Shown piece by piece: positions 1 to 64,000 of a stretch of 64,000 nucleotides of DNA; positions within the stretch are counted from its first letter, which is position 1, and each line of letters begins with the position of its first letter. The notes under the pieces are model-generated. The model was given only the letters and a program-made list of their open reading frames with translations. It was not told the DNA's origin and made no database searches. Source of the stretch: Synergistaceae bacterium (lineage in GTDB: Bacteria > Synergistota > Synergistia > Synergistales > Aminobacteriaceae); contig JAFSSM010000022.1 of assembly GCA_017451025.1 (NCBI GenBank), forward strand, positions 5,420 through 69,419. The letters are read 5' to 3'. Position numbers and translations under genes: made by a program.

Positions 1-1311
1 ACGGAATGGGGGCAGTTCCTCAGGAAAGTTTTTGTGAGGCCGTCAGGCAAGCCCGAGACCAAATGGGACCCTAAGCAGGAAAAGCATGTGCTCACAGGCA
101 GGCCGGAATTTCTGCCCGACTTCAAGCTCATCAAGGAAGTGCAGAAGATGTGCGGTTACATCATGTTCACGGACAACCGGTTAGAGAAATGTTTTTTTCT
201 GTTAGGGCGCGGCGGAAACGGCAAGTCAACCTTCATGCAGATACTCGAAGAAGTTTTCGGGAGTGAGTTTGTTACCCATTTGCGGCCTGACAGGTTATCC
301 AGCCAGTTTGACCCGATAGTCCTCCGCAATTCCATTCTGAATATCTGCCACGAGTCCGCGCGCAACTTGGCCGGAGCCGAAGAGACACTGAAGGCGGCGA
401 TAAGCGGCAACCCGATAATGGCAAGCTACAAGGGAGTTGACGTAGAGAGTTTCAAGTCCCGGGCCAAGTGGTTCATAGCGGGCAACAGCCTTATAGACAT
501 TCAGGATGTGTCGGATGCGTTCACGAGAAGGATGATTTTCGTACCCTTCCTCAACACGTTCAAGGACGAAAACCTTGACGTGAATCTGCTCGACAAGCTC
601 CGCGCGGAACTGCCTATTATCTTCAACTGGTGCTACAGAGGATATTTGCTGTTGAAGGCAGGCGAAACGTTCCACGACACGGAAGGGCAGTCGCAGTTGA
701 GATTGAGGATGAGGGAGCATTCCGACCACACGATAACGTTTGTGCGCGAGTACTTCCTTGACGGCGATGTGCTGGATGCTGACGGCGTGGAGTGCAACGA
801 CGGCAAGAAGATACTCACGGAATACCCGACGGAAAAGACGATGTATATCTGGTACTGCAACTGGTGCAAGGCGAGCAACATAGAGCCTCTGCCCAGACCG
901 CAGGCCATTGAACGGATAAACGATGCCATCGAAGAATTTGTGCCTGGCATAACCCTGACGGACCTGACCGACAACAGGACGGGCCGGACCCGCAGGTACT
1001 ATGTTATGAGGGACTTCGACATGATGAACCTGTGGCACTTCGACGAGGCATCTCAGGCGAAAATTGCGTCCATGGTAGCGATTACCTCCCATGCTATAGA
1101 TGACACCCCCGAGAGCGGAGCGGAGGATAACGGCATTGCCTGCCGTGCCTCAGCTCCCGTACAGGGGGGGGATGTTCCGGCCAAGTCAGGACAGATGACG
1201 ATAATGTATGAGCCTGGCGCGGACCTGGACGAGGATGCAGACAATGAGATTACCCCGCCCGACGGACAGTACGGAACCGGAGGTAATGACAGTCCCAAAA
1301 TTCCCTTCTGA
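1..1311 (+). CDS. Phage/plasmid primase, P4-family C-terminal NTPase domain (5' end outside window)
   Basis: The frame is open back to the window edge. Walker A GRGGNGKST is followed by a D5/P4-type helicase-like region. Confidence 0.8.
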   Translation, partial: TEWGQFLRKVFVRPSGKPETKWDPKQEKHVLTGRPEFLPDFKLIKEVQKMCGYIMFTDNRLEKCFFLLGRGGNGKSTFMQILEEVFGSEFVTHLRPDRLSSQFDPIVLRNSILNICHESARNLAGAEETLKAAISGNPIMASYKGVDVESFKSRAKWFIAGNSLIDIQDVSDAFTRRMIFVPFLNTFKDENLDVNLLDKLRAELPIIFNWCYRGYLLLKAGETFHDTEGQSQLRLRMREHSDHTITFVREYFLDGDVLDADGVECNDGKKILTEYPTEKTMYIWYCNWCKASNIEPLPRPQAIERINDAIEEFVPGITLTDLTDNRTGRTRRYYVMRDFDMMNLWHFDEASQAKIASMVAITSHAIDDTPESGAEDNGIACRASAPVQGGDVPAKSGQMTIMYEPGADLDEDADNEITPPDGQYGTGGNDSPKIPF

Positions 1312-1561
1312 GACTGCCGGATTGACGGGGAAAAGATTACACGGTTCACGGCGCACCTGCCCCCATCAAGGCATTACGGGTTGAAAAGTAGAGAGTTCAT
1401 AGCGTAATGAAGTCATGGGCCGTGTAACAAATTACCTGCTCTGCCATTAAGACGTGGTATGCCTCCAATTAGAGGCCCGGAACGCCATATCACGGTCAGC
1501 CTGTGTGCAGTGCAGGGCAGGCAGTAATTATTTTCAGAAAGAAGGAACGTGAGGAAATACG

Positions 1562-1732
1562 ATGTATCAGGCAAGCGAAACGCGCAATGTAACGCAGAGG
1601 CATTTGGACATGGCGTGCAACGAGCTGGCGCGTGCAATCCAGGCACTGCGTTACGGGGATGCATACACCCAGCAGGTAGAGGCAGAGCGTGCAGAAGGAG
1701 TACTTGACGCTGTGCTCGGAAGGGTGTGGTAA
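1562..1732 (+). CDS. Small hypothetical protein (56 aa), below the ORF-track cutoff
   Basis: ATG with GTGAGGA 7 nt upstream. Translation MYQASETRNVTQRHLDMACNELARAIQALRYGDAYTQQVEAERAEGVLDAVLGRVW. Stop lies 2 nt before the next ATG. Confidence 0.4.
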   Translation: MYQASETRNVTQRHLDMACNELARAIQALRYGDAYTQQVEAERAEGVLDAVLGRVW

Positions 1733-1734
1733 AC

Positions 1735-2277
1735 ATGGAAGAGATTGACCCGATGGAACTGCGGATGCGCCGTCTCAAGCTGGGCATAGCGGCGGACGTA
1801 ATCTCCCGTGAACTGGGATTTTCGAGCTCGCACATTGCCAGGGTAGAGACAGGGTGCGCAAAACCCCGCAAGGCTACGCTCACAGCTTATGCCAAACTGC
1901 TGGACGAACTGGAAGCAGGGACAAAGAGATTGGTCACGTCAGTGCGTTCACTGCCCCTCACTTATCCCAGAACGCGGTCCATACAGCCCGCCATGCCTGA
2001 GCAGGCAAGGCAGGACACGGCATCTCAGCAGCTCCCTTTGTTCAAGGATGAGGACCCGAAACTTGACCCGCTTCTTGCCGGCACGGAACCCTCGCTTGAA
2101 ACGATTTACGCGCTGGGAGTACTGAGACGCTCGCTCAACATAAACATCCACGTAGCGGCCCGTGAAATCGATACGACGGGAGCAATGCTTCTCGGCAAGG
2201 AACTGGGAGAGCAGAAGTCGACGCTCTGCGAAGTGAAGAAGCTGCTGGAATATTACGCACGGCATGTTGCAGGATAG
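1735..2277 (+). CDS. XRE-type HTH protein, two HTH modules
   Basis: MELRMRRLKLGIAADVISRELGFSSSHIARVETG and LGVLRRSLNINIHVAAREIDTTGAMLLGKELG. ATG at 1735 preferred over GTG at 1726. Confidence 0.65.
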   Translation: MEEIDPMELRMRRLKLGIAADVISRELGFSSSHIARVETGCAKPRKATLTAYAKLLDELEAGTKRLVTSVRSLPLTYPRTRSIQPAMPEQARQDTASQQLPLFKDEDPKLDPLLAGTEPSLETIYALGVLRRSLNINIHVAAREIDTTGAMLLGKELGEQKSTLCEVKKLLEYYARHVAG

Positions 2278-2289
2278 GAGGTGTTGATT

Positions 2290-2751
2290 ATGACGGGCAA
2301 GGATTTGCGCATGAAACGTATTAATCTGGGAGTGAAGCGTGATTACCTGGCGGCGTGTGTCGGAGTATGCATGAGCACCCTCAACCACATAGAGACAGGT
2401 ATAACGCCGATGCATAAGCCGCATTCCCAAAAGTACCTTCATGTGCTTGAAGACATCGAGAACGGCGTAATAGCTGTGCCGGATGACGCGAGATACAACC
2501 TGCCGGTAATGCTTGCGAACAAGCGGCGGTATGAGCCGAAACTGTCTGACGATGAAGTATTGGCACTGCGTGAATGGCGGCTTAAGCTGAACTTGTCGCA
2601 GATGAATGTAGCGCGTGCACTGGGAGTGAATTTGCACTACGTGTGCCAGCGTGAATTGGGGTATACGGCAATGACGCGGGAGGAAGCGAGGCATTTCCGC
2701 AAGTACTACTGCAAAGTAGAGAAGGAGCGCGGGGAATGCCAGACATCTTAG
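2290..2751 (+). CDS. XRE-type HTH protein, two HTH modules
   Basis: LRMKRINLGVKRDYLAACVGVCMSTLNHIETG and LREWRLKLNLSQMNVARALGVNLHYVCQRELG. GGAGG lies 9 nt before the ATG at 2290. Confidence 0.65.
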   Translation: MTGKDLRMKRINLGVKRDYLAACVGVCMSTLNHIETGITPMHKPHSQKYLHVLEDIENGVIAVPDDARYNLPVMLANKRRYEPKLSDDEVLALREWRLKLNLSQMNVARALGVNLHYVCQRELGYTAMTREEARHFRKYYCKVEKERGECQTS

Positions 2752-3614
2752 CACTGCGGGATGAGCGGCTTGAACTGGGTATAACGCAGATGGACGTTGC
2801 GGAAGCAGTCGGTGTTCATGTATCAACTGTCAACAGGTGGGAGACCCTCCAATGCAATCCGACACGCAGACATCTTTGCGCGTACATGTATGCTGTTAAG
2901 GTATGGGCCCGCAATTCAGGGCAGAGGGAGCGGAAGTATCTGCCTCTGCCTCGTGAGGCCGCGGATGTTCCTTTTGTGAGTGAGATTGAGGCTTTGGATT
3001 TGAGAGCCAGGCTCCGGAGAATGGGACTGACTGACCTGGACGTAGCGGCATTGTGGAACGTGAAGAGGTCTACAGCCGGAGGCAAGCTGAACGGCTGGTG
3101 CCGGATGAGAGTGAAAGAGCACACGCAAGGGTTGAATTATCTGTATGAACTTCAGCGTGAGGTCAGGATATTGAAGGAGAGTGTGTACAAGAGGGCAAGG
3201 TGGATGCTGTGGAATTACGCGCAGAGGATGGACAAGCTGAGTGCACTGCGGTGTATGTTAGCGTACCAGCGTGCAGACATGGACTGCCAGGCGCAGAAAT
3301 ATGGAGGTTCACGTCCGAGTGCCGGGAGTTATTCGGACCCTGTAGCGCGGCGTTACGCGGTAATTGAGAGCACGGAACGTGCGGTGCACAGCCTGGAGGA
3401 AAGGGTAATGCCTGTTCACGAAGTGTACATGTCGTTGAAGAACTCGATGAATGAGAACGAGCGCGAAATGTTCCTGATAATGGAGCGTGTGTTTATGTCT
3501 CATGATTCGATTGAACATGTGAGCGCGGACACAGGGAAGAGTGTACGGACGTTGTACCGGCGGAAGTTCGACCTTATCCAGCGCGTAGGCGAGGTGTTAG
3601 GGGATAGGGATTAG
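2736..3614 (+). CDS. HTH protein with ArpU/RinA-like (sigma region-4-like) C-terminus; candidate late-gene activator
   Basis: N-terminal HTH LRDERLELGITQMDVAEAVGVHVSTVNRWETL. C-terminus EREMFLIMERVFMSHDSIEHVSADTGKSVRTLYRRKFDLIQRV. It sits just upstream of the packaging genes. Confidence 0.5.
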   Translation: MPDILALRDERLELGITQMDVAEAVGVHVSTVNRWETLQCNPTRRHLCAYMYAVKVWARNSGQRERKYLPLPREAADVPFVSEIEALDLRARLRRMGLTDLDVAALWNVKRSTAGGKLNGWCRMRVKEHTQGLNYLYELQREVRILKESVYKRARWMLWNYAQRMDKLSALRCMLAYQRADMDCQAQKYGGSRPSAGSYSDPVARRYAVIESTERAVHSLEERVMPVHEVYMSLKNSMNENEREMFLIMERVFMSHDSIEHVSADTGKSVRTLYRRKFDLIQRVGEVLGDRD

Positions 3615-3648
3615 GGGTGAGGAAATTGGCAGAAAAAGGTGTGAAAGG

Positions 3649-3657
3649 TGATATAAT
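3649..3657 (+). promoter_or_regulatory. Extended -10 promoter element TGATATAAT (candidate late promoter)
   Basis: Exact TGnTATAAT match on the plus strand 250 nt upstream of the first Lar-like ORF. No good -35. Confidence 0.4.
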
Positions 3658-3910
3658 GAGTTACACTCACGTAGTTTCTATTTTCACGAGGAAAGTCAGC
3701 CCGATTTTCCACTTCTTTCTGACCGTTACTTCATCAAGAGGACAAAGGGTCGTATGTGAAAGTATGGCCCTGACTCCTATTTCCTCTGCCCTCCCTGTCC
3801 CCTGCCAAAAGGTACTGGGAACGGGGGGCGGTGCGGGTGCGCTAGAGGCTAGCGAGGCCCGATTCCTCTTTAGTTACAGGCAAAAAAAGTTTTGAGGAGG
3901 CATAAAACAG

Positions 3911-4090
3911 ATGGCGTGCCACAAGTGCCAGGAAGGCGGCCCGGTAATCATTCAATGTGCCCTCAAGAAATGGTATGCACAATGCAGTAATTGCGGCTGG
4001 TCAACGCCACATTTTGACGGTGCAGGCCAGGCGTTAGAGTTTTGGAACAGGAGGAAAGACAATGCAGGAAGAGCAGAAGGGGAAAATTAA
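3911..4090 (+). CDS. Lar-like zinc-ribbon protein, paralog 1 (59 aa, below ORF-track cutoff)
   Basis: GAGGAGG lies 10 nt before the ATG. Translation MACHKCQEGG...CSNCGW...ALEFWNRR (CxxC...CxxC, then A-x-x-x-W-N-R-R). Confidence 0.6.
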   Translation: MACHKCQEGGPVIIQCALKKWYAQCSNCGWSTPHFDGAGQALEFWNRRKDNAGRAEGEN

Positions 4091-4277
4091 GCTGAAGCCG
4101 TGTCCGTTTTGCGGCGGTTCCGGAACGCTGACGGCATGGAGCGACCCTAACGGGGTAATCTCTGCACATATACACTGTGATAAGTGCGGAGTAACGGGAC
4201 CGTTCATGAAGACGATTGAGGACGCGGCGGACATGTGGAACACGCGCGATACGGACCGGAGGACGCAGAATGAGTAA
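4062..4277 (+). CDS. Lar-like zinc-ribbon protein, paralog 2
   Basis: KPCPFCGG...CDKCG...AADMWNTR. Overlaps paralog 1 by 29 nt. Confidence 0.7.
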   Translation: MQEEQKGKIKLKPCPFCGGSGTLTAWSDPNGVISAHIHCDKCGVTGPFMKTIEDAADMWNTRDTDRRTQNE

Positions 4278-4449
4278 AAGAACGCTGAAGCCCTGTCCGT
4301 TCTGCGGCGGGCACGCGGAAGTAACGACGAGCTACGAGTATGAAGAAAGTTATCACGCTGTGTGCGAGGACTGCAAGGCACGTTCCGGGTGGTGCCGCAC
4401 GCCTGAGGATGCACGAAAATTGTGGAACATGAGGCCGGAAATATGGTAG
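4270..4449 (+). CDS. Lar-like zinc-ribbon protein, paralog 3
   Basis: Internal ATG at 4270 gives MSKRTLKPCPFCGG...CEDC...ARKLWNMR. Overlaps paralog 2 by 8 nt. Confidence 0.7.
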   Translation: MSKRTLKPCPFCGGHAEVTTSYEYEESYHAVCEDCKARSGWCRTPEDARKLWNMRPEIW

Positions 4450-4655
4450 ACACTGAAGAATTGATGCCCTGCCCTGAATGCGGGTCCAGGCCGGAAGTCA
4501 AAGCATGGGGCAATGGCTATATCGTGGAATGCCTTGTGTGTCATTCATGCTTAGGCGATGAATTCAAGGAAGATGCAACGGGCTGTTTTGAGCCGTTTGA
4601 CAGCGTGGAGCAGGCAATAGCAGGCTGGAATTACTATACGGAGCTGTGGGTATGA
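4443..4655 (+). CDS. Lar-like zinc-ribbon protein, paralog 4 (diverged)
   Basis: MVDTEELMPCPECGS...CLVCHSC...AIAGWNYY. Overlaps paralog 3 by 7 nt. Confidence 0.6.
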   Translation: MVDTEELMPCPECGSRPEVKAWGNGYIVECLVCHSCLGDEFKEDATGCFEPFDSVEQAIAGWNYYTELWV

Positions 4656-4864
4656 GTGAAAAACTGAAACCCTGCCCGTTTTGCGGCGGAAAGCCTCACA
4701 TTTTGGATGACCTGCCTGAATACTGCGATGTGGAACATCCTGGATACTACGTGTATTGCCCGAAAGATAGTCTTTACTTTGGGTATACCGAAGCCTTTGG
4801 CGGGGAATTTAGCACAGAACGTGAGGCAGTCCGTGCGTGGAACCGGAGGGTGAATCATGGCTAA
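4652..4864 (+). CDS. Lar-like zinc-ribbon protein, paralog 5
   Basis: MSEKLKPCPFCGG...AVRAWNRR. ATGA start/stop overlap with paralog 4. Confidence 0.7.
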   Translation: MSEKLKPCPFCGGKPHILDDLPEYCDVEHPGYYVYCPKDSLYFGYTEAFGGEFSTEREAVRAWNRRVNHG

Positions 4865-5084
4865 GACTAGTCCGCATTGCCAGAACAGCAACGGTCCCGA
4901 AAACACGTTGATATGGTGGTGCGATATACCCGGCGAGGAAATAGCCATAACCCGCCGTATAGTAGAGAACTCACCTGCCCTGTACGGCATAGTGAAGTCA
5001 ATTGTGAAGTCCGGACCCGGCGGCAGTGTAATAGCTGAAGCTCGGGAAGTGCTGAAGCTGATAGAGGAGGGTAATAATGCCTGA
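4857..5084 (+). CDS. Hypothetical protein inside the Lar-like array (no zinc ribbon)
   Basis: 75-aa ORF overlapping both neighbours by 8 nt. No recognisable motif. Confidence 0.4.
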   Translation: MAKTSPHCQNSNGPENTLIWWCDIPGEEIAITRRIVENSPALYGIVKSIVKSGPGGSVIAEAREVLKLIEEGNNA

Positions 5085-5439
5085 ATTAAAGCCCTGTCCG
5101 TTCTGCGGGCATGAAGTGCAAATGTCATATCGAGATGTCCAAATCTATTGGGCAGAGCCCGGCCAAGTTGCTCGTGTCTGGGAGATAAAGTGTCCTGAAT
5201 GCGGCGCGCACATGGAAGACCACTACGAACACCACCTCTATGATAAATGGAACGGATTAACGCGCCTGGACCGGTGCCCGATATGCGGGGATTACATCCG
5301 GCGGATAGAACCGTACGAGGATTACGATGAAGGCACATATTATTATGTGGAATGCCGGAAATGCGGGCTGAGCACGCGGAAATTCTCTGACTCGATGGAA
5401 GCGCGGGTGTTTTGGAATGCCAGGCACGGACGGGGTTAA
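5077..5439 (+). CDS. Lar-like protein with two zinc-ribbon modules, paralog 6
   Basis: Module 1 is KPCPFCGH...CPECG...LYDKWNGL. Module 2 is CPICG...CRKCG...ARVFWNAR. Confidence 0.65.
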   Translation: MPELKPCPFCGHEVQMSYRDVQIYWAEPGQVARVWEIKCPECGAHMEDHYEHHLYDKWNGLTRLDRCPICGDYIRRIEPYEDYDEGTYYYVECRKCGLSTRKFSDSMEARVFWNARHGRG

Positions 5440-5475
5440 ACACTGACCGTTTCGCGGTGAAGCAGCAAGGAAATT

Positions 5476-5772
5476 ATGAACGTAACACAAAACGCAGACC
5501 TGATTGAAGCCAAAACCAGATTAACCAACATCAAGGCAGACCAGGCCGCTTTGAAATTAAAGATTATGCAGGGAGAATTTGTTTCCATTGCTGAAGTGAA
5601 CAAACAGCAGGCAGAAGCTATTTCGCGGGTCCGTACTAAAATGCTCGCAATCCCTGCAAAATTATCACGCAAACTTTCAGGGCAGGAGTTCTCTCCTCAG
5701 GAAGTAAACGTCATTCTGACTGAGGCAGTCAACGAAGCCTTAAACGAACTGGCTGGTGAAACACAGGCATGA
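5476..5772 (+). CDS. Terminase small subunit, Nu1 C-terminal-like (no N-terminal wHTH)
   Basis: Sits immediately upstream of, and overlaps, the GpA-type large terminase. KTRLTNIKADQAALKLKIMQGEFVSIAEV...AIPAKLSRKL resembles the Nu1 C-terminal half. Confidence 0.55.
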   Translation: MNVTQNADLIEAKTRLTNIKADQAALKLKIMQGEFVSIAEVNKQQAEAISRVRTKMLAIPAKLSRKLSGQEFSPQEVNVILTEAVNEALNELAGETQA

Positions 5773-7562
5773 ACTTTGAGCTGTTCCGTCCTCCTCCAGA
5801 ATTAAGCATCTCGGAATGGGCTGACGAATACCGTTATCTTTCTGCAGAAGGCAGTCCGGAACCCGGCAAATGGTCAACCTCGCGTGCTCCCTACCAGCGC
5901 GCAATGATGGATGCCGTCAAATCCCACGAACGCGTAGTAATTATGACGGCGGCACAGGTCGGCAAAAGCGAGATACTCCTTAACACAATAGGCTACTACA
6001 TTCATTATGAGCCATGCCCGATGTTAATGGTTCAGCCCACGCTCGAGATGGGCAAAGACTTCTCCAAGAAAAAATTCACTCCAATGTTACGCGATACACC
6101 CGTGTTATCCTGCCTAATCGACCTCAAGGCACGGACTAAGGACAACAATATTCTGGATAAACGTTTCGGCAATTCAGCGATAGTGTGCATAGCGGGAGCA
6201 AATTCCCCTGCAGGCCTCGCAAGCAGGTCAATACGGATACTTCTGCTAGACGAGACAGACAGGTACCCTCCGAGTGCAGGCAATGAAGGAGACCCTATCT
6301 CGTTAGCCATGAAGCGCACCACGAATTTTTGGAACCGCAAGATAATTCAGGTAAGCACACCCACGCACAAAAATTCACCGATTTCTGAGGCGTTCGAACT
6401 TTCCAGCAAAAACGAATGGACCGTACCCTGCCCTAAATGCGGGAAATATCAGCCGTATATCTGGGACAATTTCCTTTACCGTGAACGTACTGAACCCGTA
6501 ATGAAGTGCCAGTATTGCGGCCAGGAGAGTGCGGAGCGCGAGTGGAAGCGCGGCACCGGGAAATGGGAGCAGGGCTGTGAATCGGACATAGCGGGTTTCC
6601 ACATGAATGCATTTGCTTCACCGTGGGTAACTTGGCCGGAACTTGTGGCTAATTACTTTGAGGCGTATTCATACGGTGAAGAGAAACTGAAGGTGTGGAT
6701 AAACACTGTGCTGGGAGAACCGTACGAGAACCCTGAAGGGGTAATTGAAATAGAGAGCATTCACGAGAACTGCGAGGAGTACGGAGCGCAGGTACCGGAT
6801 GAAGTGTTAGTGCTGACGTGCGGAGTGGACACGCAGGATGACCGTTTGGAGCTTGAAGTAGTAGGCTGGGGGATGGGCAATCAGTCATGGGGAATAGAGT
6901 ACAAGATTTTCTACGGCGATACCAGCCAAAAAGAAGTGTGGGAACAACTCGACAGCTATTTATGCCAGGCGTTCAAGAAAGCAACGGGAGAAGCACTCCT
7001 CGTTTCCTGTACGTGTATAGATTCGGCAGGGCATAACACGGACATGGTGTACCGTTTCTGCCATTCCCGATTGAAGCGGCGGATATTCCCGATAATAGGC
7101 AGAGGGCAGTGGGGCAGGCCGAGCGTAACGAAGCCAAGCCGGAATAACCGTTACCGTGTGCCGTTGTTCACGCTTGGAGTGTCGACGATTAAGGGAATGC
7201 TTCACACGCGGCTGCGAGCCCAAAAAGGACAGGGCGGTTATTGTCATTTTCCGAAGGACAAGGGCACGGGGTATGACGAAATATATTTTGCGGGACTGCT
7301 CAGCGAGCGGATGGTAATGAAGCGTCTCGGGGGGCGTGAGGTGGTACGCTGGGAACAGCGGGACACGAAGACGCGGAATGAACCGTTGGACTGCCGTGTG
7401 TACGCAATCGGAGCGTACGAGATATTCTCGCCGGATTTACGGAAGTATGAAGCAGGGTTGAACGTGAAGCGCAAGCCGGTGAAACACGAGGAAGTTCCGG
7501 CCAAGAAAGAGCAGATAGTGAGAGCACCGAAACGCCGTGTGATAAGGGGGATAATGTGGTAG
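5769..7562 (+). CDS. Terminase large subunit, lambda GpA family
   Basis: 597 aa. N-terminal ELSISEWADEYRYLSAEGSPEPGKWSTSRAPYQRAMMDAV is typical of GpA. Walker A-like AAQVGKSE. Confidence 0.9.
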   Translation: MNFELFRPPPELSISEWADEYRYLSAEGSPEPGKWSTSRAPYQRAMMDAVKSHERVVIMTAAQVGKSEILLNTIGYYIHYEPCPMLMVQPTLEMGKDFSKKKFTPMLRDTPVLSCLIDLKARTKDNNILDKRFGNSAIVCIAGANSPAGLASRSIRILLLDETDRYPPSAGNEGDPISLAMKRTTNFWNRKIIQVSTPTHKNSPISEAFELSSKNEWTVPCPKCGKYQPYIWDNFLYRERTEPVMKCQYCGQESAEREWKRGTGKWEQGCESDIAGFHMNAFASPWVTWPELVANYFEAYSYGEEKLKVWINTVLGEPYENPEGVIEIESIHENCEEYGAQVPDEVLVLTCGVDTQDDRLELEVVGWGMGNQSWGIEYKIFYGDTSQKEVWEQLDSYLCQAFKKATGEALLVSCTCIDSAGHNTDMVYRFCHSRLKRRIFPIIGRGQWGRPSVTKPSRNNRYRVPLFTLGVSTIKGMLHTRLRAQKGQGGYCHFPKDKGTGYDEIYFAGLLSERMVMKRLGGREVVRWEQRDTKTRNEPLDCRVYAIGAYEIFSPDLRKYEAGLNVKRKPVKHEEVPAKKEQIVRAPKRRVIRGIMW

Positions 7563-7593
7563 GGGTTAGTGGTTAGGAAAGGAATGATGTTTT

Positions 7594-7821
7594 ATGACAG
7601 AACGGGAGATGTTAATACAAAGACTGAACCTGTACCAGAAGGCAGAACGAGATGTAACGCTTCACGGCCAGACGGTAGAACTTGAGGGGATGCGGATAAC
7701 ACGAGCAAGCCTTGAAGATTTGCGGAAGGAGATAAGGAACTTGAAGCAGGAACTATCATTGATGGATAAACAGGAAGCACAAAGAAAGAGGAGCCGTATC
7801 CGGGCAATAATTCCATTATGA
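7594..7821 (+). CDS. Head-tail joining protein gpW-like
   Basis: 75-aa ORF between GpA terminase and the lambda-type portal (lambda order Nu1-A-W-B). Confidence 0.6.
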   Translation: MTEREMLIQRLNLYQKAERDVTLHGQTVELEGMRITRASLEDLRKEIRNLKQELSLMDKQEAQRKRSRIRAIIPL

Positions 7822-8066
7822 CATACACGCAGACCACTAAGGAAATAGTTTATGACGACGGATTTTTGGTGAAGGAACATGTGCATGTATCGCTGAAACT
7901 CCGGAGATGTCCGTTTTGCGGCAAGAAGGGGAAAGTTATTCACACATCCGGTGAAGACCAGGCAGACATGATAAGCATTGAGTGTGAGGGATGCGGGGGA
8001 GCGTGCGGGGAATACCTGACGCACGAGGAAGCCGCAGTTGCGTGGAACAGGAGAGCTAGAGGTTAG
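7818..8066 (+). CDS. Lar-like zinc-ribbon protein, paralog 7 (outlying copy)
   Basis: RRCPFCGKKG...CEGCGG...AAVAWNRR. ATGA overlap with the gpW-like ORF. Confidence 0.65.
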   Translation: MTYTQTTKEIVYDDGFLVKEHVHVSLKLRRCPFCGKKGKVIHTSGEDQADMISIECEGCGGACGEYLTHEEAAVAWNRRARG

Positions 8067-8371
8067 CTGGCCTTGACGGCTAAGTACACCTGAACTCCCG
8101 CAACGATTATTGCAGACAGCCCGATAATCCCCCCAAGCAGGAATTGCCAGAATGTCCCGCGCGACGAAAATCCTGAAACGTACGCAACAATTGTATCGGC
8201 TAATCCTTCTGCTTGCCGGGACAACGCTTTGACATCACCGCGTATCTCCGCGATTTCTACACGCATCTGCGATAACTGCGACTGAGTCCTCGCTTCACTG
8301 GCTTCCATTTTTGTCTCCATGCGTTTCATGATTTCGTTGAACATGTCCTTGCGCACATAAACTTCATCCAT
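8063..8371 (-). CDS. Small coiled-coil protein with C-terminal TM anchor (XhlA-like architecture), antisense paralog 1
   Basis: ATG at 8371 with GAGGTG upstream. MDEVYVRKDMFNEIMKRME..., TM FLLGGIIGLSAIIVAGVQVYLAV. Its stop overlaps the Lar-7 stop (TTAG). Confidence 0.65.
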   Translation of the reverse strand: MDEVYVRKDMFNEIMKRMETKMEASEARTQSQLSQMRVEIAEIRGDVKALSRQAEGLADTIVAYVSGFSSRGTFWQFLLGGIIGLSAIIVAGVQVYLAVKAS

Positions 8372-8395
8372 AGTTTTCACCTCTAGATATATTGA

Positions 8396-8420
8396 TTGGG
8401 GATGTAATTATTATATCATG
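8396..8420 (-). promoter_or_regulatory. Conserved 25-nt module, copy A (minus strand TGATATAAT-N6-A-TCCCCAA; overlaps portal ATG)
   Basis: Plus strand TTGGGGATGTAATTATTATATCATG. See findings. Confidence 0.45.
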
Positions 8421-9836
8421 CAGATAACTAACTCCGGTTATTCCGAACACGGCGCTTCCAGACGCAAAACCAGCCTCATCAAGTGGCACTCATCCAGCAA
8501 ATCACCTCACGAGGACATCAGCGAAAATTCAGCACTCTTGCGTGAACGCTCCAGAGACCTCTACATGGGCGGCGGACCCTTAGGACGCGGTGCCATCGAC
8601 AGAATTGCCCTCAACGCTATCGGCAGAGGCCTAAAGCTCAACGTCAGGATTGACCCTGCCCTGCTGAACATGTCCGAACAGCAGGCCTCAGCTTGGAGTG
8701 CCCGCACCGAAGCATTGTTCGACTATTGGGCATCAAGCAGGAACGCTCACTCCGGAAGGGAGTTATCCTTTTACGATTTGCAGTGCTTAGCCTTAAAGTC
8801 TATCCTTATTGACGGCGAAGTCCTCGCAATTATCGAGTACACACCGAATATCTCAATCAGGCTCATTGAGGCCGAACGCATTATGACACCGCCCGACAGG
8901 AACAGCAAACTCATTGACGAAGGAGTTGAACTCAATGAATGGGGAGACCCTGCCGCATTCCACATCGCAAACCGCAACCCGAACGCCGAATTATTGGGAC
9001 AGAAACATTTGGACTGGGTCAGGATTCCGGTTACCAATTCAACACTGCACCTGTTTATCCGTGAACGTATCGGCCAGCACAGAGGCGTACCCTTCCTCGC
9101 TCCCGTAATCGTACAGCTCAAACAGTTATCACGTTACACGGAAGCCGAACTTATGGCGGCAGTTGTTGCGGGGATGTATTCTGTGTTCTTCGAGCACCCG
9201 CCGCGCGAGGACGGCATGTTAGGGAGCGACGAATACGCGTCAGAACAGGGATATGGTGAGACCAGCGGGCTTGAAGGGTTAAGCACTGAGATGATGTACG
9301 GGAGCGTGATAGACCTTCCCGACGGAGTGAAGGCCAGCAGTTTATCGCCAGGCCGTCCAAACCAGAACTTCAACGGTTTCATTGAGGCACTTGCGCACCA
9401 AATCGGGGGAACTCTGGGCATTCCGGAAGAGTTATTGTTCCTGCACTTCACGGCCAGCTATTCAGCATCCAGGGGTGCACTCCTCGAAGCATGGAAGGTG
9501 TTTAAGTATTGGCGGGCATGGTTTGCGGAGAATTTCTGCCAGCCGGTTTATGAGGCATGGCTTGAGGAACAGGTCAATGCAGGCAGGATTGAGGCACCGT
9601 TATACTGGCGGGATGATTTCACGCGGAGCCAGTATGCTTGGGCTGAATGGGTGGGACCGAGTCAGGGGCAGTTGAACCCTGTGCAGGAAGTTGAAGCGGC
9701 GGTAATGAAGATACAGAACAACTTATCGACATATCAGCGTGAATGCAGTGAATTGACGGGCGAGGACTGGGACTTGGTGATGAGTGCACTCACCCGTGAA
9801 CGAATGAAATTACCACAAGCGGATGAAAATACTTAA
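8418..9836 (+). CDS. Portal protein, lambda family
   Basis: 472 aa, positioned after gpW. Sequence character of the lambda gpB family. No AGGAGG-type SD. Confidence 0.85.
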   Translation: MQITNSGYSEHGASRRKTSLIKWHSSSKSPHEDISENSALLRERSRDLYMGGGPLGRGAIDRIALNAIGRGLKLNVRIDPALLNMSEQQASAWSARTEALFDYWASSRNAHSGRELSFYDLQCLALKSILIDGEVLAIIEYTPNISIRLIEAERIMTPPDRNSKLIDEGVELNEWGDPAAFHIANRNPNAELLGQKHLDWVRIPVTNSTLHLFIRERIGQHRGVPFLAPVIVQLKQLSRYTEAELMAAVVAGMYSVFFEHPPREDGMLGSDEYASEQGYGETSGLEGLSTEMMYGSVIDLPDGVKASSLSPGRPNQNFNGFIEALAHQIGGTLGIPEELLFLHFTASYSASRGALLEAWKVFKYWRAWFAENFCQPVYEAWLEEQVNAGRIEAPLYWRDDFTRSQYAWAEWVGPSQGQLNPVQEVEAAVMKIQNNLSTYQRECSELTGEDWDLVMSALTRERMKLPQADENT

Positions 9837-9932
9837 TGCCGCGACTATCCACGCTAGGGCCGCAAACATTAATGCGGTATCAGCAACTTTGTTAAGTCTG
9901 TTCAGCTTGCGTTTGCGTTCTTCGTCGGTCAT
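9810..9932 (-). CDS. Mini single-TM protein (40 aa), below ORF-track cutoff
   Basis: ATG lies 1 nt after the stop of the upstream minus-strand gene, with GGGGGTG upstream. MTDEERKRKLNRLNKVADTALMFAALAWIVAALSIFIRLW. Overlaps the portal 3' end by 27 nt. Confidence 0.45.
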   Translation of the reverse strand: MTDEERKRKLNRLNKVADTALMFAALAWIVAALSIFIRLW

Positions 9933-9935
9933 TGG

Positions 9936-10286
9936 CTACACCCCCAATAATGTTTTTATTGCTGGCAAATAAGGTGCAGCAGTTATCAGTACGGCTATAA
10001 CTCCTGCAATTACACTAATTATTGTCCAGCGGCGGCCTGCCGCATTCTCCATAGCATCTAGCCTGTCCCGGATTGCCTTGATGTCTGACGCTAAACTCTC
10101 TGACTCGCGTTTGCTCTCTGCACGGTAAACTTCAAGTTTTGCGTCGCTGTCTGCCTTGTAGGCTTTAACGTCAGCCCGTATTTCTGCAATTAACGCGGCA
10201 GTCCTGGCCTCGCTTGCGGCATTCTGGGCTTCGATGCGGCGGATAATTTCCTGGAACACATCATTGCGTACATATTCATTGTCCAT
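9936..10286 (-). CDS. Small coiled-coil protein with C-terminal TM anchor, antisense paralog 2
   Basis: ATG at 10286 with GAGGTG upstream. MDNEYVRNDVFQEIIRRIE..., TM WTIISVIAGVIAVLITAAPYL. Confidence 0.65.
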   Translation of the reverse strand: MDNEYVRNDVFQEIIRRIEAQNAASEARTAALIAEIRADVKAYKADSDAKLEVYRAESKRESESLASDIKAIRDRLDAMENAAGRRWTIISVIAGVIAVLITAAPYLPAIKTLLGV

Positions 10287-10313
10287 CAAATTACACCTCA
10301 TTATTTTTTTGCT

Positions 10314-10338
10314 TTAGGGATGTGAAAATTATAGCATG
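10314..10338 (-). promoter_or_regulatory. Conserved 25-nt module, copy B (minus strand TGCTATAAT-N6-A-TCCCTAA; overlaps protease ATG)
   Basis: Plus strand TTAGGGATGTGAAAATTATAGCATG. Confidence 0.45.
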
Positions 10339-11127
10339 TACAAAATTATCAATCACAACGGCAATAACGAAATTCTCCTTTACAGCCTCATTGACTACGG
10401 CATTACCGCCAATAAGGTAATCGATGCCGTCAATTCCTTTGACCCGGACAAAACTATTACCCTCCGCATTAACTCAGAAGGCGGAGACGTTTTCGATGGT
10501 ATCGCACTCTACAATTACCTCAAGGACCGTAACGTCAACGTCATCATTGACGGAGAATGTTCTTCGAGTGCAAGCATTATAGCTATGGCCGGTAAAACTA
10601 TCACCATGAAGCGCGGAAGTCTCCTCATGATTCATAACCCTATGACCTGTGCCTCGGGAGACAGCGAAGCTTTCAAAGCCTATGCAGACATGCTCGGCAA
10701 AATCACCAGCAGCGTAATTGCTATCTATCAGTCCAGGTCTAACCTCAACGCTGACCAGATACGCGACCTCATGGCCGCAGAAACTTGGCTTGAGCCGGAA
10801 ATGGCTAAAGAGTACGGATTTATCGACGACTTCGAGAGCGTAACCTTTGACGAAGCATTGAACGGCCGTTACGACGAAGGGGTAAGGGCAGAGCGCGAAC
10901 GCATAAGGGAGCTTGACGAAATGTACACTCCCGCCCGCGCAATAATCCTCAACAAAGCCAAGTACATCGACCCCCGTTCCGCAAGGGATGTTGCACTGGA
11001 AATTCTGCGTGCAGAGGCGAAAAACACAGCACTTCACCCTAACGGAATATCCCTTCCTTCCGGTTTCAGCGACCAGATGATGAACGACACAATAGACAGC
11101 ATTATTTCAAGAAAGAGAGGATTTTGA
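10336..11127 (+). CDS. Head maturation protease, ClpP-related serine protease
   Basis: GGDVFDGIALYNYLK...SSASIIAMAG...MIHNP. Positioned between portal and capsid genes. Confidence 0.85.
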   Translation: MYKIINHNGNNEILLYSLIDYGITANKVIDAVNSFDPDKTITLRINSEGGDVFDGIALYNYLKDRNVNVIIDGECSSSASIIAMAGKTITMKRGSLLMIHNPMTCASGDSEAFKAYADMLGKITSSVIAIYQSRSNLNADQIRDLMAAETWLEPEMAKEYGFIDDFESVTFDEALNGRYDEGVRAERERIRELDEMYTPARAIILNKAKYIDPRSARDVALEILRAEAKNTALHPNGISLPSGFSDQMMNDTIDSIISRKRGF

Positions 11128-11130
11128 CGA

Positions 11131-11505
11131 ATGGCGGAATATTACAGGAAATTGACCGAAATCACCGAAATTCCGGCACCTGACGATTTGGTGCAGGGAG
11201 GGTATGTTGCAGACATCGTTGCTCTGGCCTCGCCCGGCGACTACAAGCGCGGGCTTGTCCTCATGAGCGGCGAAGACGGGTTTATCCCCGCAACAAGTGC
11301 AGGTATCGGCAGTGCTGATGAGGCATGCATTCTCGCGGAAAACATCTCATTCACCGAAGGAACTTGCAGTGCCAGCGCATACTTTGGGGGGATTATCAAT
11401 TCCGAGAGGGTTATTCTGGGCTATGAGACTGAAAGCGACAATCACTCTGAGCTTATTTCGGCGGTAAAACCTGTGCTTCGTGCACACAAGCTGTTTTTGG
11501 TCTAA
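11131..11505 (+). CDS. Head decoration protein (gpD-position)
   Basis: 124-aa ORF between protease and E-type capsid gene. Assigned mainly by position. Confidence 0.5.
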   Translation: MAEYYRKLTEITEIPAPDDLVQGGYVADIVALASPGDYKRGLVLMSGEDGFIPATSAGIGSADEACILAENISFTEGTCSASAYFGGIINSERVILGYETESDNHSELISAVKPVLRAHKLFLV

Positions 11506-11519
11506 GGAGGACTTCCATC

Positions 11520-12542
11520 ATGAACTACTATGAACCTAAATTTTTACGTGCGGCTATCAGGAAAATTACTCCGGCACGCCAGTTCTTCAGGCATAGATTT
11601 TTCGCAGACACAATGACTTTCCCCACTAAGTCCGTTACTTTCGAGTATGCACGCAGTCCCCGTGTAGTTCTGCCCTACGCAAACGAGGAAGCAGGCAGTG
11701 TGAACGTTGCACGCTCGGGGTATCAGGCACTCACATTTACGGCACCGTTGCTCTCAGGCCACAGGATAATCACCCCGTCAACACTTAACGATAAGCTGTT
11801 CGGTGAATCACAGTGGGACAGCGGCTATACCCCTGAGGACAGGGCGCGCGAGCTTGCGGTTATGGACTTGATGGAACTGCAAGACAGCCTTTACCGTCAG
11901 GAAGAGTATATGTGCGCAAGGTTGATGCAGGACGGGAAATTGACGGTGGACAGTCCTGGCGTGAAGGCGGAAATAGATTACGGGTTTACTCAGATTGAGA
12001 CCGTAACGAACGCCAACAAATGGACAACTACTTACGATATTCTGGGAAAACTGTTGAAGTGTGCGCGTGAGCTCCGCAAAAACGGGATAAACCCTGACAC
12101 ATTGATAGTGGGACATGAAGTGAGCGAGGCAATCAACAAGAATGAAGGGGTATTGAAGCTCCGCAATGACCAGTGGGTGAATATTCCGGAGCCTGGCAGT
12201 CTGGAAGACGGGATAACCTATGTGTGCCAGCTTCGTGCACCTGGAATTTACCTGAATGTGCTTGAGTATGACGAATACTATTCGGACAAGGACGGAAATA
12301 TCCTGCCGCTTGTTGACCCTAAGACGGCAATCCTGATGTCAAGCAGGGACCGCAACATGATGCTTTACGGAGCGGTTGTGTACCTGGACAAGTCTGGGGA
12401 GTATGTGTCGGAAATGGCGGAATATGTGCCTTACGTGGTGAATGAGTATGACCCGCCGGTGAAGAAGTTAGTGGTGAGTTCGCGTCCCTTGCCGATGCCT
12501 AGGGACATTGAGAGCTGGATAGTGTTAAAGGATTTGGTGTAG
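11520..12542 (+). CDS. Major capsid protein, lambda gpE family
   Basis: 340 aa. AGGAGG SD. N-terminus and length typical of the capsid E family; follows the decoration gene. Confidence 0.8.
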   Translation: MNYYEPKFLRAAIRKITPARQFFRHRFFADTMTFPTKSVTFEYARSPRVVLPYANEEAGSVNVARSGYQALTFTAPLLSGHRIITPSTLNDKLFGESQWDSGYTPEDRARELAVMDLMELQDSLYRQEEYMCARLMQDGKLTVDSPGVKAEIDYGFTQIETVTNANKWTTTYDILGKLLKCARELRKNGINPDTLIVGHEVSEAINKNEGVLKLRNDQWVNIPEPGSLEDGITYVCQLRAPGIYLNVLEYDEYYSDKDGNILPLVDPKTAILMSSRDRNMMLYGAVVYLDKSGEYVSEMAEYVPYVVNEYDPPVKKLVVSSRPLPMPRDIESWIVLKDLV

Positions 12543-12575
12543 GGTGAGTACCTGAGGAGTGAGAAATACTCACCC
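12542..12575. terminator. 9-bp hairpin between convergent capsid and antisense genes
   Basis: GGGTGAGTA-16 nt-TACTCACCC. No clear U-tract on either strand. Confidence 0.3.
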
Positions 12576-12586
12576 TGTCAATGGCT

Positions 12587-12811
12587 TTAACCTGCACTGC
12601 GCGACAGAAAATACATGACGACAGCCAAGCCAATCTGCATAGCTGCAAATACTCCTGCTATTATTGAGACAGTTATTCCCCAAAAATTAACTTGCCTGTT
12701 CACGGTGTCTTTCAGATCATCTATGCGCTGATTAGTTTTCTCGTCCAGCATGAGCAAAGTATCCTGCTCTGCGCCGTAGACATCTTTGCGGACAAAATCC
12801 TTCTCGTTCAT
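12587..12811 (-). CDS. Small coiled-coil protein with C-terminal TM anchor, antisense paralog 3
   Basis: ATG at 12811 with GAGGTAG upstream. MNEKDFVRKDVYGAEQD..., TM ITVSIIAGVFAAMQIGLAVVMYFL. Confidence 0.6.
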   Translation of the reverse strand: MNEKDFVRKDVYGAEQDTLLMLDEKTNQRIDDLKDTVNRQVNFWGITVSIIAGVFAAMQIGLAVVMYFLSRSAG

Positions 12812-12816
12812 GTTAT

Positions 12817-12990
12817 CTACCTCTGCAATAACAGCCACACAGAAAACACGAACGACAACGTCAGCGCTGAAAATGAGAACAATGAACAGCCAATCAGGAA
12901 TCTGCGCATTTTTTGCCAGTCCTTTTTGTCCTGCTCAACACTTGCTGCTATTTTTTGGGACAATTCTTCTATCGTCGGAGCTATACGCAT
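12817..12990 (-). CDS. Small single-TM protein (57 aa), below ORF-track cutoff
   Basis: ATG at 12990 with GAGGTG upstream. MRIAPTIEELSQKIAASVEQDKKDWQKMRRFLIGCSLFSFSALTLSFVFSVWLLLQR. Its stop lies inside the SD of the next minus-strand gene. Confidence 0.5.
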   Translation of the reverse strand: MRIAPTIEELSQKIAASVEQDKKDWQKMRRFLIGCSLFSFSALTLSFVFSVWLLLQR

Positions 12991-13015
12991 AGTACTTCAC
13001 CTCATTAATTTTTAT

Positions 13016-13040
13016 TTGGGAATGGAGAGATTATAACATG
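13016..13040 (-). promoter_or_regulatory. Conserved 25-nt module, copy C (minus strand TGTTATAAT-N6-A-TTCCCAA; overlaps ATG at 13038)
   Basis: Plus strand TTGGGAATGGAGAGATTATAACATG. Confidence 0.45.
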
Positions 13041-13394
13041 AACTTTCAGGGCTGGGACTTCCGCTCTATCTATGAACAGCCACCCCCTGACTTGATGGAG
13101 GCCGAAGCATTCTTCGCCGCCTTCGCCAAATTCCACGACATTGACGGCACAAGCATTGAGTGCATTTTCACGAGGGCTAAACGCCAGCCCGTAGCAATAA
13201 TTCCCGGAGCAAACGGGGAGAACATAGACGGAATAACTTCGTTTACCAGCGTGTTAATCGTGAAGGACGAGGATATATCGGGAGCCGAACAGGGAGGAAG
13301 TTTGAGGATAGACGGTGTGCACTGCCGGATAATGACGGTGTCGCACCCGATTATGGGCATTACCAGGATGGAACTTGAGGGTTATGCGGGGTAA
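13038..13394 (+). CDS. Head completion / head-tail joining protein (gpFII-position), hypothetical
   Basis: 118 aa, first gene after the capsid gene. Assigned by position and size only. Confidence 0.35.
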   Translation: MNFQGWDFRSIYEQPPPDLMEAEAFFAAFAKFHDIDGTSIECIFTRAKRQPVAIIPGANGENIDGITSFTSVLIVKDEDISGAEQGGSLRIDGVHCRIMTVSHPIMGITRMELEGYAG

Positions 13395-13441
13395 TTTGAC
13401 TTAATTATCTTCGCAGCATTCTTTCGAAAGGTGATTATACC

Positions 13442-13993
13442 ATGATTAGGTTTTCCTTCACGGCTAACACACGGGACCTGCGCTACCTTTCCCGAACGGA
13501 CAAGCTCCTCCAAAAAGCCCTGTACATGGCCAAGAAAGACACAATGCGTCTCCTCAAAAACGAGGCGGCCCGCCAGGTCAGCGCACAATACTGGCTTACG
13601 CAGAAACAGGTCAAGGAAGCAATTCGTGAGGAGCCTGCGGGAATACGCGTCAGGTCCGGAATGCTGTCGCTCGAAAAGTACAAGATTTCCCCCACGCACC
13701 CGGCTGGCGGCAAACGTAAACTTCTCGGTGCAGTCAAACGTTCCGGAGGCCTTAAGCCATTAGGCAACGCATTCCTCAGGCCTGCACGCGGAGGCGGCTT
13801 CAAGCCGTATATGCGTCCCTCAAACGGCAAAGGCAGGCCGAAGCTCATAACCGGACCGTCAATCGCTCAGACAGTGGGCAACCCCGAAATTATGGAGAGA
13901 CTGCAGGCACGGGCAGGCGAGACATTCCAGAACAGGGCAGATTTCTACGTGAGCAGACTCGGAATTTTTGCACCTAAAGGGGGCTGGAGATAA
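13442..13993 (+). CDS. Virion morphogenesis / minor tail protein (gpZ-position), hypothetical
   Basis: 183 aa, basic. Position and size fit lambda gpZ-like proteins; not verified. Confidence 0.35.
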   Translation: MIRFSFTANTRDLRYLSRTDKLLQKALYMAKKDTMRLLKNEAARQVSAQYWLTQKQVKEAIREEPAGIRVRSGMLSLEKYKISPTHPAGGKRKLLGAVKRSGGLKPLGNAFLRPARGGGFKPYMRPSNGKGRPKLITGPSIAQTVGNPEIMERLQARAGETFQNRADFYVSRLGIFAPKGGWR

Positions 13994-14007
13994 TTAACAG
14001 ATTAACT

Positions 14008-14544
14008 TTGATGCAGGATTTGACCGAACGCTTAAGGGCATTAATGCAGGGGTATTCACTGCCCGGCAAATCCGGAGCGTTGCAGGAAGTGAGGGTTTTT
14101 GCCCAATATGTGCCACAGCCTGCGGGAATAACCTTTACCGACAAGGAGAAGCGCGGCCTCAAAAATTACGCTTCGAGCGATTACGAGAGCAATTTTCCGT
14201 GCATAATCGTGCAGTTCGGGGAAATGACAGACCTCGAAGAACGGAGCCGCCAGCACAGTACTTGCAGTGTGAGGCTGTTAATCGGGATATACGACGATGA
14301 GCCGGAATGCCAGGGTTACCAGGATGTATTGAACATCCAGGAGACAATACGGCAATACCTGCTTGAACACCGGATACTGGCTAACCGCCATCTGCTGATG
14401 ATGCCAATGAAGTGCAGGCTATTGGACGCGGAGACTTGGCCGGTGTATTTCGGTGAAATGGAGCTTAACTACCAGGTAGGCAGGCCGATACGGAGCAATG
14501 ATTACGTGTATGCGTTCGAGGGTCTGCCGACGAAACCAGAATAA
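14008..14544 (+). CDS. Hypothetical structural protein (tail completion position)
   Basis: 178-aa ORF co-directional with the structural genes. Confidence 0.35.
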   Translation: MMQDLTERLRALMQGYSLPGKSGALQEVRVFAQYVPQPAGITFTDKEKRGLKNYASSDYESNFPCIIVQFGEMTDLEERSRQHSTCSVRLLIGIYDDEPECQGYQDVLNIQETIRQYLLEHRILANRHLLMMPMKCRLLDAETWPVYFGEMELNYQVGRPIRSNDYVYAFEGLPTKPE

Positions 14545-14558
14545 GGAGAAATATAACG

Positions 14559-14807
14559 ATGGATGACCAGAGAATATATATCGGGCCGAACGTTAGGACG
14601 CTCGGATTATTGCGGAACCAGGTATTTATTGAGGGACTGCCCGGCCAAGTGCAGGATGCAGCTGCGAAATTTCCGGAAGTTGCGGACCTGATTGTGCCTG
14701 TGTCAGAATTTGACGAAGCAGAGCGTAAGGCACATACGGCAGGAGAGCACCTGCACAGGGTGTATCAGGAATTTGTGCAGGCACTCGGCAAACAGGGCAA
14801 GGATTAA
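14559..14807 (+). CDS. Hypothetical protein
   Basis: 82-aa ORF with AAGGAG SD. Confidence 0.4.
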   Translation: MDDQRIYIGPNVRTLGLLRNQVFIEGLPGQVQDAAAKFPEVADLIVPVSEFDEAERKAHTAGEHLHRVYQEFVQALGKQGKD

Positions 14808-15205
14808 CGGGCTAATTTTTCCTTGATGGCTTCCTGCAGGACCCGGGAAAAATTGAGGCCTGCTCTTTTGCCCTCGTCAATCATCCATTTCGGGAGGGTA
14901 ACCATTTTGTTGACGGACTTGTTCGCAATTTTTGCGCGGACCGGGGGCATGAATGCCTCAACTGGTGCAACAATCTGGTTAGCCCTGAGGTTTTTCTTGA
15001 GTCCCAGAATGTCGGAGGGTCCAGGAATTTGGTCGTTGTCCTGCCCGCCGCCCCAGAGGAAGCCTTCCAGTGCTTCGCGGGCATTATGCAGTGCTTCTTC
15101 GATGGTGTTTCCGCTGGTAATACGGCCGGGCAAATCAGGGAAACGTACGATTACGCCTTCTTCCGTGAAGCTGAACACGGCGGGAAAAATGTATCTGTCT
15201 TTCAA
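14804..15205 (-). CDS. HicB-like antitoxin-fold protein with C-terminal RHH (no HicA partner found)
   Basis: TTG start with AAAGGAG SD. FPAVFSFTEEGVIVRFPDLPGRITSGNTIEEALHNAREALEGFL, plus C-terminal TLPKWMIDEGKRAGLNFSRVLQEAIKEKL. Confidence 0.65.
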   Translation of the reverse strand: MKDRYIFPAVFSFTEEGVIVRFPDLPGRITSGNTIEEALHNAREALEGFLWGGGQDNDQIPGPSDILGLKKNLRANQIVAPVEAFMPPVRAKIANKSVNKMVTLPKWMIDEGKRAGLNFSRVLQEAIKEKLAR

Positions 15206-15416
15206 GATTTAACACGCTCCTTTAGGTCTTAATGTTTTATGATATTTTGACGGGGAGCAGGTCCCGTGCTATCTGAGGCCTGCAAGCGTCAAGGTATCTC
15301 TTTCACCGGCAAGGCGGAGATTTCTTGTCATCCCGAACTGTCGGTTTTTCTGCTGGGATGTATATATTCATCATATGTAACTGTACAGACAAGTATATAT
15401 AAGGGAGAGATTATCC

Positions 15417-16124
15417 ATGAATTACGGAGACATAGTAGAGCTCGGCCGGCACAGATTGATGTGCGGAGACGCAAGGAAGCGTGAGGACATTGAGCGGCTT
15501 CTGGACGGTGAGAGCGTTGACCTTGTGCTGACTGACCCGCCCTACGGGATGAAGTGCCAAGACTCTCGGGGGTACTGCGGAGGTCATAACGTGTTAATGA
15601 GGGGGATAAAGCAACGTTATCGTTCACTCATAGGCGACGACTCTCAGGACACAGCCCGCGAATACTGGCAGGTCTCCTCTGACCTCACCGACAATCATAT
15701 TATCTGGGGCGGCCAGTACTTCGCGCATTTCCTGCCCATTTCAGGCGCATGGATTTTCTGGGACAAGCACACAGGAACTAACGACTTCAGCGACGGCGAG
15801 CTTGCATGGTGTTCGCGGGGCAAACGCATACGCTACTATTCGCACCTGTGGAACGGGGTCTGCCGTCAAGGGAGCTATGCCCTCAACCCCAGACCGCGCG
15901 TTCACCCCACGCAGAAACCCGTAGAACTTCACGCGAAGATACTCGAGGACTTCTCCGCTGAAGGAGACCTCATCCTTGACTGCTTCGGCGGGAGCGGTAC
16001 TACACTCATTGCCTGCGAGATTACCGGCAGAACATGTTTCATGATGGAATTATCACCCGAATACTGCGACGTTATCATTAACCGCTACAACTCTTTGACC
16101 CGAAATTCCCTCATGCTACAATAA
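15417..16124 (+). CDS. DNA methyltransferase (N6-adenine/N4-cytosine class, DPPY motif), no cognate nuclease nearby
   Basis: VDLVLTDPPYGM and HPTQKPVELHAKIL...DCFGGSGTTLIACE. Confidence 0.85.
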   Translation: MNYGDIVELGRHRLMCGDARKREDIERLLDGESVDLVLTDPPYGMKCQDSRGYCGGHNVLMRGIKQRYRSLIGDDSQDTAREYWQVSSDLTDNHIIWGGQYFAHFLPISGAWIFWDKHTGTNDFSDGELAWCSRGKRIRYYSHLWNGVCRQGSYALNPRPRVHPTQKPVELHAKILEDFSAEGDLILDCFGGSGTTLIACEITGRTCFMMELSPEYCDVIINRYNSLTRNSLMLQ

Positions 16125-16158
16125 CCTCATCCATTCATCTATTCAGGAGGCCGTTGTT

Positions 16159-16416
16159 ATGCCTATTATCTCGATGTTTCTCGGCATTATCATTTACATG
16201 CGGTTCAATGAACACCTGCCCCCGCACTTTCTCGCAAAATATCAGGGACAGGAAGCCGCATTCACCCTTGACGGCGAAATCTTAAGCGGAAGCATTCCCC
16301 CCAGACAGCAGAAGTTCGTGCGGGCTTGGATTGAACTTCACCAAGACGAACTCGCCGCTAACTGGGAAGTTGCACGCGAACATGGCGAACTCTTCAGGAT
16401 TGACCCGCTGAGGTAA
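16159..16416 (+). CDS. DUF4160-family protein
   Basis: MPIISMFLGIIIYMRFNEHLPPHFLAKYQGQEAAF...ELAANWE. Confidence 0.75.
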   Translation: MPIISMFLGIIIYMRFNEHLPPHFLAKYQGQEAAFTLDGEILSGSIPPRQQKFVRAWIELHQDELAANWEVAREHGELFRIDPLR

Positions 16417-16421
16417 TCATT

Positions 16422-16673
16422 ATGCCTAATCCTGAATGGTGCGTACTCAAGGCCGAAGTCATTCCGCCTTATACCCTTAAGCTGTGGTTTGAGGACGGCA
16501 GTATTAAGCTGTATGACTTCACACATAACCTGAATTACCCGTGCTTCAAGCGTCTTAGGAACAAGGGGTTCTTCAGCTGTGCAAAAACTGACGGCTCAAC
16601 TGTTGTGTGGCCGGGCGATATTGACATCGCTCCCGAAGAACTCTACGAAAACAGCATTCCCTTTACTCAATAA
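16422..16673 (+). CDS. DUF2442-family protein (usual partner of DUF4160)
   Basis: 83 aa, 5 nt downstream of the DUF4160 ORF. YTLKLWFEDGSIKLYDF...VVWPGDIDIAPEELY. Confidence 0.65.
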   Translation: MPNPEWCVLKAEVIPPYTLKLWFEDGSIKLYDFTHNLNYPCFKRLRNKGFFSCAKTDGSTVVWPGDIDIAPEELYENSIPFTQ

Positions 16674-16745
16674 CCATTTAACTCTTTCCGCCCGGAACTT
16701 CCTTATTCCGGGCCTTATTCTTTCCATTATTAAGGAGGTTTCATC

Positions 16746-18149
16746 ATGGCATTCAGGCATGGTGTCTACAAATCCGAAGTCCCTACTTCATTAATCGCTC
16801 CCGCTCAGGGAGAATCAGGCTTACCCGTCATCGTCGGCACTGCTCCCGTCTTCATGACCGACAAGTCCAACGTCAACCAGCCCAAACTCTGCTACACTTA
16901 CGCCGAAGCTGTACGGTATTTCGGTTACAGCTCTGATTGGGAGAACTACACCCTCTGCGAGTTCATCTACTCCCAATTCGCACTCTTCGCTCAAGCTCCC
17001 TGCGTGTTAATCAATGTCTTCGACCCGGCCAAGCACTGCGAAACTCTCACTGACCAGACTTTCCTCGCGGTAAACGGCAAAGTCAATCTCGGCGTAAACA
17101 TCATTTCCGCAGAGACTGAATCAGGCCAGGCAGAAATCAATTATGACGATGACGGTTATGCGTTTGTGCCCTGCACTGCCGCCAACATGACATTCACCAA
17201 AATCGTCAAGGCTAAGCCCTCTATGGTTACCAGCGCCGAAGTTATCGGCGGAGTGAGCGGCACTACCGGCAAATACACAGGCCTCGAACTGGTCAACCAG
17301 GTTTTCCCGAAGTTCGGGCTTGTTCCTGGCTTAATCGGTGCTCCGAAGTTCAGCGAAAATTCCGGGGTGGCGGCGATTATGCGCGCAAAGGGAGACAACA
17401 TCAACGGCCTGTTCACGTGCTGCTCGGTTGTGGATATACCCAGCGGAGAAGGCGGAGCCAAAATTTACTCGGAGACCACAGAGTGGAAGAACCAGCATAA
17501 CTATGTGGCCGAACGTCAGATTGTGTGCTGGCCGAAGATAAGGCTTGACGATAAGACGTTCCACATGTCCACGCAGTTAATCGGCCTCATGAACAAGACG
17601 GACCATGAACACAGCGATATTCCCTACAAGTCGCCGTCTAACGAGATGCTGCAGATGGATTCGTGTGTGAACGAGGCGGGTGAAGAAATAGGCCTTGATT
17701 TATCACAAGCCAATTACCTGAACTCTCAGGGTATCGTTACGGCGGTAAACTTTATCGGCGGGTGGAGAGCCTGGGGAAACAGGACAGGGACATACCCCGC
17801 GAACTCTGACCCTAAAGACTGCTGGATAGCGGTGCGCAGAATGTTCGACTTCATCGGCAATCAGTGGATTTTGACCTTCTGGCAGAATGTGGACCAGCCG
17901 ATGACCCCGAGACTTATTCGTACGATCGTGAACACGTTCAATCTCTACCTGAACAGTTTAGCCGCGCGGGAAATGCTGTTAGGGGGCCGTGTTAAGTTCC
18001 TGGAGAGCGAGAACTTCAAGACTGACTTACTCAACGGCATTCTCAAGTTCCATATCTATATGACTCCGCCGATTCCTGTTGAGGTTATCGAGGGAATTTT
18101 GGAGTTTGATGTGGGCTACCTCGATGTGCTCTATAACGCTTTAAGGTGA
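16746..18149 (+). CDS. Tail sheath protein
   Basis: 467 aa. N-terminus MAFRHGVYKSEVPTSLIAP is typical of contractile sheath proteins. AGGAGG SD. Confidence 0.85.
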   Translation: MAFRHGVYKSEVPTSLIAPAQGESGLPVIVGTAPVFMTDKSNVNQPKLCYTYAEAVRYFGYSSDWENYTLCEFIYSQFALFAQAPCVLINVFDPAKHCETLTDQTFLAVNGKVNLGVNIISAETESGQAEINYDDDGYAFVPCTAANMTFTKIVKAKPSMVTSAEVIGGVSGTTGKYTGLELVNQVFPKFGLVPGLIGAPKFSENSGVAAIMRAKGDNINGLFTCCSVVDIPSGEGGAKIYSETTEWKNQHNYVAERQIVCWPKIRLDDKTFHMSTQLIGLMNKTDHEHSDIPYKSPSNEMLQMDSCVNEAGEEIGLDLSQANYLNSQGIVTAVNFIGGWRAWGNRTGTYPANSDPKDCWIAVRRMFDFIGNQWILTFWQNVDQPMTPRLIRTIVNTFNLYLNSLAAREMLLGGRVKFLESENFKTDLLNGILKFHIYMTPPIPVEVIEGILEFDVGYLDVLYNALR

Positions 18150-18227
18150 CATACTCCCCATGCCTAAAGGCAGGGGATTCTAGCATCTACAACATTGCCT
18201 GCCTAAACAGGTCTTATTATGTCTCCG

Positions 18228-18586
18228 CTACGAGCTGATGCCCCAACTCGATGTATAGTAAATATCCCCTACGTTATCCCGCTTCACGGTTACCTGCTTA
18301 ACCTTGCCGTTGATGCGGCGGCTCCGAAAATACCCGTACCATTTCTTCATCAGCTTTATTCTTCCGCGTGCCTCCTCCAGCTTCCCCCCCCGCTTGCCGC
18401 AATGTAAATGACTTGTTCATTGTTATCTTGCGGAATTTCGGCAGAGATGCCCGCTTCCCTCGCTTGCGACTGCGGAAACACCCCTCGTAAGCCCTCTAAA
18501 TGACCGCACAGTTCGTATTTGCGTATTCGTTCCCCGAACATTCGGTAATACCGCCGGTGCAGTGCAATGCAATGGTTACGCAACAT
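18228..18586 (-). pseudogene. Degenerate TnpB N-terminal-like relic, frame broken at a G8 (C8 on plus) tract
   Basis: ATG at 18586. After the homopolymer the +1 frame reads GRIKLMKKWYGYFRSRRINGKVKQVTVKRDNVGDIYYTS, resembling the TnpB WED-region pattern G-R-L-K-L-P-K-L-G...G-K-I-x-x-V-T-V-x-R. Confidence 0.35.
18384..18391. repeat. C8/G8 homopolymer interrupting the minus-strand ORF
   Basis: cttCCCCCCCCgctt. One extra G would fuse the two minus-strand frames. Confidence 0.9.
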
Positions 18587-18618
18587 TTTGCATTTTCTTT
18601 CCTCATTCCTAGTTTCAA

Positions 18619-18643
18619 TTTGGGATGAATTTATCTTATCACA
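18619..18643 (-). promoter_or_regulatory. Conserved 25-nt module, copy G (minus strand TGATAAGAT-N6-A-TCCCAAA), upstream of the tube gene
   Basis: Plus strand TTTGGGATGAATTTATCTTATCACA, followed by AAGGAG and the tube ATG at 18660. Confidence 0.4.
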
Positions 18644-18659
18644 AAAAAGGAGTCCACCA

Positions 18660-19181
18660 ATGAATATAGTCCCCGAAAAACTCACCAAGTTCCAAATCTA
18701 CAACGACGATAACGCTCTGCTCGGTATCGCCGACGGGAACTTCCCTTCCCTGGAGTTCCAGACTTCCGAAATTAAGGGAGCCGGACTCGTCGGCACAATC
18801 GACTCTCCCGGACGCGGCGGCTTCTCCTCTATCGTCGTTACCCTCAACTGGAGAATCACTACCCCCGAATTTATGGCACTCGCCGCCCCTAAAGGCCACA
18901 ACCTCGACATGTACGCTGAACACCTCTACATGGACGCTGGTGCAGGCGAATACGTCTCCAAACAGTTCCACATCTACATGCGCGCATTCACCAAGAAGCT
19001 CGACATGGGAGAACTGGCGGACATGGACAGCCAGGGCGCAAGCACCGAACACGAAGTGTATTACATCAAGGTCGAAATTGACGGCAAGGAGCACATCGAA
19101 ATCGACAAGTACAACTACATCTACAAGGTTGACGGCACTGATTACCTCGAAGATATGCGCCATGCCCTCGCTATGAACTAA
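18660..19181 (+). CDS. Tail tube protein
   Basis: Internal ATG at 18660 with AAGGAG SD. MNIVPEKLTKFQIYNDDNALLGIADGNFPSLEF... follows the sheath gene. Confidence 0.75.
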   Translation: MNIVPEKLTKFQIYNDDNALLGIADGNFPSLEFQTSEIKGAGLVGTIDSPGRGGFSSIVVTLNWRITTPEFMALAAPKGHNLDMYAEHLYMDAGAGEYVSKQFHIYMRAFTKKLDMGELADMDSQGASTEHEVYYIKVEIDGKEHIEIDKYNYIYKVDGTDYLEDMRHALAMN

Positions 19182-19195
19182 AGGAGGATTAAGCC

Positions 19196-19486
19196 ATGAT
19201 AATTAAGTTAAGCACTCCCTTGTCCTTCAAGGACTCGTCCGTCGATGAACTTGACCTCAGCCTCGAAAAATTAACCGGAAGGGATTTATTGGACGTTGAA
19301 GCAGGATTTAAGGCACGCGGCATTCAGACCGGTGCTTGGGACATGAGCAGGGCATTTTGCATTGCCCTTGCCGCCAAATCCTTCAATATGCCTCAGGAAG
19401 TTTTGGGCAATCTCCCGCTAAAAGACTTCTCACGCATCGTGAATGAGGTAATCACTTTTTTGGCGGAAACGGTCTCTGCGGATTAA
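19196..19486 (+). CDS. Tail assembly chaperone, short form (gpE/gpG analogue)
   Basis: 96 aa between the tube and tape-measure genes. AGGAGG SD. Confidence 0.7.
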   Translation: MIIKLSTPLSFKDSSVDELDLSLEKLTGRDLLDVEAGFKARGIQTGAWDMSRAFCIALAAKSFNMPQEVLGNLPLKDFSRIVNEVITFLAETVSAD

Positions 19487-19650
19487 CAGGGACCAAATTT
19501 CGCAATATCTTGATGAGCCTGGCACTCAGTGACACACACACAGGCATTGATTATTGGGAGAATCTGCCCGTGTGCGAACTTCGGGACTGGGTGTCGCTCA
19601 TCGAGGCTCACTACAAACAGCTTGAACGTGAACTGCGGAAAAGACGCTAA
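19196..19650 (+). CDS. Tail assembly chaperone, long form made by -1 frameshift (gpE+E'/gpGT analogue)
   Basis: The -1 frame is open from the slippery site to TAA at 19648-19650 and encodes ...GIDYWENLPVCELRDWVSLIEAHYKQLERELRKRR. Confidence 0.6.
19456..19462 (+). other. Slippery heptamer T_TTT_TTG for -1 programmed frameshift
   Basis: Zero-frame codons are ACT TTT TTG, which fits X_XXY_YYZ, 24 nt before the short-form stop. Confidence 0.6.
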
Positions 19651-19678
19651 GAGAACAGCCGCAAGGAGGTGAATATAC

Positions 19679-22357
19679 GTGAAAACTTTAGAACTGTTAT
19701 TTGCTGTCGATGTCGCCGTTTCAGGCGGAGGCTTCAAGAAACTCGAAGCTGTGCAGTCCCAATTCTCCAAGCTGCAGAGTGCAGGAGAAAAATTGCAGGC
19801 TCAGTCCTCGCAAATTTCTTCGTACCAGAAATTAACTGAAAGTGTGGAGACTGCGGCAACAAGGCTCCGTTCATTGCAGGATAACTACAGGGCAATGGAC
19901 GCAGGACTTCAGGCTTCAAGACAGAAGACCTCCCAATTGTCGCAGGAATACGACAAGGCTAAACAGCGCGTCCAGTCCTGGCAGGAAGTTTTGCCGAAAA
20001 ACAGCGTCCTTATGCAGACTGCTATCCGCCGCGAAAAGGAACTTGCACGTGCTTACAGGGACAGCCAGAAGGAAACTGCAAGGCTTGAACGCGAGCGCGA
20101 CAAGCTGTACCGTCAGGTAGGCCAGCAATCGGCCAAGTTAGACAGCGAGCAGGAAGCATTGCGCAGAATGGGCCAGGCAATGCGTGAAGCGGGCCTCGAC
20201 ACGGACAACCTCGCAGAACGCCAGGCCAAACTTGTGCAGGCTCAGGAGAGATTGGGCAGGGCACAGTCCCGTTATCAGGAATTACGGTCTCAATTGAGCT
20301 GGGACAATATCAGGGGGGATTTGTTCAAGTCCGCCGCCGCAGTTATGGCCTTCAAGAAACCGATTCAGGTCGACATGGACTTTGAGCAGGCTATGGCTAA
20401 TGTCCGTGCAGTCTCCCTCACGTCAGAACAGGAGTTCAACACTCTGCGCAACCAGGCAATACAGCTCGGAAGCACTACCCCGTTCACGGCAAGCCAGGCC
20501 GCCAAATCTCAGGAGAACTTGGCCCGCGCGGGCTTCACTGCCGAAGAGATTGTGCAGACTATGCCGGGACTGTTGAACATGGCCGCCGCCGAAGGCATGG
20601 ATTTATCCCAAGCCTCAGAGATTCTTGCGGGCGGTATGCGCGGTATGCAATTGCCCATGTCCGAAACTACACGGCTTGTCGATACCCTCGCGTACACCTC
20701 CGCTCACTCAAAGACAAACATTGCCAGTCTCGGCGAAGCATTCAAGAATGTTGCGGGCACTGCCTCACTGCTGAAGATTAAGCCCGAACAATTAGCAAGC
20801 TATCTCGGCGCAATGGCTAACATGAACGTTGAAGGCGGTGAAGCCGGTAATGCCTTGAAGTCGTCGTTTATGCGATTGTCGAAACCCCCGAAGGAAGCGT
20901 TGAACTTCCTGCGTAAGTACCGGATTGCGGTAAAGACATCGAACGGGCAGATGCGGGAACTGCCAGACATCTTGACGGAAATCTACAAGAAAACCGAGAA
21001 GCTAGGGTCTGCGGAACAGTTGAAGGTGTTTTCGGGGATATTCGGCAAGAATTACGGCGACAGCATGATTAAGCTGGCACTTGCCAGCGTGAACGGTTCA
21101 CAGGGGAAATTGGAATCGGAGCTGTTTACGCAGAAGGAAGGCACGGGTGCGCGGATGGCGGCAATCCGGAACGACACGCTTCAAGGGGATATTACGGCGT
21201 TAGGCAGTGCGTGGGAAGGTGTAATGATCCGAATAGGGAAAGCCATTGAGCCGATTAACCGGTTCTTCACGCAGAATTTGACGCTGGGACTTCAGATAAT
21301 CAATGAGTTCGTCGACAAAAACAGCACCCTGATAGATGCCGCATTGCAGGCAGGTTACGCGTTAGGCGGGTGGATGATTGTCAAGAAGGTCTACAGGTAC
21401 GGCAAATTGGGCTTCGATGCCCTCATGGCATGGCGTGAACTGAAACTTGCAGAGCATGCCGCAAGCCTGTTTACTATGGGGGAAAACGCCGCAGCCATTG
21501 CGTCAAATCTTGGTGCCGCCGCAACCGCAGGAAGCAATTTCCAATCATTGCTGGTTGCCCTTGCGGGACCGATTGGTGTAATCGTCGGGGCAAGTATCCT
21601 TATCGCCGCAAACTGGAAGGAAGTTACGGAGTGGTGCAGGAAGGCGGGAGAAGCCATACAGAACTTCGACACAGGCAAGATTTCCGCCGCAAAGGCAGGC
21701 ACCCTCAAACGGAGCGACCCTGATTACGGACTGGCCGTCATGAACTCCACGTACGCAATGCCCAGCCTTGAACCTCACGCTTTCGGCGGTATCCTCACAC
21801 AGCCGCATATCGGACTCGTCGCTGAAGCAGGACCCGAAGCAATCATCCCCCTCAAGAACAAATCACGGGGAATGCAGGTCCTCCAACAGGCCGCTAACAT
21901 TCTCGGCGTGAACGTCAGCACTAACCCCGTTCCCGGCATAGCATCGTCTTTCATCAACAGCTATTCGCCCGCCGCCAGTACAGCAACATCATCGTCTATA
22001 ACGGACTTCGTTTCATCCGCGAAGAGCAATGCATCATCAACATCCATTGCCGGCTTCATCTCACAGGCACGGAGCAGTGCTTTATCGTCAATCTCCAGCT
22101 TCATATCGCAGGCTAAAAACGAAGCCGCTGATTTTATTTCGAGAGCAGGTGATTTTATTGGACAAAGACTTACTTTTGCTGATTCTGAACATCACAATTC
22201 TAACTCTGCTGTTTTTGGAGAACAGGCACCGGTGGTGAATATTACCATCAACGCTTCCGGCCAAGAAAGCCAGTCTCTTGCGGAAAATATCGCCGAAAAG
22301 GTACGTGAAGTGCTTCGTGAAACGGCCAGCTATGAGGAGCGTGTTAGCTTTGCCTGA
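19679..22357 (+). CDS. Tail tape measure protein
   Basis: 892 aa, GTG start with AGGAGG SD. Coiled-coil N-terminus, Gly/Ala-rich hydrophobic centre, position after the chaperone. Confidence 0.85.
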   Translation: MKTLELLFAVDVAVSGGGFKKLEAVQSQFSKLQSAGEKLQAQSSQISSYQKLTESVETAATRLRSLQDNYRAMDAGLQASRQKTSQLSQEYDKAKQRVQSWQEVLPKNSVLMQTAIRREKELARAYRDSQKETARLERERDKLYRQVGQQSAKLDSEQEALRRMGQAMREAGLDTDNLAERQAKLVQAQERLGRAQSRYQELRSQLSWDNIRGDLFKSAAAVMAFKKPIQVDMDFEQAMANVRAVSLTSEQEFNTLRNQAIQLGSTTPFTASQAAKSQENLARAGFTAEEIVQTMPGLLNMAAAEGMDLSQASEILAGGMRGMQLPMSETTRLVDTLAYTSAHSKTNIASLGEAFKNVAGTASLLKIKPEQLASYLGAMANMNVEGGEAGNALKSSFMRLSKPPKEALNFLRKYRIAVKTSNGQMRELPDILTEIYKKTEKLGSAEQLKVFSGIFGKNYGDSMIKLALASVNGSQGKLESELFTQKEGTGARMAAIRNDTLQGDITALGSAWEGVMIRIGKAIEPINRFFTQNLTLGLQIINEFVDKNSTLIDAALQAGYALGGWMIVKKVYRYGKLGFDALMAWRELKLAEHAASLFTMGENAAAIASNLGAAATAGSNFQSLLVALAGPIGVIVGASILIAANWKEVTEWCRKAGEAIQNFDTGKISAAKAGTLKRSDPDYGLAVMNSTYAMPSLEPHAFGGILTQPHIGLVAEAGPEAIIPLKNKSRGMQVLQQAANILGVNVSTNPVPGIASSFINSYSPAASTATSSSITDFVSSAKSNASSTSIAGFISQARSSALSSISSFISQAKNEAADFISRAGDFIGQRLTFADSEHHNSNSAVFGEQAPVVNITINASGQESQSLAENIAEKVREVLRETASYEERVSFA

Positions 22358-22559
22358 GTACAGAACAATTCAGGGGGATAACTGGGACTTAATCGCCTAT
22401 CGTGTCTACGAAGGATTAGGCGGCGAAAAACTGACCAGTGCGTTAATCGACGCTAACCCTCAATACGTGTTAATGGTGGAATTTCCTGCGGGGTGCATTC
22501 TGGAAATTCCGGAAGTATATATCCCCGCCGCTAAGACTTTGCCCCCGTGGCTAAGATAG
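22350..22559 (+). CDS. Tail protein X (P2 gpX-like, LysM-type fold)
   Basis: YRTIQGDNWDLIAYRVYEGLGGEKLTSALIDANPQY...EIPEV. TTG at 22350 lies 10 nt after GAGGAG. Confidence 0.65.
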   Translation: MPEYRTIQGDNWDLIAYRVYEGLGGEKLTSALIDANPQYVLMVEFPAGCILEIPEVYIPAAKTLPPWLR

Positions 22560-22571
22560 GAGGATTTATTC

Positions 22572-22952
22572 ATGAACGATACTAAGAATTTCAGCGTTAA
22601 GGAGTTTGCCTGCCATCATTGCGGGCAGAACAAAATTGACCAGCGCGTTATCGACTTGTGCCAGAAAATACGCGATGAACTGGGCGTGCCGGTACGCGTC
22701 AACTCAGGCTACAGATGCCCGGCTCACAATGCCCGCGTCGGCGGCGTAAAGGGAAGCAGGCACGTGCTCGGACATGCCGCAGACCTCTCCAGTTCACGGA
22801 GCGGTATGTTAATGTTCGAGGCCGTCAAACGCCTGCAGGGAGAAGGCAGATTGCCGGAATTGGGTTACTGCATTCTCTACAAGACGAAGAATTTTATCCA
22901 CGTGGACATCGACAAGCGTCCAAGCGGCAGCATGTGGGAAGTGAGGCCATGA
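22572..22952 (+). CDS. Peptidase M15A-type cell-wall hydrolase (endolysin candidate)
   Basis: FSVKEFACHHCG...VNSGYRCPAHNARVGGVKGSRHVLGHAADL. Confidence 0.8.
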   Translation: MNDTKNFSVKEFACHHCGQNKIDQRVIDLCQKIRDELGVPVRVNSGYRCPAHNARVGGVKGSRHVLGHAADLSSSRSGMLMFEAVKRLQGEGRLPELGYCILYKTKNFIHVDIDKRPSGSMWEVRP

Positions 22953-23380
22953 CTTACGGCAATTACTTTTCCGGCGGAGTTGGACTGCTTGGTGCATTCT
23001 TGTCGTGGTACCTGGGAGTTTTGGACGGCACTGTGAAACTCCTGGTAGTTATGGCCGTGCTGGACCAGGTTTCGGGATTATTGAAAGCGTCAGTTCTGCG
23101 GAAATGGTCTAGTGAGGCAGGGTTTCACGGCATCGCCAAGAAAGTATTCATGTTTATGCTTGTGGGGATAGCCAATGTCATTGATAAGGAGATGCTCGGC
23201 GGAACTGATGTGCTGCGGGATGCTGTGAGCTTGTTCTACATTGCCAACGAGGGGATAAGCATAATCGAGAACGCTATAGAGAGCGGTGCACCGGTGCCCG
23301 AAGGCTTCAAGGAATGGTTTATTTCGTGGCGGAACAAGAAGTTAATCAGCCATAATGTGCCTGGCGACAGCGAGGATTAA
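22949..23380 (+). CDS. Holin (TcdE / phage holin_4-type, multi-TM)
   Basis: ATGA overlap with the endolysin. LLVVMAVLDQVSGLLKA...GIAKKVFMFMLVGIANVIDK...FYIANEGISIIEN. Confidence 0.75.
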   Translation: MTYGNYFSGGVGLLGAFLSWYLGVLDGTVKLLVVMAVLDQVSGLLKASVLRKWSSEAGFHGIAKKVFMFMLVGIANVIDKEMLGGTDVLRDAVSLFYIANEGISIIENAIESGAPVPEGFKEWFISWRNKKLISHNVPGDSED

Positions 23381-23448
23381 CGGGCCGCGAATATTCACAG
23401 CCTGCTCACCTCAACGGCACATACACGTATTTCTTCACCATTTTTGTT

Positions 23449-23473
23449 TTGGGGATGTGGTCATCATAACACA
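23449..23473 (-). promoter_or_regulatory. Conserved 25-nt module, copy F (minus strand TGTTATGAT-N6-A-TCCCCAA), with no minus-strand gene behind it
   Basis: Plus strand TTGGGGATGTGGTCATCATAACACA. It points into the holin 3' end. Confidence 0.4.
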
Positions 23474-24584
23474 GGCACGCTCTGCTATTATTAACATCGT
23501 CTATTCAGGCAAGGACATTTCCGAAGATTTAGCTCCTTACCTCACAGCATTTTCCTTCACTGACAACGCAAAGGACAAGTCCGACGACTTAAGCATTACC
23601 CTCCAGGATTCGAGGGGTGAATGGCTCAGAGACTGGACACCCCAGAAATCCGACACTATCACTGCCTCAATCATCAAGCAGGACGGCACTTCCACTCTTA
23701 GCCTCCCTTGCGGAACTTTCACCGTTGACCAGATAGATTATTCCCTCCCGCCACACACTCTGAGCATTAAGGCCGTAAGTTCCGCCGTGAACTCCACAAT
23801 TGCCCAGACCAAAAAGTCCAGACATTGGGAAAACGAAACACTAAGCTCCATTCTTGGCCGGATTGCCAGCGAGAATAACTTTGCACTCAGGCTTGAAGGC
23901 GAAGCAGGCCACGTGTTCGAACGCCTTGACCAGACCGAACAGACAGACCTCGATTTTGCGCGTGAAGTGTGTGCAGATTACGGCCTGGCAGTAAAAGTTC
24001 AGCCCGGCAAATTGTGGGTGTACAGCAAGGAGGATTTCGAGGCACAGGACAGTGCTTGCGAAATATGGAGCACCGACGACAGGCTGATTAGCGCACGGTT
24101 TTCGAGCAAGAGCGCCAAAGTCTACAAGAAGGCAAAAGTTGTGTACCATCATCCCGTCAAGGACGAAGAGTATGAAGGAGAATACGAGGACGAAGACGAA
24201 GAAGGGAGCGGGCGCGAGCTGTTAATCCATGAACGTGTGGAAAGCCAGGGCGAGGCAGAGAGCAAAGCGAAGGAACGCTTAATCGAAGCCAACAGGGCAG
24301 AAATCACGGGAAGCCTTGTTTTGGTAGGGGATGTGAGTTTGGCGGCGGGAATAATGGTAACGCTCGGAGGGTTTGGGATGTTCAGCGGCCGTCATTTCGT
24401 GAACAGGTGCACGCATAAGGCAGACGGCGGGGGGTTTACAACTACGCTTGAACTTGGCCAGCCCAAAGGAGAAAAGAACAAGGGCCGGAAATCGGCGCGC
24501 AAGAGTTCCAAGTCGAAGAGCAGGAGCGGGAACAAGGGAGTCAGCGGCGAGATATTCTACGAAGGGGAGAAATACTACAAGTGA
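23457..24584 (+). CDS. Tail/baseplate hub protein, late control gene D family (gpD-like)
   Basis: IINIVYSGKDISEDLAPYLTAFSFTDNAKDKSDDLSITLQD matches the gpD N-terminal pattern. Start uncertain: GTG at 23457 chosen, as there is no in-frame ATG/GTG/TTG downstream. Confidence 0.7.
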   Translation: MVIITQARSAIINIVYSGKDISEDLAPYLTAFSFTDNAKDKSDDLSITLQDSRGEWLRDWTPQKSDTITASIIKQDGTSTLSLPCGTFTVDQIDYSLPPHTLSIKAVSSAVNSTIAQTKKSRHWENETLSSILGRIASENNFALRLEGEAGHVFERLDQTEQTDLDFAREVCADYGLAVKVQPGKLWVYSKEDFEAQDSACEIWSTDDRLISARFSSKSAKVYKKAKVVYHHPVKDEEYEGEYEDEDEEGSGRELLIHERVESQGEAESKAKERLIEANRAEITGSLVLVGDVSLAAGIMVTLGGFGMFSGRHFVNRCTHKADGGGFTTTLELGQPKGEKNKGRKSARKSSKSKSRSGNKGVSGEIFYEGEKYYK

Positions 24585-24892
24585 ACGATTACGTCCTAAT
24601 CATCAACCCTGGCCGGATTAACTTTGCTCCGGATAACCTCTTAGAGGAAATTGTGCAGAACGTGAACACTATCTGTTCCACACCGAAATTCTCCGTCCCT
24701 ATGGACCGGGCTTTCGGAATTGATACATCCCTCCTCGATGAACCTATGAGCAAAGTTGCGGCCAAGTACAGGGCAGAAATTATCCAGGCAGTCCGGAAAT
24801 TTGAACCCCGTGCACGCATTTCCAGAGTGGAGTTTTACAGGGACGAAGAGGCTAAACAGTTCCGGCCTAAAGTCTGGCTCAGGCTTGCTTAG
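24581..24892 (+). CDS. Baseplate wedge protein, gp25/gpW family
   Basis: 103 aa. IVQNVNTICSTPKFSVPMDRAFGIDTSLLDEP...IIQAVRKFEPRARISRVEF. Confidence 0.75.
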   Translation: MNDYVLIINPGRINFAPDNLLEEIVQNVNTICSTPKFSVPMDRAFGIDTSLLDEPMSKVAAKYRAEIIQAVRKFEPRARISRVEFYRDEEAKQFRPKVWLRLA

Positions 24893-25386
24893 TTCAAATC
24901 TATTCTCGGTGCCTCCAGTTTGATGTGCACCCCCGCCTTAATCCTTACCTCGTTCAACGCCTCTATCTCAACGTCGTTTCCGGCCTTCACCTTCACGCCG
25001 TTATCTGTCTCTATCGTTATGTCCTTCACGCAATGAACGCTTAACGTACTTGAAGCACGGTCATACTGAATCATCGTACCGTCTGCGTAGGTGAGCGTGT
25101 GTGCATTGCCTGTCTGGAAGGGCGGCTCATTCTTGCCGTCATAGAAGCTCCCGAGAATCACTCCGAACTCGTCGCCCTGCCCGGACATTAAGCACACAAC
25201 ATGTTCGTCCACATCGACGTAATGCTCTGACTTGTCGGCGTGGGAGTTGGGGGTTAATAGCGGGAGCCAGTCCGAAATTTTGCCCGGTATGTCCGGGAAA
25301 AGGACACGTGCGGCGTGTTTTTCGGGCGAGAACTCGCAGACACGCCCTATCCTCATAACTGATGCGTATTCGTTATTCTGCCTCAT
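24889..25386 (-). CDS. Baseplate assembly protein V (spike), inverted relative to neighbours
   Basis: MRIGRVCEFSPEKHAARVLFPD...SDWLPLL... plus a C-terminal beta-helix-like repeat. Its stop overlaps the gp25-like stop (TTAG). Confidence 0.75.
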   Translation of the reverse strand: MRQNNEYASVMRIGRVCEFSPEKHAARVLFPDIPGKISDWLPLLTPNSHADKSEHYVDVDEHVVCLMSGQGDEFGVILGSFYDGKNEPPFQTGNAHTLTYADGTMIQYDRASSTLSVHCVKDITIETDNGVKVKAGNDVEIEALNEVRIKAGVHIKLEAPRIDLN

Positions 25387-25777
25387 CTTCGAGATACTCC
25401 TTAAGTTTCAGGTCTAACGCGGCGTGCATTACCGTACCGTTCGCGGCTATACGGGTGTACTTTTCGCCAAGACTCTCAATCACCCACAATCCCCCGCCCA
25501 TTACATCCCCGCCTAACGTGAAGGCTAATGCTTCGTGGGCATTCATGGCGGTATACAGGTCAGTTATGCACTCGCTGACATTAACCCCCTGTGATTCATC
25601 AAGCTCAATAGTGAGTGAGGCAGTTGATGCATTGAGGCCGGTAAATTCGAGTACTCCCTTTTTCCCGATAACCTTATGTTCTGCGTAGTTCACCGAATTG
25701 CTGAACGATAAGTCTGTGAAGTTTTTGACGTTTTGTTCGCTGACTTCGAATTCATATTCACCGAGTGAGCCTATCAT
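25373..25777 (-). CDS. Tail protein U (P2 gpU-like), inverted
   Basis: ATG at 25777 with AGGAGG SD. MIGSLGEYEFEVSEQNVKNFTDLSFSNSVNYAEHKVIGKKGVLEFTG...GGLWVIESLGEKY. Confidence 0.65.
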   Translation of the reverse strand: MIGSLGEYEFEVSEQNVKNFTDLSFSNSVNYAEHKVIGKKGVLEFTGLNASTASLTIELDESQGVNVSECITDLYTAMNAHEALAFTLGGDVMGGGLWVIESLGEKYTRIAANGTVMHAALDLKLKEYLEDEAE

Positions 25778-25779
25778 AT

Positions 25780-26070
25780 TTAACCTCCTGCATAGACATC
25801 CGGGCTCCCGGCCGCAACACTTGACCCGCACGCTACCGGGTCTCCTATTCTCCCTAACTGCATTCCGTTGCAGTACACCGTAGAACTTCCGGCCGCTAAC
25901 ACCGAAGCATGGCATTGCGGAACAGGGTTGCAGTGCACAGCCCACGAGTCGCCCTGCCGGTGAGCAGGTATGTTATTCACGAACACGTCGGGACTTCCTG
26001 ACGTTGAGGGTCTTGGCGGCCATGAATCATGTCCTGTGCAGTTATCGCCTAATCTGGTAACTGGCGGCAT
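25780..26070 (-). CDS. PAAR-domain spike-tip protein, inverted
   Basis: MPPVTRLGDNCTGHD...PAHRQGDSWAVH...GRIGDPVACGS (PAAR-type repeats). Confidence 0.75.
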   Translation of the reverse strand: MPPVTRLGDNCTGHDSWPPRPSTSGSPDVFVNNIPAHRQGDSWAVHCNPVPQCHASVLAAGSSTVYCNGMQLGRIGDPVACGSSVAAGSPDVYAGG

Positions 26071-26225
26071 GAACAATCACTCTCCTTTTTTGGGGATAAT
26101 TTTAGCGCAAAGGTCCCTCCAAAAACAGGAAGTATTTTCATTCTTTGAGTGTTCTCTAAATTGTACGAATACAACCAACAAATGCGAAAACTTTCATTTT
26201 TCAGCAAGGATGTGCTCACCAAAAA

Positions 26226-27362
26226 ATGACTAAGTCCGAATTATTCCCCACATTAAGCGAAATTGCCTTCGCAGAAAAAGACCCTGACACCATTACACGC
26301 GAAATCCTCTCGGTCTACGAACAGATTACAGGCAGAAATTTAGCCCGTGCGGACCCTGTCAGGTTATTCATCAATGCAATTACCCTGATAATCATTCAGC
26401 AGAGGAACTTAATCGATTACGCGGCAAAGCAAAATTTGCTGGCCTATGCTTCCGGAGATAACCTCGAACATATCGGCGCATTATTGGGAGTATCGCGATT
26501 AACCCCGACTAATTCATCCTGCAGGATGAAATTCACACTAAATTCCCCCTCCAGCAACGACAAGGTTATTCCTGCAGGTTTTAGGGTAAGTGCAGGAAAT
26601 GATGTGTTCGCATTGACGGAGGACTGTGTGATTTCCGGCGGAGAAGGTACCGGTTATGCCTCAGCGCGTGCACTGGCGGCCGGGTCAGGCATGAACGGAA
26701 TACTGCCAGGAGAGATTAACCAGTTAAGGGATATTCTGCCGTTCGGAGTGCAGTGCGAAAACGTAACAATCACTTCCGGGGGGAGCGATGCTGAAACTGA
26801 CGAGACATTCCGCGAAAGGATACAGATAGCTCCGGAAAGTTTTTCGAGCGCGGGCCCGAAACATGCCTACAAGTTTTACGCATTGAGTGCCAACACGGAC
26901 ATAGCAGATGTTGCGGTAATAGGTCCGCCGGTGATTGAGCCGGGTCATGTGGACATTTACCCGTTGATGTCCGGCGGAGAACTGCCGGATAATGAAGTTT
27001 TGGCGCAAGTGCTTGAAGTTTGCGGCAGAGATGATGTGAGGCCAGACACGGATTACGTGAGTGCGAAATGTCCTGTTGCCGTGAATTATGGCCTGCACGT
27101 GAAGTTCTGGATAGACGAGGGTAAGTCGTCGAGTGCGCTGTTATTGGCGGGACAGGTAGAAGCGGCGGCGGAGAACTGGGTGAAATGGCAGAAGGGAGTA
27201 TTGGGCAGGGACATAAACCCTTCGGAACTGGTGCACAGGATGATAGACGCGGGAGCCAAGAGGGTAGAAGTGATAGAGCCTGAATTTCAGGTGTTGGAGG
27301 ACTGGGAAGTGGGGATATGTGTTGAGAGCGAGGTTGAGTATATGGGACTGGAGAGAGGGTAG
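26226..27362 (+). CDS. Baseplate protein J (gpJ/gp47 family)
   Basis: 378 aa, positioned before the gpI-like gene. Sequence character typical of the baseplate J family. Confidence 0.75.
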   Translation: MTKSELFPTLSEIAFAEKDPDTITREILSVYEQITGRNLARADPVRLFINAITLIIIQQRNLIDYAAKQNLLAYASGDNLEHIGALLGVSRLTPTNSSCRMKFTLNSPSSNDKVIPAGFRVSAGNDVFALTEDCVISGGEGTGYASARALAAGSGMNGILPGEINQLRDILPFGVQCENVTITSGGSDAETDETFRERIQIAPESFSSAGPKHAYKFYALSANTDIADVAVIGPPVIEPGHVDIYPLMSGGELPDNEVLAQVLEVCGRDDVRPDTDYVSAKCPVAVNYGLHVKFWIDEGKSSSALLLAGQVEAAAENWVKWQKGVLGRDINPSELVHRMIDAGAKRVEVIEPEFQVLEDWEVGICVESEVEYMGLERG

Positions 27363-27379
27363 CATGAATACATCCACAT

Positions 27380-27775
27380 CTATTTTCCTGCGGTGAATGG
27401 TTGAGACCCCGTAATTTCCTTCACTATCCTGATTACTTCACTCGGTGTAAGGGATGAGTCAGGGCGTACCTCACGCTTTTCCTTGCGGTCAGACGCTATC
27501 CACAGATATATTCCCGTAAAGATGCCCAGTGCCGCGAGGAATATACCGATTGCTCCAAGCACCCAATATACCGCCGTCGCAAGTGTGTCTATTCTGCCGA
27601 GAATTAATGCCTGGCCATTCTCTAATGCACCGGCACGTGCCTCTAAGCCCCCTAATCTCTGCTCTATTCCGTCAAGCCGTTTCAATACTTCCGGCTGGTA
27701 ACTCTGCCCTGACTGCTGGAGTACATATACTCTGCCGTCTATCTCTGCCGTTATTTCTCTGTCAGCACTGTCCAT
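27380..27775 (-). CDS. Bitopic membrane protein (131 aa), antisense pair member 2
   Basis: AGGAGG SD. MDSADREI..., TM VYWVLGAIGIFLAALGIFTGIYLWI, C-terminal SLTPSEVIRIV. Paralog of 27789-28133. Confidence 0.6.
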   Translation of the reverse strand: MDSADREITAEIDGRVYVLQQSGQSYQPEVLKRLDGIEQRLGGLEARAGALENGQALILGRIDTLATAVYWVLGAIGIFLAALGIFTGIYLWIASDRKEKREVRPDSSLTPSEVIRIVKEITGSQPFTAGK

Positions 27776-27788
27776 GAATGTACCTCCT

Positions 27789-28133
27789 CTATTTCCCCAT
27801 GCTCTGGAGACGTGAATTTATACCCTCGTTAATCATCTTCATTACCTCGCTAGGTGTAAGTGAAGGTTCCGGCTTGGGTTCCGGCTCCGGTTTTCTGCGA
27901 AGCCCCGGCAGAACTGCCAGTGCCGCAAGGAATATCCCAATAACTGCCAATTCCCAATACACACTGGTCTGCAGATTAGCTATATCATGCTGAAGTATTA
28001 CCTGACCCTCACGCAGATAACCTATCTCTGTATGCATCGACGATATTTCCTGTTTCTGCCGTGCCTGCTCGGCCTCAATCGCTGCAACCTTGCCGTAAAG
28101 TTCTATTAATATCTCTCTGTCTGTACTCTCCAT
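27789..28133 (-). CDS. Bitopic membrane protein (114 aa), antisense pair member 1
   Basis: AGGAG SD. MESTDREI..., TM VYWELAVIGIFLAALAVLPGL, PEPEPKPEP linker, SLTPSEVMKMI. Confidence 0.6.
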   Translation of the reverse strand: MESTDREILIELYGKVAAIEAEQARQKQEISSMHTEIGYLREGQVILQHDIANLQTSVYWELAVIGIFLAALAVLPGLRRKPEPEPKPEPSLTPSEVMKMINEGINSRLQSMGK

Positions 28134-28151
28134 AATTCATAACTCCTTTTT

Positions 28152-28177
28152 TTGGGGGGATAGTTAATTTTATCATG
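28152..28177 (-). promoter_or_regulatory. Conserved module, copy D (minus strand TGATAAAAT-N7-CCCCCCAA; overlaps gpI ATG)
   Basis: Plus strand TTGGGGGGATAGTTAATTTTATCATG. Confidence 0.4.
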
Positions 28178-29185
28178 AATACACTGCTCTCACATAACCT
28201 CGAAACACTCACGCCGAATAACCTCATTGCTGACGAAAATATCTCCGCTCTCGCCAAAGCTATTGACCCTCAGCTGGCATTAACCGCTAATGCCTCCTTT
28301 GAGGCGATGATACTTCCACGAATTGACGAACTGCCTGAACAAGTGCTTGACCTTCTTGCGTGGCAGATGCACGTCGATTTCTACGACTTGGCCTATTCCC
28401 CCGAAATTAAGCGCAAGGCAGTCAAAGGCTCCCTGTTGTGGCACATGAAGAAAGGGACCGTCCAGGCCATAATCGAAGCGTTGAACCTCATAGACATTCA
28501 GGGAACGTTCATTCACTGGAAGGACATTCCTGACGGAAAACCGTACACGTTCAGCATTACGGCAATAGTAGCGGGAGATTTTTACCGTACGCGCGGCAAA
28601 GACAGGCTTGCGTCGTCAATCCGCCGTGCAGTCAATGACGCAAAAGCTGAGCGTTCATACCTGGCAAGCCTGGACATCCGCATAGAACCGAAGGAAAGCA
28701 TGAGCCTGTATCCTGCGTTTCTGTGGGTGAGGAATTACGATATAAGTTTAGGAGTTGAGAAGAAGGAAATGCATGAATTACTCTTGCTGTTTGAACAGCG
28801 GATAATCGATAAGTTAGTGTCATACGGGGAACGTTTTACGGAGAAGATGGACAGTTTTTCGCGGGACCTGACCCAAAAATTGGCGGAGAATGAGCGCAAT
28901 ATTCTGGCACGTGTTGAGGAATACGAGTCGAACGTCGGTGCAAGGATAGATGATTGCGAGGAAGGGACTGCACGCCGTATTCAGGCGTGTGAAGAGGAAA
29001 CGGCGCGCCGCATAGCCAATTGCGAGACACAGACAGCTAACCGCATACAGAGCTACGAGAACCGCGTAATGGTACGGATAAACTGCTATGAACGTGATTT
29101 GCAGGCGGGTATGTCCCAGCTTGTAGACGAAGTGCACACTCTGCGCGAAATGCTGTTGTGGAAGGGAGCAGGGGATAGGGATTAA
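28175..29185 (+). CDS. Tail protein I (P2 gpI family) with repeat-rich C-terminal extension
   Basis: LPEQVLDLLAWQMHVDFYDLAYSPEIKRKAVKGSLLWHMKKGTVQAI. C-terminus carries ARRIQACEEETARRIANCETQTANRIQSYE repeats. Confidence 0.7.
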   Translation: MNTLLSHNLETLTPNNLIADENISALAKAIDPQLALTANASFEAMILPRIDELPEQVLDLLAWQMHVDFYDLAYSPEIKRKAVKGSLLWHMKKGTVQAIIEALNLIDIQGTFIHWKDIPDGKPYTFSITAIVAGDFYRTRGKDRLASSIRRAVNDAKAERSYLASLDIRIEPKESMSLYPAFLWVRNYDISLGVEKKEMHELLLLFEQRIIDKLVSYGERFTEKMDSFSRDLTQKLAENERNILARVEEYESNVGARIDDCEEGTARRIQACEEETARRIANCETQTANRIQSYENRVMVRINCYERDLQAGMSQLVDEVHTLREMLLWKGAGDRD

Positions 29186-29203
29186 AGGAGGCTTTCAACA
29201 AAA

Positions 29204-29935
29204 ATGATGACACTCACTAATTCAGGCCGTAACCTTCTCGCACGTGCCATCCTCGGCCAAGAACTCAAATTTACGCGAGGCTGTATCGGCGACGGCGAAA
29301 TTCCGGACAGCACCGACGAAAAATCCTTAACCGCCCTCATCCATAACCGCAAGATGCTCGAAATTACTGCCCTCCGTACCGCAAACGAAATCGGTACCGC
29401 CGAGTTAGAGTTCGAGACCGACAACCGAGACATGCCCGCAGGCTTCTTCGTGCGAGAATACGGACTTTACGCATTGGACCCTGAATCAGGGCATGATATA
29501 CTTTACGCGTACTGCAACAAACGTGATGAAGCTCCGTATATCGAGGCGTTCAACGGTACCGACATAATCACGTTCACACTAACTTTTCTGACAGTGATAG
29601 AGCAGTCGCCTAACGTTACTGCAGCTATCACGAACACCAACCAATACGTAACACATAGCCGGCTGGACCAGCATTTAACGGCTGTCTGGCAGAACATAGA
29701 GAGCCTGAACCTCCGGGTACACACAATCACAAAGACAATACTTGACCTCGTGAGGTCCGACCTATGGGGAACGGCTGACATCATCAAAGTCATTAAAGAC
29801 CTCGAAGCTGTGCAGGATGAAGTTGACATGAACACTTCAGCCCTGTTAGCGCAAAGCAGAAGCATTCTGTGGGGAACAGCCAACAACTTCAACGCAGAAA
29901 GGAGACTGCGGGCACTTGAAGAGAAGATACACTAA
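29204..29935 (+). CDS. Tail fibre protein with N-terminal tail-collar (gpH N-terminal-like) domain
   Basis: LTNSGRNLLARAILGQELKFTRGCIGDGEIP...AELEFETDNRDMPAGFFVREYGLYA. Confidence 0.7.
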   Translation: MMTLTNSGRNLLARAILGQELKFTRGCIGDGEIPDSTDEKSLTALIHNRKMLEITALRTANEIGTAELEFETDNRDMPAGFFVREYGLYALDPESGHDILYAYCNKRDEAPYIEAFNGTDIITFTLTFLTVIEQSPNVTAAITNTNQYVTHSRLDQHLTAVWQNIESLNLRVHTITKTILDLVRSDLWGTADIIKVIKDLEAVQDEVDMNTSALLAQSRSILWGTANNFNAERRLRALEEKIH

Positions 29936-29956
29936 ACCTTTCGTGCCTATTACAAA

Positions 29957-30658
29957 ATGAGCTACTTATCAGTAAAGTATGTACCTGACGCTTCGCTTCT
30001 GCCCGCAACTCTTGTTGAAGGCAGGCTGTATTTTGTCGGCGATGAACAGGTAATCATCTTAGACAGCGGCGACGGCCCGAAGATATACGGAGCGGCCTCA
30101 GCACCCGCAGTCTACTATCACACAGACAGCTCGCCGTCCCTCAAAGAACAGATAGATGCACTTGCCGAAGCAGACCTGAATGCAGGGCTGAACTACTGGG
30201 CAGAAAGCGTGAGGACGCGGCGCGAAATTTCCCGGCTGGAAGCACGGATTGAGCTATTAACGTCAAGACTGCAGGAACAGGCCACGAGCAACGCAGAAGG
30301 CATTCTGCAATTGGAGCAGGCGATTCAGGCAGAGGCAGACAAGACAGACAACGAGATAGCCGCGCTCGCAAAAACAATAACAAAATTCCATCCCTATGCA
30401 GAAGATTCAGGAAGCAGTTATGACCCGTCAGCCGATGACCCGCTCGACAATGAGACACTCGCCACCGACGCAGGGTCATGGACAATCCAGCAGACATACA
30501 ACGCCGACGGGACAGTAACGTACGAACTGACAGCACAGGAGTTATACATAGACACACTAACCGTAGGAGATACCGTGAATTACGACGGGCAGGCCTGGAC
30601 GGTAACGAATTACCAGAAGGGCGAGAACGGAGTAATCACGCTCTCAATAAATCAATAG
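29957..30658 (+). CDS. Tail fibre-associated protein, hypothetical
   Basis: 233 aa with a central coiled coil, inside the fibre gene block. Confidence 0.45.
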   Translation: MSYLSVKYVPDASLLPATLVEGRLYFVGDEQVIILDSGDGPKIYGAASAPAVYYHTDSSPSLKEQIDALAEADLNAGLNYWAESVRTRREISRLEARIELLTSRLQEQATSNAEGILQLEQAIQAEADKTDNEIAALAKTITKFHPYAEDSGSSYDPSADDPLDNETLATDAGSWTIQQTYNADGTVTYELTAQELYIDTLTVGDTVNYDGQAWTVTNYQKGENGVITLSINQ

Positions 30659-30670
30659 GAGGAAAAGAGT

Positions 30671-31120
30671 ATGCCTGCATACGGAATTAACGGAACAACC
30701 CTTAACCTTGAGCACCTGGTCTTCAAGTGCAACAACGCGGCCAGCTGGAGCGCAGACTATGTACTTGCGGCTGGAGAACTCGGCATTGAGCTTGACACCA
30801 AGAAGGTGAAGCTCGGCGACGGCACAACGCAGTGGAGCGAGCTGGCCTACTACAGCGACCCGGTAGTAAGCGGGCTTGTAGAGACCCTGACCGGCCGTGT
30901 AACCACAGCGGAAGGCACCCTTACATCTCTCGGTACGCGCATGGACACCGCTGAAGGGAATATCACATCGCACGGAACGAGGCTTGACACAGCGGAGGGA
31001 GACATCGGCGCACTGGAGACCCGTGCAACGGCAATTGAGGGAGTGAACACAACGCAGAACGGGAGGTTAGACGCGCTCGAGGCCGTAACGACCATCAGCG
31101 CAAATCCCTTTTCTGCATAA
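30671..31120 (+). CDS. Tail fibre repeat protein
   Basis: AGGAGG SD. Repeats TAEGTLTSLGTRMDTAEGNITSHGTRLDTAEGDIGALETRATAIEG. Confidence 0.55.
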   Translation: MPAYGINGTTLNLEHLVFKCNNAASWSADYVLAAGELGIELDTKKVKLGDGTTQWSELAYYSDPVVSGLVETLTGRVTTAEGTLTSLGTRMDTAEGNITSHGTRLDTAEGDIGALETRATAIEGVNTTQNGRLDALEAVTTISANPFSA

Positions 31121-31316
31121 CTGGGAAGCCACGCTCAACAGAATCACAGCATTAGAGACGTTAGCGCAGTCAATTAACGGAGTGACCAGTGCCGTAATCG
31201 ACAATATAGGAATAGCGCGTGACGTGTAGTGCTGTATAATTTAGGGGATAAGCCTGAACGGCAGAAAATGCCAGGGGTTTATCCCCTCTTTTTTATATCA
31301 GGAAAGGAGTTTTTGC

Positions 31317-32762
31317 ATGGGCAACTATACCCGGTGGTACAGAGTAGGTGCGGCAGCACTTACCCAGAACAGCAAGACGGTCTTAGGGACCGATACGTAC
31401 TGGCTTACTGCGGGCCTGAATCCCGGAGATTTATTCACGACAGACGGAGCGCAGTTTTACGAGATAGACTCAATCACTGACAACAGCACCCTAGTGTTAA
31501 AGACGGCATATGCGGGGAGCACGAACGCCGAAAGTTCGTACAGCATAATCCGTAACTTCACGGCAACGATGCCTGCCGATATTGCGGCAAGAACGGCGGA
31601 ACTGCTCGGGGATTTCCGGAAATACATCGATACGGACATGAGGAGCATACACGGCAAGAGTGCATATGAGCTTGCGGTGGACCAGGGGTATACCGGAACG
31701 CTGACGCAGTGGCTTGAAGAATTGAAGGCGGCGCAGGAATGGACAAGCCTGAGGAGCGAGGTGCAGGCGATGGACGCGAAGTACGCGGCAATCGTGGAGC
31801 CGTTTACCAGTGCCACGTCGAAGGACTACGCACACGGCTTCAACCGGAACCTGATGTACCGGGGCAAGTGCTTGGGGGACAAGATAACGGCGGCCCAGCT
31901 TGACGCAATCTACAACGGAACGTTCGAGGACATGTATCTTGGGGACTACTGGAAAGGCGTGGGGGAGTGGAGCAATCTTACCTGGATGATAGTGCACTTC
32001 AACTACGAGGCGGAACTGTGGGAGGCATTCAGCACCGCGTACAGCGGGTACTACTACATAGTCCGCAACGACAGCTCCGTTCCTCAGCGCACCCGCGATG
32101 CCTATACTTACTGGCCGCAGTGGGGCGGAACGTACAGCTGGCGGACACCGAACCACATCACGGTAATGCAGATGCGTATCCCGCAGGCGAGCACGGGGTG
32201 GGCGTACGCGTCCGGGTGGGCGAGCGGCGAGGATGTGCGCATTCACCGGTGGTTCGAGTACACGGCGGACAGAACGCAGAGTTTCAGCGACAGGCTGCTG
32301 GAGAAGGCGATAGACCCGACGTTCGGGTACAGCCACGTGATGCCGTGCGAGGGCAAAGTGTACCGCTACGACGCGAACGGCTACGCGGGGACCTACGGCG
32401 CCAACTACGCCATGTGCTACCCTCCCGAGTACGAACAGCTGTACGGGTACGTGCCTGAGAGCACGGACGGCAAGATACACGCCGGGGACTGGGCTGCCTC
32501 CAAGTACCACTATTCGCGTCAGTTTGCGGCATTCCGGGCGCGTCCGTTTTCGTGGTGGGGCGAGGACGCGGCGCACAGCAAGTTCTGGCTTGCGGACATG
32601 GTGGGACCTGCGGGCGACGGTACGCCGACGGCCCTTCTGGGGTACAAGGGCAACAACAACAACACGCCATCGTTCACGCGGAAGAAGATAACGGAGACGA
32701 TGAGCGGGGCGGGGTGGCGTGCGTGGTGCAACATTGCGGGGAACAGTGCGCTGACGGACTAA
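31317..32762 (+). CDS. Tail fibre / receptor-binding protein candidate
   Basis: 481 aa with AAGGAG SD. GC-rich distal half; last large gene of the fibre block. Confidence 0.55.
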   Translation: MGNYTRWYRVGAAALTQNSKTVLGTDTYWLTAGLNPGDLFTTDGAQFYEIDSITDNSTLVLKTAYAGSTNAESSYSIIRNFTATMPADIAARTAELLGDFRKYIDTDMRSIHGKSAYELAVDQGYTGTLTQWLEELKAAQEWTSLRSEVQAMDAKYAAIVEPFTSATSKDYAHGFNRNLMYRGKCLGDKITAAQLDAIYNGTFEDMYLGDYWKGVGEWSNLTWMIVHFNYEAELWEAFSTAYSGYYYIVRNDSSVPQRTRDAYTYWPQWGGTYSWRTPNHITVMQMRIPQASTGWAYASGWASGEDVRIHRWFEYTADRTQSFSDRLLEKAIDPTFGYSHVMPCEGKVYRYDANGYAGTYGANYAMCYPPEYEQLYGYVPESTDGKIHAGDWAASKYHYSRQFAAFRARPFSWWGEDAAHSKFWLADMVGPAGDGTPTALLGYKGNNNNTPSFTRKKITETMSGAGWRAWCNIAGNSALTD

Positions 32763-32768
32763 GGAGGA

Positions 32769-33101
32769 ATGAGTGATATGCGCGAGATGATGAGTGAGTT
32801 TGACCTGACGCTGAGCAACGGTGAGACGTTGAGGTGCTGGGGGTATGCCGGGGGGAATGCGTTTGAGTATGACGGGGAACTTGGGCGTGAGAAGTTTGCG
32901 GGTGGTTTGCGTGAAGTAGTGTTGAAGCGCGCGGGCAGTGAGGAGAGCGAGACATTGAGGAATGCAGTACTGGATTACTGCGAGACGCGTGAGGGAGTGA
33001 CGTACTTCAGTGTGCGTGAACTGGGGTATGAGGAGCGGAAGATGGAAGAATTGCGTGGGAATGTGGAATACATAGCGATGATGACGGGAGTTGAGCTGTA
33101 A
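32769..33101 (+). CDS. Hypothetical protein (XkdW-position)
   Basis: 110-aa acidic ORF immediately before the XkdX-like ORF. Confidence 0.4.
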   Translation: MSDMREMMSEFDLTLSNGETLRCWGYAGGNAFEYDGELGREKFAGGLREVVLKRAGSEESETLRNAVLDYCETREGVTYFSVRELGYEERKMEELRGNVEYIAMMTGVEL

Positions 33102-33238
33102 TGAGGAAGTTTGCGGAGATGGTATCGAGGTACTACGATGCGGGGATATGGAGCAAGGAGAGGGTGAAGGACTCAGTAATGAGAGGGAAACTGAGTCCTG
33201 AGGAGTACCGGGAGATAACTGGGGAGGAGTATGAATGA
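33101..33238 (+). CDS. XkdX-like small phage protein (45 aa, below ORF-track cutoff)
   Basis: MRKFAEMVSRYYDAGIWSKERVKDSVMRGKLSPEEYREITGEEYE. The C-terminal (I/L)(T/S)xEEYxEITGE signature is XkdX-like. Confidence 0.6.
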   Translation: MRKFAEMVSRYYDAGIWSKERVKDSVMRGKLSPEEYREITGEEYE

Positions 33239-33252
33239 GTAAGTAGAAAATG

Positions 33253-34065
33253 CTATTGAGTTGAAGAGGCAGACGTGATATAGTAAGCATCACCGAGTAA
33301 GAATGACAAGTGAATATGTCTTATGCCGAAGCGGGAGAGAGGGAAGTCGAACCTAGTGGGGTCACTAGGAGAGATGGAGCGGAAGGCATGAGAGACAGAG
33401 GAGGCAGCGAGCAGGTCGTGGGACTTGCGGTTTGAGAGGTGAAGCAGCGAGGAGATTCGGTGCATGTGCACGTCCAACGGTATTAGCAGGTCGCGCTTAT
33501 CCATAATTTCCCAGCCGCCAGGATCTACGTCAATATCCCTTACCATCCACTTTAAATATAAGAATAATCTCTTACATGCACTGCCGTCACGAGGAGCACT
33601 CACCAACGAAAATGATCCGTCCTTCTTGTTCTGCGATAACCTGTCAGAAAATTTGTCCATACCAGAAAATAAATCACCCCCTGAACTCTTCAAACATTCT
33701 CCAGCAAACGCTTCGATACTGCCGTATTCCTTGAGCACCCCTGTTACGTTCGCAAGCAGATTGTTCATGTCATATGCTGTCGTAAACCTGTGCTTAAAAC
33801 TCGAAGGCACTACCTCAAAATCCTTATTCTTCAGCAAAAATTCACGGGGCCTGTCCCCTAAACACGAAAGCACCTTATCCACACTCTTCATTATCTGTGC
33901 TACACGTCCGTACGCAAGTGATGACGCTATCAGTCCCGTAATTTCCCTGTCCCTGACATCACTATAGCTGTACAGGAAATAAAGCGGGTCAGGGTTCACA
34001 AGCTCACGGCGCGCGTACACATAATACATCCCCTCAAGAAATGCCTTCAGTTTAACTTTATCCAT
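33253..34065 (-). CDS. TIGR02757/DUF2400-family protein
   Basis: MDKVKLKAFLEGMYYVYARRELVNPDPLYFLYSY...REITGLIASSLAYGRV. ATG at 34065 with GGGAGGAA SD. Confidence 0.7.
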   Translation of the reverse strand: MDKVKLKAFLEGMYYVYARRELVNPDPLYFLYSYSDVRDREITGLIASSLAYGRVAQIMKSVDKVLSCLGDRPREFLLKNKDFEVVPSSFKHRFTTAYDMNNLLANVTGVLKEYGSIEAFAGECLKSSGGDLFSGMDKFSDRLSQNKKDGSFSLVSAPRDGSACKRLFLYLKWMVRDIDVDPGGWEIMDKRDLLIPLDVHMHRISSLLHLSNRKSHDLLAASSVSHAFRSISPSDPTRFDFPLSRFGIRHIHLSFLLGDAYYITSASSTQ

Positions 34066-34081
34066 AACGGTTATTCCTCCC

Positions 34082-34112
34082 AAAAAAGAAAGAGGGAGCT
34101 TCCGCAGCTCCC
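34082..34112 (-). terminator. Rho-independent terminator after the ferritin gene
   Basis: Minus strand GGGAGCT-gcgga-AGCTCCC followed by TCTTTCTTTTTT. Confidence 0.7.
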
Positions 34113-34122
34113 CCGATTATTC

Positions 34123-34611
34123 CTAGCGCAAAGCCAGTTCACGGTCAACCGTGTACACTCCATGCTTGTCCGTGCCCAAAAATTCCAGCTTCGACACAAT
34201 ACTTCCGGTGTTGTCTTCCTCTTCCATCTGCTCGTCAACAAACCACTGAAGCATTGACTGCGTAGCGTAATCCTTCTCCTCAATTGCCAAATCCACCAGC
34301 TTGTAGATGCGGGAAGTTACGTACTGCTCATGCGCATACGCCGTCCTGAACACATCAAGTGCATCTGCATAGCTCTCCTTCGGCTTGGCCACGTCCGGAA
34401 TTATCACACGTGCACCGCGTTCGTAAAGATAGCTGATGAATTTTTCGGCATGTTCAACTTCTTCGGAATACTGCTTCTTCATCCAGCTGGCCATTCCGTC
34501 CAGGCCCTCAGCCTTGAAGTACGCAGACATCGCCAGATAAATATACGCCGAGTCCAGTTCTGCCTTGATCTGGTCGTTGATGGCAGAAACCATCGCGTCA
34601 GAAATTCTCAC
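34123..34611 (-). CDS. ftn: Ferritin (non-haem)
   Basis: INDQIKAELDSAYIYLAMSAYF...WMKKQYSEEVEHAEKFISYL. Confidence 0.9.
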   Translation of the reverse strand: MRISDAMVSAINDQIKAELDSAYIYLAMSAYFKAEGLDGMASWMKKQYSEEVEHAEKFISYLYERGARVIIPDVAKPKESYADALDVFRTAYAHEQYVTSRIYKLVDLAIEEKDYATQSMLQWFVDEQMEEEDNTGSIVSKLEFLGTDKHGVYTVDRELALR

Positions 34612-34614
34612 CTG

Positions 34615-34980
34615 CTATGCCTCAGCCTTCCACAGACCATGCTTGTTGCAGTACTCGCGCATTACGTTTCCAGCCTCGACACAACCGAACTCCGCCGCAG
34701 GAGCATCACCGGGCTTCAGGAACTGACGGCATACACGCTCGCCCTTGATGATCTCGATCCACTCGATATAGTGGTCCTCTGCCATCGGGTGCGCTACACT
34801 TCCGACCTTGACGTTGCTGCCGTCGCGCACAGGTACATGCTTCTCCGTCGCCGCATCGGTCGTGTTCTCCTTGAGCTGCTTCATAGGTTCGCCGCAGCAT
34901 ACCAGAGTTCCGCCGCCTACATGCATAACTTCGACAATGTTTCCGCACTTAGCACACTTGAATACGCTTAATTTCTCCAT
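34615..34980 (-). CDS. dfx: Desulfoferrodoxin (2Fe superoxide reductase)
   Basis: N-terminal [12 protein letters not shown]...LVCCGEPM desulforedoxin-type centre plus a neelaredoxin-type C-terminal domain ...EYCNKHGLW. Confidence 0.9.
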
Positions 34981-35053
34981 GAGAATTTTACCCCCTGTGT
35001 TTTTAGTGAATGCTAGAATACTATCACAAATTACTCAAAAGGTGGTAATCGCC

Positions 35054-36175
35054 ATGAAGAGAAAGGGCTTCATCCTGACAGAAATACTCACCGGCTTAAT
35101 TATGCAGGCAGGCTTCGTAATTACTCTGTGCGGAGCGTTCTACATGCTGGTTACGTTCAGTGCGTCAGTGAGCAACACTATATCCTCAAACGGTCAAGGG
35201 CAGAGAGTCATCACTTACATTGACCGCAGAATCAGAAATGCAGGACTTGGCTTCAGTAAATGCAATAGTTCCGTAAAGATAGCTGAGGCGTTCGGATTTT
35301 CTGATAGCATGATGCCTATATTAAAGGATTTGTATTTGCCCGTTGCTATCATGTCCAGCACTGACAGCAGAGGCGAAGTAGTTTCCTATGACAACAGATA
35401 TTACGAGGGAAATGTTCTGAACCTGCTTTACACGCACAAGGATGCTACTCAAAATGAGCTGGTCGTGTTCAGCACAAGTTCCGACTTGGCCGATAAGGTA
35501 ATAACCATTCCCGAAGATAACTACGACACATTCCGGTTCCTCTTCAGAGATAAAGATTACACCGTTTCCAAAAACACAGCAGACGATAATCACAATGCCT
35601 CGAACTTCGCGCTCGAAGACTCAGCCAACAAAAACAACCTCAAGTATTGGGCTGTAATGGAAGCATCAGGAGTACCGTTCTTGATCTCGGATTATGCCGA
35701 GACATCAGGGCATTACGAGTTCAGGCTCACAGCACCCAGAACCAAAAGTGTGCAGATACACCCTATGAGCGAAATACTCAACCTTGATTTCGAGAAGATG
35801 TACGTTACTCCCAACGAAAGCGGCGACAGAAATTTTGTCTTCCGTCTTCCGAAAGACGGGCTTAGCAACGGCCTCGATTCCATCAAGTACCACGCAAGGG
35901 ACATCCTCGAAATACACATGAAGCTCGACACTCAGCCTTACTATGACCCCGCGCTATTCCAGCCGGAGGCACCGATATTTGACCTAAAAGTTCTCGTGAG
36001 CACAGGTAAACAGCCGCACAACGACGACGATGAAGTCATACCCTCAGCCTGCCCCGATAACTGGCCCGCCGCTTACTGGAGGGAAGAGTTCGAGCAATAC
36101 AGCGTCCAAGTTCTCGAGGCATCATGGAAACTCTATAACCTTGCAGGCTTCACGTTCGGAGATACCTTACCCTAA
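35054..36175 (+). CDS. Protein with prepilin-type N-terminal cleavage/methylation motif
   Basis: MKRKGFILTEILTGLIMQAGFVITL (KGF-x-L-x-E pattern). No other pilus genes nearby. Confidence 0.5.
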   Translation: MKRKGFILTEILTGLIMQAGFVITLCGAFYMLVTFSASVSNTISSNGQGQRVITYIDRRIRNAGLGFSKCNSSVKIAEAFGFSDSMMPILKDLYLPVAIMSSTDSRGEVVSYDNRYYEGNVLNLLYTHKDATQNELVVFSTSSDLADKVITIPEDNYDTFRFLFRDKDYTVSKNTADDNHNASNFALEDSANKNNLKYWAVMEASGVPFLISDYAETSGHYEFRLTAPRTKSVQIHPMSEILNLDFEKMYVTPNESGDRNFVFRLPKDGLSNGLDSIKYHARDILEIHMKLDTQPYYDPALFQPEAPIFDLKVLVSTGKQPHNDDDEVIPSACPDNWPAAYWREEFEQYSVQVLEASWKLYNLAGFTFGDTLP

Positions 36176-37521
36176 CTGACAAGAAGCCCCGCAAGTGCCT
36201 CGTCTATGTGCGATACGCGGGTCAGCTTCAAGCCCTCGAACTTCACCTGCTCACGTGAACTCACTACCGCACAGTGAAATCCGAGACGCGCCGCCTCCCT
36301 CAGCCGAAGCTCAATCCGAGTTACAGGTCTTACTTCCCCTGCAAGCCCCACCTCACCAAGCCAGCAGGTCCCGGACTTCAGGGGAATGTTTTTCAGGGCA
36401 GAAGCTATCGCCGCACACGCACCCAAGTCCGCACTGGGGTCTTGCAGACTCAGTCCGCCAGCTACATTGATGTACAGGTCGTGATTGTTCGTCGCTATTC
36501 TGCATCTCCTGTCAATCACTGCCGTCAATAACTGGAACCTGTTTATCTCGATTCCCCGTGATGTACGTCTGGGATAAGGAAAAGTTGTGCGAACCGCAAG
36601 CGTCTGAATCTCTGCGGCAAGAGGCGTGTTTCCCTCAAGGGCAATCGTCATCGCCACACCAGCAACAGCCGAATCATCACGGTTCCAGTACAATCCGCTC
36701 TTGTCCTCAACAGGAACCAGACCGTCCTCCTTCATCTCGAACACTCCAAGCTCGTCTGTGTTGCCGTACCTGTTCTTGACGGCACGAAGCATCCTGTACG
36801 CAGAATACCCCTCACCCGAAAAATCCAGAACTGTATCTACCATGTGCTCAAGCATCATTGGCCCGGCAATCTTCCCGTCCTTCGTGATATGCCCGATTAA
36901 CACCGCCGGAATGTTCTTCGCCCTCGCACAGTCAATCACCCGCTGGGCAACTGCCCGCACCTGCGTAATCGTTCCGGGCCAGCCTGAAGCATTCTCCGCG
37001 CTCATCGCCTGCACACTGTCCAGCACGAAAAACGCATATTCCTCTTCATCAAGATTCCTAAGCGCGTCCTCGAGGTCAGAGCCGGCGTACAGGCAGAGCT
37101 TCTCTGAGGCAATGTGAAGCCTCGAAGCCCGAAGTGCAACCTGTGCGTCAGACTCTTCACCCGAAATGTAGAGCACACGAGCGTCGTAATTTCTGGCGAT
37201 GCTTCCTGCGGCCTGAAGCAGGAGTGTGGACTTGCCTATGCCCGGCTGGCCGCCAAGAAGCACAACCCCTCCGGGCACTAACCCGCCGCCCAAAACCCGG
37301 TCAAGCTCGTTAATCCCGGTGGTGAGTCTCGCAGGGGGCTTTACGTCGAGCGAACTGATTACACGTACACGCGGAGCACTCCTTGCTGATTTGGGCTTGG
37401 TCTCCTCCACAAATTCCTCGAACGTTCCCCACGAATTGCACGCGGGACATTTGCCCGTTTTTGTTGTGGTAATGTGCCCGCATTCCGAACAGATATACTT
37501 CGTGATTTTGGCAGGGGGCAT
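36172..37521 (-). CDS. radA: DNA repair protein RadA/Sms
   Basis: N-terminal zinc ribbon YICSECGH...CPAC, Walker A GGQPGIGKSTLLLQ, KNRYG motif and a Lon-like C-terminus. Confidence 0.95.
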   Translation of the reverse strand: MPPAKITKYICSECGHITTTKTGKCPACNSWGTFEEFVEETKPKSARSAPRVRVISSLDVKPPARLTTGINELDRVLGGGLVPGGVVLLGGQPGIGKSTLLLQAAGSIARNYDARVLYISGEESDAQVALRASRLHIASEKLCLYAGSDLEDALRNLDEEEYAFFVLDSVQAMSAENASGWPGTITQVRAVAQRVIDCARAKNIPAVLIGHITKDGKIAGPMMLEHMVDTVLDFSGEGYSAYRMLRAVKNRYGNTDELGVFEMKEDGLVPVEDKSGLYWNRDDSAVAGVAMTIALEGNTPLAAEIQTLAVRTTFPYPRRTSRGIEINRFQLLTAVIDRRCRIATNNHDLYINVAGGLSLQDPSADLGACAAIASALKNIPLKSGTCWLGEVGLAGEVRPVTRIELRLREAARLGFHCAVVSSREQVKFEGLKLTRVSHIDEALAGLLVS

Positions 37522-37523
37522 GA

Positions 37524-38168
37524 TTACTCTGGATATTTCTGCAGGATGTTGTTCATGCTCCGCGTAATGTGCCGTCTCATTGCATCGCGGGCCTTGTCCG
37601 GTTCGTTATCCCGAATTGCCTCGAGAATCTCTATGTGCTCAAGCGTCGAGGCCCGGTAGTGTGCGGAAGATTCGTCGACGCTCTGCCCGGTGCTCGGACC
37701 GTTCCACAGTTCAAGCAGGTAATGCTTCAGACGGTCATTGTCTGCACTGTTCCAGATGCGCATGTGTATATCCCCGTTGAGCTTCTCGTAGTCCTCGCGG
37801 CTGACCATTCCGGCAAAATCCCTCTGCAATATTGCACGCGGCATAAGGTCTTCAATGACCATTCTGTTCACGCAGGCACGGCAAGCAGCTTCCGACTCTA
37901 GCAGTATCCTCATCTCGAAGCTGTCCTGAACAAACTTTCGGCCTATCTTGTTTACAACCGCCCCCTTGTTCATCCGGAGCGTGATGAATCCTTCTTCCGC
38001 TAAGGTCTGGAACGCTTCGCGAACTGGTGTCCTGCTCACCCCGAGCTGTTCTGCAATTTCGGTGAGGTTGAGTTCGTCGCCGTGAGAGTACTCATGTGCA
38101 AAAATAGCCTTCTTCAGTGCTGATGTTATCTCTATGCGGATAGGGAATGCTTTTTTTATCTGATCCAT
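37524..38168 (-). CDS. GntR-family transcriptional regulator (FCD-type C-terminal domain)
   Basis: LNLTEIAEQLGVSRTPVREAFQTLAEEGFITL. Confidence 0.85.
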   Translation of the reverse strand: MDQIKKAFPIRIEITSALKKAIFAHEYSHGDELNLTEIAEQLGVSRTPVREAFQTLAEEGFITLRMNKGAVVNKIGRKFVQDSFEMRILLESEAACRACVNRMVIEDLMPRAILQRDFAGMVSREDYEKLNGDIHMRIWNSADNDRLKHYLLELWNGPSTGQSVDESSAHYRASTLEHIEILEAIRDNEPDKARDAMRRHITRSMNNILQKYPE

Positions 38169-38276
38169 AACTCTCCTCCGTTTTGTATGCGATATTCATT
38201 ATTATACTTGCTAAGCAGATGAAAATATGCTATCTTTTCCGCATCCACATAACGAATACGATATACAACATACGAC

Positions 38277-39563
38277 ATGCGATTAATGAGGGAGGCATCG
38301 GTTTTGCACGCTATAGAAAAGATTCTCATGAAGAACAGCGGAAAAAGCTCAATCCAGACCGGCGAAATAGTCAACGCAAAAATAGACTTCGCCGAAATTA
38401 ACGACCTGTACCTTCAGACCGTCTACTCGTTCTACGAAATGGGCGGCAAACATGTTTGGGACAACACAAGGTGCGCGTTCGTGTTCGACCACTATGCACC
38501 GTGCCCTGACATCAAGAGCGCGGAGAACCACAAGGCAATGCGCGAATTTGCCAGGAAGAATAACCTCAAGTACCACTTCGACACGAACACCGGCGTATGT
38601 CATCAGGTCTTGGCCGAAGCCGGATTGATTTACCCGGGAATGATTGTCGTTGAGACGGACAGCCACACCACAACGCAGGGAGCGTTCGGCGCAATGGGTA
38701 CAGGGTGCGGAGCTACGGACATGGCTACGATTCTAATGACCGGCGAGCTGTGGTTCAGGGTACCGGAAGTTATCGAGGTTAGGCTTGAGGGAGAAGCACC
38801 GAAGGGAGTTTTCCCGAAAGACGTTGTGCTCGCTGTGCTCGGGAAAATCCGTGCAGACGGTGCGGTCTACAAGGCAATAGATTTCACGGGAAGCTATGTT
38901 GAGAATCTGGAAGTGCCTGGCCGAATGACGATCTGCAACATGGCCGTAGAGATGGGTGCGAAAACCGCCTACATGCAGCCGAATCAGGCAGTGCTGGATT
39001 TCGTGGGCAAAAGGGCTGTGCGTCCGTTTGAGGTACAGTTCACAGATCCGGGCTACAAGTACGCAGAAAGCTACGTTTTCGACGTGAGCACGCTTGAGCC
39101 TGAGCTTGCCTGCCCGTCGAGTGTCGAGAACGTCCACACGCTCGCAAGCGTCGTTGCGCAGGGCGAAGTGAAGCTGAATCAGGGATATATCGGCTCGTGC
39201 ACCGGCGGAAGGGTCGAGGACATAGAGATTGCGGCCAAGATTCTGAAGGGCAAGCACATTCCGGAATACACGAGGCTCGTGGTGATTCCGGCTTCGCGCG
39301 AGGTAATGCTTGAGTGCATCACGAGAGGCTACATCACCGACCTCATGAACGCCGGAGCAACAATATCAACACCGGGATGCGGCGCGTGCTTGGGTGCACA
39401 TGAGGGTATTCTTGCACCGGGTGAAGTGTGTATCACCAGCACCAACAGGAATTTTCCGGGCAGGATGGGATCGACGGAAGCGAAGATGTACCTGGCGAGT
39501 CCCGCAACTGTCGCGGCAAGCATGGTGTACGGAAAAATCACAGACCCGCGCGAATTTCTGTAG
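38277..39563 (+). CDS. Aconitase-family dehydratase large subunit (LeuC/HacA-like); start uncertain (TTG at 38304 possible)
   Basis: ETDSHTTTQGAFGAMGTGCGATD...GSCTGGR...GCGACLG cluster-ligand motifs. Confidence 0.85.
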   Translation: MRLMREASVLHAIEKILMKNSGKSSIQTGEIVNAKIDFAEINDLYLQTVYSFYEMGGKHVWDNTRCAFVFDHYAPCPDIKSAENHKAMREFARKNNLKYHFDTNTGVCHQVLAEAGLIYPGMIVVETDSHTTTQGAFGAMGTGCGATDMATILMTGELWFRVPEVIEVRLEGEAPKGVFPKDVVLAVLGKIRADGAVYKAIDFTGSYVENLEVPGRMTICNMAVEMGAKTAYMQPNQAVLDFVGKRAVRPFEVQFTDPGYKYAESYVFDVSTLEPELACPSSVENVHTLASVVAQGEVKLNQGYIGSCTGGRVEDIEIAAKILKGKHIPEYTRLVVIPASREVMLECITRGYITDLMNAGATISTPGCGACLGAHEGILAPGEVCITSTNRNFPGRMGSTEAKMYLASPATVAASMVYGKITDPREFL

Positions 39564-39578
39564 AGGAGGCAGATCATC

Positions 39579-40082
39579 ATGAAGAGTGTACTTACGGGGA
39601 AATGCATAGTAGTCGGGGACAATATAGACACAGACCAGATATATCCGGGCCGTTTTCTGGCGATAACTGACCCAAAGGAGATTGGTAGTCATTGTCTGTG
39701 CGGAGTGAGTGAGGAGATTGCGCCGAATTTTCCGCAGGGAGGATTTGTCGTTGCGGGACGTAATTTTGGGTGCGGGTCATCAAGGGAACATGCACCGATT
39801 GCGCTGCTGAACATGGGAGCGGTTGCGGTTCTGGCGGACTCGTTTGCGAGGATATTCTTCCGGAACTCGGTGAATCTTGGCCTGCTGCCGATAGTGTGCA
39901 AGGGAATCAGCCAGCACGTAAAGGCCGGAGAGACCCTGACGCTCAATCTCGAGAAGGGGACTGTGAAGGTTGAAGAGACGGGTGAGGAGTACGAGTGCGA
40001 GAAGCTGGGAGATCAGGCGATGAAGATTCTGGAGGCAGGCGGTATCAAGCCGATGATGAGGGCAAGGTTCGCACAGCAATAG
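39579..40082 (+). CDS. Aconitase-family dehydratase small subunit (LeuD/HacB-like)
   Basis: DNIDTDQIYPGRF...GRNFGCGSSREHAPIAL. Confidence 0.85.
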   Translation: MKSVLTGKCIVVGDNIDTDQIYPGRFLAITDPKEIGSHCLCGVSEEIAPNFPQGGFVVAGRNFGCGSSREHAPIALLNMGAVAVLADSFARIFFRNSVNLGLLPIVCKGISQHVKAGETLTLNLEKGTVKVEETGEEYECEKLGDQAMKILEAGGIKPMMRARFAQQ

Positions 40083-40398
40083 CCTCCTTGTAGGATTTGC
40101 CCCAATTTTCCATCACACCAAGCACGGGCTTTAACGTCATGCCAAGTTCGGAGAGCCTGTACTCCGCAACGACAGGCTTCGTGCCGTGAAGGTCGCGGAT
40201 AACTAGTCCGTCAAGCTCCATCGAGCGCAGGGATTCGGTCAGGACTTTATGACTTATGCCGGACAAACTGCGCTTGAGTTCGTTGAACCTGCAGGGCTTG
40301 CGGAGAAGCTCGCGGATAATAAGCAGCTTCCACTTGCTGCCGATTAACTGTATAGCTGTTGCGGCCGGACATTCCGGGAGTTCGTGTTTGTGAATCAT
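40045..40398 (-). CDS. HxlR-family transcriptional regulator
   Basis: CPAATAIQLIGSKWKLLIIRELLRKPCRFNELKRSLSGISHKVLTESLRSMELDGLV. Its 3' end overlaps the LeuD-like 3' end by 38 nt. Confidence 0.85.
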   Translation of the reverse strand: MIHKHELPECPAATAIQLIGSKWKLLIIRELLRKPCRFNELKRSLSGISHKVLTESLRSMELDGLVIRDLHGTKPVVAEYRLSELGMTLKPVLGVMENWGKSYKEAIAVRTLPSSSA

Positions 40399-40503
40399 AA
40401 TAATGCATTATACATTGCGGTTACAAATAAGTGCGTTATTGCGGGAGCGGCGGCTTCTGGTTATCATGAGACACAAAATTTCTGACAGGAGGACTTTTCG
40501 AGA

Positions 40504-40638
40504 ATGGCACTCAAAGATTTAGCGGACTGGGGCAGCAAGGCTTCATCATGCGGAGGACAGAAACCCTCAGCGTGCGGCGGCAAGAAGGACGTATCGTGCG
40601 GAGGCAGCAAGCCTTCAGCGTGCGGCGGAAAGAAATAG
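40504..40638 (+). CDS. Cys-Gly-Gly repeat precursor peptide (44 aa; ACGX-repeat-like RiPP precursor candidate), below ORF-track cutoff
   Basis: AGGAGG lies 10 nt before the ATG. MALKDLADWGSKASSCGGQKPSACGGKKDVSCGGSKPSACGGKK. Ends 41 nt upstream of the radical SAM gene. Confidence 0.65.
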   Translation: MALKDLADWGSKASSCGGQKPSACGGKKDVSCGGSKPSACGGKK

Positions 40639-40679
40639 CTAACACAATACCCTGCTGAATTTTTGGCGGGGTAATTTTT

Positions 40680-41711
40680 ATGTCTATGCGTTACTTTTCG
40701 TTTCAGTGGCACATAACCGACGAATGCGACCAGCGCTGCAAGCACTGCTATATATATTCGGGCAATGGCGGGCATGTTCCGGAGGCCATGAGCCGGAAAG
40801 ATATTCAGCGGGTGTTCGCTAACTGCCTGGACTTCTGCGAGAAATTCGGGCGCATTCCGCACTTCTACATCACTGGCGGAGACCCGATCCTTCACCCGAA
40901 CTTCTGGGAACTTCTGGAGACTTTCAGCGCACAAGGAATCGGCTTCTCGATTCTAGGTAATCCATTTCACTTGAATGATGATGTATGCAGAAGGCTAAAG
41001 GCTCTAGGGTGTGAGAAATACCAGCTATCGATAGACGGCCTGCGAGAAACTCACGACTTCTTCAGGAAGCCCGGATCGTTTGACGCTACACTGAAGGCAA
41101 TACACACCATCAACAGGGCCGGAATATGCTCGGTCATAATGTCCACCGTGTCAAAGCAGAACATCGACGAGATTCCTGGCGTGATTGACGTTGCAGTTGA
41201 GAATGAGGCCGAAGTGTTCTCGTTTGCGCGTTACTGTCCTACGCATTCAGGAGAGAGCAACGGAATTACTCCGCAGAGATACCGCGAGTTTCTGAGAACC
41301 TGCGATGCGAAGTTCAGGTACTACAAGGATTCCAAAACGTATTTCGACCATAAAGATCACTTATGGACTCTCCTAGATTATGAGTCAGGAAGTTTTGCCC
41401 CGCCTGCCGACGCTGAACCGGGCAAAATTTACGGCGGGTGTAACTGCGGAAATGCGCACCTAACGATACTGCCGTCAGGGGACGTTTACGCGTGCAGGAG
41501 GGTGCAGGACAGCAGAGTCGGCAATGCATTAACGGATAAGCTGTCTGATTTGTGGCTGAACGAGATGGAAAGTTACAGGGAGTATGATAACTTCGTGAAG
41601 TGCTCAAAGTGTGAGTTATTGCCATATTGCCGTGGATGTCCGGCAGTCGCAAAAGGCACTTACGGAGAGTTTTACGCGCAAGACCCTCAATGCTGGAAGG
41701 AGATAGATTAA
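40680..41711 (+). CDS. Radical SAM enzyme with SPASM-type C-terminal domain (peptide maturase candidate)
   Basis: CDQRCKHC (CxxxCxxC). C-terminal Cys cluster GGCNCGNAHLTILPSGDVYACRRV...CSKCELLPYCRGCPA. Confidence 0.85.
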   Translation: MSMRYFSFQWHITDECDQRCKHCYIYSGNGGHVPEAMSRKDIQRVFANCLDFCEKFGRIPHFYITGGDPILHPNFWELLETFSAQGIGFSILGNPFHLNDDVCRRLKALGCEKYQLSIDGLRETHDFFRKPGSFDATLKAIHTINRAGICSVIMSTVSKQNIDEIPGVIDVAVENEAEVFSFARYCPTHSGESNGITPQRYREFLRTCDAKFRYYKDSKTYFDHKDHLWTLLDYESGSFAPPADAEPGKIYGGCNCGNAHLTILPSGDVYACRRVQDSRVGNALTDKLSDLWLNEMESYREYDNFVKCSKCELLPYCRGCPAVAKGTYGEFYAQDPQCWKEID

Positions 41712-42289
41712 TGGACATTATAGACGTAATCAGGACGCGCCACTCAATCAGGAAATATCAGGCCAAGCAGATCGAGCGTGAAGACCTCGAGAAAGTCATA
41801 GAGGCGGGGCTTCGTGCACCAAATGCCGGCGGACGGCAGGGGAGCATAATTGTCGGCATTCACGACGCGAAACTTGCGGAGCTTGTCGGGAAACTCAACG
41901 TCGCACAGTTCGACAGATCAGCGTTGCTGGGAAATTATGTCTCCGAAGAACAGCCCAGCATAATCGATGACCCGAACATTAAGAGCGGGTTCTACGGTGC
42001 GCCGTGTGTTTGCGCGGTCTTTGGGCCGGAAGATTTTCTGTACAGCGTGCCCGATGCTTTTTGCTGTGCGGAGAACATGATTCTCGAGGCTCATTCGCTC
42101 GGGTTAGCGTCGTGCATAGTGGCTCGAGGTGAGGAGACTTTCGAGAGTCCAGAGGGTCAGAAATTCCTGAAGGACTGGGAGATTCCGGAAGGATATATTG
42201 CAAGATGTTTTGTGCTGCTGGGCTATCTTGACGGGCCTGAACCTTCCCCGAAGAAACTTCACGAGGGAAGATTCAGGATTGTCGGGTAA
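41711..42289 (+). CDS. Nitroreductase-family protein
   Basis: MDIIDVIRTRHSIRKYQAK...APNAGGRQ. Its ATG begins on the last base of the radical SAM gene's stop codon. Confidence 0.8.
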   Translation: MDIIDVIRTRHSIRKYQAKQIEREDLEKVIEAGLRAPNAGGRQGSIIVGIHDAKLAELVGKLNVAQFDRSALLGNYVSEEQPSIIDDPNIKSGFYGAPCVCAVFGPEDFLYSVPDAFCCAENMILEAHSLGLASCIVARGEETFESPEGQKFLKDWEIPEGYIARCFVLLGYLDGPEPSPKKLHEGRFRIVG

Positions 42290-42529
42290 TCGTGCGTACT
42301 GACTTTATACGATGTACCTGCGCAGAACAGGAATGTGATTCAGTACTGCGGACATGCCGAACGAGATCACGAAGACCAGCAGGGATATTGCTGGTACGGA
42401 AAACTCCAGGCTGAACGTTAGGGAAGTTAGGGCGCACAGCTTCAAGATGAATACTGCACCGGCCTTGCACATGCTGTTTACAGTGAGAATTTGTAGTAGC
42501 TGGACGAAATTTAGGGTGCTGGTCATCGA

Positions 42530-42610
42530 GGAAACATGCATCAATCGCGTTGCTCGATATGGGAGCAGTTAAGGTTGAGGATACGGGCGAGGAGTACTAG
42601 TGCGAGAAGC
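42530..42610 (+). pseudogene. Relic of a LeuD-like 3' end (duplicate of 39945-40006) with an in-frame TAG
   Basis: The relic reads LDMGAVKVEDTGEEY*CEK; the live gene reads LEKGTVKVEETGEEYECEK. About 87 percent identity over the 46-nt core. Confidence 0.55.
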
Positions 42611-42647
42611 CCTGCCTGTTCCGGATGAGCGGGCAGGGCAATTTTTA
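42609..42647 (+). terminator. Hairpin plus T-run (possibly bidirectional terminator)
   Basis: GCCCTGCC-15 nt-GGCAGGGC followed by AATTTTTAT. Confidence 0.5.
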
Positions 42648-43695
42648 TGCCTTGTCGGGACGGAATCGCAGGTATAAGGTGCTGTAGAGCTTGAGGCTGA
42701 ACTTGAAGAGGAGTATCTGCAACTTGCTCTTAAGGTTCATGTGAGGATACATCAGAACACGCAGAGGGACTATTTCGCGGCGAAGTTGAGAGATGTATTC
42801 CATATCGTAAGTGTCTGTTCCGGCTTTAATCATGTGTTTCACGAACGCCAGCTTCCGAAGGCATACCCCCACGAGAATATTATTTCTGAACTCGGCGTTA
42901 TCTCCACATCTGGACATCACGAAGCTGTAACAGTCCTGTATAGCTTCGGCTAAGTCATATGTTCTGCTTGAGAACTTCGTATGAGTTATTGAGCTGCTGT
43001 GCTGGAAGTGATGATAGAAGGGATAGTCAGTGCACAATACTTTACCAGCGTTGCCGACGTACCTGTGCACAGTGTGAATGTCCTCGAAGAGTTTTCCGCG
43101 AGGGTATTCTACCCCGTTAAACAGTTTTTTTCTGATGAACTTATTGCATGAACTTGCCGTGATGTATTTCGAGAAAAGTATAAGGCTCAACGCTTCTTCG
43201 GTGGACATCAACTTTTGTTGGAAGCAAGCTGTAGGAAGGCTATTGCCATTGTCGAGTTCAGCCTTCAACAGAAAGCTCACTATATCCGCTCCCGACTCGC
43301 CAGCCAGGCGGTAACATGTCTCCACAGTCTCGGGGTCAATCCAGTCGTCGCTGTCCACAAATTGAATCCACTCGCCACTGCACTCGCGGATACCTACGTT
43401 CCGAACTTCAGCTAACCCTACATTCTCCTGATGAATTACCCTGATACGCGAATCCTTCTGTGCATATTCATCGCATATCTTCCCGCTCGAGTCTGTAGAA
43501 CCATCATCGATTACCAGTATCTCGAGATTCTTGTACGTCTGGGCAATTACGCTGTCCAAGCAGCGAGCGACATACTCCTCAACGTTATAGACTGGGATGA
43601 TTACTGATACGATAGCACAATTTCGGTCTGGTCTGGTCTGGTCTGGTCGGTCTGGTCTGGTCTGGTCTGGTCAAAACTCTAGCACTGTCATTCAT
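42645..43695 (-). pseudogene. Family-2 glycosyltransferase whose frame is broken inside a 5' (AGACC)n tract (phase-OFF allele or frameshift)
   Basis: ATG at 43695 with GGAGG 9 nt upstream. It reads through the repeat, then stops at 43585. The GT body (VSVIIPVYNVEEYVARCLDSVIAQTYKNLEILVIDDGSTD) is in the +1 frame with no start codon of its own. Confidence 0.7.
43625..43672. repeat. Pentanucleotide tract [(GGTCT)4 GGTC] x2
   Basis: Read directly: ggtct ggtct ggtct ggtct ggtc ggtct ggtct ggtct ggtct ggtc. Confidence 0.95.
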
Positions 43696-43711
43696 AACTG
43701 TCAACCTCCTT

Positions 43712-44716
43712 TTATCGTATATCATGCAATGACGGATCTGGCACTACCTCTTCGTCGCCTACTCGTCCACGACGCATAAACGCATTCCGTCCGGCCATAG
43801 CTATCATTACTGCGTTGTCCGTACACCTGCTCAACTTCGGCAGCCATACACGAATTTTACCGCAGGTGCTCAATGCCTCCCTTAAGGTACTATTAGCCGA
43901 TACACCCCCTGAAGCACTTATTTGACGAATGCCCGTTTTTTTAGATGCAAGCAAAATTTTGTTTAGAAGTGCTTCCACCACACAACGCTGAAACGATGCA
44001 CACAAATCCTCTATAGGCAATTCTTGCCCTGCTTCCTCCAGCTTCTTCACCTGCCACAGCAACGCCGTCTTCAACCCGCTGAAGCTGAACTCTATTTTGT
44101 CCGTGTTCTTCAGCGGCACAGGAAAATCAAACGCCTTAGCATTCCCATTTTTGGCGAGACGGTCAATCTCCGGACCGCCAGGATATTTCAGTCCAAGAAC
44201 CCTTGCCGCCTTGTCGTATGCCTCGCCTGCGGCATCGTCCCGTGTCTCTCCCAAAAGCTCGTACTTCCCGAACGCATCAACACGAATTATCTCCGTGTGC
44301 CCCCCCGAAACTATTAACGACAAGAACGGCGGCTCCAAATCCTCAGCGTCAACTAGCGGTGCGAATAAATGTCCCTCCAAGTGATTCACTCCGATTAACG
44401 GCACTCCCCACACCTGCGACAATGCCCGCGCAGTCTGCACTCCGACAATCAGCGACCCCATCAGGCCAGGCCCCCGCGTTACCGCTATAAGGTCAAGATC
44501 TTGGCCGCGTATTCCGCATTCCCTCAGGGCAGCATCTACAAGCGGCAGAAGATTCTCCAGGTGCTTGCGGGCCGCAAATTCAGGGATTACCCCCCCAAAT
44601 CGAGAGTGATCCTTTATCTGGCTCGACAAATACTCGCACAGAACTTCACGTTCATCCTTCAGAACTGCTACTCCCGTATCGTCGCAGCTCGTCTCTATCC
44701 CCAGCGTAAACATCAC
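43712..44716 (-). CDS. tsaD: tRNA N6-adenosine threonylcarbamoyltransferase TsaD
   Basis: LGIETSCDDTGVAVL...GVNHLEGH...SGGHTE...GGVSAN. Confidence 0.95.
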   Translation of the reverse strand: MMFTLGIETSCDDTGVAVLKDEREVLCEYLSSQIKDHSRFGGVIPEFAARKHLENLLPLVDAALRECGIRGQDLDLIAVTRGPGLMGSLIVGVQTARALSQVWGVPLIGVNHLEGHLFAPLVDAEDLEPPFLSLIVSGGHTEIIRVDAFGKYELLGETRDDAAGEAYDKAARVLGLKYPGGPEIDRLAKNGNAKAFDFPVPLKNTDKIEFSFSGLKTALLWQVKKLEEAGQELPIEDLCASFQRCVVEALLNKILLASKKTGIRQISASGGVSANSTLREALSTCGKIRVWLPKLSRCTDNAVMIAMAGRNAFMRRGRVGDEEVVPDPSLHDIR

Positions 44717-44901
44717 GAATACGAATTATCCTCCACAAATTCAGGCCAAGCATGATTCACAAAGTCATCGTATGCATCGAACAGCTGAGGTGCCATAATT
44801 TCATCGTTGAAGACAAAACGCTCAAAACCATTCAGCGCAATTTCCCCAAACCACATTTTCGTGTCGCACTCATGGTTATGACGGAAAAGCATACCCATCA
44901 A
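44713..44901 (-). CDS. Hypothetical small protein
   Basis: 62-aa ORF overlapping both neighbours by 4 nt. Confidence 0.4.
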   Translation of the reverse strand: MMGMLFRHNHECDTKMWFGEIALNGFERFVFNDEIMAPQLFDAYDDFVNHAWPEFVEDNSYS

Positions 44902-46007
44902 TCATTCACCCTCCTCCTTAATGTCGCACAAGCCCAGCACGTCATTGACAGACCAGCTCCGGAATCATCGAGCGTCTCCGCAGACTTGAACTTCACGTTG
45001 AACTCAAAGTATCTACGGAAATTTTCGGCTATCTCCTCAAAATACCGGTTCAGCTTCGGAACTTGCGCCTGCACCACCGCGTCAACATACTCTACTTTCC
45101 AGCCTGAAGCATCAGCCATACCCAGAACTACAGCCAGCAGTTCCATGCTGTCCGCTCCCCTGAAGCATTCATCACTCGCCGGAAAAACAGTACCGATGTC
45201 CCGAAGGCCAGCTCCGCCCAAAATTGCGTCCATCACAGCATGAGTCAGAAGGTCAGCGTCAGAATGCCCAAGCAGTCCCAGCGGAGAATCTGCTATCTCA
45301 ACTCCGCCGAGTATTAACCTCCTGTCGGGCACAAGGCGGTGAACATCATACCCCAGTCCCGTGCGCGTCTCTCTCTCAACAAGTGCTCTGGCAATCATCA
45401 TGTCCTCCTTCTGCGTAACCTTGAAGTTCAGCCTTTCGCCCTCAACGTACCTCAAAACATGTCCTGCCTTCTCCCACGCTTCGGCCTCATCTTTTGCCAG
45501 AGGACACGACTTCACCGCGTCAATCAGTTTATCGCGCGGAAAGCATTGCGGGGTCTGCGTGATGTACAGCCCCGAACGGTCAACACAGGTTATGTTTTCG
45601 CCGTCAATTCGCTTGAGGGCATCGCTTACCGGCAGAACCGGGACAGCTCCTGAATTTTCGTCAGTGCTGTCCATGAGTCTGGCGAACAGTTCTTGAGTAG
45701 CGAAGGGACGTGCGGCGTCGTGAACCATAACGTAACCGCACGAGGCAGCGTGTAAGCCGTTCAGGACGGAGATTGCACGTTCCGGGCCGCCGCGAGCGAT
45801 TTTCACGGGGTAAGGTGCGTCAACTTCGCCGTCATAATCCGCAGGAAGAATAAGCACTATTTCGTCTATGCCCGTGCACTTGGCCGCAATGTCTGCGCTC
45901 CATCGCCACAAGGGTTTTTCGCCGAGAGACATGAACTGCTTGCGGACTGAACTGGCCATCCTCGAGCCGCTCCCTCCTGCCGCAATCACGAACGAGAATT
46001 TGCGCAT
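44898..46007 (-). CDS. ispDF: Bifunctional IspD/IspF (MEP cytidylyltransferase / MEcPP synthase)
   Basis: N-terminal AAGGSGSRM... IspD domain. C-terminal GLGYDVHRL...GHSDADLLTHAVMDA IspF domain. Confidence 0.9.
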   Translation of the reverse strand: MRKFSFVIAAGGSGSRMASSVRKQFMSLGEKPLWRWSADIAAKCTGIDEIVLILPADYDGEVDAPYPVKIARGGPERAISVLNGLHAASCGYVMVHDAARPFATQELFARLMDSTDENSGAVPVLPVSDALKRIDGENITCVDRSGLYITQTPQCFPRDKLIDAVKSCPLAKDEAEAWEKAGHVLRYVEGERLNFKVTQKEDMMIARALVERETRTGLGYDVHRLVPDRRLILGGVEIADSPLGLLGHSDADLLTHAVMDAILGGAGLRDIGTVFPASDECFRGADSMELLAVVLGMADASGWKVEYVDAVVQAQVPKLNRYFEEIAENFRRYFEFNVKFKSAETLDDSGAGLSMTCWACATLRRRVND

Positions 46008-46009
46008 AG

Positions 46010-46639
46010 CTACAGCACCTCTCTTCTGGCCTCGAGTGCCTCGTGCAGAGTCATTCTGTCGGCTAAGGCTATATGCCCACCGAACGGAAGCCCGTACGCA
46101 ATCCGCGTAACCTTCTTGACCCCGCTTCTGCCCAGAACATCAAGCAGTGCGTAGTAAGTCATATCTCCCTCAACTTTGGGGTTGGTCGCGATAATCACTT
46201 CTTCTGCGTTGACGCTATTGATGTGTTCGAGCAGGAAATCGATGTTCTCTTCAGTGAGTTCCTGGCCTGAGAGCGGCGAGTCACTGCCTCCAAGAATGTG
46301 GTACAGCCCGTTGTAGACTCCTGCGTCCTCGAAAGTGGAGATTGACTCTATGTCGTCAACAATGCAGATAATTTCCCTGTCCCTCAGCGGGTCAGAACAT
46401 ATACTGCAGGGGTTATGCTCGGAGACATTCCCGCATTCGGAGCAGGTGTACAGCCCCTTCCTCAGGTCAGTAAACAGCGCGCCGAGTTCTGCGAGGTATT
46501 CTTCATCCTTGCGCAGAAGGTAATAGGCGATGCGTCTTGCTCCCTTCGGGCCGATGCCCGGTAATTTCCGCATTGCCGCAACAAGGTTTTCCAGCGATTC
46601 CAAATCGGTTAACCTACATTCCCATTCCCATAGCACCAA
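46010..46639 (-). CDS. recR: Recombination protein RecR (start uncertain; TTG at 46603 plausible)
   Basis: KLPGIGPKGARRIAYYLL, zinc finger CSECGNVSEHNPCSIC, Toprim-type C-terminus. Confidence 0.9.
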   Translation of the reverse strand: MVLWEWECRLTDLESLENLVAAMRKLPGIGPKGARRIAYYLLRKDEEYLAELGALFTDLRKGLYTCSECGNVSEHNPCSICSDPLRDREIICIVDDIESISTFEDAGVYNGLYHILGGSDSPLSGQELTEENIDFLLEHINSVNAEEVIIATNPKVEGDMTYYALLDVLGRSGVKKVTRIAYGLPFGGHIALADRMTLHEALEARREVL

Positions 46640-46925
46640 GTGCTCCGGTTATGCTGCCCATTTTCTGGCTCATGAGTTCGCGGCTCTTTCTCAGGCCCTC
46701 GTTCACAGCAGAAGTTATCAGGTCTTCGAGCATCTCCTTGTCGTCAGGATTAATGACTTCAGGGTCTATTGATATGCTCACCAGATCTCCCTGACCCGTG
46801 AATGTCGCACTGACCATTCCTCCGCCGACGCTGGCTTCTACTGTCTCATTCGCCAGATTCTCCTGAATCTGCATCATCTGCGTCTGCATCTGTCTGGCCT
46901 GCTTCATTATGTTGTTCAGCTTCAT
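46614..46925 (-). CDS. ybaB: Nucleoid-associated protein YbaB/EbfC
   Basis: ATG at 46925. MKLNNIMKQARQMQTQMMQIQENL...VEASVGGGMVSATFTGQGDLVSISIDPEV. Confidence 0.9.
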   Translation of the reverse strand: MKLNNIMKQARQMQTQMMQIQENLANETVEASVGGGMVSATFTGQGDLVSISIDPEVINPDDKEMLEDLITSAVNEGLRKSRELMSQKMGSITGALGAMGMGM

Positions 46926-47013
46926 CGAATTTTTCTCTCCTGTATCTGTTTGGGATGTGTCGATTCTATCACGTATAATTACACGAAAACACAAAGGAGC
47001 AAATTTTCACACT

Positions 47014-47718
47014 ATGCTTGAGATATTCAGAGCTATTCCTGCGGGAGGAACTGTCTTTAACTGCATAACTGTCCTAATCGGAAGCACAATAGGACTCCTC
47101 GCCGGAAAATTCATTCCCGAAAAAATGCAGCAGACCATATTTAACTGTCTTGGCCTGTTCACCCTGTACGTTGGAATTAACATGACACTTGGCACCAAGC
47201 ACTCGATAGCAGTCCTGTTGAGCCTGGTACTCGGGACTTTGACGGGCGAACTTATGGGGATTGAGCGCGGGCTGAACTCGCTGGGCGATGTCCTAAAGTC
47301 GGAGCTGCACATAGGGAGCGAGAAATTCACGCATGGGTTTGTGAGTGCTACGCTGTTGTTCTGTGTGGGGTCAATGGCGATAATCGGGGCATTCAACGAC
47401 GGAGTAAGGCATGACCCAGAATTATTGATGACTAAGGGAGTGATGGACGGGATAGCTGCGTCGATGTTCGCGGGGGCATTCGGGGTCGGTACGGTGTTCT
47501 CGGTGATTCCGATGTTCGTGTATCAGGGAGCATTGACGTTTGCGGCTTCCGGACTTGAGGGAGTGATTACGCCGGATATGTTCGCGAATATTTCCGGAGC
47601 AGGGGGCTTAATGATTCTGGGTATAGGCTTGAACATGCTGAAGATTACGAAGTTGCGTCTTGGGGATATGCTGCCCGGATTGGTGTATGTAGTGTTTTTC
47701 ACGAAGCTGTTTGCATAG
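47014..47718 (+). CDS. DUF554-family membrane protein
   Basis: ATG at 47014 with AAAGGAG SD. GTVFNCITVLIGSTIGLLAG...multi-TM. Confidence 0.7.
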   Translation: MLEIFRAIPAGGTVFNCITVLIGSTIGLLAGKFIPEKMQQTIFNCLGLFTLYVGINMTLGTKHSIAVLLSLVLGTLTGELMGIERGLNSLGDVLKSELHIGSEKFTHGFVSATLLFCVGSMAIIGAFNDGVRHDPELLMTKGVMDGIAASMFAGAFGVGTVFSVIPMFVYQGALTFAASGLEGVITPDMFANISGAGGLMILGIGLNMLKITKLRLGDMLPGLVYVVFFTKLFA

Positions 47719-47729
47719 GAGGAGAGAGA

Positions 47730-48847
47730 ATGAGTATTCGTGGAATCGTCAAGAAAATATTTCCAGAGGAGTACTGGCCGTACCTGCAGATACCCTACAG
47801 AATGTGCTGGGCAGTCAGACGCAAAACGATTAGGGCATTCACTAGCAGGAAAATTATTGCGGAAGCGAAGAAGTACATTCCGTACTATCAGGATGATTTA
47901 TCGCTGGCAATACTGAACGACAGGATAGAGTCTCTCACCAGTCAGGACGAGAATATTTTTATCAGGCGTGCAAAGGCTGAAGGCTGGAAGTTCTCCGAGC
48001 TGTACGGTATTCAGCTCAGCAAATATTCGTGCATAACAATTGTGTGCGGACGCGGCAGGAAAGATGAACAGTACCTGCGCAGTGCACTTGAGCTTCTCGC
48101 CTCGCCGCCGGTGTATAAGTTCATCACACTGAAGGATTTTCTCGGAGGATACAGGCCGGACGATTCGGAACTGCTGGTGTTTTCGGTGAGCGACCTGGAG
48201 TTTATCCGTGCCAGCAAGTACATCGGGCAAAAAGGCATTACCAACGATGTACGGAGGGATTTGCTCGCGATGCGTGAGGAATGCCAGTATGTTGATGTGT
48301 TCAGGCCGGTGCAGGACGAGGTTATTGTCGATGCCGGAGCTTATATAGGAGATACTGCCCTCCGCTTCGTAAATTATACTAGGGGGGGGGGGTACGCAGG
48401 ATATATTCCTTCGAGCCTGACCCCGAAAACGCAGCAAAATATCGCGAGAACCTGAAGGAATTTGCGGACAAAGTTACGCTCATTCAGGCTGGAACTTGGG
48501 ATCACGACGAAACATTGCACATGTCTACCGGCGGAGCAGGAAGCAGGCTTTCAGACGACGGCGGCACTGAAATACAGCTGACCTCGATAGATAAGGCAGT
48601 AGGCAGCGAAAAGGTTACGTTCATCAAGATGGATGTAGAGGGAGCAGAGTTGAGCTCGCTAACCGGTGCGAAAAACACTATCTTGAAAAATCATCCAAGA
48701 CTGGCGATATGCGTATACCATAAAACCGAAGATATTTACACCATTCCGGAATACCTGCTCTCGCTTGTTCCGGAATACAGGTTTTACCTCAGGCACTATT
48801 CCTCCAGTCAAATTGAGACAGTTCTTTACGCAGAAGTCCCGGTATAA
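47730..48847 (+). pseudogene. FkbM-family methyltransferase split by a frameshift at a G11 tract
   Basis: ORF 47730-48455 ends after VDAGAYIGDTALRF...GGG. One added G gives the frame VRRIYSFEPDPENAAKYRENL..., continuous with ORF 48515-48847 (KMDVEGAE). Confidence 0.7.
48382..48392. repeat. G11 homopolymer
   Basis: actaGGGGGGGGGGGtacg, counted directly. Confidence 0.95.
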
Positions 48848-48893
48848 TTAGCGGCATAAATCCATAAATCGCAAAAAGGGTCGTGAAGTATTT

Positions 48894-51128
48894 ATGCCGG
48901 ATATGTATGATGTTACAGGAATGAGCTGTGCAGCTTGTTCTGCCAGAGTTGAGCGCGTAGTCAAAAAACTTGAGGGTGTTACGTCGTGTTCTGTGAGCCT
49001 CCTCACAAACTCAATGAGTGTCGAAGGCACCGCTACACCATCAGCGATTATCGCCGCAGTCGAGAAGGCAGGGTATGGAGCTTCCCTCAGAACTCCGGAA
49101 CCTGGTCCGGCAGTCTCACATGCCCGTGAAGAAGAAGCACTCGCCGACCACGAAACCCCAAAGCTCAAACGCAGACTTATTGCCTCCATTATTTTCCTGC
49201 TAATCCTGATGTATTTTTCGATGGGACACATGCTGAATTTGCCGCTGCCTCAGTTTTTCGTGAATAATCATGTTGCACAGGGTTTAGCACAGCTGCTCCT
49301 GGCCGCAATCATCATGATAATTAACCAGAAGTTTTTTGTGTCAGGCTTCAGCACTCTCCTTCACCTCGCCCCTAACATGGATACGCTCGTTGCTATGGGT
49401 TCGTTCTCGTCGTTCGCCTGGAGCGTCTACGTCCTGTTCATGATGACGAAGCCGCATACTTTCACGACACATGACTTCTATTTCGAGTCAGCAGGAATGA
49501 TTCTCACGCTAATCACCATCGGAAAAATGCTCGAAGCCCGCTCGAAAGGCAGAACTACCGACGCGCTAAAATCCCTCATGAAGTTAGCACCAAAGACAGC
49601 AACAGTAATTCGCAACGGCCAAGAAATTACCGTACCTGTTGAGCAGGTCAGAAGGGGAGATGTTTTCGTGGTGAGGCCCGGCGAAAATATTCCGGTTGAC
49701 GGAATTATCGTCGAGGGTACAAGCGCGGTGAACGAGTCAGCCCTTACCGGAGAGAGCATTCCAGTCGACAAAGCAGCTGGCGATTCGGTCTCGGCGGCGA
49801 CGGTGAATCAATCAGGGTACATCAAGTGCGAGGCAACCCGAGTCGGCCAGGATACAACGTTATCACAGATTATCCGTATGGTCAGTGACGCGGCGGCCAC
49901 TAAAGCCCCGATCGCCGCGATTGCCGACAAAGTTTGCGGAGTGTTCGTGCCGTTCGTGATTGCAGTTGCTGTTGCGGTTGTTGCTGGATGGATTATTGCG
50001 GGAAAACCTTTCGGCGAAGCACTGTCTTACGGAATAGCCGTGCTCGTGATTTCATGTCCTTGTGCGCTTGGCCTTGCTACACCCGTTGCAGTGATGGTCG
50101 GTAATGGAGTCGGAGCGAAGAACGGAATACTCTTCAAGACTGCGGCATCGCTTGAGCAGGCCGGGAAAATTCAGATAGCGGCCCTCGACAAGACAGGGAC
50201 GATAACCAGCGGCGAACCTAAAGTTACGGACGTAATTACGGTAGGTGATGTGATGGAGGACGAGCTTCTGGGATATGCGTATTCCCTCGAGGCAAAGAGT
50301 GAGCACCCGCTTGCAAGGGCAATAGTGAATTACGCGAAGGAAAACGAGATTTCGGCCAAGAGCGTCAATGACTTCAAGGCACTTCCCGGAAACGGACTGA
50401 CAGCTTCACTAGCGAACGGTTCACAGCTTGTTGGCGGAAGTGTCAAGTTCATGGGTGAGAAGCTGAAAGTGGAAGAGAGATTTACGGCAAAAGCTCAGGC
50501 ACTCGCGGAATCCGGAAAGACACCGCTAATGTTTGCGCGCGACGACGAACTTTTGGGGATAATAGCTGTTGCGGACACGATAAAGCCCGACAGCAGGCAA
50601 GCGGTTAGGGAATTACAGGGATTAGGGGTTAGGGTAGTGATGCTGACGGGGGACAACGAGCGCACTGCACGGGCAATCGGCCAAGAAGCAGGAGTTGACG
50701 ACGTAATCGCCGGAGTACTCCCTGACGGAAAGGAAGCGGCAGTCCGGGAACTTCAGGCTTCAGGAAGTGTTGCGATGGTCGGCGACGGGATAAACGATGC
50801 TCCGGCATTGACCCGTGCTGACGTGGGAATAGCTATCGGTGCAGGAACGGACATAGCAATTGATGCGGCGGACGTTGTGCTGATGAAGAGCAGTCTTGCG
50901 GATGTACCTGCGGCGGTCCGGCTGAGCCGGGCAACTATGCGCAACATCAAGCAGAATCTCTTCTGGGCGTTTGTGTACAACGTGATTGGTATTCCGTTGG
51001 CGGCGGGACTGTGGGGTCTGAAACTTGATCCGATGTTCGGTGCGGCGGCAATGAGCCTGTCGAGTTTCTGCGTAGTAACTAATGCATTGAGGCTTAATCT
51101 CGTGAACATAAGGGGCGAAAAATCATGA
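48894..51128 (+). CDS. copA: Copper-translocating P-type ATPase
   Basis: HMA domain [12 protein letters not shown]. Motifs CPC ([11 protein letters not shown]), DKTGT and GDGINDAP. Confidence 0.95.
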
Positions 51129-51535
51129 AGAGGGTAATTCTGTGCGTGATGATGCTGGCGTGGAGTTCGCTGGCATGTGCGGATATTCAGGAGTTCCGGT
51201 ATTTTTCGCTGGATGTGCCTGATGGGTGGACGGCGACGGAAGACGGAGCAGTAGTAACCGTAACTGATGACGCGAAGATTAGTTCTTTGGCGATAACTGC
51301 GGACAGTCCTGAGGGCAGGAGCATCGAGGAGCTGGCAGTGCTGTTTTCGCGTGAACTGAATGGCAGTGATCCGGAGAAGGACGAGGACGGAGCATATACG
51401 TTCGAGTTTGACGGAGGGGACAGCCAGGCGGTGATAGACGGAGATGAAGACCTGTACTTGATGATAATCGGGAAGGGTATTGAGAAGAACGGTGAAGTGA
51501 TGGCGGAGATATTGGGCTCGCTGGAGATGAAGTGA
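51125..51535 (+). CDS. Secreted/lipoprotein-like hypothetical protein
   Basis: Signal peptide [23 protein letters not shown] overlap with copA. Confidence 0.5.
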
Positions 51536-51613
51536 GAGCTGTGTTCCAATACTTGAAGGGTTAGCTTTATGTGTGATAGACTCTCGAAATAAATAAAAAT
51601 CAGGAGAAAGGTG

Positions 51614-51642
51614 TAGACAGAACAGATGAAAATGTGTATAAT
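51614..51642 (+). promoter_or_regulatory. Sigma70-type promoter TAGACA-17 nt-TATAAT
   Basis: TAGACA at 51614-51619, 17-nt spacer, TATAAT at 51637-51642. The predicted start falls inside the heptamer repeat. Confidence 0.5.
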
Positions 51643-51675
51643 CACGCATCACGCATCACGCATCACGCATCACGC
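51641..51675. repeat. Heptanucleotide tract (ATCACGC)5
   Basis: Five perfect tandem copies read directly. The first copy overlaps the -10 hexamer by 2 nt. Confidence 0.95.
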
Positions 51676-51780
51676 CCCTAGTCTGCCCGTAAACCCAGAC
51701 AGATACTTAGATTCTAACATGTCCTGCAGGAAAAATCTTGCGGGACATTTTGTGTATCTGCCTTCTGTGAGGTACGGGTC

Positions 51781-52638
51781 ATGCTGAGACGGGTTAAGAC
51801 TTCCCTCAAGAAATATCTGCTCAACAGATGGGGAATTGAGCACGCAAAATCTTGTGAGGTTATTACTTCGCCGGAGTATTACGATGAACTTCAAAGGCTG
51901 CTGGTTCTCCAAAAAGCAGAGGGCTATGAACTTGTCAGGACAGGCAGAGAACATGACGGCGGATATATCCTGCTGAATGACTTTCAGCCCGGAGGAATAG
52001 CATACTCTTTCGGGATATGCAACGATGTATCGTGGGATAAGGAGATGGCCTCGCGCGGCTATGACGTGTTCATGTACGACCACACAATAGACCGTCTTCC
52101 GGAGGAGAACCCCGGATTTCACTGGTCAAAGCTCGGAATAGCAGACGGCCTGACCCAAGACGATAACCTACGGACTCTCGACGAACTCATCAGGAAAAAT
52201 CACCACGAAAACGAGTCGAACATGATCCTCAAGATGGACGTTGAAGGAGCAGAGTGGGGATGCTTTGATATGGCAAGCTCCGAAACTCTCGCTAAATTTT
52301 CGCAGATAAGCCTGGAATTTCACGAAATCCCCAGTCATTCACGGCCTGAACAGGTGCTAAATGTTTTCAGGAAGCTAAACATGACTCACCAGCTGATTCA
52401 CATTCACGCAAACAACAACGGCAGCTACGTTTCGTTCTGCGGAAAAAAATTCTGCAGTCTGTTCGAGATGTCCTATGTGCTTCGCGGAAAATATGAGTTG
52501 TCGTCCGATTATGACCCTGTCTTGCCGTTAAGCATAGACTCGACGAATATTAGCAGCATCCCCGAAATAGAACTTGGCCGCTGGAATGAACATGCAGATA
52601 TAGGCAGCCGAATAACAGTCCACGCGAAAATATGGTAG
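51781..52638 (+). CDS. FkbM-like methyltransferase-fold protein
   Basis: GIAYSFGICNDVSWD...ILKMDVEGAEWGCF... resembles the FkbM family. Confidence 0.55.
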   Translation: MLRRVKTSLKKYLLNRWGIEHAKSCEVITSPEYYDELQRLLVLQKAEGYELVRTGREHDGGYILLNDFQPGGIAYSFGICNDVSWDKEMASRGYDVFMYDHTIDRLPEENPGFHWSKLGIADGLTQDDNLRTLDELIRKNHHENESNMILKMDVEGAEWGCFDMASSETLAKFSQISLEFHEIPSHSRPEQVLNVFRKLNMTHQLIHIHANNNGSYVSFCGKKFCSLFEMSYVLRGKYELSSDYDPVLPLSIDSTNISSIPEIELGRWNEHADIGSRITVHAKIW

Positions 52639-52644
52639 ATTGAG

Positions 52645-52679
52645 ACCTCCCTTAATCATAAAGGGAGGTTTGCTTTTTG
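52645..52679 (+). terminator. Rho-independent terminator
   Basis: ACCTCCCTT-aatcata-AAGGGAGGT followed by TTGCTTTTTGT. Confidence 0.8.
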
Positions 52680-52799
52680 TGATATACTTACCCTACACCA
52701 AAACAAAATTTACTCGTTCGTCTATCGCTAAAGGTGTCCCGTATTAATCGGGATTGCGGGCGAACGCATATATCAACCTTTAGGAGGTATTTATTCTTT

Positions 52800-53615
52800 A
52801 TGGCAGTAGCAAGTATGAAGCAGTTGCTCGAATGCGGAGTCCACTTCGGACATCAGACCCGCCGCTGGAACCCCAAAATGAAGCCCTACATTTTCACCGA
52901 ACGCAACGGTGTCTACATCATTGACCTTCAGAAGACCGTCAAGGGCCTCGACCGTGCTTACGACTTCATCCGTGAGACAGCAGCAGCAGGCGGACACATC
53001 CTCTTCGTCGGCACAAAACGCCAGGCCCAAGAGACCATCCGCGACGAAGCAACAAGGTGCGGCCAGTTCTACATCAATCAGCGCTGGCTCGGCGGCCTCA
53101 TGACCAACTTCCCGACAATCAGACGCAGAATTTCCAGAATGCTCGAACTCAGAAAGTACGACGAAGAAGGCACATGGGAAGAGTTCTCCAAAAAAGAAGT
53201 TGCCATGATCAAGAAGGAACAGCTCAAGCTGGAGAAATATCTGGGCGGCATCGCCAACATGACAACTCCTCCCGATGCAATTTTCCTGATTGACCCGCGC
53301 CGCGAAGAAAACGCAATCGCTGAGGCACGCAGGCTTCACATTCCGGTTGTCTCAATCGTAGACACAAACTGCGACCCCGAAATGATCGATTACCCCATTC
53401 CCGGCAACGATGACGCAATCCGCGCAATCAAGCTCATCACCGGCCTCATGGCCAATGCCGTAATTGAGGGCAGGCAGGGCGAAGACGCAGTGATTATCCC
53501 CGTGCAGGAACTTGGAGCCGTCGACGTAATGAGCGACGAGGAACGCATGGCAGAGCGCGAGAGATTGCACGAGGAATACGAGGGCAACATTGACGACGAA
53601 GGGATGGAGGCATAA
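52800..53615 (+). CDS. rpsB: 30S ribosomal protein S2
   Basis: ATG at 52800 with [30 protein letters not shown]. Confidence 0.95.
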
Positions 53616-53618
53616 CTG

Positions 53619-54491
53619 ATGGCAGAAATTACAGCCGCAAAGGTGAAAGAACTCCGCGAGCGCACCGGCTCGGGAATGATGGATTGCAAAAAAGCTCTTG
53701 CCGAAACCGGCGGAGATATGGAGAAAGCAATAGACTACCTGCGCGAAAAAGGACTCGCTAAGGCCGCAAAGAAGGCAGAGCGCACAGCCGCAGACGGCCG
53801 CGTGTTCCACGTGGTCAGCCCCGACGGAAAGCTCGGCGTAATGGTCGAGATCAACAGCGAGACGGACTTTGTGGCCAAGACCGACGAGTTCAACGATCTT
53901 GGCGCGAAAATCGTAGCCCAGCTCACCGCAAAAAGCTATGCCGATGTTCCTGCACTGCTTGAGAGCGTCCACGAGTCCGGAAGCTCAATTAATGAGCTTG
54001 TTACCTCGATAATCGCGAAACTCGGCGAAAACATCGTCCTCAAGAGATTTGCACGTTTCGACGCAGAGAACGGAAAGGCTTTCTGCTACATTCACAGCAA
54101 CTACAAGGTCGGAGCACTCGCAGAGCTTGACGCGGCAGATAAGGCAGCAACCGCCAAGCCGGAGTTTGAGGAGCTCGGGCACGAAATCTGCATGCAGATA
54201 GCCGCCGCCGCACCGCAGTACCTTGTTCCTGAAGATGTACCTGCTGACGTAATCGACAGGGAGAAGGAAGTTTACCGCACCCAGCTCATCGAGGAAGGCA
54301 AGCCCGCCGATAAGGTGGACAAGATAATTCCGGGCAAGCTCAGAAAGTTCTACGAGACGGTGTGCCTGATGGAGCAGGAGTACATCAGGGATGGCGACAA
54401 GAGGATAAAGCAGCTGTTAGATGAGGCAGGGAAGAAGCTCGGCACGAAGATTACGGTCAGAAGGTTTGAGCGTTTCGCAATAGGCGAGTAA
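53619..54491 (+). CDS. tsf: Elongation factor Ts
   Basis: ITAAKVKELRERTGSGMMDCKKAL. Confidence 0.95.
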   Translation: MAEITAAKVKELRERTGSGMMDCKKALAETGGDMEKAIDYLREKGLAKAAKKAERTAADGRVFHVVSPDGKLGVMVEINSETDFVAKTDEFNDLGAKIVAQLTAKSYADVPALLESVHESGSSINELVTSIIAKLGENIVLKRFARFDAENGKAFCYIHSNYKVGALAELDAADKAATAKPEFEELGHEICMQIAAAAPQYLVPEDVPADVIDREKEVYRTQLIEEGKPADKVDKIIPGKLRKFYETVCLMEQEYIRDGDKRIKQLLDEAGKKLGTKITVRRFERFAIGE

Positions 54492-54502
54492 CAGGAAAAA
54501 AG

Positions 54503-54547
54503 TATCCCCAGTGTGAATGAACAGTTTGCGCTGGGGATATTGTCTTA
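54503..54547 (+). terminator. Hairpin after tsf (weak terminator candidate)
   Basis: TATCCCCAG-19 nt-CTGGGGATA followed by TTGTCTT. Confidence 0.35.
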
Positions 54548-54563
54548 AATGGAGGCTTGCAGG

Positions 54564-55271
54564 ATGTACAAGCGGATATTGCTGAAGCTGTCGGGTGAAG
54601 TGCTTGCCGGAGAAAAACGCACAGGTCTCGATTTTGGAGAGGTCAGGAAGTTTGCGGAGAATATGGCCGAAATTCAGAGGGCAGGTATCGAGCTGGGAGT
54701 AGTGATAGGCGGCGGAAACATGATACGCGGCCGCGACGCTCTGGACTACGGTCTTGGCCACGCACAGGTTGACTCGATCGGAATGCTCGGTACGGTCATG
54801 AATGCCCTTGCGCTGAAATTCTCGCTCCAGGCTATTGGCGTTAAGGCAGAGGTGCTCTCGGCTGTAGGGATGTCTCCTGTAGCAGAGCTTTACAGCAGGG
54901 AAAAAGCAGAGTCGCTTCTCGCGTCGGGGTATGTCGTGATTTTCGGTGCAGGGACAGGGCATCCGTTCTTCTCGACGGATACGGCGGCAGCACTCAGGGC
55001 GGCGGAATTGAGTCTTGACTGCGTGGTGAAGGCCACTAAGGTCAACGGAATATACACTAAGGACCCCGCAAAATTCCCTGACGCTGAGTTTCTGCCGGAG
55101 CTGACCTACAGCGAGGCTATTGCTCGTGGAATTGAGGTTATGGACACGGCGGCGTTTGCACTTTGCCGCGAGAACAAGATACCCGTCTGGGTGATGAGCA
55201 TACATGAATCCGGATGGGTGAAGAATATTATTGACGGCGTGAAGACCGGTACAATCGTGAAGGAGGACTAA
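54564..55271 (+). CDS. pyrH: UMP kinase
   Basis: ATG at 54564 with GGAGG SD. MYKRILLKLSGEVL...GGGNMIRG. Confidence 0.95.
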   Translation: MYKRILLKLSGEVLAGEKRTGLDFGEVRKFAENMAEIQRAGIELGVVIGGGNMIRGRDALDYGLGHAQVDSIGMLGTVMNALALKFSLQAIGVKAEVLSAVGMSPVAELYSREKAESLLASGYVVIFGAGTGHPFFSTDTAAALRAAELSLDCVVKATKVNGIYTKDPAKFPDAEFLPELTYSEAIARGIEVMDTAAFALCRENKIPVWVMSIHESGWVKNIIDGVKTGTIVKED

Positions 55272-55277
55272 CACACA

Positions 55278-55835
55278 ATGCCGAAGGATGAACTTGCAGC
55301 ACTCAAGGAAAATATGGACAAAGCTATAGCGTTTTTGCAGAATGAGTACTTATCCATCAGGACAGGCAGGGCGCATCCCGGCCTTGTGAGCGATATTAAG
55401 GCGGACTACTACGGAACGCCGACAGCCCTGAAGCAATTGGCGAACATAACGATTCCGGAAGGCCGCGTGATTCAGATTGCACCGTTCGACAAGGGTGCGC
55501 TGAAAGCTATGGAGAAGGCAATTCTGGCCGCGAATATCGGTATGACCCCGCAGAGCGACGGTACGGTTATTCGTCTGACGCTTCCCGAATTGACGAAGGC
55601 ACGTCGCGTTGAGCTGACGAAGATTCTGGCCAAGAAGGCAGAAGAAGCCAAAGTAGTAATCAGGAATTACCGCCGTGATGCAATCGAGAGCCTGAAGAAG
55701 CAGGAGAAGGCCAGCGAGATAACGGAGGACGACCTCAAGAAGCTGACGAAGGACGTACAGGACATAACGGACAGCTACATCAAGAAGATAGACGAGGTCT
55801 ACAAGGTTAAGGAGAAGGAAGTTATGGAGGATTAA
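55278..55835 (+). CDS. frr: Ribosome recycling factor
   Basis: 185 aa. LSIRTGRAHPGLVSDIKADYYG. Confidence 0.95.
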   Translation: MPKDELAALKENMDKAIAFLQNEYLSIRTGRAHPGLVSDIKADYYGTPTALKQLANITIPEGRVIQIAPFDKGALKAMEKAILAANIGMTPQSDGTVIRLTLPELTKARRVELTKILAKKAEEAKVVIRNYRRDAIESLKKQEKASEITEDDLKKLTKDVQDITDSYIKKIDEVYKVKEKEVMED

Positions 55836-55841
55836 TCAATC

Positions 55842-56645
55842 ATGGAAGAAAGAAGTCAGTACAATTCACCCGGCTACACGACGTTCAAGATGAAGCTCAA
55901 GAAGTTAATCGGCATAGACTTAAACTCCTACAAGGAGCAGATACACCGCCGGACTCATGAGCTGATGGCACGCTGGGGCTGCAAGACTTACGATGAGTAT
56001 TACGACATGATGAGCAAGGACGAAAAGAAGCTGCGTGAGTTTCTCGACCACCTGACAATCAACGTGTCGGAATTTTTCCGTAATGACTCGCAGTGGTGGA
56101 AGATGAGGGACAAGATAATTCCTGAACTGATCGCCAAGCGCAAGACCAAACGCCTCAAGCTGTGGAGTGCTGGATGTGCCACAGGCGAGGAGCCTTATTC
56201 GCTGGCGATACTGTCTGCTGTGTGCGGGCTGGACCAAATGAACCCGGTTCTGGCCGCTGACATAGATCAGGGAGCAATCGCCGCCGCACAGAGAGCAAAT
56301 TACCGCAAAGCTAACCTGCTGAATGTCCCGAAGGAATACCTGGCCAAGTACTTCACGACGAAAGATGCCGGGCAAACCTACGACGTGAACCCGGAAATCA
56401 AGCGCCGTGTGTCCTTCAAGCGCATGAACATGATCGAGGACGCATTCGGCGGAGGGTTTGACCTGATATTGTGCCGCAACGTCGTAATCTACTTCACGGC
56501 GGAGACTAAGGAAAAACTCTACAAGAAGTTCTTCGACGCGCTGGCACCTGGCGGATATTTCCTTGTCGGCTCAACGGAACAGATATTCGGCTACCAGCAA
56601 ATCGGGTTTGAGTCGGCCGGGCCGTTCCTGTACACGAAGAAGTGA
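55842..56645 (+). CDS. CheR-type protein-glutamate O-methyltransferase
   Basis: TINVSEFFRN...LWSAGCATGEEPYSLAI...ILCRNVVIYF. Confidence 0.8.
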   Translation: MEERSQYNSPGYTTFKMKLKKLIGIDLNSYKEQIHRRTHELMARWGCKTYDEYYDMMSKDEKKLREFLDHLTINVSEFFRNDSQWWKMRDKIIPELIAKRKTKRLKLWSAGCATGEEPYSLAILSAVCGLDQMNPVLAADIDQGAIAAAQRANYRKANLLNVPKEYLAKYFTTKDAGQTYDVNPEIKRRVSFKRMNMIEDAFGGGFDLILCRNVVIYFTAETKEKLYKKFFDALAPGGYFLVGSTEQIFGYQQIGFESAGPFLYTKK

Positions 56646-56998
56646 TGTACGAATTTCAGCTCACGAACCGGCTGAACATAGAGCTTCAGAACCTATGCAG
56701 CAAGTTCCGTGTCAGCAGGATAAACAGGATTCTAATCAGGATAGGCGGCCTCAGGAAAATTAACCCCGAGCTGATGACGTTTATCTTTGCGGCGATTTCG
56801 CGGGGGACGCCTGCGGAAGGAGCACTGCTTTCTGTGATGATAGTACCTACTGCGTTTATGTGCAGGACTTGCGGCAGAACCTGGACGACAATGGAGGATG
56901 CAGAGTTTTTGTGCCCTTACTGCCAGAGCAGGGATGTTGATTTGCTGTCAGGGCTTGAACTGGCGATAGATTTTCTTGAAGTTGAGAGCGAGGTATGA
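56642..56998 (+). CDS. hypA: Hydrogenase nickel-insertion protein HypA-like
   Basis: 118 aa. N-terminal MYE, zinc site CRTCG...CPYC. Confidence 0.65.
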   Translation: MMYEFQLTNRLNIELQNLCSKFRVSRINRILIRIGGLRKINPELMTFIFAAISRGTPAEGALLSVMIVPTAFMCRTCGRTWTTMEDAEFLCPYCQSRDVDLLSGLELAIDFLEVESEV

Positions 56999-57135
56999 CA
57001 CAGCCGACGGCGCGTTCTTTCGTCAAACAGCCGGAATGTTATGCACAAAGAGCAGGGTATGAAGGATGTCATTCATAAACGCGCACGGAGACCCCTAGCT
57101 TCAGCTATGGTGAGGAAGTGCGCTATCTCCTTTCT

Positions 57136-58560
57136 TTAGTATATTCGCTAATACCTTTATGTTTTAGCGATATTTGTTATACTTTCTTACAGAAAGTGAG
57201 GTGATAACTTTGTACTTAACTGTAAAAAATCAACTTAGGCATCTTTCGGCAAGTAAATTTGAAACTTTGCGTACTCTTTGCAGGCTGTCTAAAAACCTCT
57301 ATAACGAAGCTCTCTACAGCATCAGGCAGTATTACTTTGTCGAGCATAAATATCTACGTTATGAGAACAATTACCATGTCTGCAAAGATAGCCATAACTA
57401 CAAGGCTCTAGGGACTGAGATTGCTCAGCAGACATTGAAAGTCGCTGACCGCTGCTTTAAGTCCTTCTTTGCCCTTATCAGCAAGGCTAAATCAGGCTTG
57501 TACCAGTTCAATATGGTACGGTTACCGCATTATCTCAGCAAAGAAGGCTGGTTCTCCCTGATTATTCCACGCATTAAGATTAAGGACGGGGCTTTTGCTC
57601 TCCCTATGTCTAGAGACTTCAAGAAGGAGCACGGAGAACTGCGCTTTACTATACCGCCTAACATTGACGGCAAAGAAATTAAGGAGGTTCGTATTCACCC
57701 GCGAAATCATGCACGTTTCTTCGAGATTGAGTATATCTACGAACAACCGGAAGTTCAGATTGATGTTGCCCCTGATAAATTCTTAGGTATTGACTTGGGG
57801 CTTGATAATCTTGCAACTTGCGTAACAAGCGACGGGGCATCGTTTATTATCGATGGCAAGCAAATCAAATCTTACAACCGCTTGTACAACAAGGAGAACG
57901 CAAGGCTTCAGAGCATCAAGGACAAACAGCACGTCAAGGGTTTCACACAGCGGCAGTATCTCAATCTCCGAAAACGCAATGCCCGAATAAATTACGCAAT
58001 GAGTGCAGCGGCCAGGCGGATAATCACTTACTGCATCAATAACAGGATAGGCAATATCGTAGTCGGCTGTAATCCTGACTGGAAACAACACATCCATATT
58101 GGAGACGTAACCAATCAGAATTTTGTGCAGATACCGCACGGAGTACTTCGCGATAAATTAGCATATCTGTGTGAACTATACGGCATAAGATACATTGAGC
58201 AAGAAGAAAGCTATACATCACAGGCATCTTTCTTTGACGATGACCCCATGCCAATCTACAACGCAGATAATCCGCAAAGCTATACATTCAGCGGCAAACG
58301 GACAACGCGCGGACAGTATAGAGCCGCCAGCGGATATATTCTGAATGCTGATGTAAACGGAGCATTGAACATACTGCGTAAAAGTAAACTGGTGAACCTT
58401 CGGGTTCTACAGAATAGAGGCTGTGTAAGCCAGCCCCGGCGAATAAGGATATTCTGGAGTGGCAGTAATCAAGTCCAGACGCTAGGCCGTATACCAAACT
58501 TCACTGAAAGCACCCGCCTTTAGGCGTGGGGTCGCTTACATTCTGCTTTTTCTCTGTTCC
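57136..58560 (+). mobile_element. IS200/IS605-family TnpB-only element (IS1341-like); ends not resolved
   Basis: tnpB ORF with an upstream 7-bp hairpin (TCGCTAA-12 nt-TTAGCGA, 57145-57170). No tnpA. Lies between hypA and pcrA. Confidence 0.5.
57210..58523 (+). CDS. tnpB: TnpB (RuvC-type RNA-guided nuclease family), zinc-finger cysteines absent
   Basis: TTG at 57210 after GAGGTGA. GIDLGLDN (RuvC-I), EQEESYTSQ, NADVNGALNI (RuvC-III). Confidence 0.8.
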   Translation: MYLTVKNQLRHLSASKFETLRTLCRLSKNLYNEALYSIRQYYFVEHKYLRYENNYHVCKDSHNYKALGTEIAQQTLKVADRCFKSFFALISKAKSGLYQFNMVRLPHYLSKEGWFSLIIPRIKIKDGAFALPMSRDFKKEHGELRFTIPPNIDGKEIKEVRIHPRNHARFFEIEYIYEQPEVQIDVAPDKFLGIDLGLDNLATCVTSDGASFIIDGKQIKSYNRLYNKENARLQSIKDKQHVKGFTQRQYLNLRKRNARINYAMSAAARRIITYCINNRIGNIVVGCNPDWKQHIHIGDVTNQNFVQIPHGVLRDKLAYLCELYGIRYIEQEESYTSQASFFDDDPMPIYNADNPQSYTFSGKRTTRGQYRAASGYILNADVNGALNILRKSKLVNLRVLQNRGCVSQPRRIRIFWSGSNQVQTLGRIPNFTESTRL

Positions 58561-58610
58561 GGCATTATGTGCTGTATAATCAGAAACCAGTCTAAATTGG
58601 AGAGTAAGCT

Positions 58611-60641
58611 ATGACAGAAATACTTCAGCATTTATCGCCCAAACAGCAGGAAGCAGCCCGATATACAGACGGGCACCTGTTAATTCTCGCCGGAGCAGGA
58701 AGCGGCAAAACCAGAGTACTAACCCACAAAATTGCGTGGCTGATCTCTGAAGGCATAGCCAGCCCCGACGAAATCTTGGCCGTAACCTTCACCAACAAGG
58801 CCGCCGGAGAAATGCGCACGAGAATTAACGCACTGGTCGGAGAATCTGCCGCTCTGAGAATCAACGTCAGCACGTTTCACGGCTATGGATTGAGATTTTT
58901 GTTCAGGTACAGGGAAGCCGCGCAGAATGAACTGGCACTCAGAGAAGGCTTTACAGTTTTCGACAGGGATGACTCACGCGCACTGGTCAAGGAAATTCTC
59001 GACGAGACCGATACGCCCGAAGAGAAAGCTCCTGCAGAAGTTCTCGACATAATTTCGCGGGACTATGCCTTGTGGTCGCCGGGAAAACATGACAGTTTTA
59101 TTAATGACGAATGGCTCAGGGATATTGCCGACGAATACAGGTCAAGGCTCCGCAAGCTCAACGCAGTAGACTTCGACGATCTGATGATGCTTCCCATGAT
59201 GCTTATGGAGAATAAGCCCGAACTTATGCTCAGAGAGCAGGAACGTATACGCTGGCTTCTCGTCGATGAGTACCAGGACGTGAATAACGCACAGGACTTA
59301 TTGCTGAGCCGTTACCTTGTCGGGAAAAGCAGCATAATCAACGCTGTCGGAGACCCTGACCAGTCGATTTATGGCTGGCGCGGCGCAGATATTAACGTTA
59401 TCCTGAATTTCTCGCACGAATACCCGCGAGCAAAGACCATCAAGCTGGAGCAGAATTACCGCTCCACGAAAATAATACTCGATGCATCGAACGCCCTTAT
59501 CCGGAACAACATCAACAGGCTCAAAAAAGAACTGTTCACCGCCAACAAAATTGGCGACAGGATATACACGCTGATTGCCGGGAGCGACTACCAGGAGACG
59601 GACTTTCTTGTTCAGGAAATAGACAGGCTTCACCGGATTAAGAGCTATGCTTACCACGAGATAGCTGTTCTTTACCGGCAGAACTCAATGAGCCGACTCA
59701 TCGAGAAGAAATTTCTGGAGAATGACATTCCCTACAGAATAATTCGGGGCGTAACGTTCTACGAGCGAATGGAAGTAAGGGATGTGCTCGCAATTCTGAA
59801 GCTGGCAGTTAATCCGCGCGATATTGTCTCGATGGAACGCGCGGCCAAGATAAAAAGCATCCTCGAGGGAATGGGAGCAAAGAGCCTCGAGGCTTGGCAG
59901 GAATGGCTCAACTCACAGCTTCAGGGAGTTCTGAACAATCCGGCGCAGTTGTGGGGATTGGTTTCTTCCGGTTCGTGGAAGGTCAGCACCAAGAAAGCCC
60001 GCGAGTCCATGCAGAAATTAGCAGCTCACATGTGCGCAATTAACGACATGGCCTATGACGGAATCAGGGCAGTCATAGATTACGTGCTAAGCGATATGGG
60101 ATATGCCGGACACCTGATAAATTTCGACAGGGAGACCAGCACGGACAGAATTGCTAACGTTATGGAGCTGAAGTCTATAGTGCCGGACGGAGATCTGCGC
60201 GAAACTCTGGCGGAGGCAGCGTTATTCACCGACGCAGACACTACGGACGAGGAACGTGATTCTGTCGGACTGATGACCCTTCACGCGTCAAAAGGTCTCG
60301 AGTTTCCTGTGGTGTTCATTGTCGGGCTTGAGGAAGGAGTATTCCCGCATCTGCCGCGTCAGGATGCTTCAGACCCGGACGGCGAAATGGAGGAGGAACG
60401 CAGGTTGTGCTACGTCGGAATGACTCGTGCTGAGGAAAAGCTCTACATGACCTGCGCACGGACAAGAATGCTCTATGGGAATGTTCAGGAAAATGATATG
60501 TCGCGCTTCCTGCTCGAGATTCCCGACAACCTGCAGGAAATGGACGACAGGGCAATTTTCCGGAGCGGAATGTTCAGCGACAGAAAGAAGCGTGGAGGCT
60601 ATGGCGGTTATAGCGGTAACAGGGGACATCGGTTCTGGTAA
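58611..60641 (+). CDS. pcrA: ATP-dependent DNA helicase PcrA/UvrD
   Basis: ILAGAGSGKTRVL...VDEYQDVN...TLHASKGLEFPVVF. Confidence 0.95.
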   Translation: MTEILQHLSPKQQEAARYTDGHLLILAGAGSGKTRVLTHKIAWLISEGIASPDEILAVTFTNKAAGEMRTRINALVGESAALRINVSTFHGYGLRFLFRYREAAQNELALREGFTVFDRDDSRALVKEILDETDTPEEKAPAEVLDIISRDYALWSPGKHDSFINDEWLRDIADEYRSRLRKLNAVDFDDLMMLPMMLMENKPELMLREQERIRWLLVDEYQDVNNAQDLLLSRYLVGKSSIINAVGDPDQSIYGWRGADINVILNFSHEYPRAKTIKLEQNYRSTKIILDASNALIRNNINRLKKELFTANKIGDRIYTLIAGSDYQETDFLVQEIDRLHRIKSYAYHEIAVLYRQNSMSRLIEKKFLENDIPYRIIRGVTFYERMEVRDVLAILKLAVNPRDIVSMERAAKIKSILEGMGAKSLEAWQEWLNSQLQGVLNNPAQLWGLVSSGSWKVSTKKARESMQKLAAHMCAINDMAYDGIRAVIDYVLSDMGYAGHLINFDRETSTDRIANVMELKSIVPDGDLRETLAEAALFTDADTTDEERDSVGLMTLHASKGLEFPVVFIVGLEEGVFPHLPRQDASDPDGEMEEERRLCYVGMTRAEEKLYMTCARTRMLYGNVQENDMSRFLLEIPDNLQEMDDRAIFRSGMFSDRKKRGGYGGYSGNRGHRFW

Positions 60642-61158
60642 GTCGACGGCGGCGAAATACTTGGCCGGATATTTGGGCTGTGAATGCCTCGACGCGGACA
60701 GAGTTGCAAAATCACTCTGGGAACGTCCGGACATAAAAGCTCAGGCAGTGAGTCGCTGGGGTGAGGAGATACTTGACCCTTCAGGAAAAATCAACACAGC
60801 AGAAACAGCGTTGCGGATATTTTCGGCAAAGAGTGAGCATGATTTCTGCAATTCGCTCCTTCATCCGGCTGTGATGAGTGAGCTTCACGGCCAAGTACAC
60901 GGAGCTTCAGTTCTGGAGATTCCGCTTCTTCCGGAGACAGGCAGGCCGGAATGGATTGACCGTGCAATTTACGTTACGGCAAAGTTCGAGGCCAGAGCAG
61001 AACGGTGCAAGCTGAGGGGCTGGGATTCTGAGGAGCTGAGGCGGCGGGAAAAATTCCTTCTTCCGCAGAACGAGAGAATAGCAGTCTGTGATTATATCGT
61101 GTACAATGACGGAGGAATCAGCGACTTATACAGACAACTAGAGGAGGCAAAATTTTGA
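60601..61158 (+). CDS. coaE: Dephospho-CoA kinase
   Basis: ATG at 60601. MAVIAVTGDIGSGKST. Overlaps the pcrA 3' end by 41 nt. Confidence 0.85.
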   Translation: MAVIAVTGDIGSGKSTAAKYLAGYLGCECLDADRVAKSLWERPDIKAQAVSRWGEEILDPSGKINTAETALRIFSAKSEHDFCNSLLHPAVMSELHGQVHGASVLEIPLLPETGRPEWIDRAIYVTAKFEARAERCKLRGWDSEELRRREKFLLPQNERIAVCDYIVYNDGGISDLYRQLEEAKF

Positions 61159-62963
61159 CGGCAGTAAACGAAGTACCCGAGAGGAGCAGCATCCCGGAAA
61201 AAGACAAGTGGAATCTCGAGGCAATATACGCGGCGTTTGACGAGTGGCAGAAGGCATATGACCAGACTCTTGCAGAAATTGACGGGCTTGCGGAATATGC
61301 AGGCAAGCTCGGTGAAGGCTCGGGAACATTGCTCGAGTTCATCAGGAAGGACGAGTCAGTATCGCTTGAGCTTGGCAAACTCTATTCCTATGCGAACATG
61401 AAGAGCCATGAAGACCTGCGGCTCGCTAAGCCAATGGAGATGGCGAGCATGGCAGAGAGTCTTATGGTGAAGTATTCGGCGGCTGTGTCGTTCTTTGAGC
61501 CGGAAATTCTGGCATTGCCGCACGAATACATCAACGACTGCATCAAGAATGAGCATGAACTTACCCGTTACGAGTTCTTCTTCCGGAAATTACTGCGAGA
61601 GCGTGAGCACATATTGCCGCGCGAACAGGAAGAACTTTTAGCGAAGGCCGGAGAGATGCGAGCAGTCCCGGAGAATGCGTTTTCGCTCCTGACTGATGCA
61701 GATATGGCCTTCCCGAATATTCAGGACGAGGCCGGAAATGAGGCAGAACTCACCGAAGAACGCTGGTACAGGTTCAGCCGCAGCAAGGACAGGCGGGTAA
61801 GGCACGATGCCTTCATGGGAATCTACGGGACTTACGCGAAGTTCCAGCACGCGGTCAGCGCGTTGTACGCAGGCTCAGTGAAGGGGGATATATTCTACGC
61901 ACGGGCCAGGCACTACAAGGACAGCCTCGATATGGCGTTATTCGCCGAGAACGTCCCCGAAGAAGTGTACTCAAATGTTGTGGACACAGCCCGCGAATAT
62001 TCCGCGCCCTTAATGCACAAGCTGATAGCACTCCGCAAAAAGGTGCTCGGCCTTGACGAATTTCACTTCTACGACCTGAACGCCCCGATAACCACCGAAC
62101 CGGAGAGGAGCTACACTTTCGACGAGGCAGTGAGCATTGCGGTTGAGGCACTTGCACCGCTCGGCGAGGAGTATTGCGCAAATTTCCGCAGGGGCATATC
62201 CGAACGCTGGATCGACATCTACGAGAACAAGGGCAAACGCAAGGGTGCGTACTCTTGGGGAGCTTACGGCACGAAGCCTTATGTACTGCTGAACTTTGAC
62301 GGGACGATTCACGACGTGTTCACGCTTGTGCACGAGATGGGCCACAGCCTTCACAGCTACTATTCCCGCGAGAATCAGCCGCAGGTTTACGCGGACTACA
62401 CGATACTCCTGGCCGAAGTTGCCTCGACGACGAACGAGGCCCTGCTGCTGGAATATCTGCTTAAGCATAATTCCGACCCTGAGGCCAGAAAATGGCTGCT
62501 CGCTTACTATTACGACATGGTGCGCGTGACGTTCTTCCGTCAGGCAATGTTCGCTGACTTTGAGCGCGAGGCCCACAGGCACAGCGAATCCGGCGGAGTC
62601 TTAACTCCCGAATACCTCAATGATTTATGGAGAAAACTGAACGCTCACTGCTACGGGCCGGACATGGTGATTGACGAAGAGCTTTGCGCGGAATGGGCAC
62701 GTATTCCTCACTTCTACTCTGCGTTCTACGTGTACAAGTACGTTACGGGCTTCACGGCGGCAAATGCATTTTCGTCGGCGATTCTGAATCAGGAAGAGGG
62801 AGCTGTGAACCGCTACATAAACTTCCTGAAGAGCGGAGGCAGCGATTACAGCCTGAACATTCTTCGGAGGGCGGGAGTTGACCTGACGGAAAAAGCACCC
62901 TTTGAGCGCACGATGCGGACATTCAGCGAAAGACTGGACGAAGGGCTGAAGGTGTGGGCATGA
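61155..62963 (+). CDS. pepF: Oligoendopeptidase F (M3B)
   Basis: 602 aa. HEMGHSLH zinc motif. Confidence 0.9.
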   Translation: MTAVNEVPERSSIPEKDKWNLEAIYAAFDEWQKAYDQTLAEIDGLAEYAGKLGEGSGTLLEFIRKDESVSLELGKLYSYANMKSHEDLRLAKPMEMASMAESLMVKYSAAVSFFEPEILALPHEYINDCIKNEHELTRYEFFFRKLLREREHILPREQEELLAKAGEMRAVPENAFSLLTDADMAFPNIQDEAGNEAELTEERWYRFSRSKDRRVRHDAFMGIYGTYAKFQHAVSALYAGSVKGDIFYARARHYKDSLDMALFAENVPEEVYSNVVDTAREYSAPLMHKLIALRKKVLGLDEFHFYDLNAPITTEPERSYTFDEAVSIAVEALAPLGEEYCANFRRGISERWIDIYENKGKRKGAYSWGAYGTKPYVLLNFDGTIHDVFTLVHEMGHSLHSYYSRENQPQVYADYTILLAEVASTTNEALLLEYLLKHNSDPEARKWLLAYYYDMVRVTFFRQAMFADFEREAHRHSESGGVLTPEYLNDLWRKLNAHCYGPDMVIDEELCAEWARIPHFYSAFYVYKYVTGFTAANAFSSAILNQEEGAVNRYINFLKSGGSDYSLNILRRAGVDLTEKAPFERTMRTFSERLDEGLKVWA

Positions 62964-63793
62964 CGAAACTGATAGCGTTTGACCTGGATTTTACGCTGCT
63001 GGACACGAAGAAGAATGTATCGCCGGAAAATTTGCGAGTGCTTGCGAAGGCGGCAAGTCTGGGGATAGAGATTGTGCCTGTAACCGGCAGAGTGTGGAGC
63101 GCGGTCCCGGAAGCGGTGAAGGGCATGAAGTTTGTGCGCTATGCCGTAACTCTGAACGGAGCGGAGATTTACGACGTGAGGAACGCTAAAGTACTTGGCC
63201 GGTGTCTTCTGCCTCTGGAGAGGGCAGTAACTCTTGCGCGGGTGTTCGAGGATTTGGGAGTGGTGTATGACTTCATAGCAGAAGGACAGGGCTGGATGAG
63301 GCGTGAGCTTTACGACAGAATCGAGAGCGTTTCAGATGGCGAGTGGCAGACGAACATCATGAAGACATCGCGCAAACCTGTTGATGACTTCTTCGGGAAA
63401 ATGAACGAATACCCTGACGGAGTGCAGAAGATGCAGATTTACACCCGCGACAAGGATTTACGCGCAAACCTGCTGAATGCTTTACCTGTAGTTTTCCCTC
63501 ACGCGCTGTTCACTTCGTCGGTGCCGAACAACATAGAAATTAACGACCCTTCCGCCAACAAGGGAGAAGGGCTGAAGTTCATAGCGGAGTACCTCAAAAT
63601 TCCGATGACCGCAACAATGGCGTTCGGCGACGGGCTTAACGACCTTGAAATGATACGTTCAGCCGGAATAGGTGTAGCGATGGGTAATGCGTGCACGGAA
63701 TTGCTGGAGATTGCCGACCACGTTACGAGCGACTGCGACCACGACGGAGTGGCTGAAGGCATCAAGACGTTCTGCAGGGGTATAGATGATTAG
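62954..63793 (+). CDS. Cof-type HAD-IIB hydrolase
   Basis: LIAFDLDFTLL...AFGDGLNDLEMI. Confidence 0.85.
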   Translation: MGMTKLIAFDLDFTLLDTKKNVSPENLRVLAKAASLGIEIVPVTGRVWSAVPEAVKGMKFVRYAVTLNGAEIYDVRNAKVLGRCLLPLERAVTLARVFEDLGVVYDFIAEGQGWMRRELYDRIESVSDGEWQTNIMKTSRKPVDDFFGKMNEYPDGVQKMQIYTRDKDLRANLLNALPVVFPHALFTSSVPNNIEINDPSANKGEGLKFIAEYLKIPMTATMAFGDGLNDLEMIRSAGIGVAMGNACTELLEIADHVTSDCDHDGVAEGIKTFCRGIDD

Positions 63794-64000
63794 CCTGGCT
63801 GTGGTAGTTATCTGCGTTCTGGGTGAATATTTCGCGCGGACTTCACTGCATGAATGGACAGTGTACAGCTATAACACGGGGGCTGCCTTCGGGATAATGG
63901 GGGGCAGTCCTGATTTGCTGTTATGGCTTGAACTTGCGGCGAATGTGATTGTTGCGGCAAGCATGATTTTCGTGAAGATGAGGACTTTGACGCGCGTGGG
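63786..64000 (+). CDS. lspA: Lipoprotein signal peptidase II-like (3' end outside window)
   Basis: The ATG overlaps the HAD gene stop. MISLAVVVICVLGEYFARTSL...YNTGAAFGIMGG. Open to the window edge. Confidence 0.5.
   Translation, partial: MISLAVVVICVLGEYFARTSLHEWTVYSYNTGAAFGIMGGSPDLLLWLELAANVIVAASMIFVKMRTLTRV

Follow-up and report, generated by a model that had tools for sequence, protein, structure and literature searches.

Antisense cassettes of small membrane-protein genes between the head genes of a Synergistaceae prophage: candidate morons with host-type promoter motifs

Why do five small genes face leftward within a rightward series of phage head genes? The question is raised by the window, a 64,000-nt stretch of Synergistaceae bacterium contig JAFSSM010000022.1 (GCA_017451025.1), in which plus-strand genes for TerL, gpW, a Lar-like protein, portal, ClpP protease, decoration protein, major capsid and head-tail attachment flank five minus-strand ORFs, termed A to E here. 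Gene A (8063-8371; 102 aa from its ATG) lies between the Lar-like gene, the stop codon of which overlaps its own, and the portal gene. Gene B (9936-10286; 116 aa) occupies the portal/ClpP protease junction and is followed after 3 nt by gene D (9810-9932; 40 aa), which overlaps the portal 3′ end (9836) by 27 nt. Gene E (12817-12990; 57 aa) is the first gene of a unit completed by gene C (12587-12811; 74 aa). All five ORFs, the 27-nt overlap of D with the portal gene and the co-directional head series around them, the last through annotation of the flanking genes, were found as described in the original prediction. The same five are called as genes in a public scaffold carrying the same prophage (L011).

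Protein-coding constraint indicates that A to E are real genes rather than chance ORFs. Comparison of gene A with its relatives in L003 and L004 gave a pN of 0.13-0.15 and a pS of 0.73-0.76, and comparison with L010 gave dN/dS values of 0.09 for gene C and 0.30 for gene E (55% identity). Values across all cassette-gene comparisons ranged from 0.05 to 0.30, with the portal (0.07) and capsid (0.08) genes as yardsticks. These sequence comparisons show purifying selection on genes A, C and E. Conservation of intact frames in related prophages had been named in advance as a check, and relatives are indeed present, with A, C and E constrained. Differences in base composition are small shifts in short genes, both for GC (0.44-0.50 in cassette genes versus 0.48-0.55 in neighbors) and for GC3 (0.47-0.56 versus 0.57-0.66); gpW is an outlier among the neighbors (GC, 0.456; GC3, 0.487).

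The proposed paralogy of A, B and C holds, and they form one family, labeled YVRKD here. A and B match each other with a BLASTP E value of 5e-14. C matches both weakly and is linked to them through a 91-aa L003 protein that begins with MDEVYVRKDVF and aligns with the C-terminal half of C (8e-11). A family HMM run on the window recovered exactly A, B and C (2e-35, 2e-32 and 5e-8) and no other ORF. The family combines a conserved N-terminal head (M-x-x-E-YVRKDVF..M.RIEA..AASEAR), an α-helical stalk that differs in length among members as repeats are gained and lost, and a conserved C-terminal transmembrane (TM) helix (..AGVQVYLALK). Gene A has head, helical stalk and TM, and C is a short member with an FVRKD head and a short stalk before its C-terminal TM; D joins a basic N terminus to a C-terminal TM, and E also ends in a TM. 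The single C-terminal hydrophobic span expected of these proteins is present at the extreme C terminus of five of five, with 2-9 residues beyond the span and one basic residue beyond the TM in each, and AlphaFold2 models A as one helix spanning residues 8-101 (mean pLDDT, 88). The products of A to E are probably tail-anchored membrane proteins.

The YVRKD family comprises 115 clusters at an E value of ≤1e-3 among 1.8 billion representatives, and neither Pfam nor NCBIfam provides an assignment for any of the 115. In the library comparison, the wider family matched PHROG 5820 (18/60 members; best, 1.9e-14) and PHROG 9415 (9/60; best, 3e-16) most closely, both phage families without functional annotation. 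Gene A itself matched this set weakly (7e-5), aligning to the C-terminal half of a profile with 200 positions. A search of PADLOC-DB for defense or exclusion protein models returned only coiled-coil noise, with E values of at least 0.0004 and no consistent family.

Each cassette is preceded by an apparent host-type promoter of its own. The sequence TGNTATAAT occurs five times in the window (1.1 expected), and three of these sites lie 38-41 nt upstream of start codons, one for each of the cassettes A, B-D and E-C. The extended -10 element of gene A, TGATATAAT (8410..8418, minus strand), is followed by ACATCCCC, and its T is complementary to the A of the portal ATG (8418). The elements of the B-D unit (TGCTATAAT; 10328..10336, minus strand) and the E-C unit (TGTTATAAT; 13030..13038, minus strand) abut the ATG codons of the protease (10336) and head-tail attachment (13038) genes, respectively. 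TGnTATAAT likewise precedes cassette starts by 27-41 nt in L001, L003, L004, L009, L010, L022 and L024; at 8 loci in all, every cassette start is preceded by it. It is absent from L008, a prophage without cassettes. This promoter-like motif had been overlooked in the original prediction. Because it precedes each cassette, and because a host ybaB-like gene is preceded by the same extended -10 architecture, the cassettes are best read as independently transcribed morons.

Shine-Dalgarno sequences precede all five genes. The ATG codons of A, B and E have GAGGTG 6-7 nt upstream (8378-8383, 10294-10299 and 12998-13003, respectively), GAGGTA precedes gene C from within the 3′ end of E, and GGGGGTG precedes D; the GAGGTG or GAGGTA reported ahead of the three paralogs is thus GAGGTG for A and B and GAGGTA for C. 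At their 3′ ends, none of the units has a terminator-like site, and the stops of A and D overlap neighboring genes. A hairpin with a 13-bp stem (12541..12576), between the stops of the capsid gene (12542) and gene C, is not a canonical intrinsic terminator, as neither strand provides a U-tract. Lacking terminators, transcripts should therefore run antisense into gpW and the terminase gene, the portal gene and the capsid gene, and the putative promoters, given their antisense orientation, would bring cassette and late transcription into head-on conflict.

Antisense transcription might itself be the function, with the promoters firing into upstream late genes to time late expression or to keep it from leaking in the lysogen, and with the ORFs being secondary. 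Two orphan promoter-like motifs with no ORF behind them (13434-13442 and 23460-23468) fit such a role, which is nevertheless very improbable given the strong purifying selection on the amino acid sequences, a family signature kept across 115 clusters and the strong Shine-Dalgarno sites. The pattern of constraint indicates that the cassette proteins clearly matter, and a regulatory side-effect of antisense transcription is possible.

Judged by related loci, the cassette genes are accessory. L008, a related Synergistaceae prophage with a 62% identical portal, has an otherwise identical gene order and no inserts: its gpW/portal, portal/protease and capsid/connector gene pairs overlap or abut, and an empty gap of ~200 nt separates its decoration and capsid genes. 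No credible family member was found in L008, where a broader HMM threshold yielded only a 37-aa TM-only fragment. The capsid/connector insert is absent from L003 and L022, which carry family members at the same two portal-flanking junctions as A and B-D. Family members occupy seven distinct junctions in all (gpW/portal, portal/protease, capsid/connector, tail_X/gpD, holin/gpD, an endolysin-proximal site and J/I) and are antisense to both neighbors at every one. Small partner genes analogous to D follow family members in L003, L009 and L024, in three phages the D-like gene extends 27-39 nt into the 3′ end of the portal gene, and A-type genes also occur alone, with no partner.

Occupation of both flanks of the portal gene, repeated in L003 and L022, could mean that the proteins tether head assembly or DNA packaging to the membrane, which would explain the two units there; T4 gp40 is a comparable membrane tether for the portal. 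Such tethers are hard to credit, however, as the genes are antisense with host-type promoters, L008 has the same head genes and no cassettes, and family members are also found in tail and lysis regions.

The best explanation, and one that we consider somewhat more probable than its negation, is that A to E are morons, accessory units set backwards at late (head) gene junctions of an integrated Synergistaceae prophage, which may be expressed in the lysogen and serve exclusion at the membrane. Morons, as described by Juhala and Hendrix, are stretches of extra DNA that separate genes lying side by side in a relative of the phage, with their own promoter and terminator, and are further marked by distinct base composition and expression from the repressed prophage (PMC3594210). 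In the present case, extra DNA separates genes that are adjacent in the relative, and each unit has its own promoter as far as sequence can tell, but an own terminator is missing from the 3′ end of every unit. The original prediction had offered lysogen-expressed morons as one of two possibilities, and this branch fits the absence from L008, the varying junctions in relatives and the host-type extended -10 motifs. Besides the lack of canonical terminators, which departs from the classical description, points against it are the slight GC difference, the lack of a match to a known defense or exclusion family, weak, sub-threshold similarity to XhlA and DUF2730, the cassettes beside lysis genes in L024 and L002 and, with regard to topology, the one basic residue that follows each TM.

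As morons, the units would each consist of a host-type extended -10 element (TGnTATAAT), a strong Shine-Dalgarno sequence and one or two small membrane-protein genes. Host RNA polymerase would transcribe them while the late operon is silent, i.e., in the lysogen, and the products would become anchored in the inner membrane, their helical domain facing the cytoplasm. They may then act at the envelope, most likely in excluding superinfecting phages or otherwise in altering other membrane-level processes, and after induction the units would be shut off by head-on late transcription.

HK97 gp15 is a moron-encoded inner-membrane protein that blocks DNA entry and is encoded between late genes, at the tail chaperone/tape-measure junction (PMC3594210). 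In L009, L022 and L024, antisense genes for membrane proteins occupy this same junction. Like HK97 gp15 and lambda bor/lom, the cassettes are extra genes between late genes, with their own promoter (here a motif) and a small membrane protein as product. Lambda bor is likewise transcribed opposite to the late direction. The cassettes differ from these systems in the lack of sequence similarity and of terminators, in being always antisense, in the presence of three to five diverged paralogs within a single prophage and in tight packing, with overlapping convergent stops and a -10 element that abuts the start codon of the next gene.

A bolder and rather unlikely extension is that YVRKD proteins and their partners represent a new class of phage tail-anchored proteins, on compact promoter-bearing cassettes that spread among late junctions, always antisense, with this placement acting as a built-in switch. 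The genes would then be active during lysogeny and in the early phase after induction, until head-on late transcription progressively turned them off, and the -10 element would always lie at the start codon of the next gene. The outcome would be superinfection exclusion confined to lysogeny or an antiholin-like lysis timer coupled to transcription.

A lysis-modulating role is the main rival to exclusion. The proteins would be XhlA-like accessories, in which tail-anchored coils and small TM partners modulate the phage's own holin or endolysin and could serve as co-holin, antiholin or releasin-like factor in tuning lysis timing. The XhlA family (Pfam PF10779, including PBSX XhlA, SPP1 gp24.1, ‘XpaF1’ and PHROG 1193 ‘hemolysin’) shares with YVRKD proteins a size of ~80-120 aa, an N-terminal coiled coil, a single C-terminal TM preceded directly by Trp, a short tail and, often, a small membrane-protein gene alongside. 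PHROG 1193 is matched by 11/60 family members (best, 2e-8) and Pfam XhlA by 2/60 relatives at an E value of <0.01 (best, 6.9e-5), and hhalign scored the family against the XhlA alignment at 34.7 (probability, 84.5%; maximum of column shuffles, 22.5). In addition, a cassette pair adjoins the holin in L024, a cassette adjoins the M15 endolysin in L002, and a four-gene cassette in L009 fills the slot that holds endolysin and holin in relatives.

Against this, gene A scored 10.7 bits (E = 0.61) with Pfam XhlA, for which the cut-off is 34.7, and B and C gave no match to that model. XhlA permuted in heptad blocks with its TM intact scored 29.3 ± 4.2 and reached the real score in 8/60 trials, so the profile similarity can be put down to a generic coil-plus-TM architecture. 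XhlA also lacks the conserved YVRKD and AASEAR motifs. Placement also differs. The six XhlA genes inspected, from Firmicute phages, all immediately precede a holin or endolysin gene and share its orientation, whereas the YVRKD genes of this Synergistaceae prophage are antisense and scattered. Its lysis cassette (22572-23380, plus and late strand), with a canonical Peptidase_M15 endolysin and a Phage_holin_4_1 holin (112 bits), lies 10-14 kb from A to E (at 8-13 kb), and even the L024 pair beside the holin is convergent with it. The genes are present as three to five diverged copies with host-type promoters, and L008 does without them; a lethal holin-type product is disfavored by a promoter of apparently constitutive type. 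The original prediction of XhlA-type accessories beside a small holin therefore finds support in architecture but not in family membership or placement, and a lysis-modulating role is unlikely.

DUF2730 (PF10805), the Mu gp25 releasin family, was weakly matched by gene A (19.2 bits; E = 0.0014), below the cut-off of 24.9 for membership. Both are small phage membrane proteins with a cytoplasmic helical domain, to which the match is confined and which includes a YV.K..F-like motif, and the match counts toward a role in lysis. However, the TM is N-terminal in DUF2730 (N-out, C-in) and C-terminal in YVRKD. In transposable phages, the DUF2730 gene is at most five genes downstream of the endolysin gene (PMC9239132), and A to E are not near the endolysin.

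Quite unlikely, finally, are small membrane toxins of abortive-infection or addiction modules, in which D, E and possibly the larger proteins would harm the membrane if deregulated, with the overlapping late mRNA or a paired protein as antidote. D and E, at 40-57 aa, hydrophobic and with a single TM, resemble type I toxins in size and character, the overlaps of D-like and portal genes would permit sense-antisense RNA pairing, and a HicB-like antitoxin is encoded on another antisense island of the prophage. No similarity to known toxins or PADLOC families was found, A-type genes exist without a partner, and a perfect, constitutive-looking promoter with a strong Shine-Dalgarno sequence argues against a lethal product.

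A fourth antisense locus (27380-28133, minus strand), between baseplate J and tail P2_I, fell outside the span of the original prediction and was overlooked there. Its two genes (27789-28133, 114 aa; 27380-27775, 131 aa; both minus strand) are probable distant relatives of the family, with a coil, ‘VYW’, a TM and a C-terminal tail, and a promoter-like TGATAAAAT..ATCCCC is located at 28164-28172 (28164-28174 with the preceding CA).

The five minus-strand ORFs that interrupt the head module of the prophage lie exactly where they were predicted, with Shine-Dalgarno sequences as described, and judged by their sequences they are real genes. The prophage is integrated at ~1 to 33 kb of the window, next to host ferritin, DUF2400, and ybaB-like genes. 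Its plus-strand head module encodes TerL (5769-7562), gpW (7594-7821), a Lar-like zinc ribbon (7818-8066), portal (8418-9836), a ClpP-type protease (10336-11127), a decoration-like protein (11131-11505), major capsid (Phage_cap_E; 11520-12542), and a head-tail attachment-like protein (13038-13394). The antisense ORFs form three units: A (8063-8371, 102 aa); B (9936-10286, 116 aa) with a small partner, D (9810-9932, 40 aa); and E (12817-12990, 57 aa) with C (12587-12811, 74 aa). A and B are clear paralogs (5e-14), and C is a shortened member of the same family, here named YVRKD, linked through a 91-aa protein of the related locus L003 that has the family N terminus and aligns with the C-terminal half of C at 8e-11. 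All five proteins have a single hydrophobic span at the extreme C terminus, and the product of gene A is predicted by AlphaFold2 to be one continuous helix (pLDDT 88). In public records the encoded proteins are listed as hypothetical and assigned to a Synergistaceae MAG, all five ORFs were called as genes in a scaffold carrying the same prophage (L011), and Rfam and tRNA scans of the window gave no matches.

C and E are kept under purifying selection with respect to the close relative L010 (dN/dS of 0.09 and 0.30, respectively, versus 0.07 for portal and 0.08 for capsid as reference genes; Nei-Gojobori). By the same method, comparison of A with L003 and L004 gave pN of 0.13 to 0.15 and pS of 0.73 to 0.76. 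Because of this selection on C and E, and because the plus-strand ORF at 12692-13036 (114 aa) is cut to 64 aa in L010, the latter was rejected as the real gene of the third locus. The small partners do not form one detectable family: no similarity was found between D and the 53-aa partner in L003 or between E and the 62-aa partner in L024, and on sequence comparison they are analogous in architecture only. The capsid gene and gene C converge on a strong hairpin at 12541-12576 (13-bp stem, -19.5 kcal/mol, z = -3.0, no U-tract), which may stabilize mRNA or act as a partial terminator. At the E-C locus of L010 (positions 1-404), the head-tail attachment gene diverges past ~58 codons and a 120- to 133-aa ORF is called on the opposite strand, which may represent another insertion or an assembly chimera.

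The units are accessory. The Synergistaceae prophage L008, found in a goat MAG, has the same set of genes, and its portal is 62% identical to that of the window. It lacks any antisense ORF or credible family member; genes overlap or directly adjoin at gpW/portal, portal/protease, and capsid/connector, and an empty gap of ~200 nt lies between decoration and capsid. Closer relatives carry cassettes, antisense units of small membrane-protein genes, at junctions that vary. L003 has a family member at gpW|portal and the 91-aa gene with its 53-aa partner at portal|protease; L022 has a family member at gpW|portal, and its portal|protease junction holds only a 55-aa small partner. Four genes (150, 64, 105, and 68 aa) lie between tail_X and gpD in L009 and two (106 and 62 aa) between holin and gpD in L024, while the family member adjoins a 67-aa gene and an M15 peptidase in L002 and tail_X in L005 to L007. 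At all seven distinct junctions, including those of the window, family members are antisense to the flanking late genes (chance under random orientation, (1/2)^7 or ~0.008). Packing is extremely tight: genes converge with stop codons that touch or overlap, and in three phages a small partner extends 27 to 39 nt into the 3' end of the portal gene. A role in portal assembly was rejected, since L008 does without the genes and relatives carry them scattered over tail and lysis regions. The layout is unusual but has precedent, and the initial observation is both confirmed and extended.

The intergenic regions from which the three units and the late genes diverge (46 to 49 nt) span 8372-8417, 10287-10335, and 12991-13037 and are alike, with the layout CATG-n-TATAAT, 6 nt, AT(C/T)CC(C/T), and then GAGGTG and ATG. 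The sequence TGNTATAAT, a perfect extended -10 element, occurs five times in the window versus 1.1 expected, and three of these sites precede A, B, and E by 38 to 41 nt. In L001, L003, L004, L009, L010, L022, and L024, a regular-expression scan located the motif 27 to 41 nt ahead of the cassette starts; in L008 it located none. TATAAT might instead be a mere spacer between the Shine-Dalgarno sequence and ATG of the downstream late gene. In some loci, however, the motif is not fused to that start codon, indicating that it belongs to the antisense unit rather than to the late-gene translation initiation region. In L009, L022, and L024 the distance from the motif to the late-gene start varies, whereas that to the antisense start is constant; in addition, TGATAGAAT-N6-ATCCCAAAC (46963-46971, minus strand), the same architecture as in the cassettes, lies in front of the host ybaB/ebfC-like gene. 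The spacer reading was therefore rejected as the sole explanation. The cassette motif looks like an ordinary promoter for host RNA polymerase, and its recurrence at the host gene suggests that the extended -10 plus ATCCC start-region pattern is common in this Synergistaceae genome. In L009, the cassette promoter is fused to a CAT at which a 28-aa hydrophobic candidate ORF (3446-3533, minus strand; MKELVCFLMDITAFVLGWLIGRNSRDPR) starts; this ORF overlaps the annotated start of gpD.

Elsewhere in the prophage there are more antisense islands, and they share this promoter style. Between baseplate J and tail P2_I, two minus-strand genes (27380-28133; 131 and 114 aa) are paralogs of each other (6e-19) and encode a coil, "VYW," a TM, and a C-terminal "SLTPSEV..I" tail; they are preceded by a promoter-like CATGATAAAAT..ATCCCC at 28164-28174. 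These genes are joined to the YVRKD family via the intermediate proteins P0036, P0038, and P0040 and are probably distant relatives of it. A 61-aa non-membrane ORF (18356-18541, minus strand) between the sheath and tube genes has a promoter-like TGATAAGAT..ATCCCAAA at 18630-18638. The late region also contains a minus-strand HicB-like antitoxin gene (14804-15205), with no HicA seen next to it. Orphan extended -10-like motifs with no ORF behind them are present on the minus strand at 13434-13442 and 23460-23468. An orphan TGGTATAAT is fused to the ATG of the gene at 13442, and the holin|gpD junction, where L024 has a family member and the 62-aa partner, contains an orphan TGTTATGAT and then CACATCCCCAAAA. 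The orphan motifs may have been left behind by cassettes since lost, or they may serve as promoters of purely antisense RNAs.

Searched with a family profile, a set of 1.84 billion representative proteins yielded 115 YVRKD clusters at E <= 1e-3, or 22 at the stricter limit of E <= 1e-10. The family has a conserved head (M-x-x-E-YVRKDVF-x3-M-x-RIEA-x2-AASEAR), EIRGEVK-type repeats, a middle that changes length by whole repeats, and a conserved transmembrane helix (..AVIVAGVQVYLALKG), after which come 1 to 13 residues, one of them basic. Among Pfam, NCBIfam, and PADLOC models none matched significantly; the best library matches were two families of unknown function, PHROG 5820 and PHROG 9415, together with PHROG 1193 ("hemolysin"). 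Isolated phages gave no match to the head region by megablast or to a consensus-like family member by tblastn. Protein-pattern scans and a strict DNA pattern found no relatives in IMG/VR, none of the 16 IMG/VR loci recovered with a loose YVRKD pattern contained a family member by HMM, and DNA-pattern scans of JGI metagenome contigs found none. Among the collections searched, the family was seen only in ENA, Logan, and NCBI assemblies; it is new, and nameless in Pfam, NCBIfam, and the annotated phage collections searched.

The original prediction offered XhlA-type lysis accessories or morons (accessory transcription units inserted between phage genes), and the second reading is favored. The architecture is indeed that of XhlA (PF10779), but the Pfam score is far below the threshold for membership. 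Alignment by hhalign with six annotated XhlA-type proteins gave 84.5% probability and a score of 34.7, exceeding column-shuffled controls (maximum, 22.5); XhlA with permuted heptad blocks and an intact TM scored 29.3 +/- 4.2, reaching the real score in 8 of 60 trials. As this control was not beaten, the similarity is what any heptad coil plus TM gives. XhlA acts together with the holin XhlB (PMC5589764), and every XhlA gene inspected immediately precedes a holin or endolysin gene in the same orientation, whereas the complete lysis cassette of the window (Peptidase_M15_3 endolysin, 22572-22952; Phage_holin_4_1 holin, 22949-23380) is on the late strand ~10 kb away. DUF2730, the Mu gp25 releasin family, matches weakly, below threshold, and has its TM at the opposite protein end. 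A lysis-modulating role is still the main rival, given these subthreshold resemblances and the cassettes near lysis genes in L024, L002, and L009. Several diverged paralogs in one prophage would fit a defense-like role better than a single housekeeping lysis role. If lysis were modulated, XhlA/releasin-type logic would extend to a diderm lineage in an unusual antisense layout.

As for the favored moron reading, the units have the main moron features but lack canonical terminators downstream and show only a slight compositional shift. Host polymerase would express them while the late operon is silent, and their products would be tail anchored in the membrane, the helical domain lying on the cytoplasmic side and the conserved head serving as a binding surface at a variable distance from the membrane. 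The role would be at the membrane level, and the analogy with HK97 gp15 (PMC3594210) makes exclusion of other phages the most plausible one; head-on late transcription would shut the units off after induction. Synergistaceae phages are almost unstudied, and lysogen-expressed exclusion factors of this kind would be a new tail-anchored architecture among prophage-encoded defenses. The prophage would also offer a compact natural system, with several host-type promoters opposing a single late operon head-on, in which to study transcriptional interference as a lysogeny/lysis switch.

Other features of this phage group were observed. Lar-like (PF14354) zinc-ribbon genes are unusually numerous in its early/packaging region (window 5077-5439, 7818-8066, and upstream; L011 17373-18750; L022 13887-16378), and one is inserted between gpW and gene A. 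The large terminase of L022 (10604-12764), and also of L023, is called as two ORFs (221 and 390 aa) with a gap of ~320 nt, which could be due to a frameshift, insertion, or intervening element. Within the plus-strand baseplate block of the window, the gpU gene (Phage_P2_GpU) and a 165-aa ORF (24889-25945) are on the minus strand. Their equivalents in L024 have the same orientation as their neighbors, and the minus-strand pair may mark a local inversion.

Follow-up and report, generated by a model that had tools for sequence, protein, structure and literature searches.

The stretch of DNA analysed here, referred to as the window, comprises 64,000 nucleotides from a Synergistaceae bacterium. Bases 1 to ~33,240 of the window form a prophage, and host genes are found from ~33,250 onwards. 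A primase and HTH regulators are encoded upstream of the prophage head genes, which are lambda-like and include TerS (5476), TerL (5769-7562), gpW (7594), the portal (8418-9836, plus strand), a ClpP-type protease (10336-11127, plus strand), a decoration protein (11131), and the major capsid protein (11520). The contractile tail is P2/Mu-like, with genes for the sheath (16746), tube (18660), tape measure (19679), gpD (~23457-24584), gp25 (24581), gpJ (26226), the baseplate protein gpI (28175-29185, plus strand), fibres, and XkdX (33101). The prophage also codes for three HTH proteins and many Lar-like zinc-ribbon proteins. Past the prophage lie the host genes for ferritin, radA, aconitase, ybaB-recR, rpsB-tsf, and uvrD. 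Rfam and tRNA scans of the window gave no matches, nor did a megablast search of bases 7500-14000 against GenBank phages.

A short module recurs along this DNA, always in the same orientation. Read on the minus strand, all seven full copies have the layout YRTG-n-TAnnAT, six further nucleotides (five in copy D), and then C-A(+1)-T-C/T-C-C-(C)-A-A. In 7/7 copies, a TG stands one base 5′ of a -10 hexamer that keeps its -11 A and -7 T (TGnTAnnAT). The sequence further suggests a YRY start element ~7 nt past the hexamer, which takes the form CAT after six nucleotides in six copies and TAT after five in copy D. A recognisable -35 element was sought upstream of the copies and none was found.

Four of the copies overlap the start codon of a late gene. 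Copy A (8396..8421, minus strand) has its YRTG at 8417-8420, its -10 hexamer TATAAT at 8410-8415, and a predicted transcription start site (TSS) at the A at 8403, with the start ATCCCCAA; part of its TRTG element is supplied by the CAT of the portal start codon (8418-8420). Copy B (10314..10339, minus strand; TATAAT at 10328-10333, predicted TSS 10321, start ATCCCTAA) overlaps the ClpP-type protease start codon (10336). Copy C (13016..13041, minus strand; TATAAT at 13030-13035, predicted TSS 13023, start ATTCCCAA) overlaps that of gene 13038, and its discriminator, CTCTCC, reads as the Shine-Dalgarno (SD) sequence GGAGAG on the plus strand. Copy D (28152..28178, minus strand; TGATAAAAT at 28167-28175, predicted TSS 28161, start ATCCCCCCAA) overlaps the gpI ATG (28175), and its discriminator has five rather than six nucleotides.

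The remaining copies are placed differently. Copy E (18619..18644, minus strand; -10 TAAGAT at 18633-18638, predicted TSS 18626) lies between the sheath and tube genes, where it adjoins the tube SD and ATG (18660) without overlapping them. Copy F (23449..23474, minus strand; -10 TATGAT at 23463-23468, predicted TSS 23456) belongs to the holin/gpD region; homology to gpD starts only at residue 40 of the long ORF, so this copy is probably at the holin/gpD junction and not within gpD. Copies A to F had been described in an earlier reading made from the sequence alone, and they were placed correctly, with ten of the ten strings quoted there found at their positions. That set was not complete, however, as a seventh full copy, copy G (46949..46974, minus strand; TGATAGAAT at 46963-46971, predicted TSS 46956, start ATCCCAAA), lies in host DNA as the predicted ybaB-recR promoter.

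Incomplete copies also occur. A partial copy on the minus strand at 26090..26112, GCTAAAAT-T-ATCCCCAAAAAAGGAG, lies upstream of the minus-strand PAAR-gpU-spike structural operon and resembles copy D with a shortened discriminator, while a degenerate minus-strand copy at 15353..15377 (…TGATGAATATATACATCCCAG) lies upstream of a decayed hicA and of hicB. The sequence-only reading had proposed two more. At 13429-13444, there is indeed an extended -10 (TGGTATAAT, 13434-13442) over the ATG of gene 13442, but it lacks the ATCC start, and the supposed copy at 3597-3620 is really three repeats of a 7-bp unit at the end of an HTH gene. The same reading put the module at every strand switch. Copies A, B, C, and D do sit at true switches, but the statement is otherwise too broad, since the switch at hicB has only the degenerate copy and that of the PAAR-gpU-spike operon only the partial one (26090-26105).

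The module family occurs far above chance. The pattern TTGGGGATGNNNNNATTATANCATG, with up to 3 mismatches allowed, has 5 matches compared to 0.01 expected from 100 dinucleotide shuffles. In leave-one-out tests with a position weight matrix (PWM), the N6-spaced copies score 20.9-29.7 bits against a maximum of 17.2 in 20 shuffled windows, and each of them ranks immediately after the other five among ~128,000 positions. The plus strand of the window contains no full-module match by PWM and no ATCCC[CA]AA 8-mer. Cross-site identity between the copies is 0.88 in the -10 hexamer, 0.89 in the CAT, and 0.68 in the initial transcribed region (+3 to +8), while discriminator and leader reach only 0.32 and 0.36, respectively, although the aligned set was partly chosen by PWM and its apparent conservation is inflated to that extent. 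On sequence grounds, this block-wise conservation points to selection on the blocks and not to recent copying, because the promoter blocks are conserved while the proteins encoded behind copies A and B are only ~34% identical.

Downstream of the predicted start, an A-rich leader is followed by a GAGGTG or GGAG SD and then by the ATG of a small gene, and the spacing from the -10 to the minus-strand ATG is 34-42 nt in copies A to D and in the ybaB copy. No stable structure is found in the seven leaders, whose folding z-scores range from +0.1 to +1.5. A structured 5′ leader or riboregulator was rejected on these values and on the lack of any Rfam match in the window. Sequestration of the SD by the CCCC run was also rejected, as inspection shows that no pairing is possible between CCCC and the GAGG or GGAG of the minus-strand RNA.

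The genes read from the modules are small and run against the late operon. Copy A is followed by a gene at 8063..8371 (minus strand) encoding a protein of 102 aa that has a coiled coil at its N-terminus and a transmembrane (TM) helix at its C-terminus; at its 3′ end, the gene shares 4 nt with the plus-strand gene upstream. The cargo of copy B (9810..10286, minus strand) consists of a 116-aa paralogue of the copy A protein (9936-10286) and a 40-aa TM protein (9810-9932), the gene for which overlaps the portal 3′ end in antisense. Copy C is followed by genes at 12587..12990 (minus strand) for a 57-aa TM protein (12817-12990) and a 74-aa protein (12587-12811), and copy D by genes at 27380..28133 (minus strand) for two single-TM paralogues, one of 114 aa (27789-28133) and the other of 131 aa (27380-27775). 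A gene for a HicB-like antitoxin (14804..15205, minus strand) lies downstream of the degenerate copy. Copy E is followed by a 5-codon ORF and a doubtful 61-aa ORF, and copy F only by an 18-codon remnant (23342-23398, VNIRGPL...) of a small-TM family. Copies E and F look, from their sequences, like decayed cassettes.

Cargo size ranges from 40 to 131 aa, and apart from HicB most of the proteins have one TM helix at or near the C-terminus; the strong hydrophobic segment is single in almost all of them and is central in D and D2. The 102-aa, 116-aa, and 74-aa proteins form a family, termed VRKDVF, in which an xxVRKDVF motif at the N-terminus is combined with a coiled coil and a TM helix at the C-terminus; identity is ~34% between the A and B proteins and 24-34% among paralogues overall. 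The 57-aa protein groups with the 51-56 aa ‘MxIR’ proteins of relatives, the family to which the remnant behind copy F also belongs. Searches of the cargo against Pfam, PHROG, NCBIfam, and PADLOC gave no above-threshold family except HicB, while in the minus-strand structural operon the same searches matched gpU, PAAR, and a baseplate protein. No loci for the VRKDVF protein family were found in IMG/VR or the metagenome collection. The GC content of the cassettes (0.44-0.51) is only slightly lower than that nearby (0.49-0.55). The 3′ ends of the cassettes reach into the late genes upstream of them, and no intrinsic terminator was found at any of these ends. This means that the predicted transcripts would continue in antisense through late-gene sequence, a feature not usual in classical morons.

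Related phage contigs, reached via portal homologues, show where the module is kept and where it is lacking. A portal-based search of IMG/VR returned nothing, and one of species-representative genomes returned one Synergistaceae contig, which is cassette-free. Three relatives, L008, L110, and L010, have a portal identity of 79-82%. L008 carries the module and a 102-aa A-type gene before the portal, the module and a 55-aa TM gene before the protease, and another copy before the tube, and L110 carries the module before the portal and before the 13038 homologue. In L010, cassette A is absent, gpW abuts the portal, and there is no module at the portal junction; before its protease, the module is kept, with a 20-codon remnant of the 55-aa gene of L008 behind it. 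In L016 and L003 (62% identity), gpW, portal, and protease are contiguous, with no module and with GGTGA-type SDs at the junctions, and cassette-free relatives have ordinary GGTGA or AAGGAG SDs before portal and protease. L015 and L112 (~70%) have copies antisense to the main operon, one of which overlaps a methyltransferase start codon and one of which drives hicA-hicB. At the site syntenic with copy E, the L016 copy drives a 55-aa TM protein, and the L008 copy has just a 31-aa non-TM ORF behind it. At the chaperone/tape-measure junction, a -10, N5-7, and AT[CT]CC are also seen in four antisense cassettes, although three of them were missed by the PWM and one was weakly scored. Across the relatives, the module is present at a syntenic site with an antisense cassette and absent without one, so that it tracks the cassettes.

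The ~70% relatives additionally have an inverted gpW-portal block with a TATAAT-N6-ATC promoter. Together with the partial copy at the PAAR-gpU-spike operon, this indicates that host-type promoters also stand before backward units other than accessory genes and, as structural operons stand under like promoters, that these promoters need not be specific to lysogeny. An inverted-repeat or invertase origin of the strand switches was rejected, as the copies are all direct and the inverted gpW-portal blocks of the relatives are flanked differently.

The same promoter form is found in the host. TGnTAnnAT has 22 matches in the window, and 12/22 fall in the 4 kb of intergenic DNA (6% of the window), an 18-fold enrichment; all but three of these 12 lie within ~150 nt upstream of a same-strand start codon. 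Extended -10 elements without a visible -35 are also found at host promoters. A host-only sample, taken from window positions 33,253-64,000 and 6.6 kb more of the same 248-kb contig, contains 11 gene-upstream extended -10 sites, and in 4/11 of these promoter-like sites, a small sample, AT[CT]C lies exactly 6 nt past the -10, compared to a background of 0.0086 per position. The four are aconitase (38228, start ATCCACA), ybaB (copy G, with the start given above), desulfoferrodoxin (35018, start ATTCAC), and ornithine carbamoyltransferase (OTCase; L114:18772, start ATCCAAACC). The ybaB gene itself (46614..46925, minus strand), which encodes a host nucleoid-associated protein, lies downstream of copy G and is followed by recR. 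The intergenic enrichment and the 4/11 host sites with AT[CT]C suggest that the module is a near-consensus, -35-independent promoter of the host and is not phage-specific. The conserved 5′ AUCCCCAA leader had been read earlier as part of a family of leftward promoters; it is conserved, but AT[CT]C at these host sites suggests that it is the fullest form of a host-wide start preference and not a phage signal.

The module pattern has 31 matches in IMG/VR, ~23 of them distinct, compared to 20 and 10 for two scrambled start motifs; at no more than 1.5-3x the scrambled controls, the module is not a general phage feature. In the metagenome collection, the pattern has 29 matches, none of them from the same phage family. 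An exact, unexplained 24-nt match to copy A in an unrelated IMG/VR contig, L031, counts against the interpretation that follows.

Taken together, the modules are quite probably near-consensus host promoters that drive backward, moron-like cassettes in a Synergistaceae prophage, as far as can be judged from sequence and comparison. Each module would work autonomously as an extended -10 promoter that needs no -35, belongs to the housekeeping-sigma type, and is read leftwards by host RNA polymerase. It would consist of TRTG/YRTG, one base, TAnnAT, a variable 6-nt discriminator, C(-1)A(+1)T(+2), and CC(C)AA in the initial transcribed region. The transcript is predicted to begin with AUCCC(C)AA and to continue through a short, A-rich, unstructured leader and a GAGGTG or GGAG SD to the ATG of the accessory gene. 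The cassettes appear to have been inserted backwards among the late structural genes, with cargo that is mostly single-TM small proteins and also HicB or HicAB. Each cassette would abut the next late gene at its ATG, the CATG of which would double as the RTG/YRTG of the promoter, and this packing may have displaced the original SD of the late gene. That host ybaB is driven by the same sequence follows if the module is the host's own near-consensus promoter. From the sequence, we infer that transcription starts at the predicted A and that the promoters are active in the lysogen. That the antisense genes have -35-independent extended -10 promoters had been proposed from the sequence alone, and the proposal gains support from the intergenic enrichment of TGnTAnnAT, the fixed 34-42 nt spacing, the linkage to cassettes, and the block-wise conservation.

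Extended -10 promoters are independent of a -35 element and start ~7 nt past the hexamer. The copies share with sigma70/sigmaA promoters of this kind (the TGn/TRTG ‘-16 region’) the same TGnTAnnAT, the -11 A and -7 T, the YRTG, and the lack of a -35; unlike them, they add the conserved TCC(C)AA, common to several promoters of the same host. A YRY ‘start element’ centred on the TSS, 7 bp past the -10, has been described in bacterial promoters (Kuo et al. 2025, PMC12641261), and the TRTG element is described in the same work (PMC12641261). C(-1)A(+1)T(+2) corresponds to YRY at the expected distance from the -10, but here conservation reaches +5/+8 (CC(C)AA). The 49 species covered in PMC12641261 do not include the phylum of this host, and ‘Synergist’ does not occur there. 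Our best guess is that TCC(C)AA acts in start-site selection or promoter escape and provides an unstructured 5′ end, rather than being a binding site for a phage regulator. Two details stand outside this account, namely the TCC(C)AA start common to host promoters and the missing terminators. A reading that takes up both is that CATCC(C)AA is a Synergistaceae-specific extended start element partnering the TRTG-extended -10 where a -35 is lacking, in its strongest form in the cassettes, and that the terminator-less promoters, fused to the start codons of SD-less late genes, create obligatory head-on conflicts gating portal, protease, and baseplate expression; this is conceivable, but we would not expect it.

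The position of the modules on late-gene start codons could also be read from the plus strand. The portal, protease, 13038, and gpI start codons all lie within the module CATG, and the products of the portal, protease, and gpI genes are proteins of the virion or its assembly that occur in low copy number. All four genes had been thought to lack an SD. This holds for the portal, whose ATG lies within copy A, for gpI, whose ATG lies within copy D, and for the protease within copy B, which has no clear SD and only GTGA 10 nt upstream, but gene 13038 has GGAG 10 nt before its ATG, within the module. A bifunctional module could serve on the plus strand as a promoter (TG-n-AATTAT/GAAAAT-N6-ATG) that yields portal and protease mRNAs without a leader, or as an SD-independent translation initiation region, in keeping with the three SD-less genes. 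In copies A, B, L008-A, L008-B, and L010-B, the ATG lies exactly 6 nt past a plus-strand TG-n-hexamer with -11 A and -7 T. Moreover, symmetry of the -10 often yields bidirectional promoters (Warman et al., bioRxiv 10.1101/2020.01.31.928960); the module likewise stands between divergent genes, its TATAAT is nearly self-complementary, and the host has a true back-to-back promoter pair at 35011-35026, with overlapping divergent extended -10 boxes of the same 16-bp geometry.

We nevertheless consider this dual role unlikely. The plus-strand hexamer comprises the least conserved bases of the module, and its -11 position fails in copies C, D, E, F, and G and in several relatives, so there is no conserved plus-strand -10 as in the symmetric promoters; the partner -10 of an 18-bp symmetric arrangement would begin transcripts just past the late-gene ATG. 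None of the surveyed promoter-like sites (0/18) is at leaderless distance from a start codon. The C-type copies give the plus-strand gene a normal SD from their discriminator, GGAG in the window and AAGGAG in L110, and the cassette-free relatives, which have no module, need no such element. Many copies, finally, lie away from plus-strand start codons (E, F, ybaB, L015-hicAB, L008-E, and L008-TMP). The plus-strand role offered in the sequence-only reading thus gained no support. The plus-strand mini-ORF, an ATG soon followed by a stop, that it saw in each copy does not occur in D and is long in several relatives; it was rejected as arising incidentally from the CAT at the TSS together with the TTATAA of the -10. 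A reading of GGGA as a plus-strand discriminator was likewise rejected, as there is no consistent -10 upstream of GGGGA.

A regulatory role for the conserved start is similarly improbable. CATCCC(C)AA might be an operator, bound at +1 to +8 by a host or phage protein that co-regulates the cassettes and ybaB or that blocks late read-through in the lysogen in the manner of a stoperator. The stoperators of mycobacteriophage L5 are short, asymmetric motifs that occur in one orientation in intergenic gaps of lytic operons. The motif studied here is also asymmetric, keeps a single orientation with respect to the late operon, and lies in short intergenic gaps; in addition, it is better conserved than the neighbouring discriminator, and the three HTH and many Lar-like zinc-ribbon proteins of the prophage could provide a binding partner. 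Unlike the L5 sites, however, it is welded to a -10 box at a fixed distance, accompanies the cassettes, and also serves in housekeeping promoters of the host. It never occurs alone at the late promoter region, is absent from cassette-free late-gene junctions, has no dyad or repeat partner, and is found at unrelated host promoters (ybaB, aconitase, OTCase, and desulfoferrodoxin), and the sole tandem GGGGAT-like array (3598-3618) is in coding sequence. Stoperator-like repressor sites were rejected on the fixed distance to the -10, the absence from cassette-free junctions, and the presence at host promoters.

It could alternatively be the act of transcription that matters. Terminator-less, head-on firing would then shield the prophage against leaky transcription of its late genes or adjust late-gene expression by interference or antisense control, with the ORFs secondary. 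The lack of terminators and the overlap of cassette 3′ ends with upstream late genes fit this idea, as do the copies that outlast their decayed ORFs (F, E, and the 20-codon L010-B). Most copies, however, have an intact SD and an ORF with a conserved TM segment, paralogous families are maintained, close relatives do well without cassettes at the same junctions, and ordinary host genes use the same promoter; we give this explanation little credence. Least probable is shared ancestry only, with one promoter-plus-gene cassette recently duplicated in the phage lineage and an unselected TCC(C)AA start, for although the A, B, and C2 proteins are paralogous, as are D and D2, these paralogues are 24-34% identical compared to 68-89% for the promoter blocks and ~32% for the intervening bases, and the same start occurs at unrelated cargo (HicAB, the MxIR family, host ybaB, and OTCase).

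If the modules are host-type promoters of inserted cassettes, the closest known counterparts are phage morons such as HK97 gene 15 and lambda bor and lom. These are, like the cassettes, independent units among conserved late genes that vary between close relatives, and their cargo is often a small inner-membrane protein, as in the cassettes. HK97 gene 15 occupies the same junction as one of the cassette hot spots seen here (PMC3594210). As in morons, the extra genes are absent from relatives (L003, L016, and L010 compared to L008 and L110), and each first cassette gene has upstream of it a module that is predicted from its sequence to be a promoter of its own. A terminator of its own, in contrast, is found in no cassette. 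The cassettes further differ from morons in being all antisense to the late operon, with up to seven in one prophage, and in that their GC content barely deviates and their promoter shares bases with the start codon of the late gene that follows.

The arrangement is best read as introducing no new regulatory principle; it would be a fairly ordinary moron arrangement in which a host consensus promoter is packed against late genes. It does offer a first sequence-level picture of promoters in this uncultured Synergistaceae host, in which the -10 is extended by TRTG, a -35 is missing, and the start is ATCC, and the predicted TSS coordinates are precise enough for comparison with metatranscriptomes. 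For the prophage family, it means that several backward accessory cassettes, mostly encoding small membrane proteins, are carried under a host-type promoter. These cassettes are good candidates for functions expressed in the lysogen, for example superinfection exclusion.

The long plus-strand operon of the prophage probably starts at a predicted extended -10 promoter at 3645-3665 (plus strand; GGTGATATAAT-GAGTTAC-A), which precedes the late region. Counterparts are found in two close phage relatives, L008 (TGTGATAGAAT-GGGGAAC-ATC) and L010 (TGTGGTACAAT-GCGGAAC-ATC). The HTH gene at 2736-3614 ends a short distance upstream, and three successive copies of a 7-bp unit (TAGGGGA TAGGGAT TAGGGGT; 3598-3618) lie at its stop codon. 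The sequence-only reading had taken this region for a partial copy of the module, the ~25-nt minus-strand promoter-like repeat, but it is this triplicated unit instead.

Directly 5′ of the first Lar-like and late genes is a conserved, GC-rich, non-coding element (3790-3900), with the layout AGGTACTGGG…GGCCCG…TAGATACAG-AAAAAA-AGTTTTG. It is also present in related phage contigs L008 (~3450-3570), L010 (~6690-6780), L016 (~7150-7240), and L015 (~14570-14700, minus strand). The window element has no match in Rfam. Candidate explanations are a cos site and a structured RNA. Approximately seven paralogous small genes encoding Lar-like zinc-ribbon proteins (PF14354) are arranged in tandem 5′ of the terminase genes (4062-5439), with one additional Lar-like gene (7818-8066) preceding cassette A, the antisense small-gene unit behind module copy A. 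Relatives show this expansion too.

An otherwise unrelated viral contig (L031, IMG/VR UViG_3300017648_000198) matches copy A exactly over 24 nt (ATGATATAATAATTACATCCCCAA) at 1100-1130, 5′ of an XRE-type HTH gene. At 15205-15417, an apparent decayed hicA without an intact ORF is found 5′ of hicB, and the hicA-hicB pair is intact in L015.

Relative to the terminase, protease, and capsid genes, the block comprising gpW, small genes, and portal is inverted in L013, L015 (for example, 8588-11461), L111, and L112, relatives with ~70% portal identity. In the window, the PAAR-gpU-spike block (24889-26076) also runs on the opposite strand. A DUF2400 gene adjoins XkdX both in the window (33253-34065) and inside the related phage contig L111 (20297-20776), which appears circularly permuted; thus, the right prophage boundary may lie beyond 33,240.

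In the host DNA, two back-to-back promoters whose extended -10 boxes overlap (TGCTAGAAT / TGATAGTAT) are found at 35011-35026, between a desulfoferrodoxin gene and gene 35054, and an IS605-family OrfB/TnpB (Cas12f-like) gene is located at 57210-58523. Short tandem repeats (GGTCT x9.8, ATCACGC x5, CTCACAG in ~15 copies, and GGCTGTC x3) lie directly 3′ of host promoters and 5′ of glycosyltransferase/methyltransferase-type genes, at 43623-43672 and 51641-51675 in the window and at ~18860-18960 and ~21810-21835 in further host DNA of the same 248-kb contig (L114). These repeats are possible phase-variation tracts.

Follow-up and report, generated by a model that had tools for sequence, protein, structure and literature searches.

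Anatomy of the glycosyltransferase locus

The window, by which we mean the whole stretch of 64,000 nucleotides analysed here, comes from a rumen-type Synergistaceae bacterium (assembly GCA_017451025.1, contig JAFSSM010000022.1, positions 5,420 to 69,419) and carries on its minus strand a GT2 glycosyltransferase gene that is out of frame through a five-base repeat just past its start codon (Table 1). The preceding gene is tsaD, for which a Pfam TsaD match was obtained on the identical gene in an ENA contig, and since the start region of the GT2 gene follows directly on the tsaD stop, the two genes are probably co-transcribed. The frame opened by the ATG in this region encodes MNDSARVLTRPDQTRPTRPDQTRPKLCYRISNHPSL* (36 aa), and it enters the pentanucleotide tract 21 nt after the ATG codon, so that a repeat whose unit is not divisible by three lies inside the 5′ end of a reading frame. 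Tandem Repeats Finder describes the tract either with period 5 (9.8 copies, 95% matches) or with period 24 (2.1 copies, 100% matches); none of the three sense frames is closed within it. The 15-mer CCAGACCAGACCAGA is present in four copies in the window, whereas 100 shuffles gave an expectation of 0.00. The TTGACA and TAGAGT hexamers on either side of the ATG together give 10 of 12 matches to the sigma-70 consensus, in a geometry common to all the cassettes described below.

Table 1 Features of the GT2 locus and two further repeat tracts in the window
Feature	Position	Strand	Remarks
tsaD	43712..44716	(-)	ORF; 334 aa by GTG, 333 aa by ATG
tsaD stop TAA	43714-43712	(-)	GT2 cassette directly 3′
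Shine-Dalgarno GGAGG	43705..43709	(-)	9 nt (ttgacagtt) between GGAGG and ATG
TTGACA hexamer, -35-like	43699..43704	(-)	between Shine-Dalgarno and ATG; invariant cassette part
Cassette start codon ATG	43693..43695	(-)	opens 36-codon frame MNDSARVLTRPDQ...
TAGAGT hexamer, -10-like	43676..43681	(-)	17 nt past TTGACA, 3 nt before repeat
TGA closing the GT2 frame	43671..43673	(-)	immediately 5′ of repeat
Pentanucleotide tract	43625..43672	(-)	two exact 24-nt copies of (GACCA)4GACC, 48 nt
GT2 glycosyltransferase body	42645..43670	(-)	341 open codons, intact; DDGSTD and DSDD present
ATC start in NCBI annotation	43611..43613	(-)	MVSVIIPVYN, 322 aa; no Shine-Dalgarno before it
TAA stop of the ATG frame	43585..43587	(-)	OFF read-out, 36 aa
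First canonical in-frame GT2 start, TTG	43557..43559	(-)	ENA gene call, 304 aa
Poly-G	48382-48392		11, 10, 9 across assemblies
(ATCACGC)n	51641-51675		4, 5, 5, 5, 7 copies across assemblies

The enzyme is encoded in the next frame. Read from 43670 to the stop at 42645, this frame (PDQTRPDRPDQTRPDRNCAIVSVIIPVYNVEEYV...) matches PF00535 with E = 9.2e-42 over profile positions 1-164 of 168, position 1 of the profile falling at residue 22, and the product belongs to the GT2 family, with the whole catalytic domain and the acidic motifs in place. No stop interrupts this frame within the repeat, and it lacks a usable start of its own: the TTG lies 16 positions into the PF00535 profile, and a start there would remove the first beta-strand of the fold. 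An earlier sequence-only reading of this DNA had proposed just this arrangement, and the minus-strand sequence (GGAGG nine nucleotides before the ATG, directly past tsaD), the translation (termination after 36 codons; GT2 frame open behind the TGA, with no ATG, GTG or TTG before 43559), Tandem Repeats Finder (two copies of four pentamers plus a 4-nt unit) and the PF00535 alignment (loss of the conserved N-terminal strand) bear it out in each particular. Its frame arithmetic is also correct. The offset between the frames (43695 - 43559) is 136 nt, or 1 modulo 3, and they are therefore joined by +5, -10 or +2 nt, which means that the gain of one repeat unit or the loss of two brings the Shine-Dalgarno sequence and ATG in frame with the GT2 body.

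A start cassette shared by many genes

The genome containing the window (2.35 Mb, 62 contigs, 51% G+C) matches the repeat region at seven other places in a sequence search, and a repeat scan finds (GACCA)4-5 at eight tracts. Upstream sequence is available for six of seven (GACCA)n loci, and at every one of the six the repeat is preceded by the same series of elements, namely an SD-like purine run, TTGACA, a spacer, a TAnnnT hexamer and 0-3 nt, with an ATG in the spacer at four of these six. Across the genome, about 43 loci combine a Shine-Dalgarno sequence, TTGACA, a 16-18-nt spacer with ATG or GTG, a TAnnnT (TATAAT-like) hexamer and then a repeat whose unit is indivisible by 3, a layout that we refer to as the cassette. 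The pentamer units found are GACCA, GACAA, CCACA, CTCAC and AGAGC; the other units comprise many heptamers (up to 14 copies), an octamer in eight copies, a tetramer and (AC)10.

The association of these elements with repeats is strong. The genome holds 95 TTGACA-N16-18-TAnnnT sites, 30 of them followed by a repeat. Of these 30, 23 have an SD-like sequence 5′ of TTGACA, as opposed to 4 of the 65 other sites (p = 4e-12), and 23 have a start codon within the spacer, as opposed to 18 of 65 (p = 1e-5). An extended -10 promoter (TGnTAnnnT) is present at 25 of 37 cassettes and ends mostly 23-34 nt 5′ of TTGACA, which places the Shine-Dalgarno sequence and the ATG within the mRNA. Unlike most cassettes, the one at the window GT2 locus has no such upstream promoter, a point against the switch described below; the gene is probably expressed as part of the tsaD transcript.

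The genes behind the cassettes are mostly surface-glycan, that is glycan-modifying, genes. They include GT2 (eight, with the window gene), GT4 (three), GT61-like, GT10 and GT11 (two) glycosyltransferases, MBOAT (two), ATP-grasp (two) and radical SAM (two) proteins, a PglD-like acetyltransferase, an aminotransferase, a sulfatase/LtaS-like transferase, a lipoprotein, a 969-aa Ig/LRR surface protein and several genes without a family; an acyltransferase-3-like ORF is recognised by its N-terminal sequence only and has no Pfam match.

Outside this genome, a scan of 185,579 species genomes for TT(GACCA)3.8 returned 45 loci, of which 26 lie in rumen or gut MAGs assigned to Synergistaceae, Synergistales or 'Fretibacterium', and 25 of these 26 carry the cassette, with tracts of 4 to 15.6 units. 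Within the order, 16 of 48 genomes of the host genus have TT(GACCA)3.8, the other genera of the family and the controls gave no hits, and the single match elsewhere (G141) belongs to another family and sits in a different sequence context. On the genomes scanned, the (GACCA)n cassettes thus appear specific to the host genus, and further species of the genus have cassettes with other repeat units. Among cassettes of the 29- and 30-nt forms, the ATG stands constantly 15 or 21 nt 5′ of the repeat, and the adjoining spacer positions vary. The short string GGAGSTTGACA, which we tried as a genus marker, proved too short for this use, having a background of 1-4 per genome and being enriched in only part of the genus.

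ON and OFF alleles among homologues

Scored by the frame of the cassette ATG, the loci of the window genome comprise 5 ON and about 13 OFF, and those of other genomes 5 ON and 13 OFF; in the latter, long ORFs 3′ of the repeat always run back through it, without a start of their own. Orthologues compared between MAGs occur in both states. The AT3 acyltransferase family is ON with 7 units and OFF with 5 and 11, the 'NYDFLYDKEYY' family is ON with tracts of 21 and 23 nt and OFF with 26 and 78 nt, and one GT2 family is ON with 26 nt and OFF with 27 nt.

The family of the window GT2 itself also contains ON alleles (P0008, P0011, P0013 and P0017). In its best homologue within the genus (G006, 53% identical), ATG, repeat and enzyme stand in one frame, MQNRAIIDQTRLDLTRPDQTALHGLISVIIPVYN, and homologues from metagenomes have the N-termini MASIVDQTRPDQNCALISV... 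and MPPIIDQTRPDQTRPDQTATHALISV... or, instead, a different peptide encoded by a pentamer, (SRAEQ)n. The in-frame homologues share the N-terminal DQTRP peptide with the window GT2, whose residues directly after the repeat, NCAIVSVIIPVYN, match those of the ON proteins. For the exact window locus, the five assemblies discussed below contain no ON allele, and a pattern scan of JGI metagenomes that allowed tract lengths of 5-65 nt gave no matches.

A repeat-free orthologue with a different start, which the sequence-only reading had named as evidence against a switch, does exist. In a sister species (L067) the order ispDF, 61-aa ORF, tsaD, GT2 is conserved, with TsaD 85% and GT2 72% identical to those of the window, and the GT2 gene has a plain GGAAGGAG-N8-ATG directly past tsaD, with neither repeat nor TTGACA. 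This start occupies the place of the cassette in the window, which lacks an equivalent start in frame, so that the orthologue does not refute a switch; in the window lineage, therefore, the cassette has taken the place of an ordinary start. Between the two genes dN is 0.20 with dS saturated, and the GT2 body, which is intact, is by this comparison under long-term purifying selection.

Repeat variation between near-clonal assemblies

The sequence-only reading had proposed a comparison of alleles between assemblies. We compared the window genome with four ENA assemblies of a near-clonal population (0-3 SNPs per 10-21 kb), whose loci were retrieved by exact-protein look-up; the 333-aa TsaD and the GT2 product were matched, and the 334-aa TsaD matched none. 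Several repeats differ in length across these assemblies. A (GACCA)n tract before one fucosyltransferase has 5, 6 and 6 copies, (TTCGCAG)n has 9 and 8, and (TTCGGAC)n has 8, 8 and 4; a (GACCA)5 tract before the other fucosyltransferase has 5 copies in all three cases. One 20.9-kb contig differs from the window only at the (ATCACGC)n and poly-G tracts listed in Table 1. Since copy numbers at these sister loci differ between near-clonal assemblies, repeat slippage is active in this organism, at a GACCA tract included.

The window tract itself is constant. All five consensus assemblies agree over the 201 nt that comprise cassette, repeat and 5′ end, and all show the OFF frame, whereas the heptamer tract 8 kb away and the poly-G run 4.7 kb away vary in the same contigs; no switching of the locus was seen where it could have shown itself. 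The 304-aa product read from the TTG is likewise identical in the four ENA assemblies. An interruption divides the tract into halves of 4.8 units, each with four perfect units, and two such runs should slip less than the varying tracts of 5-14 units; moreover, the 24-nt duplication keeps the frame, so that only changes by 5-nt units would switch the gene. Fast switching at this locus is not supported, and the split tract together with the identity in five assemblies suggests that switching is slow or that OFF is currently fixed.

Hypermutability through missing mismatch repair was considered and rejected, as mutS and mutL are present and intact in the genome. Repeat units of at least 4 nt escape mismatch repair in Haemophilus, and the presence of MutS and MutL would be expected if the same holds here. 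The genome also contains 59 G/C runs of 9 or more; the idea that these lie mostly in promoter spacers was dropped, since only 3 of the 59 do.

A probable translational switch and its alternatives

We consider it likely, from the sequence comparisons above, that the window GT2 gene is a slipped-strand (simple-sequence-repeat) translational switch caught in its OFF frame. Translation would start at the Shine-Dalgarno sequence and ATG directly past tsaD and enter the (GACCA)n tract, whose 48 nt would leave the ribosome one base off the GT2 register, with termination after 36 codons. With one more unit in either half, or with two fewer, the ATG would be fused in frame to the enzyme, giving a product of the form M-NDSARV-(DQTRP-type peptide)-NCAIVSVIIPVYN..., as in the ON homologues, and the start region would be one copy of a genus-specific cassette that stands on about 43 mostly glycan-modifying genes. 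The cassette ATG is then presumably the start in use, and the locus would still be able to switch; that it is at present a live, slow switch is a narrower proposition, to which we give roughly even chances. Where the sequence-only reading had spoken of an OFF allele of a phase-variable glycosyltransferase, it is thus supported by the anatomy, the cassette family, the ON homologues and the copy-number changes at sister loci; switching of the window locus was not seen, the tract being invariant in five assemblies.

This invariance, while other repeats of the same contigs vary, is also what would be expected of a former switch that was frozen OFF by the 24-nt duplication and, as an early pseudogene, has begun to decay. 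The tract has only four perfect units per run, and that of the 53% identical homologue is likewise degraded by point changes. The 341 GT2 codons, however, are free of stops, frameshifts and substitutions, with a 304-aa product that does not differ among four ENA assemblies; the near-clonality of the strains means that little time has passed; four to five units is the usual tract length at ON and OFF cassette loci alike; and a (GACCA)5 tract elsewhere in the organism does vary. We therefore regard a locked-off gene as unlikely.

It is very improbable, in our view, that the enzyme is made constitutively from a start 3′ of the repeat, with the repeat confined to an inconsequential short uORF, even though the NCBI annotation begins at the ATC and gene callers take the TTG. 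ATC is a rare initiator and here has no Shine-Dalgarno sequence, the TTG would cost the first 16 profile positions including the conserved first strand, and homologues begin either at the cassette ATG or some 12 aa ahead of this strand. Both annotated starts are probably artefacts of the OFF frame.

Since repeats can promote slippage and the two frames are one base apart, one could also imagine that +1 ribosomal frameshifting or transcriptional slippage on the repeat joins them with the DNA unchanged. Yet the locus shows no known slippery motif, stimulatory structure or conserved shift site, the homologues occur in all three registers with ON alleles that need no recoding, and a ratio of about one ON to two OFF fits a random phase of the DNA rather than a conserved recoding site, which makes recoding extremely improbable. 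Finally, a sequencing or assembly error in tract length, which the sequence-only reading had kept as an alternative and which a short-read MAG with 15 of 124 contig ends in simple repeats might invite, can be practically dismissed, as five assemblies, four of them from other ENA analyses, agree on the same 201 nt and the 48-nt tract is shorter than a read.

Coupled leader ORFs and promoter-like hexamers

Not all cassettes are fused to an enzyme. At 12 loci all three frames close 3′ of the repeat, and at 11 of these exactly one leader frame continues for 55-170 nt to a stop that overlaps the start of the main gene, as ATGA in nine cases, GTGA in one and TGATG in one. A further copy of this coupled type lies inside the window, with the overlap ATGCTGA. 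The long leader frame crosses a hairpin that either pairs with the Shine-Dalgarno sequence of the main gene or resembles an intrinsic terminator. Such wiring makes sense only if translation initiates at the cassette ATG, and it thus supports the use of the cassette ATG at the fusion-type GT2 locus as well.

At every cassette what looks like a near-perfect sigma-70 promoter overlies the mini-ORF formed by Shine-Dalgarno sequence and ATG. A transcript from this promoter would begin inside the repeat and lack the ATG, which counts against the translational switch. A few cassettes, moreover, stand directly behind a terminator-like hairpin with no other promoter seen, and two of these are ON by the ATG.

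We weighed the possibility that the repeat lies in a 5′ UTR behind a TTGACA-17-TAGAGT promoter and that the ATG in the spacer is fortuitous. As a main reading we rejected it, because Shine-Dalgarno sequences and start codons are enriched at the repeat-linked sites, because the ORFs have no other start, and because the coupled loci need translation of the leader.

With a translational switch at the GT2 locus as the preferred reading, we lean, somewhat less firmly, towards a broader model in which a portable 'contingency cassette' specific to the genus has spread, in two wirings, until about 40 unrelated surface-glycan genes in each genome carry it, and in which its embedded promoter is functional. 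The cassette would consist of an upstream extended -10 promoter, a Shine-Dalgarno sequence, TTGACA, an ATG-bearing 16-18-nt spacer, a TATAAT-like hexamer and the repeat. In one wiring, as in the window GT2, it would be fused directly to the N-terminus of the enzyme; in the other, one of the three leader frames would read through the SD-masking or terminator-like hairpin and stop on the main ATG (ATGA), forming a repeat-gated attenuator or translational-coupling switch. The embedded sigma-70 promoter may have a function of its own, for example as a sigma-dependent pause or open complex over the repeat that promotes slippage.

Relation to known phase-variable systems

Repeat-driven phase variation of glycan genes is textbook knowledge in a few pathogens. 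One of the closest known systems is Neisseria opa, with CTCTT coding repeats in the leader-peptide region, where likewise a pentamer just past the start codon sets ON or OFF by frame and many loci per genome share one repeat unit. The opa genes, however, are paralogues of one outer-membrane protein family, whereas in the window organism unrelated enzymes (GT2, GT4, GT10, GT11, AT3, MBOAT, ATP-grasp and others) share a portable cassette, whose other copies use units of 2, 4, 5, 7 or 8 nt, and the organism belongs to another phylum, Synergistota, and another habitat as a rumen or gut commensal. In the Opa type the repeat falls in the signal-peptide coding region of an outer-membrane adhesin; the window product, a GT2 enzyme without a signal peptide, is not of this type, even though the predicted switch works in an opa-like manner.

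In the LOS genes of H. influenzae (lic1, lic2A, lgtC, lex2 and oafA), tetranucleotide repeats in the 5′ coding region similarly switch surface-glycan transferases and acetyltransferases, but without a conserved cassette with -35-like and -10-like hexamers, and we know of no coupled-leader-ORF wiring among them. The neuO gene of E. coli K1 has heptanucleotide repeats in the 5′ end of an O-acetyltransferase (PMC13001214). It thereby resembles many sister loci of the window gene, where a heptamer tract also lies at the N-terminus of a glycan-modifying enzyme, but it is a single prophage gene as opposed to a genome-wide system. A further close system is formed by the poly-G/C phasomes of Campylobacter and Helicobacter (PhasomeIt, PMC6321876). 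These too have tens of contingency loci, mainly glycan genes, in a small genome, and they share with the window organism the long G/C runs, one of which varies from G9 to G11 in the window; they rely, however, on homopolymers and lack mismatch repair, whereas the cassettes here mostly have 5-8-nt units and mismatch repair genes are present. The coupled sister loci, as distinct from the directly fused window GT2, recall the trp, pyrBI and erm leaders, in that translation of a short leader crosses a hairpin that sequesters the Shine-Dalgarno sequence or resembles a terminator and finishes at the main start (ATGA), but the input at the coupled loci would be the frame set by the repeat and not charged tRNA or a drug.

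A literature search that combined Synergistetes, Synergistota or Fretibacterium with phase variation or simple repeats returned nothing relevant, and we found no description of leader-ORF wiring or of promoter-like hexamers over a Shine-Dalgarno sequence and ATG. As far as we could find, the present phasome, which is built from one reusable start module, has not been described before; with about 43 cassette loci and 59 G/C runs in 2.35 Mb it is a very large one, in a rumen or gut commensal. The switched set, which includes fucosyltransferases, GT2 and GT4 enzymes, O-acyltransferases, ATP-grasp ligases and the large Ig/LRR surface protein, suggests that the cell surface varies stochastically, presumably to counter phages, protozoal grazing or host antibody. 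There are also practical consequences. Gene callers misplace the starts of such genes, as with the ATC and TTG at the GT2 gene, or would call them pseudogenes, and knowledge of the cassette yields the true start and the ON or OFF state. For assembly, the effect is visible in the present genome, where 15 of the 124 contig ends fall in cassette-type repeats.

A repeat cassette family across the genome

Throughout the whole of G000, the metagenome-assembled genome to which the window belongs, we found about 43 loci in which a Shine-Dalgarno sequence, TTGACA, an ATG-bearing spacer and a TATAAT-like hexamer precede a simple repeat, with repeat units of 2, 4, 5, 7 or 8 nt. The hexamers resemble a near-consensus sigma-70 promoter, and the transcript predicted from them would begin within the repeat, lacking the ATG. 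The glycosyltransferase family of the window's GT2 gene also occurs with another pentamer, (AGAGC)n, which encodes an N-terminal (SRAEQ)n, in the metagenomic homologue P0024 and in the G000 copy at C32:38503, where the spacer carries no start codon. For the GT2 gene of the window itself, the two public annotations, NCBI and ENA, conflict over the start (see table), and both overlook the ATG and the repeat that lie upstream of it.

At the GT11 fucosyltransferase loci, one of the three leader frames stops at a TGA overlapping the fucosyltransferase ATG (ATGA); this coupling frame is in register at L035, a locus outside G000, and out of register at both G000 copies. One further (GACCA)n cassette, upstream of an acyltransferase-3-like gene, is broken across the end of contig C36 and the start of C24, and altogether 15 of the 124 contig ends of G000 lie at most 60 nt from a simple repeat (0.4 expected).

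Two further repeat loci in the window

The second cassette of the window is of the coupled type, in which the stop of a repeat-bearing leader overlaps the start of the main gene. The 53-aa leader frame crosses the hairpin before stopping, and the remaining two frames end at 51679 and 51690; the heptamer is present in 4, 5, 5, 5 and 7 copies in five assemblies. The cassette looks like a repeat-gated attenuator, and this candidate would be ON in the window.

Features of the window and GT11 loci
Feature	Position (strand)	Detail
GT2 gene, NCBI start	43611-43613 (-)	ATC; 322 aa
GT2 gene, ENA gene-call start	43557-43559 (-)	TTG; 304 aa
FkbM-type methyltransferase	47730-48847 (+)	PF05050
Poly-G in same gene	48382-48392	
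Second cassette	51614-51790 (+)	coupled type
Promoter-like hexamers	(+)	TAGACA-17-TATAAT
Leader ATG	51626 (+)	
Heptamer tract	51641-51675 (+)	(ATCACGC)5
Terminator-like hairpin	51719-51748 (+)	inside leader; T-run follows
Leader stop	51785-51787 (+)	TGA, overlapping main-gene ATG
Main gene	ATG 51781 (+)	285 aa, Methyltransf_21-like
GT11 genes downstream of (GACCA)n cassettes (n=3)	G000 C7:177130-178218; G000 C23:3980-5023; L035	

In the window, the FkbM-type methyltransferase gene is broken by a G11 run into two ORFs, one of 241 aa and one of 110 aa. Two ENA assemblies of the same near-clonal organism carry shorter runs, G10 in ERZ28653955 and G9 in ERZ27256812, and in the latter the gene is intact as a single 371-aa ORF. 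Judged by these assembled alleles, the poly-G is an intragenic homopolymer switch that differs among samples. Runs of G or C of at least 9 nt occur at 59 places across the whole of G000 and reach 23 nt; only three of them (C19:10511, C35:1561 and C37:30948) fall in the interval between a TTGACA and a -10 hexamer.
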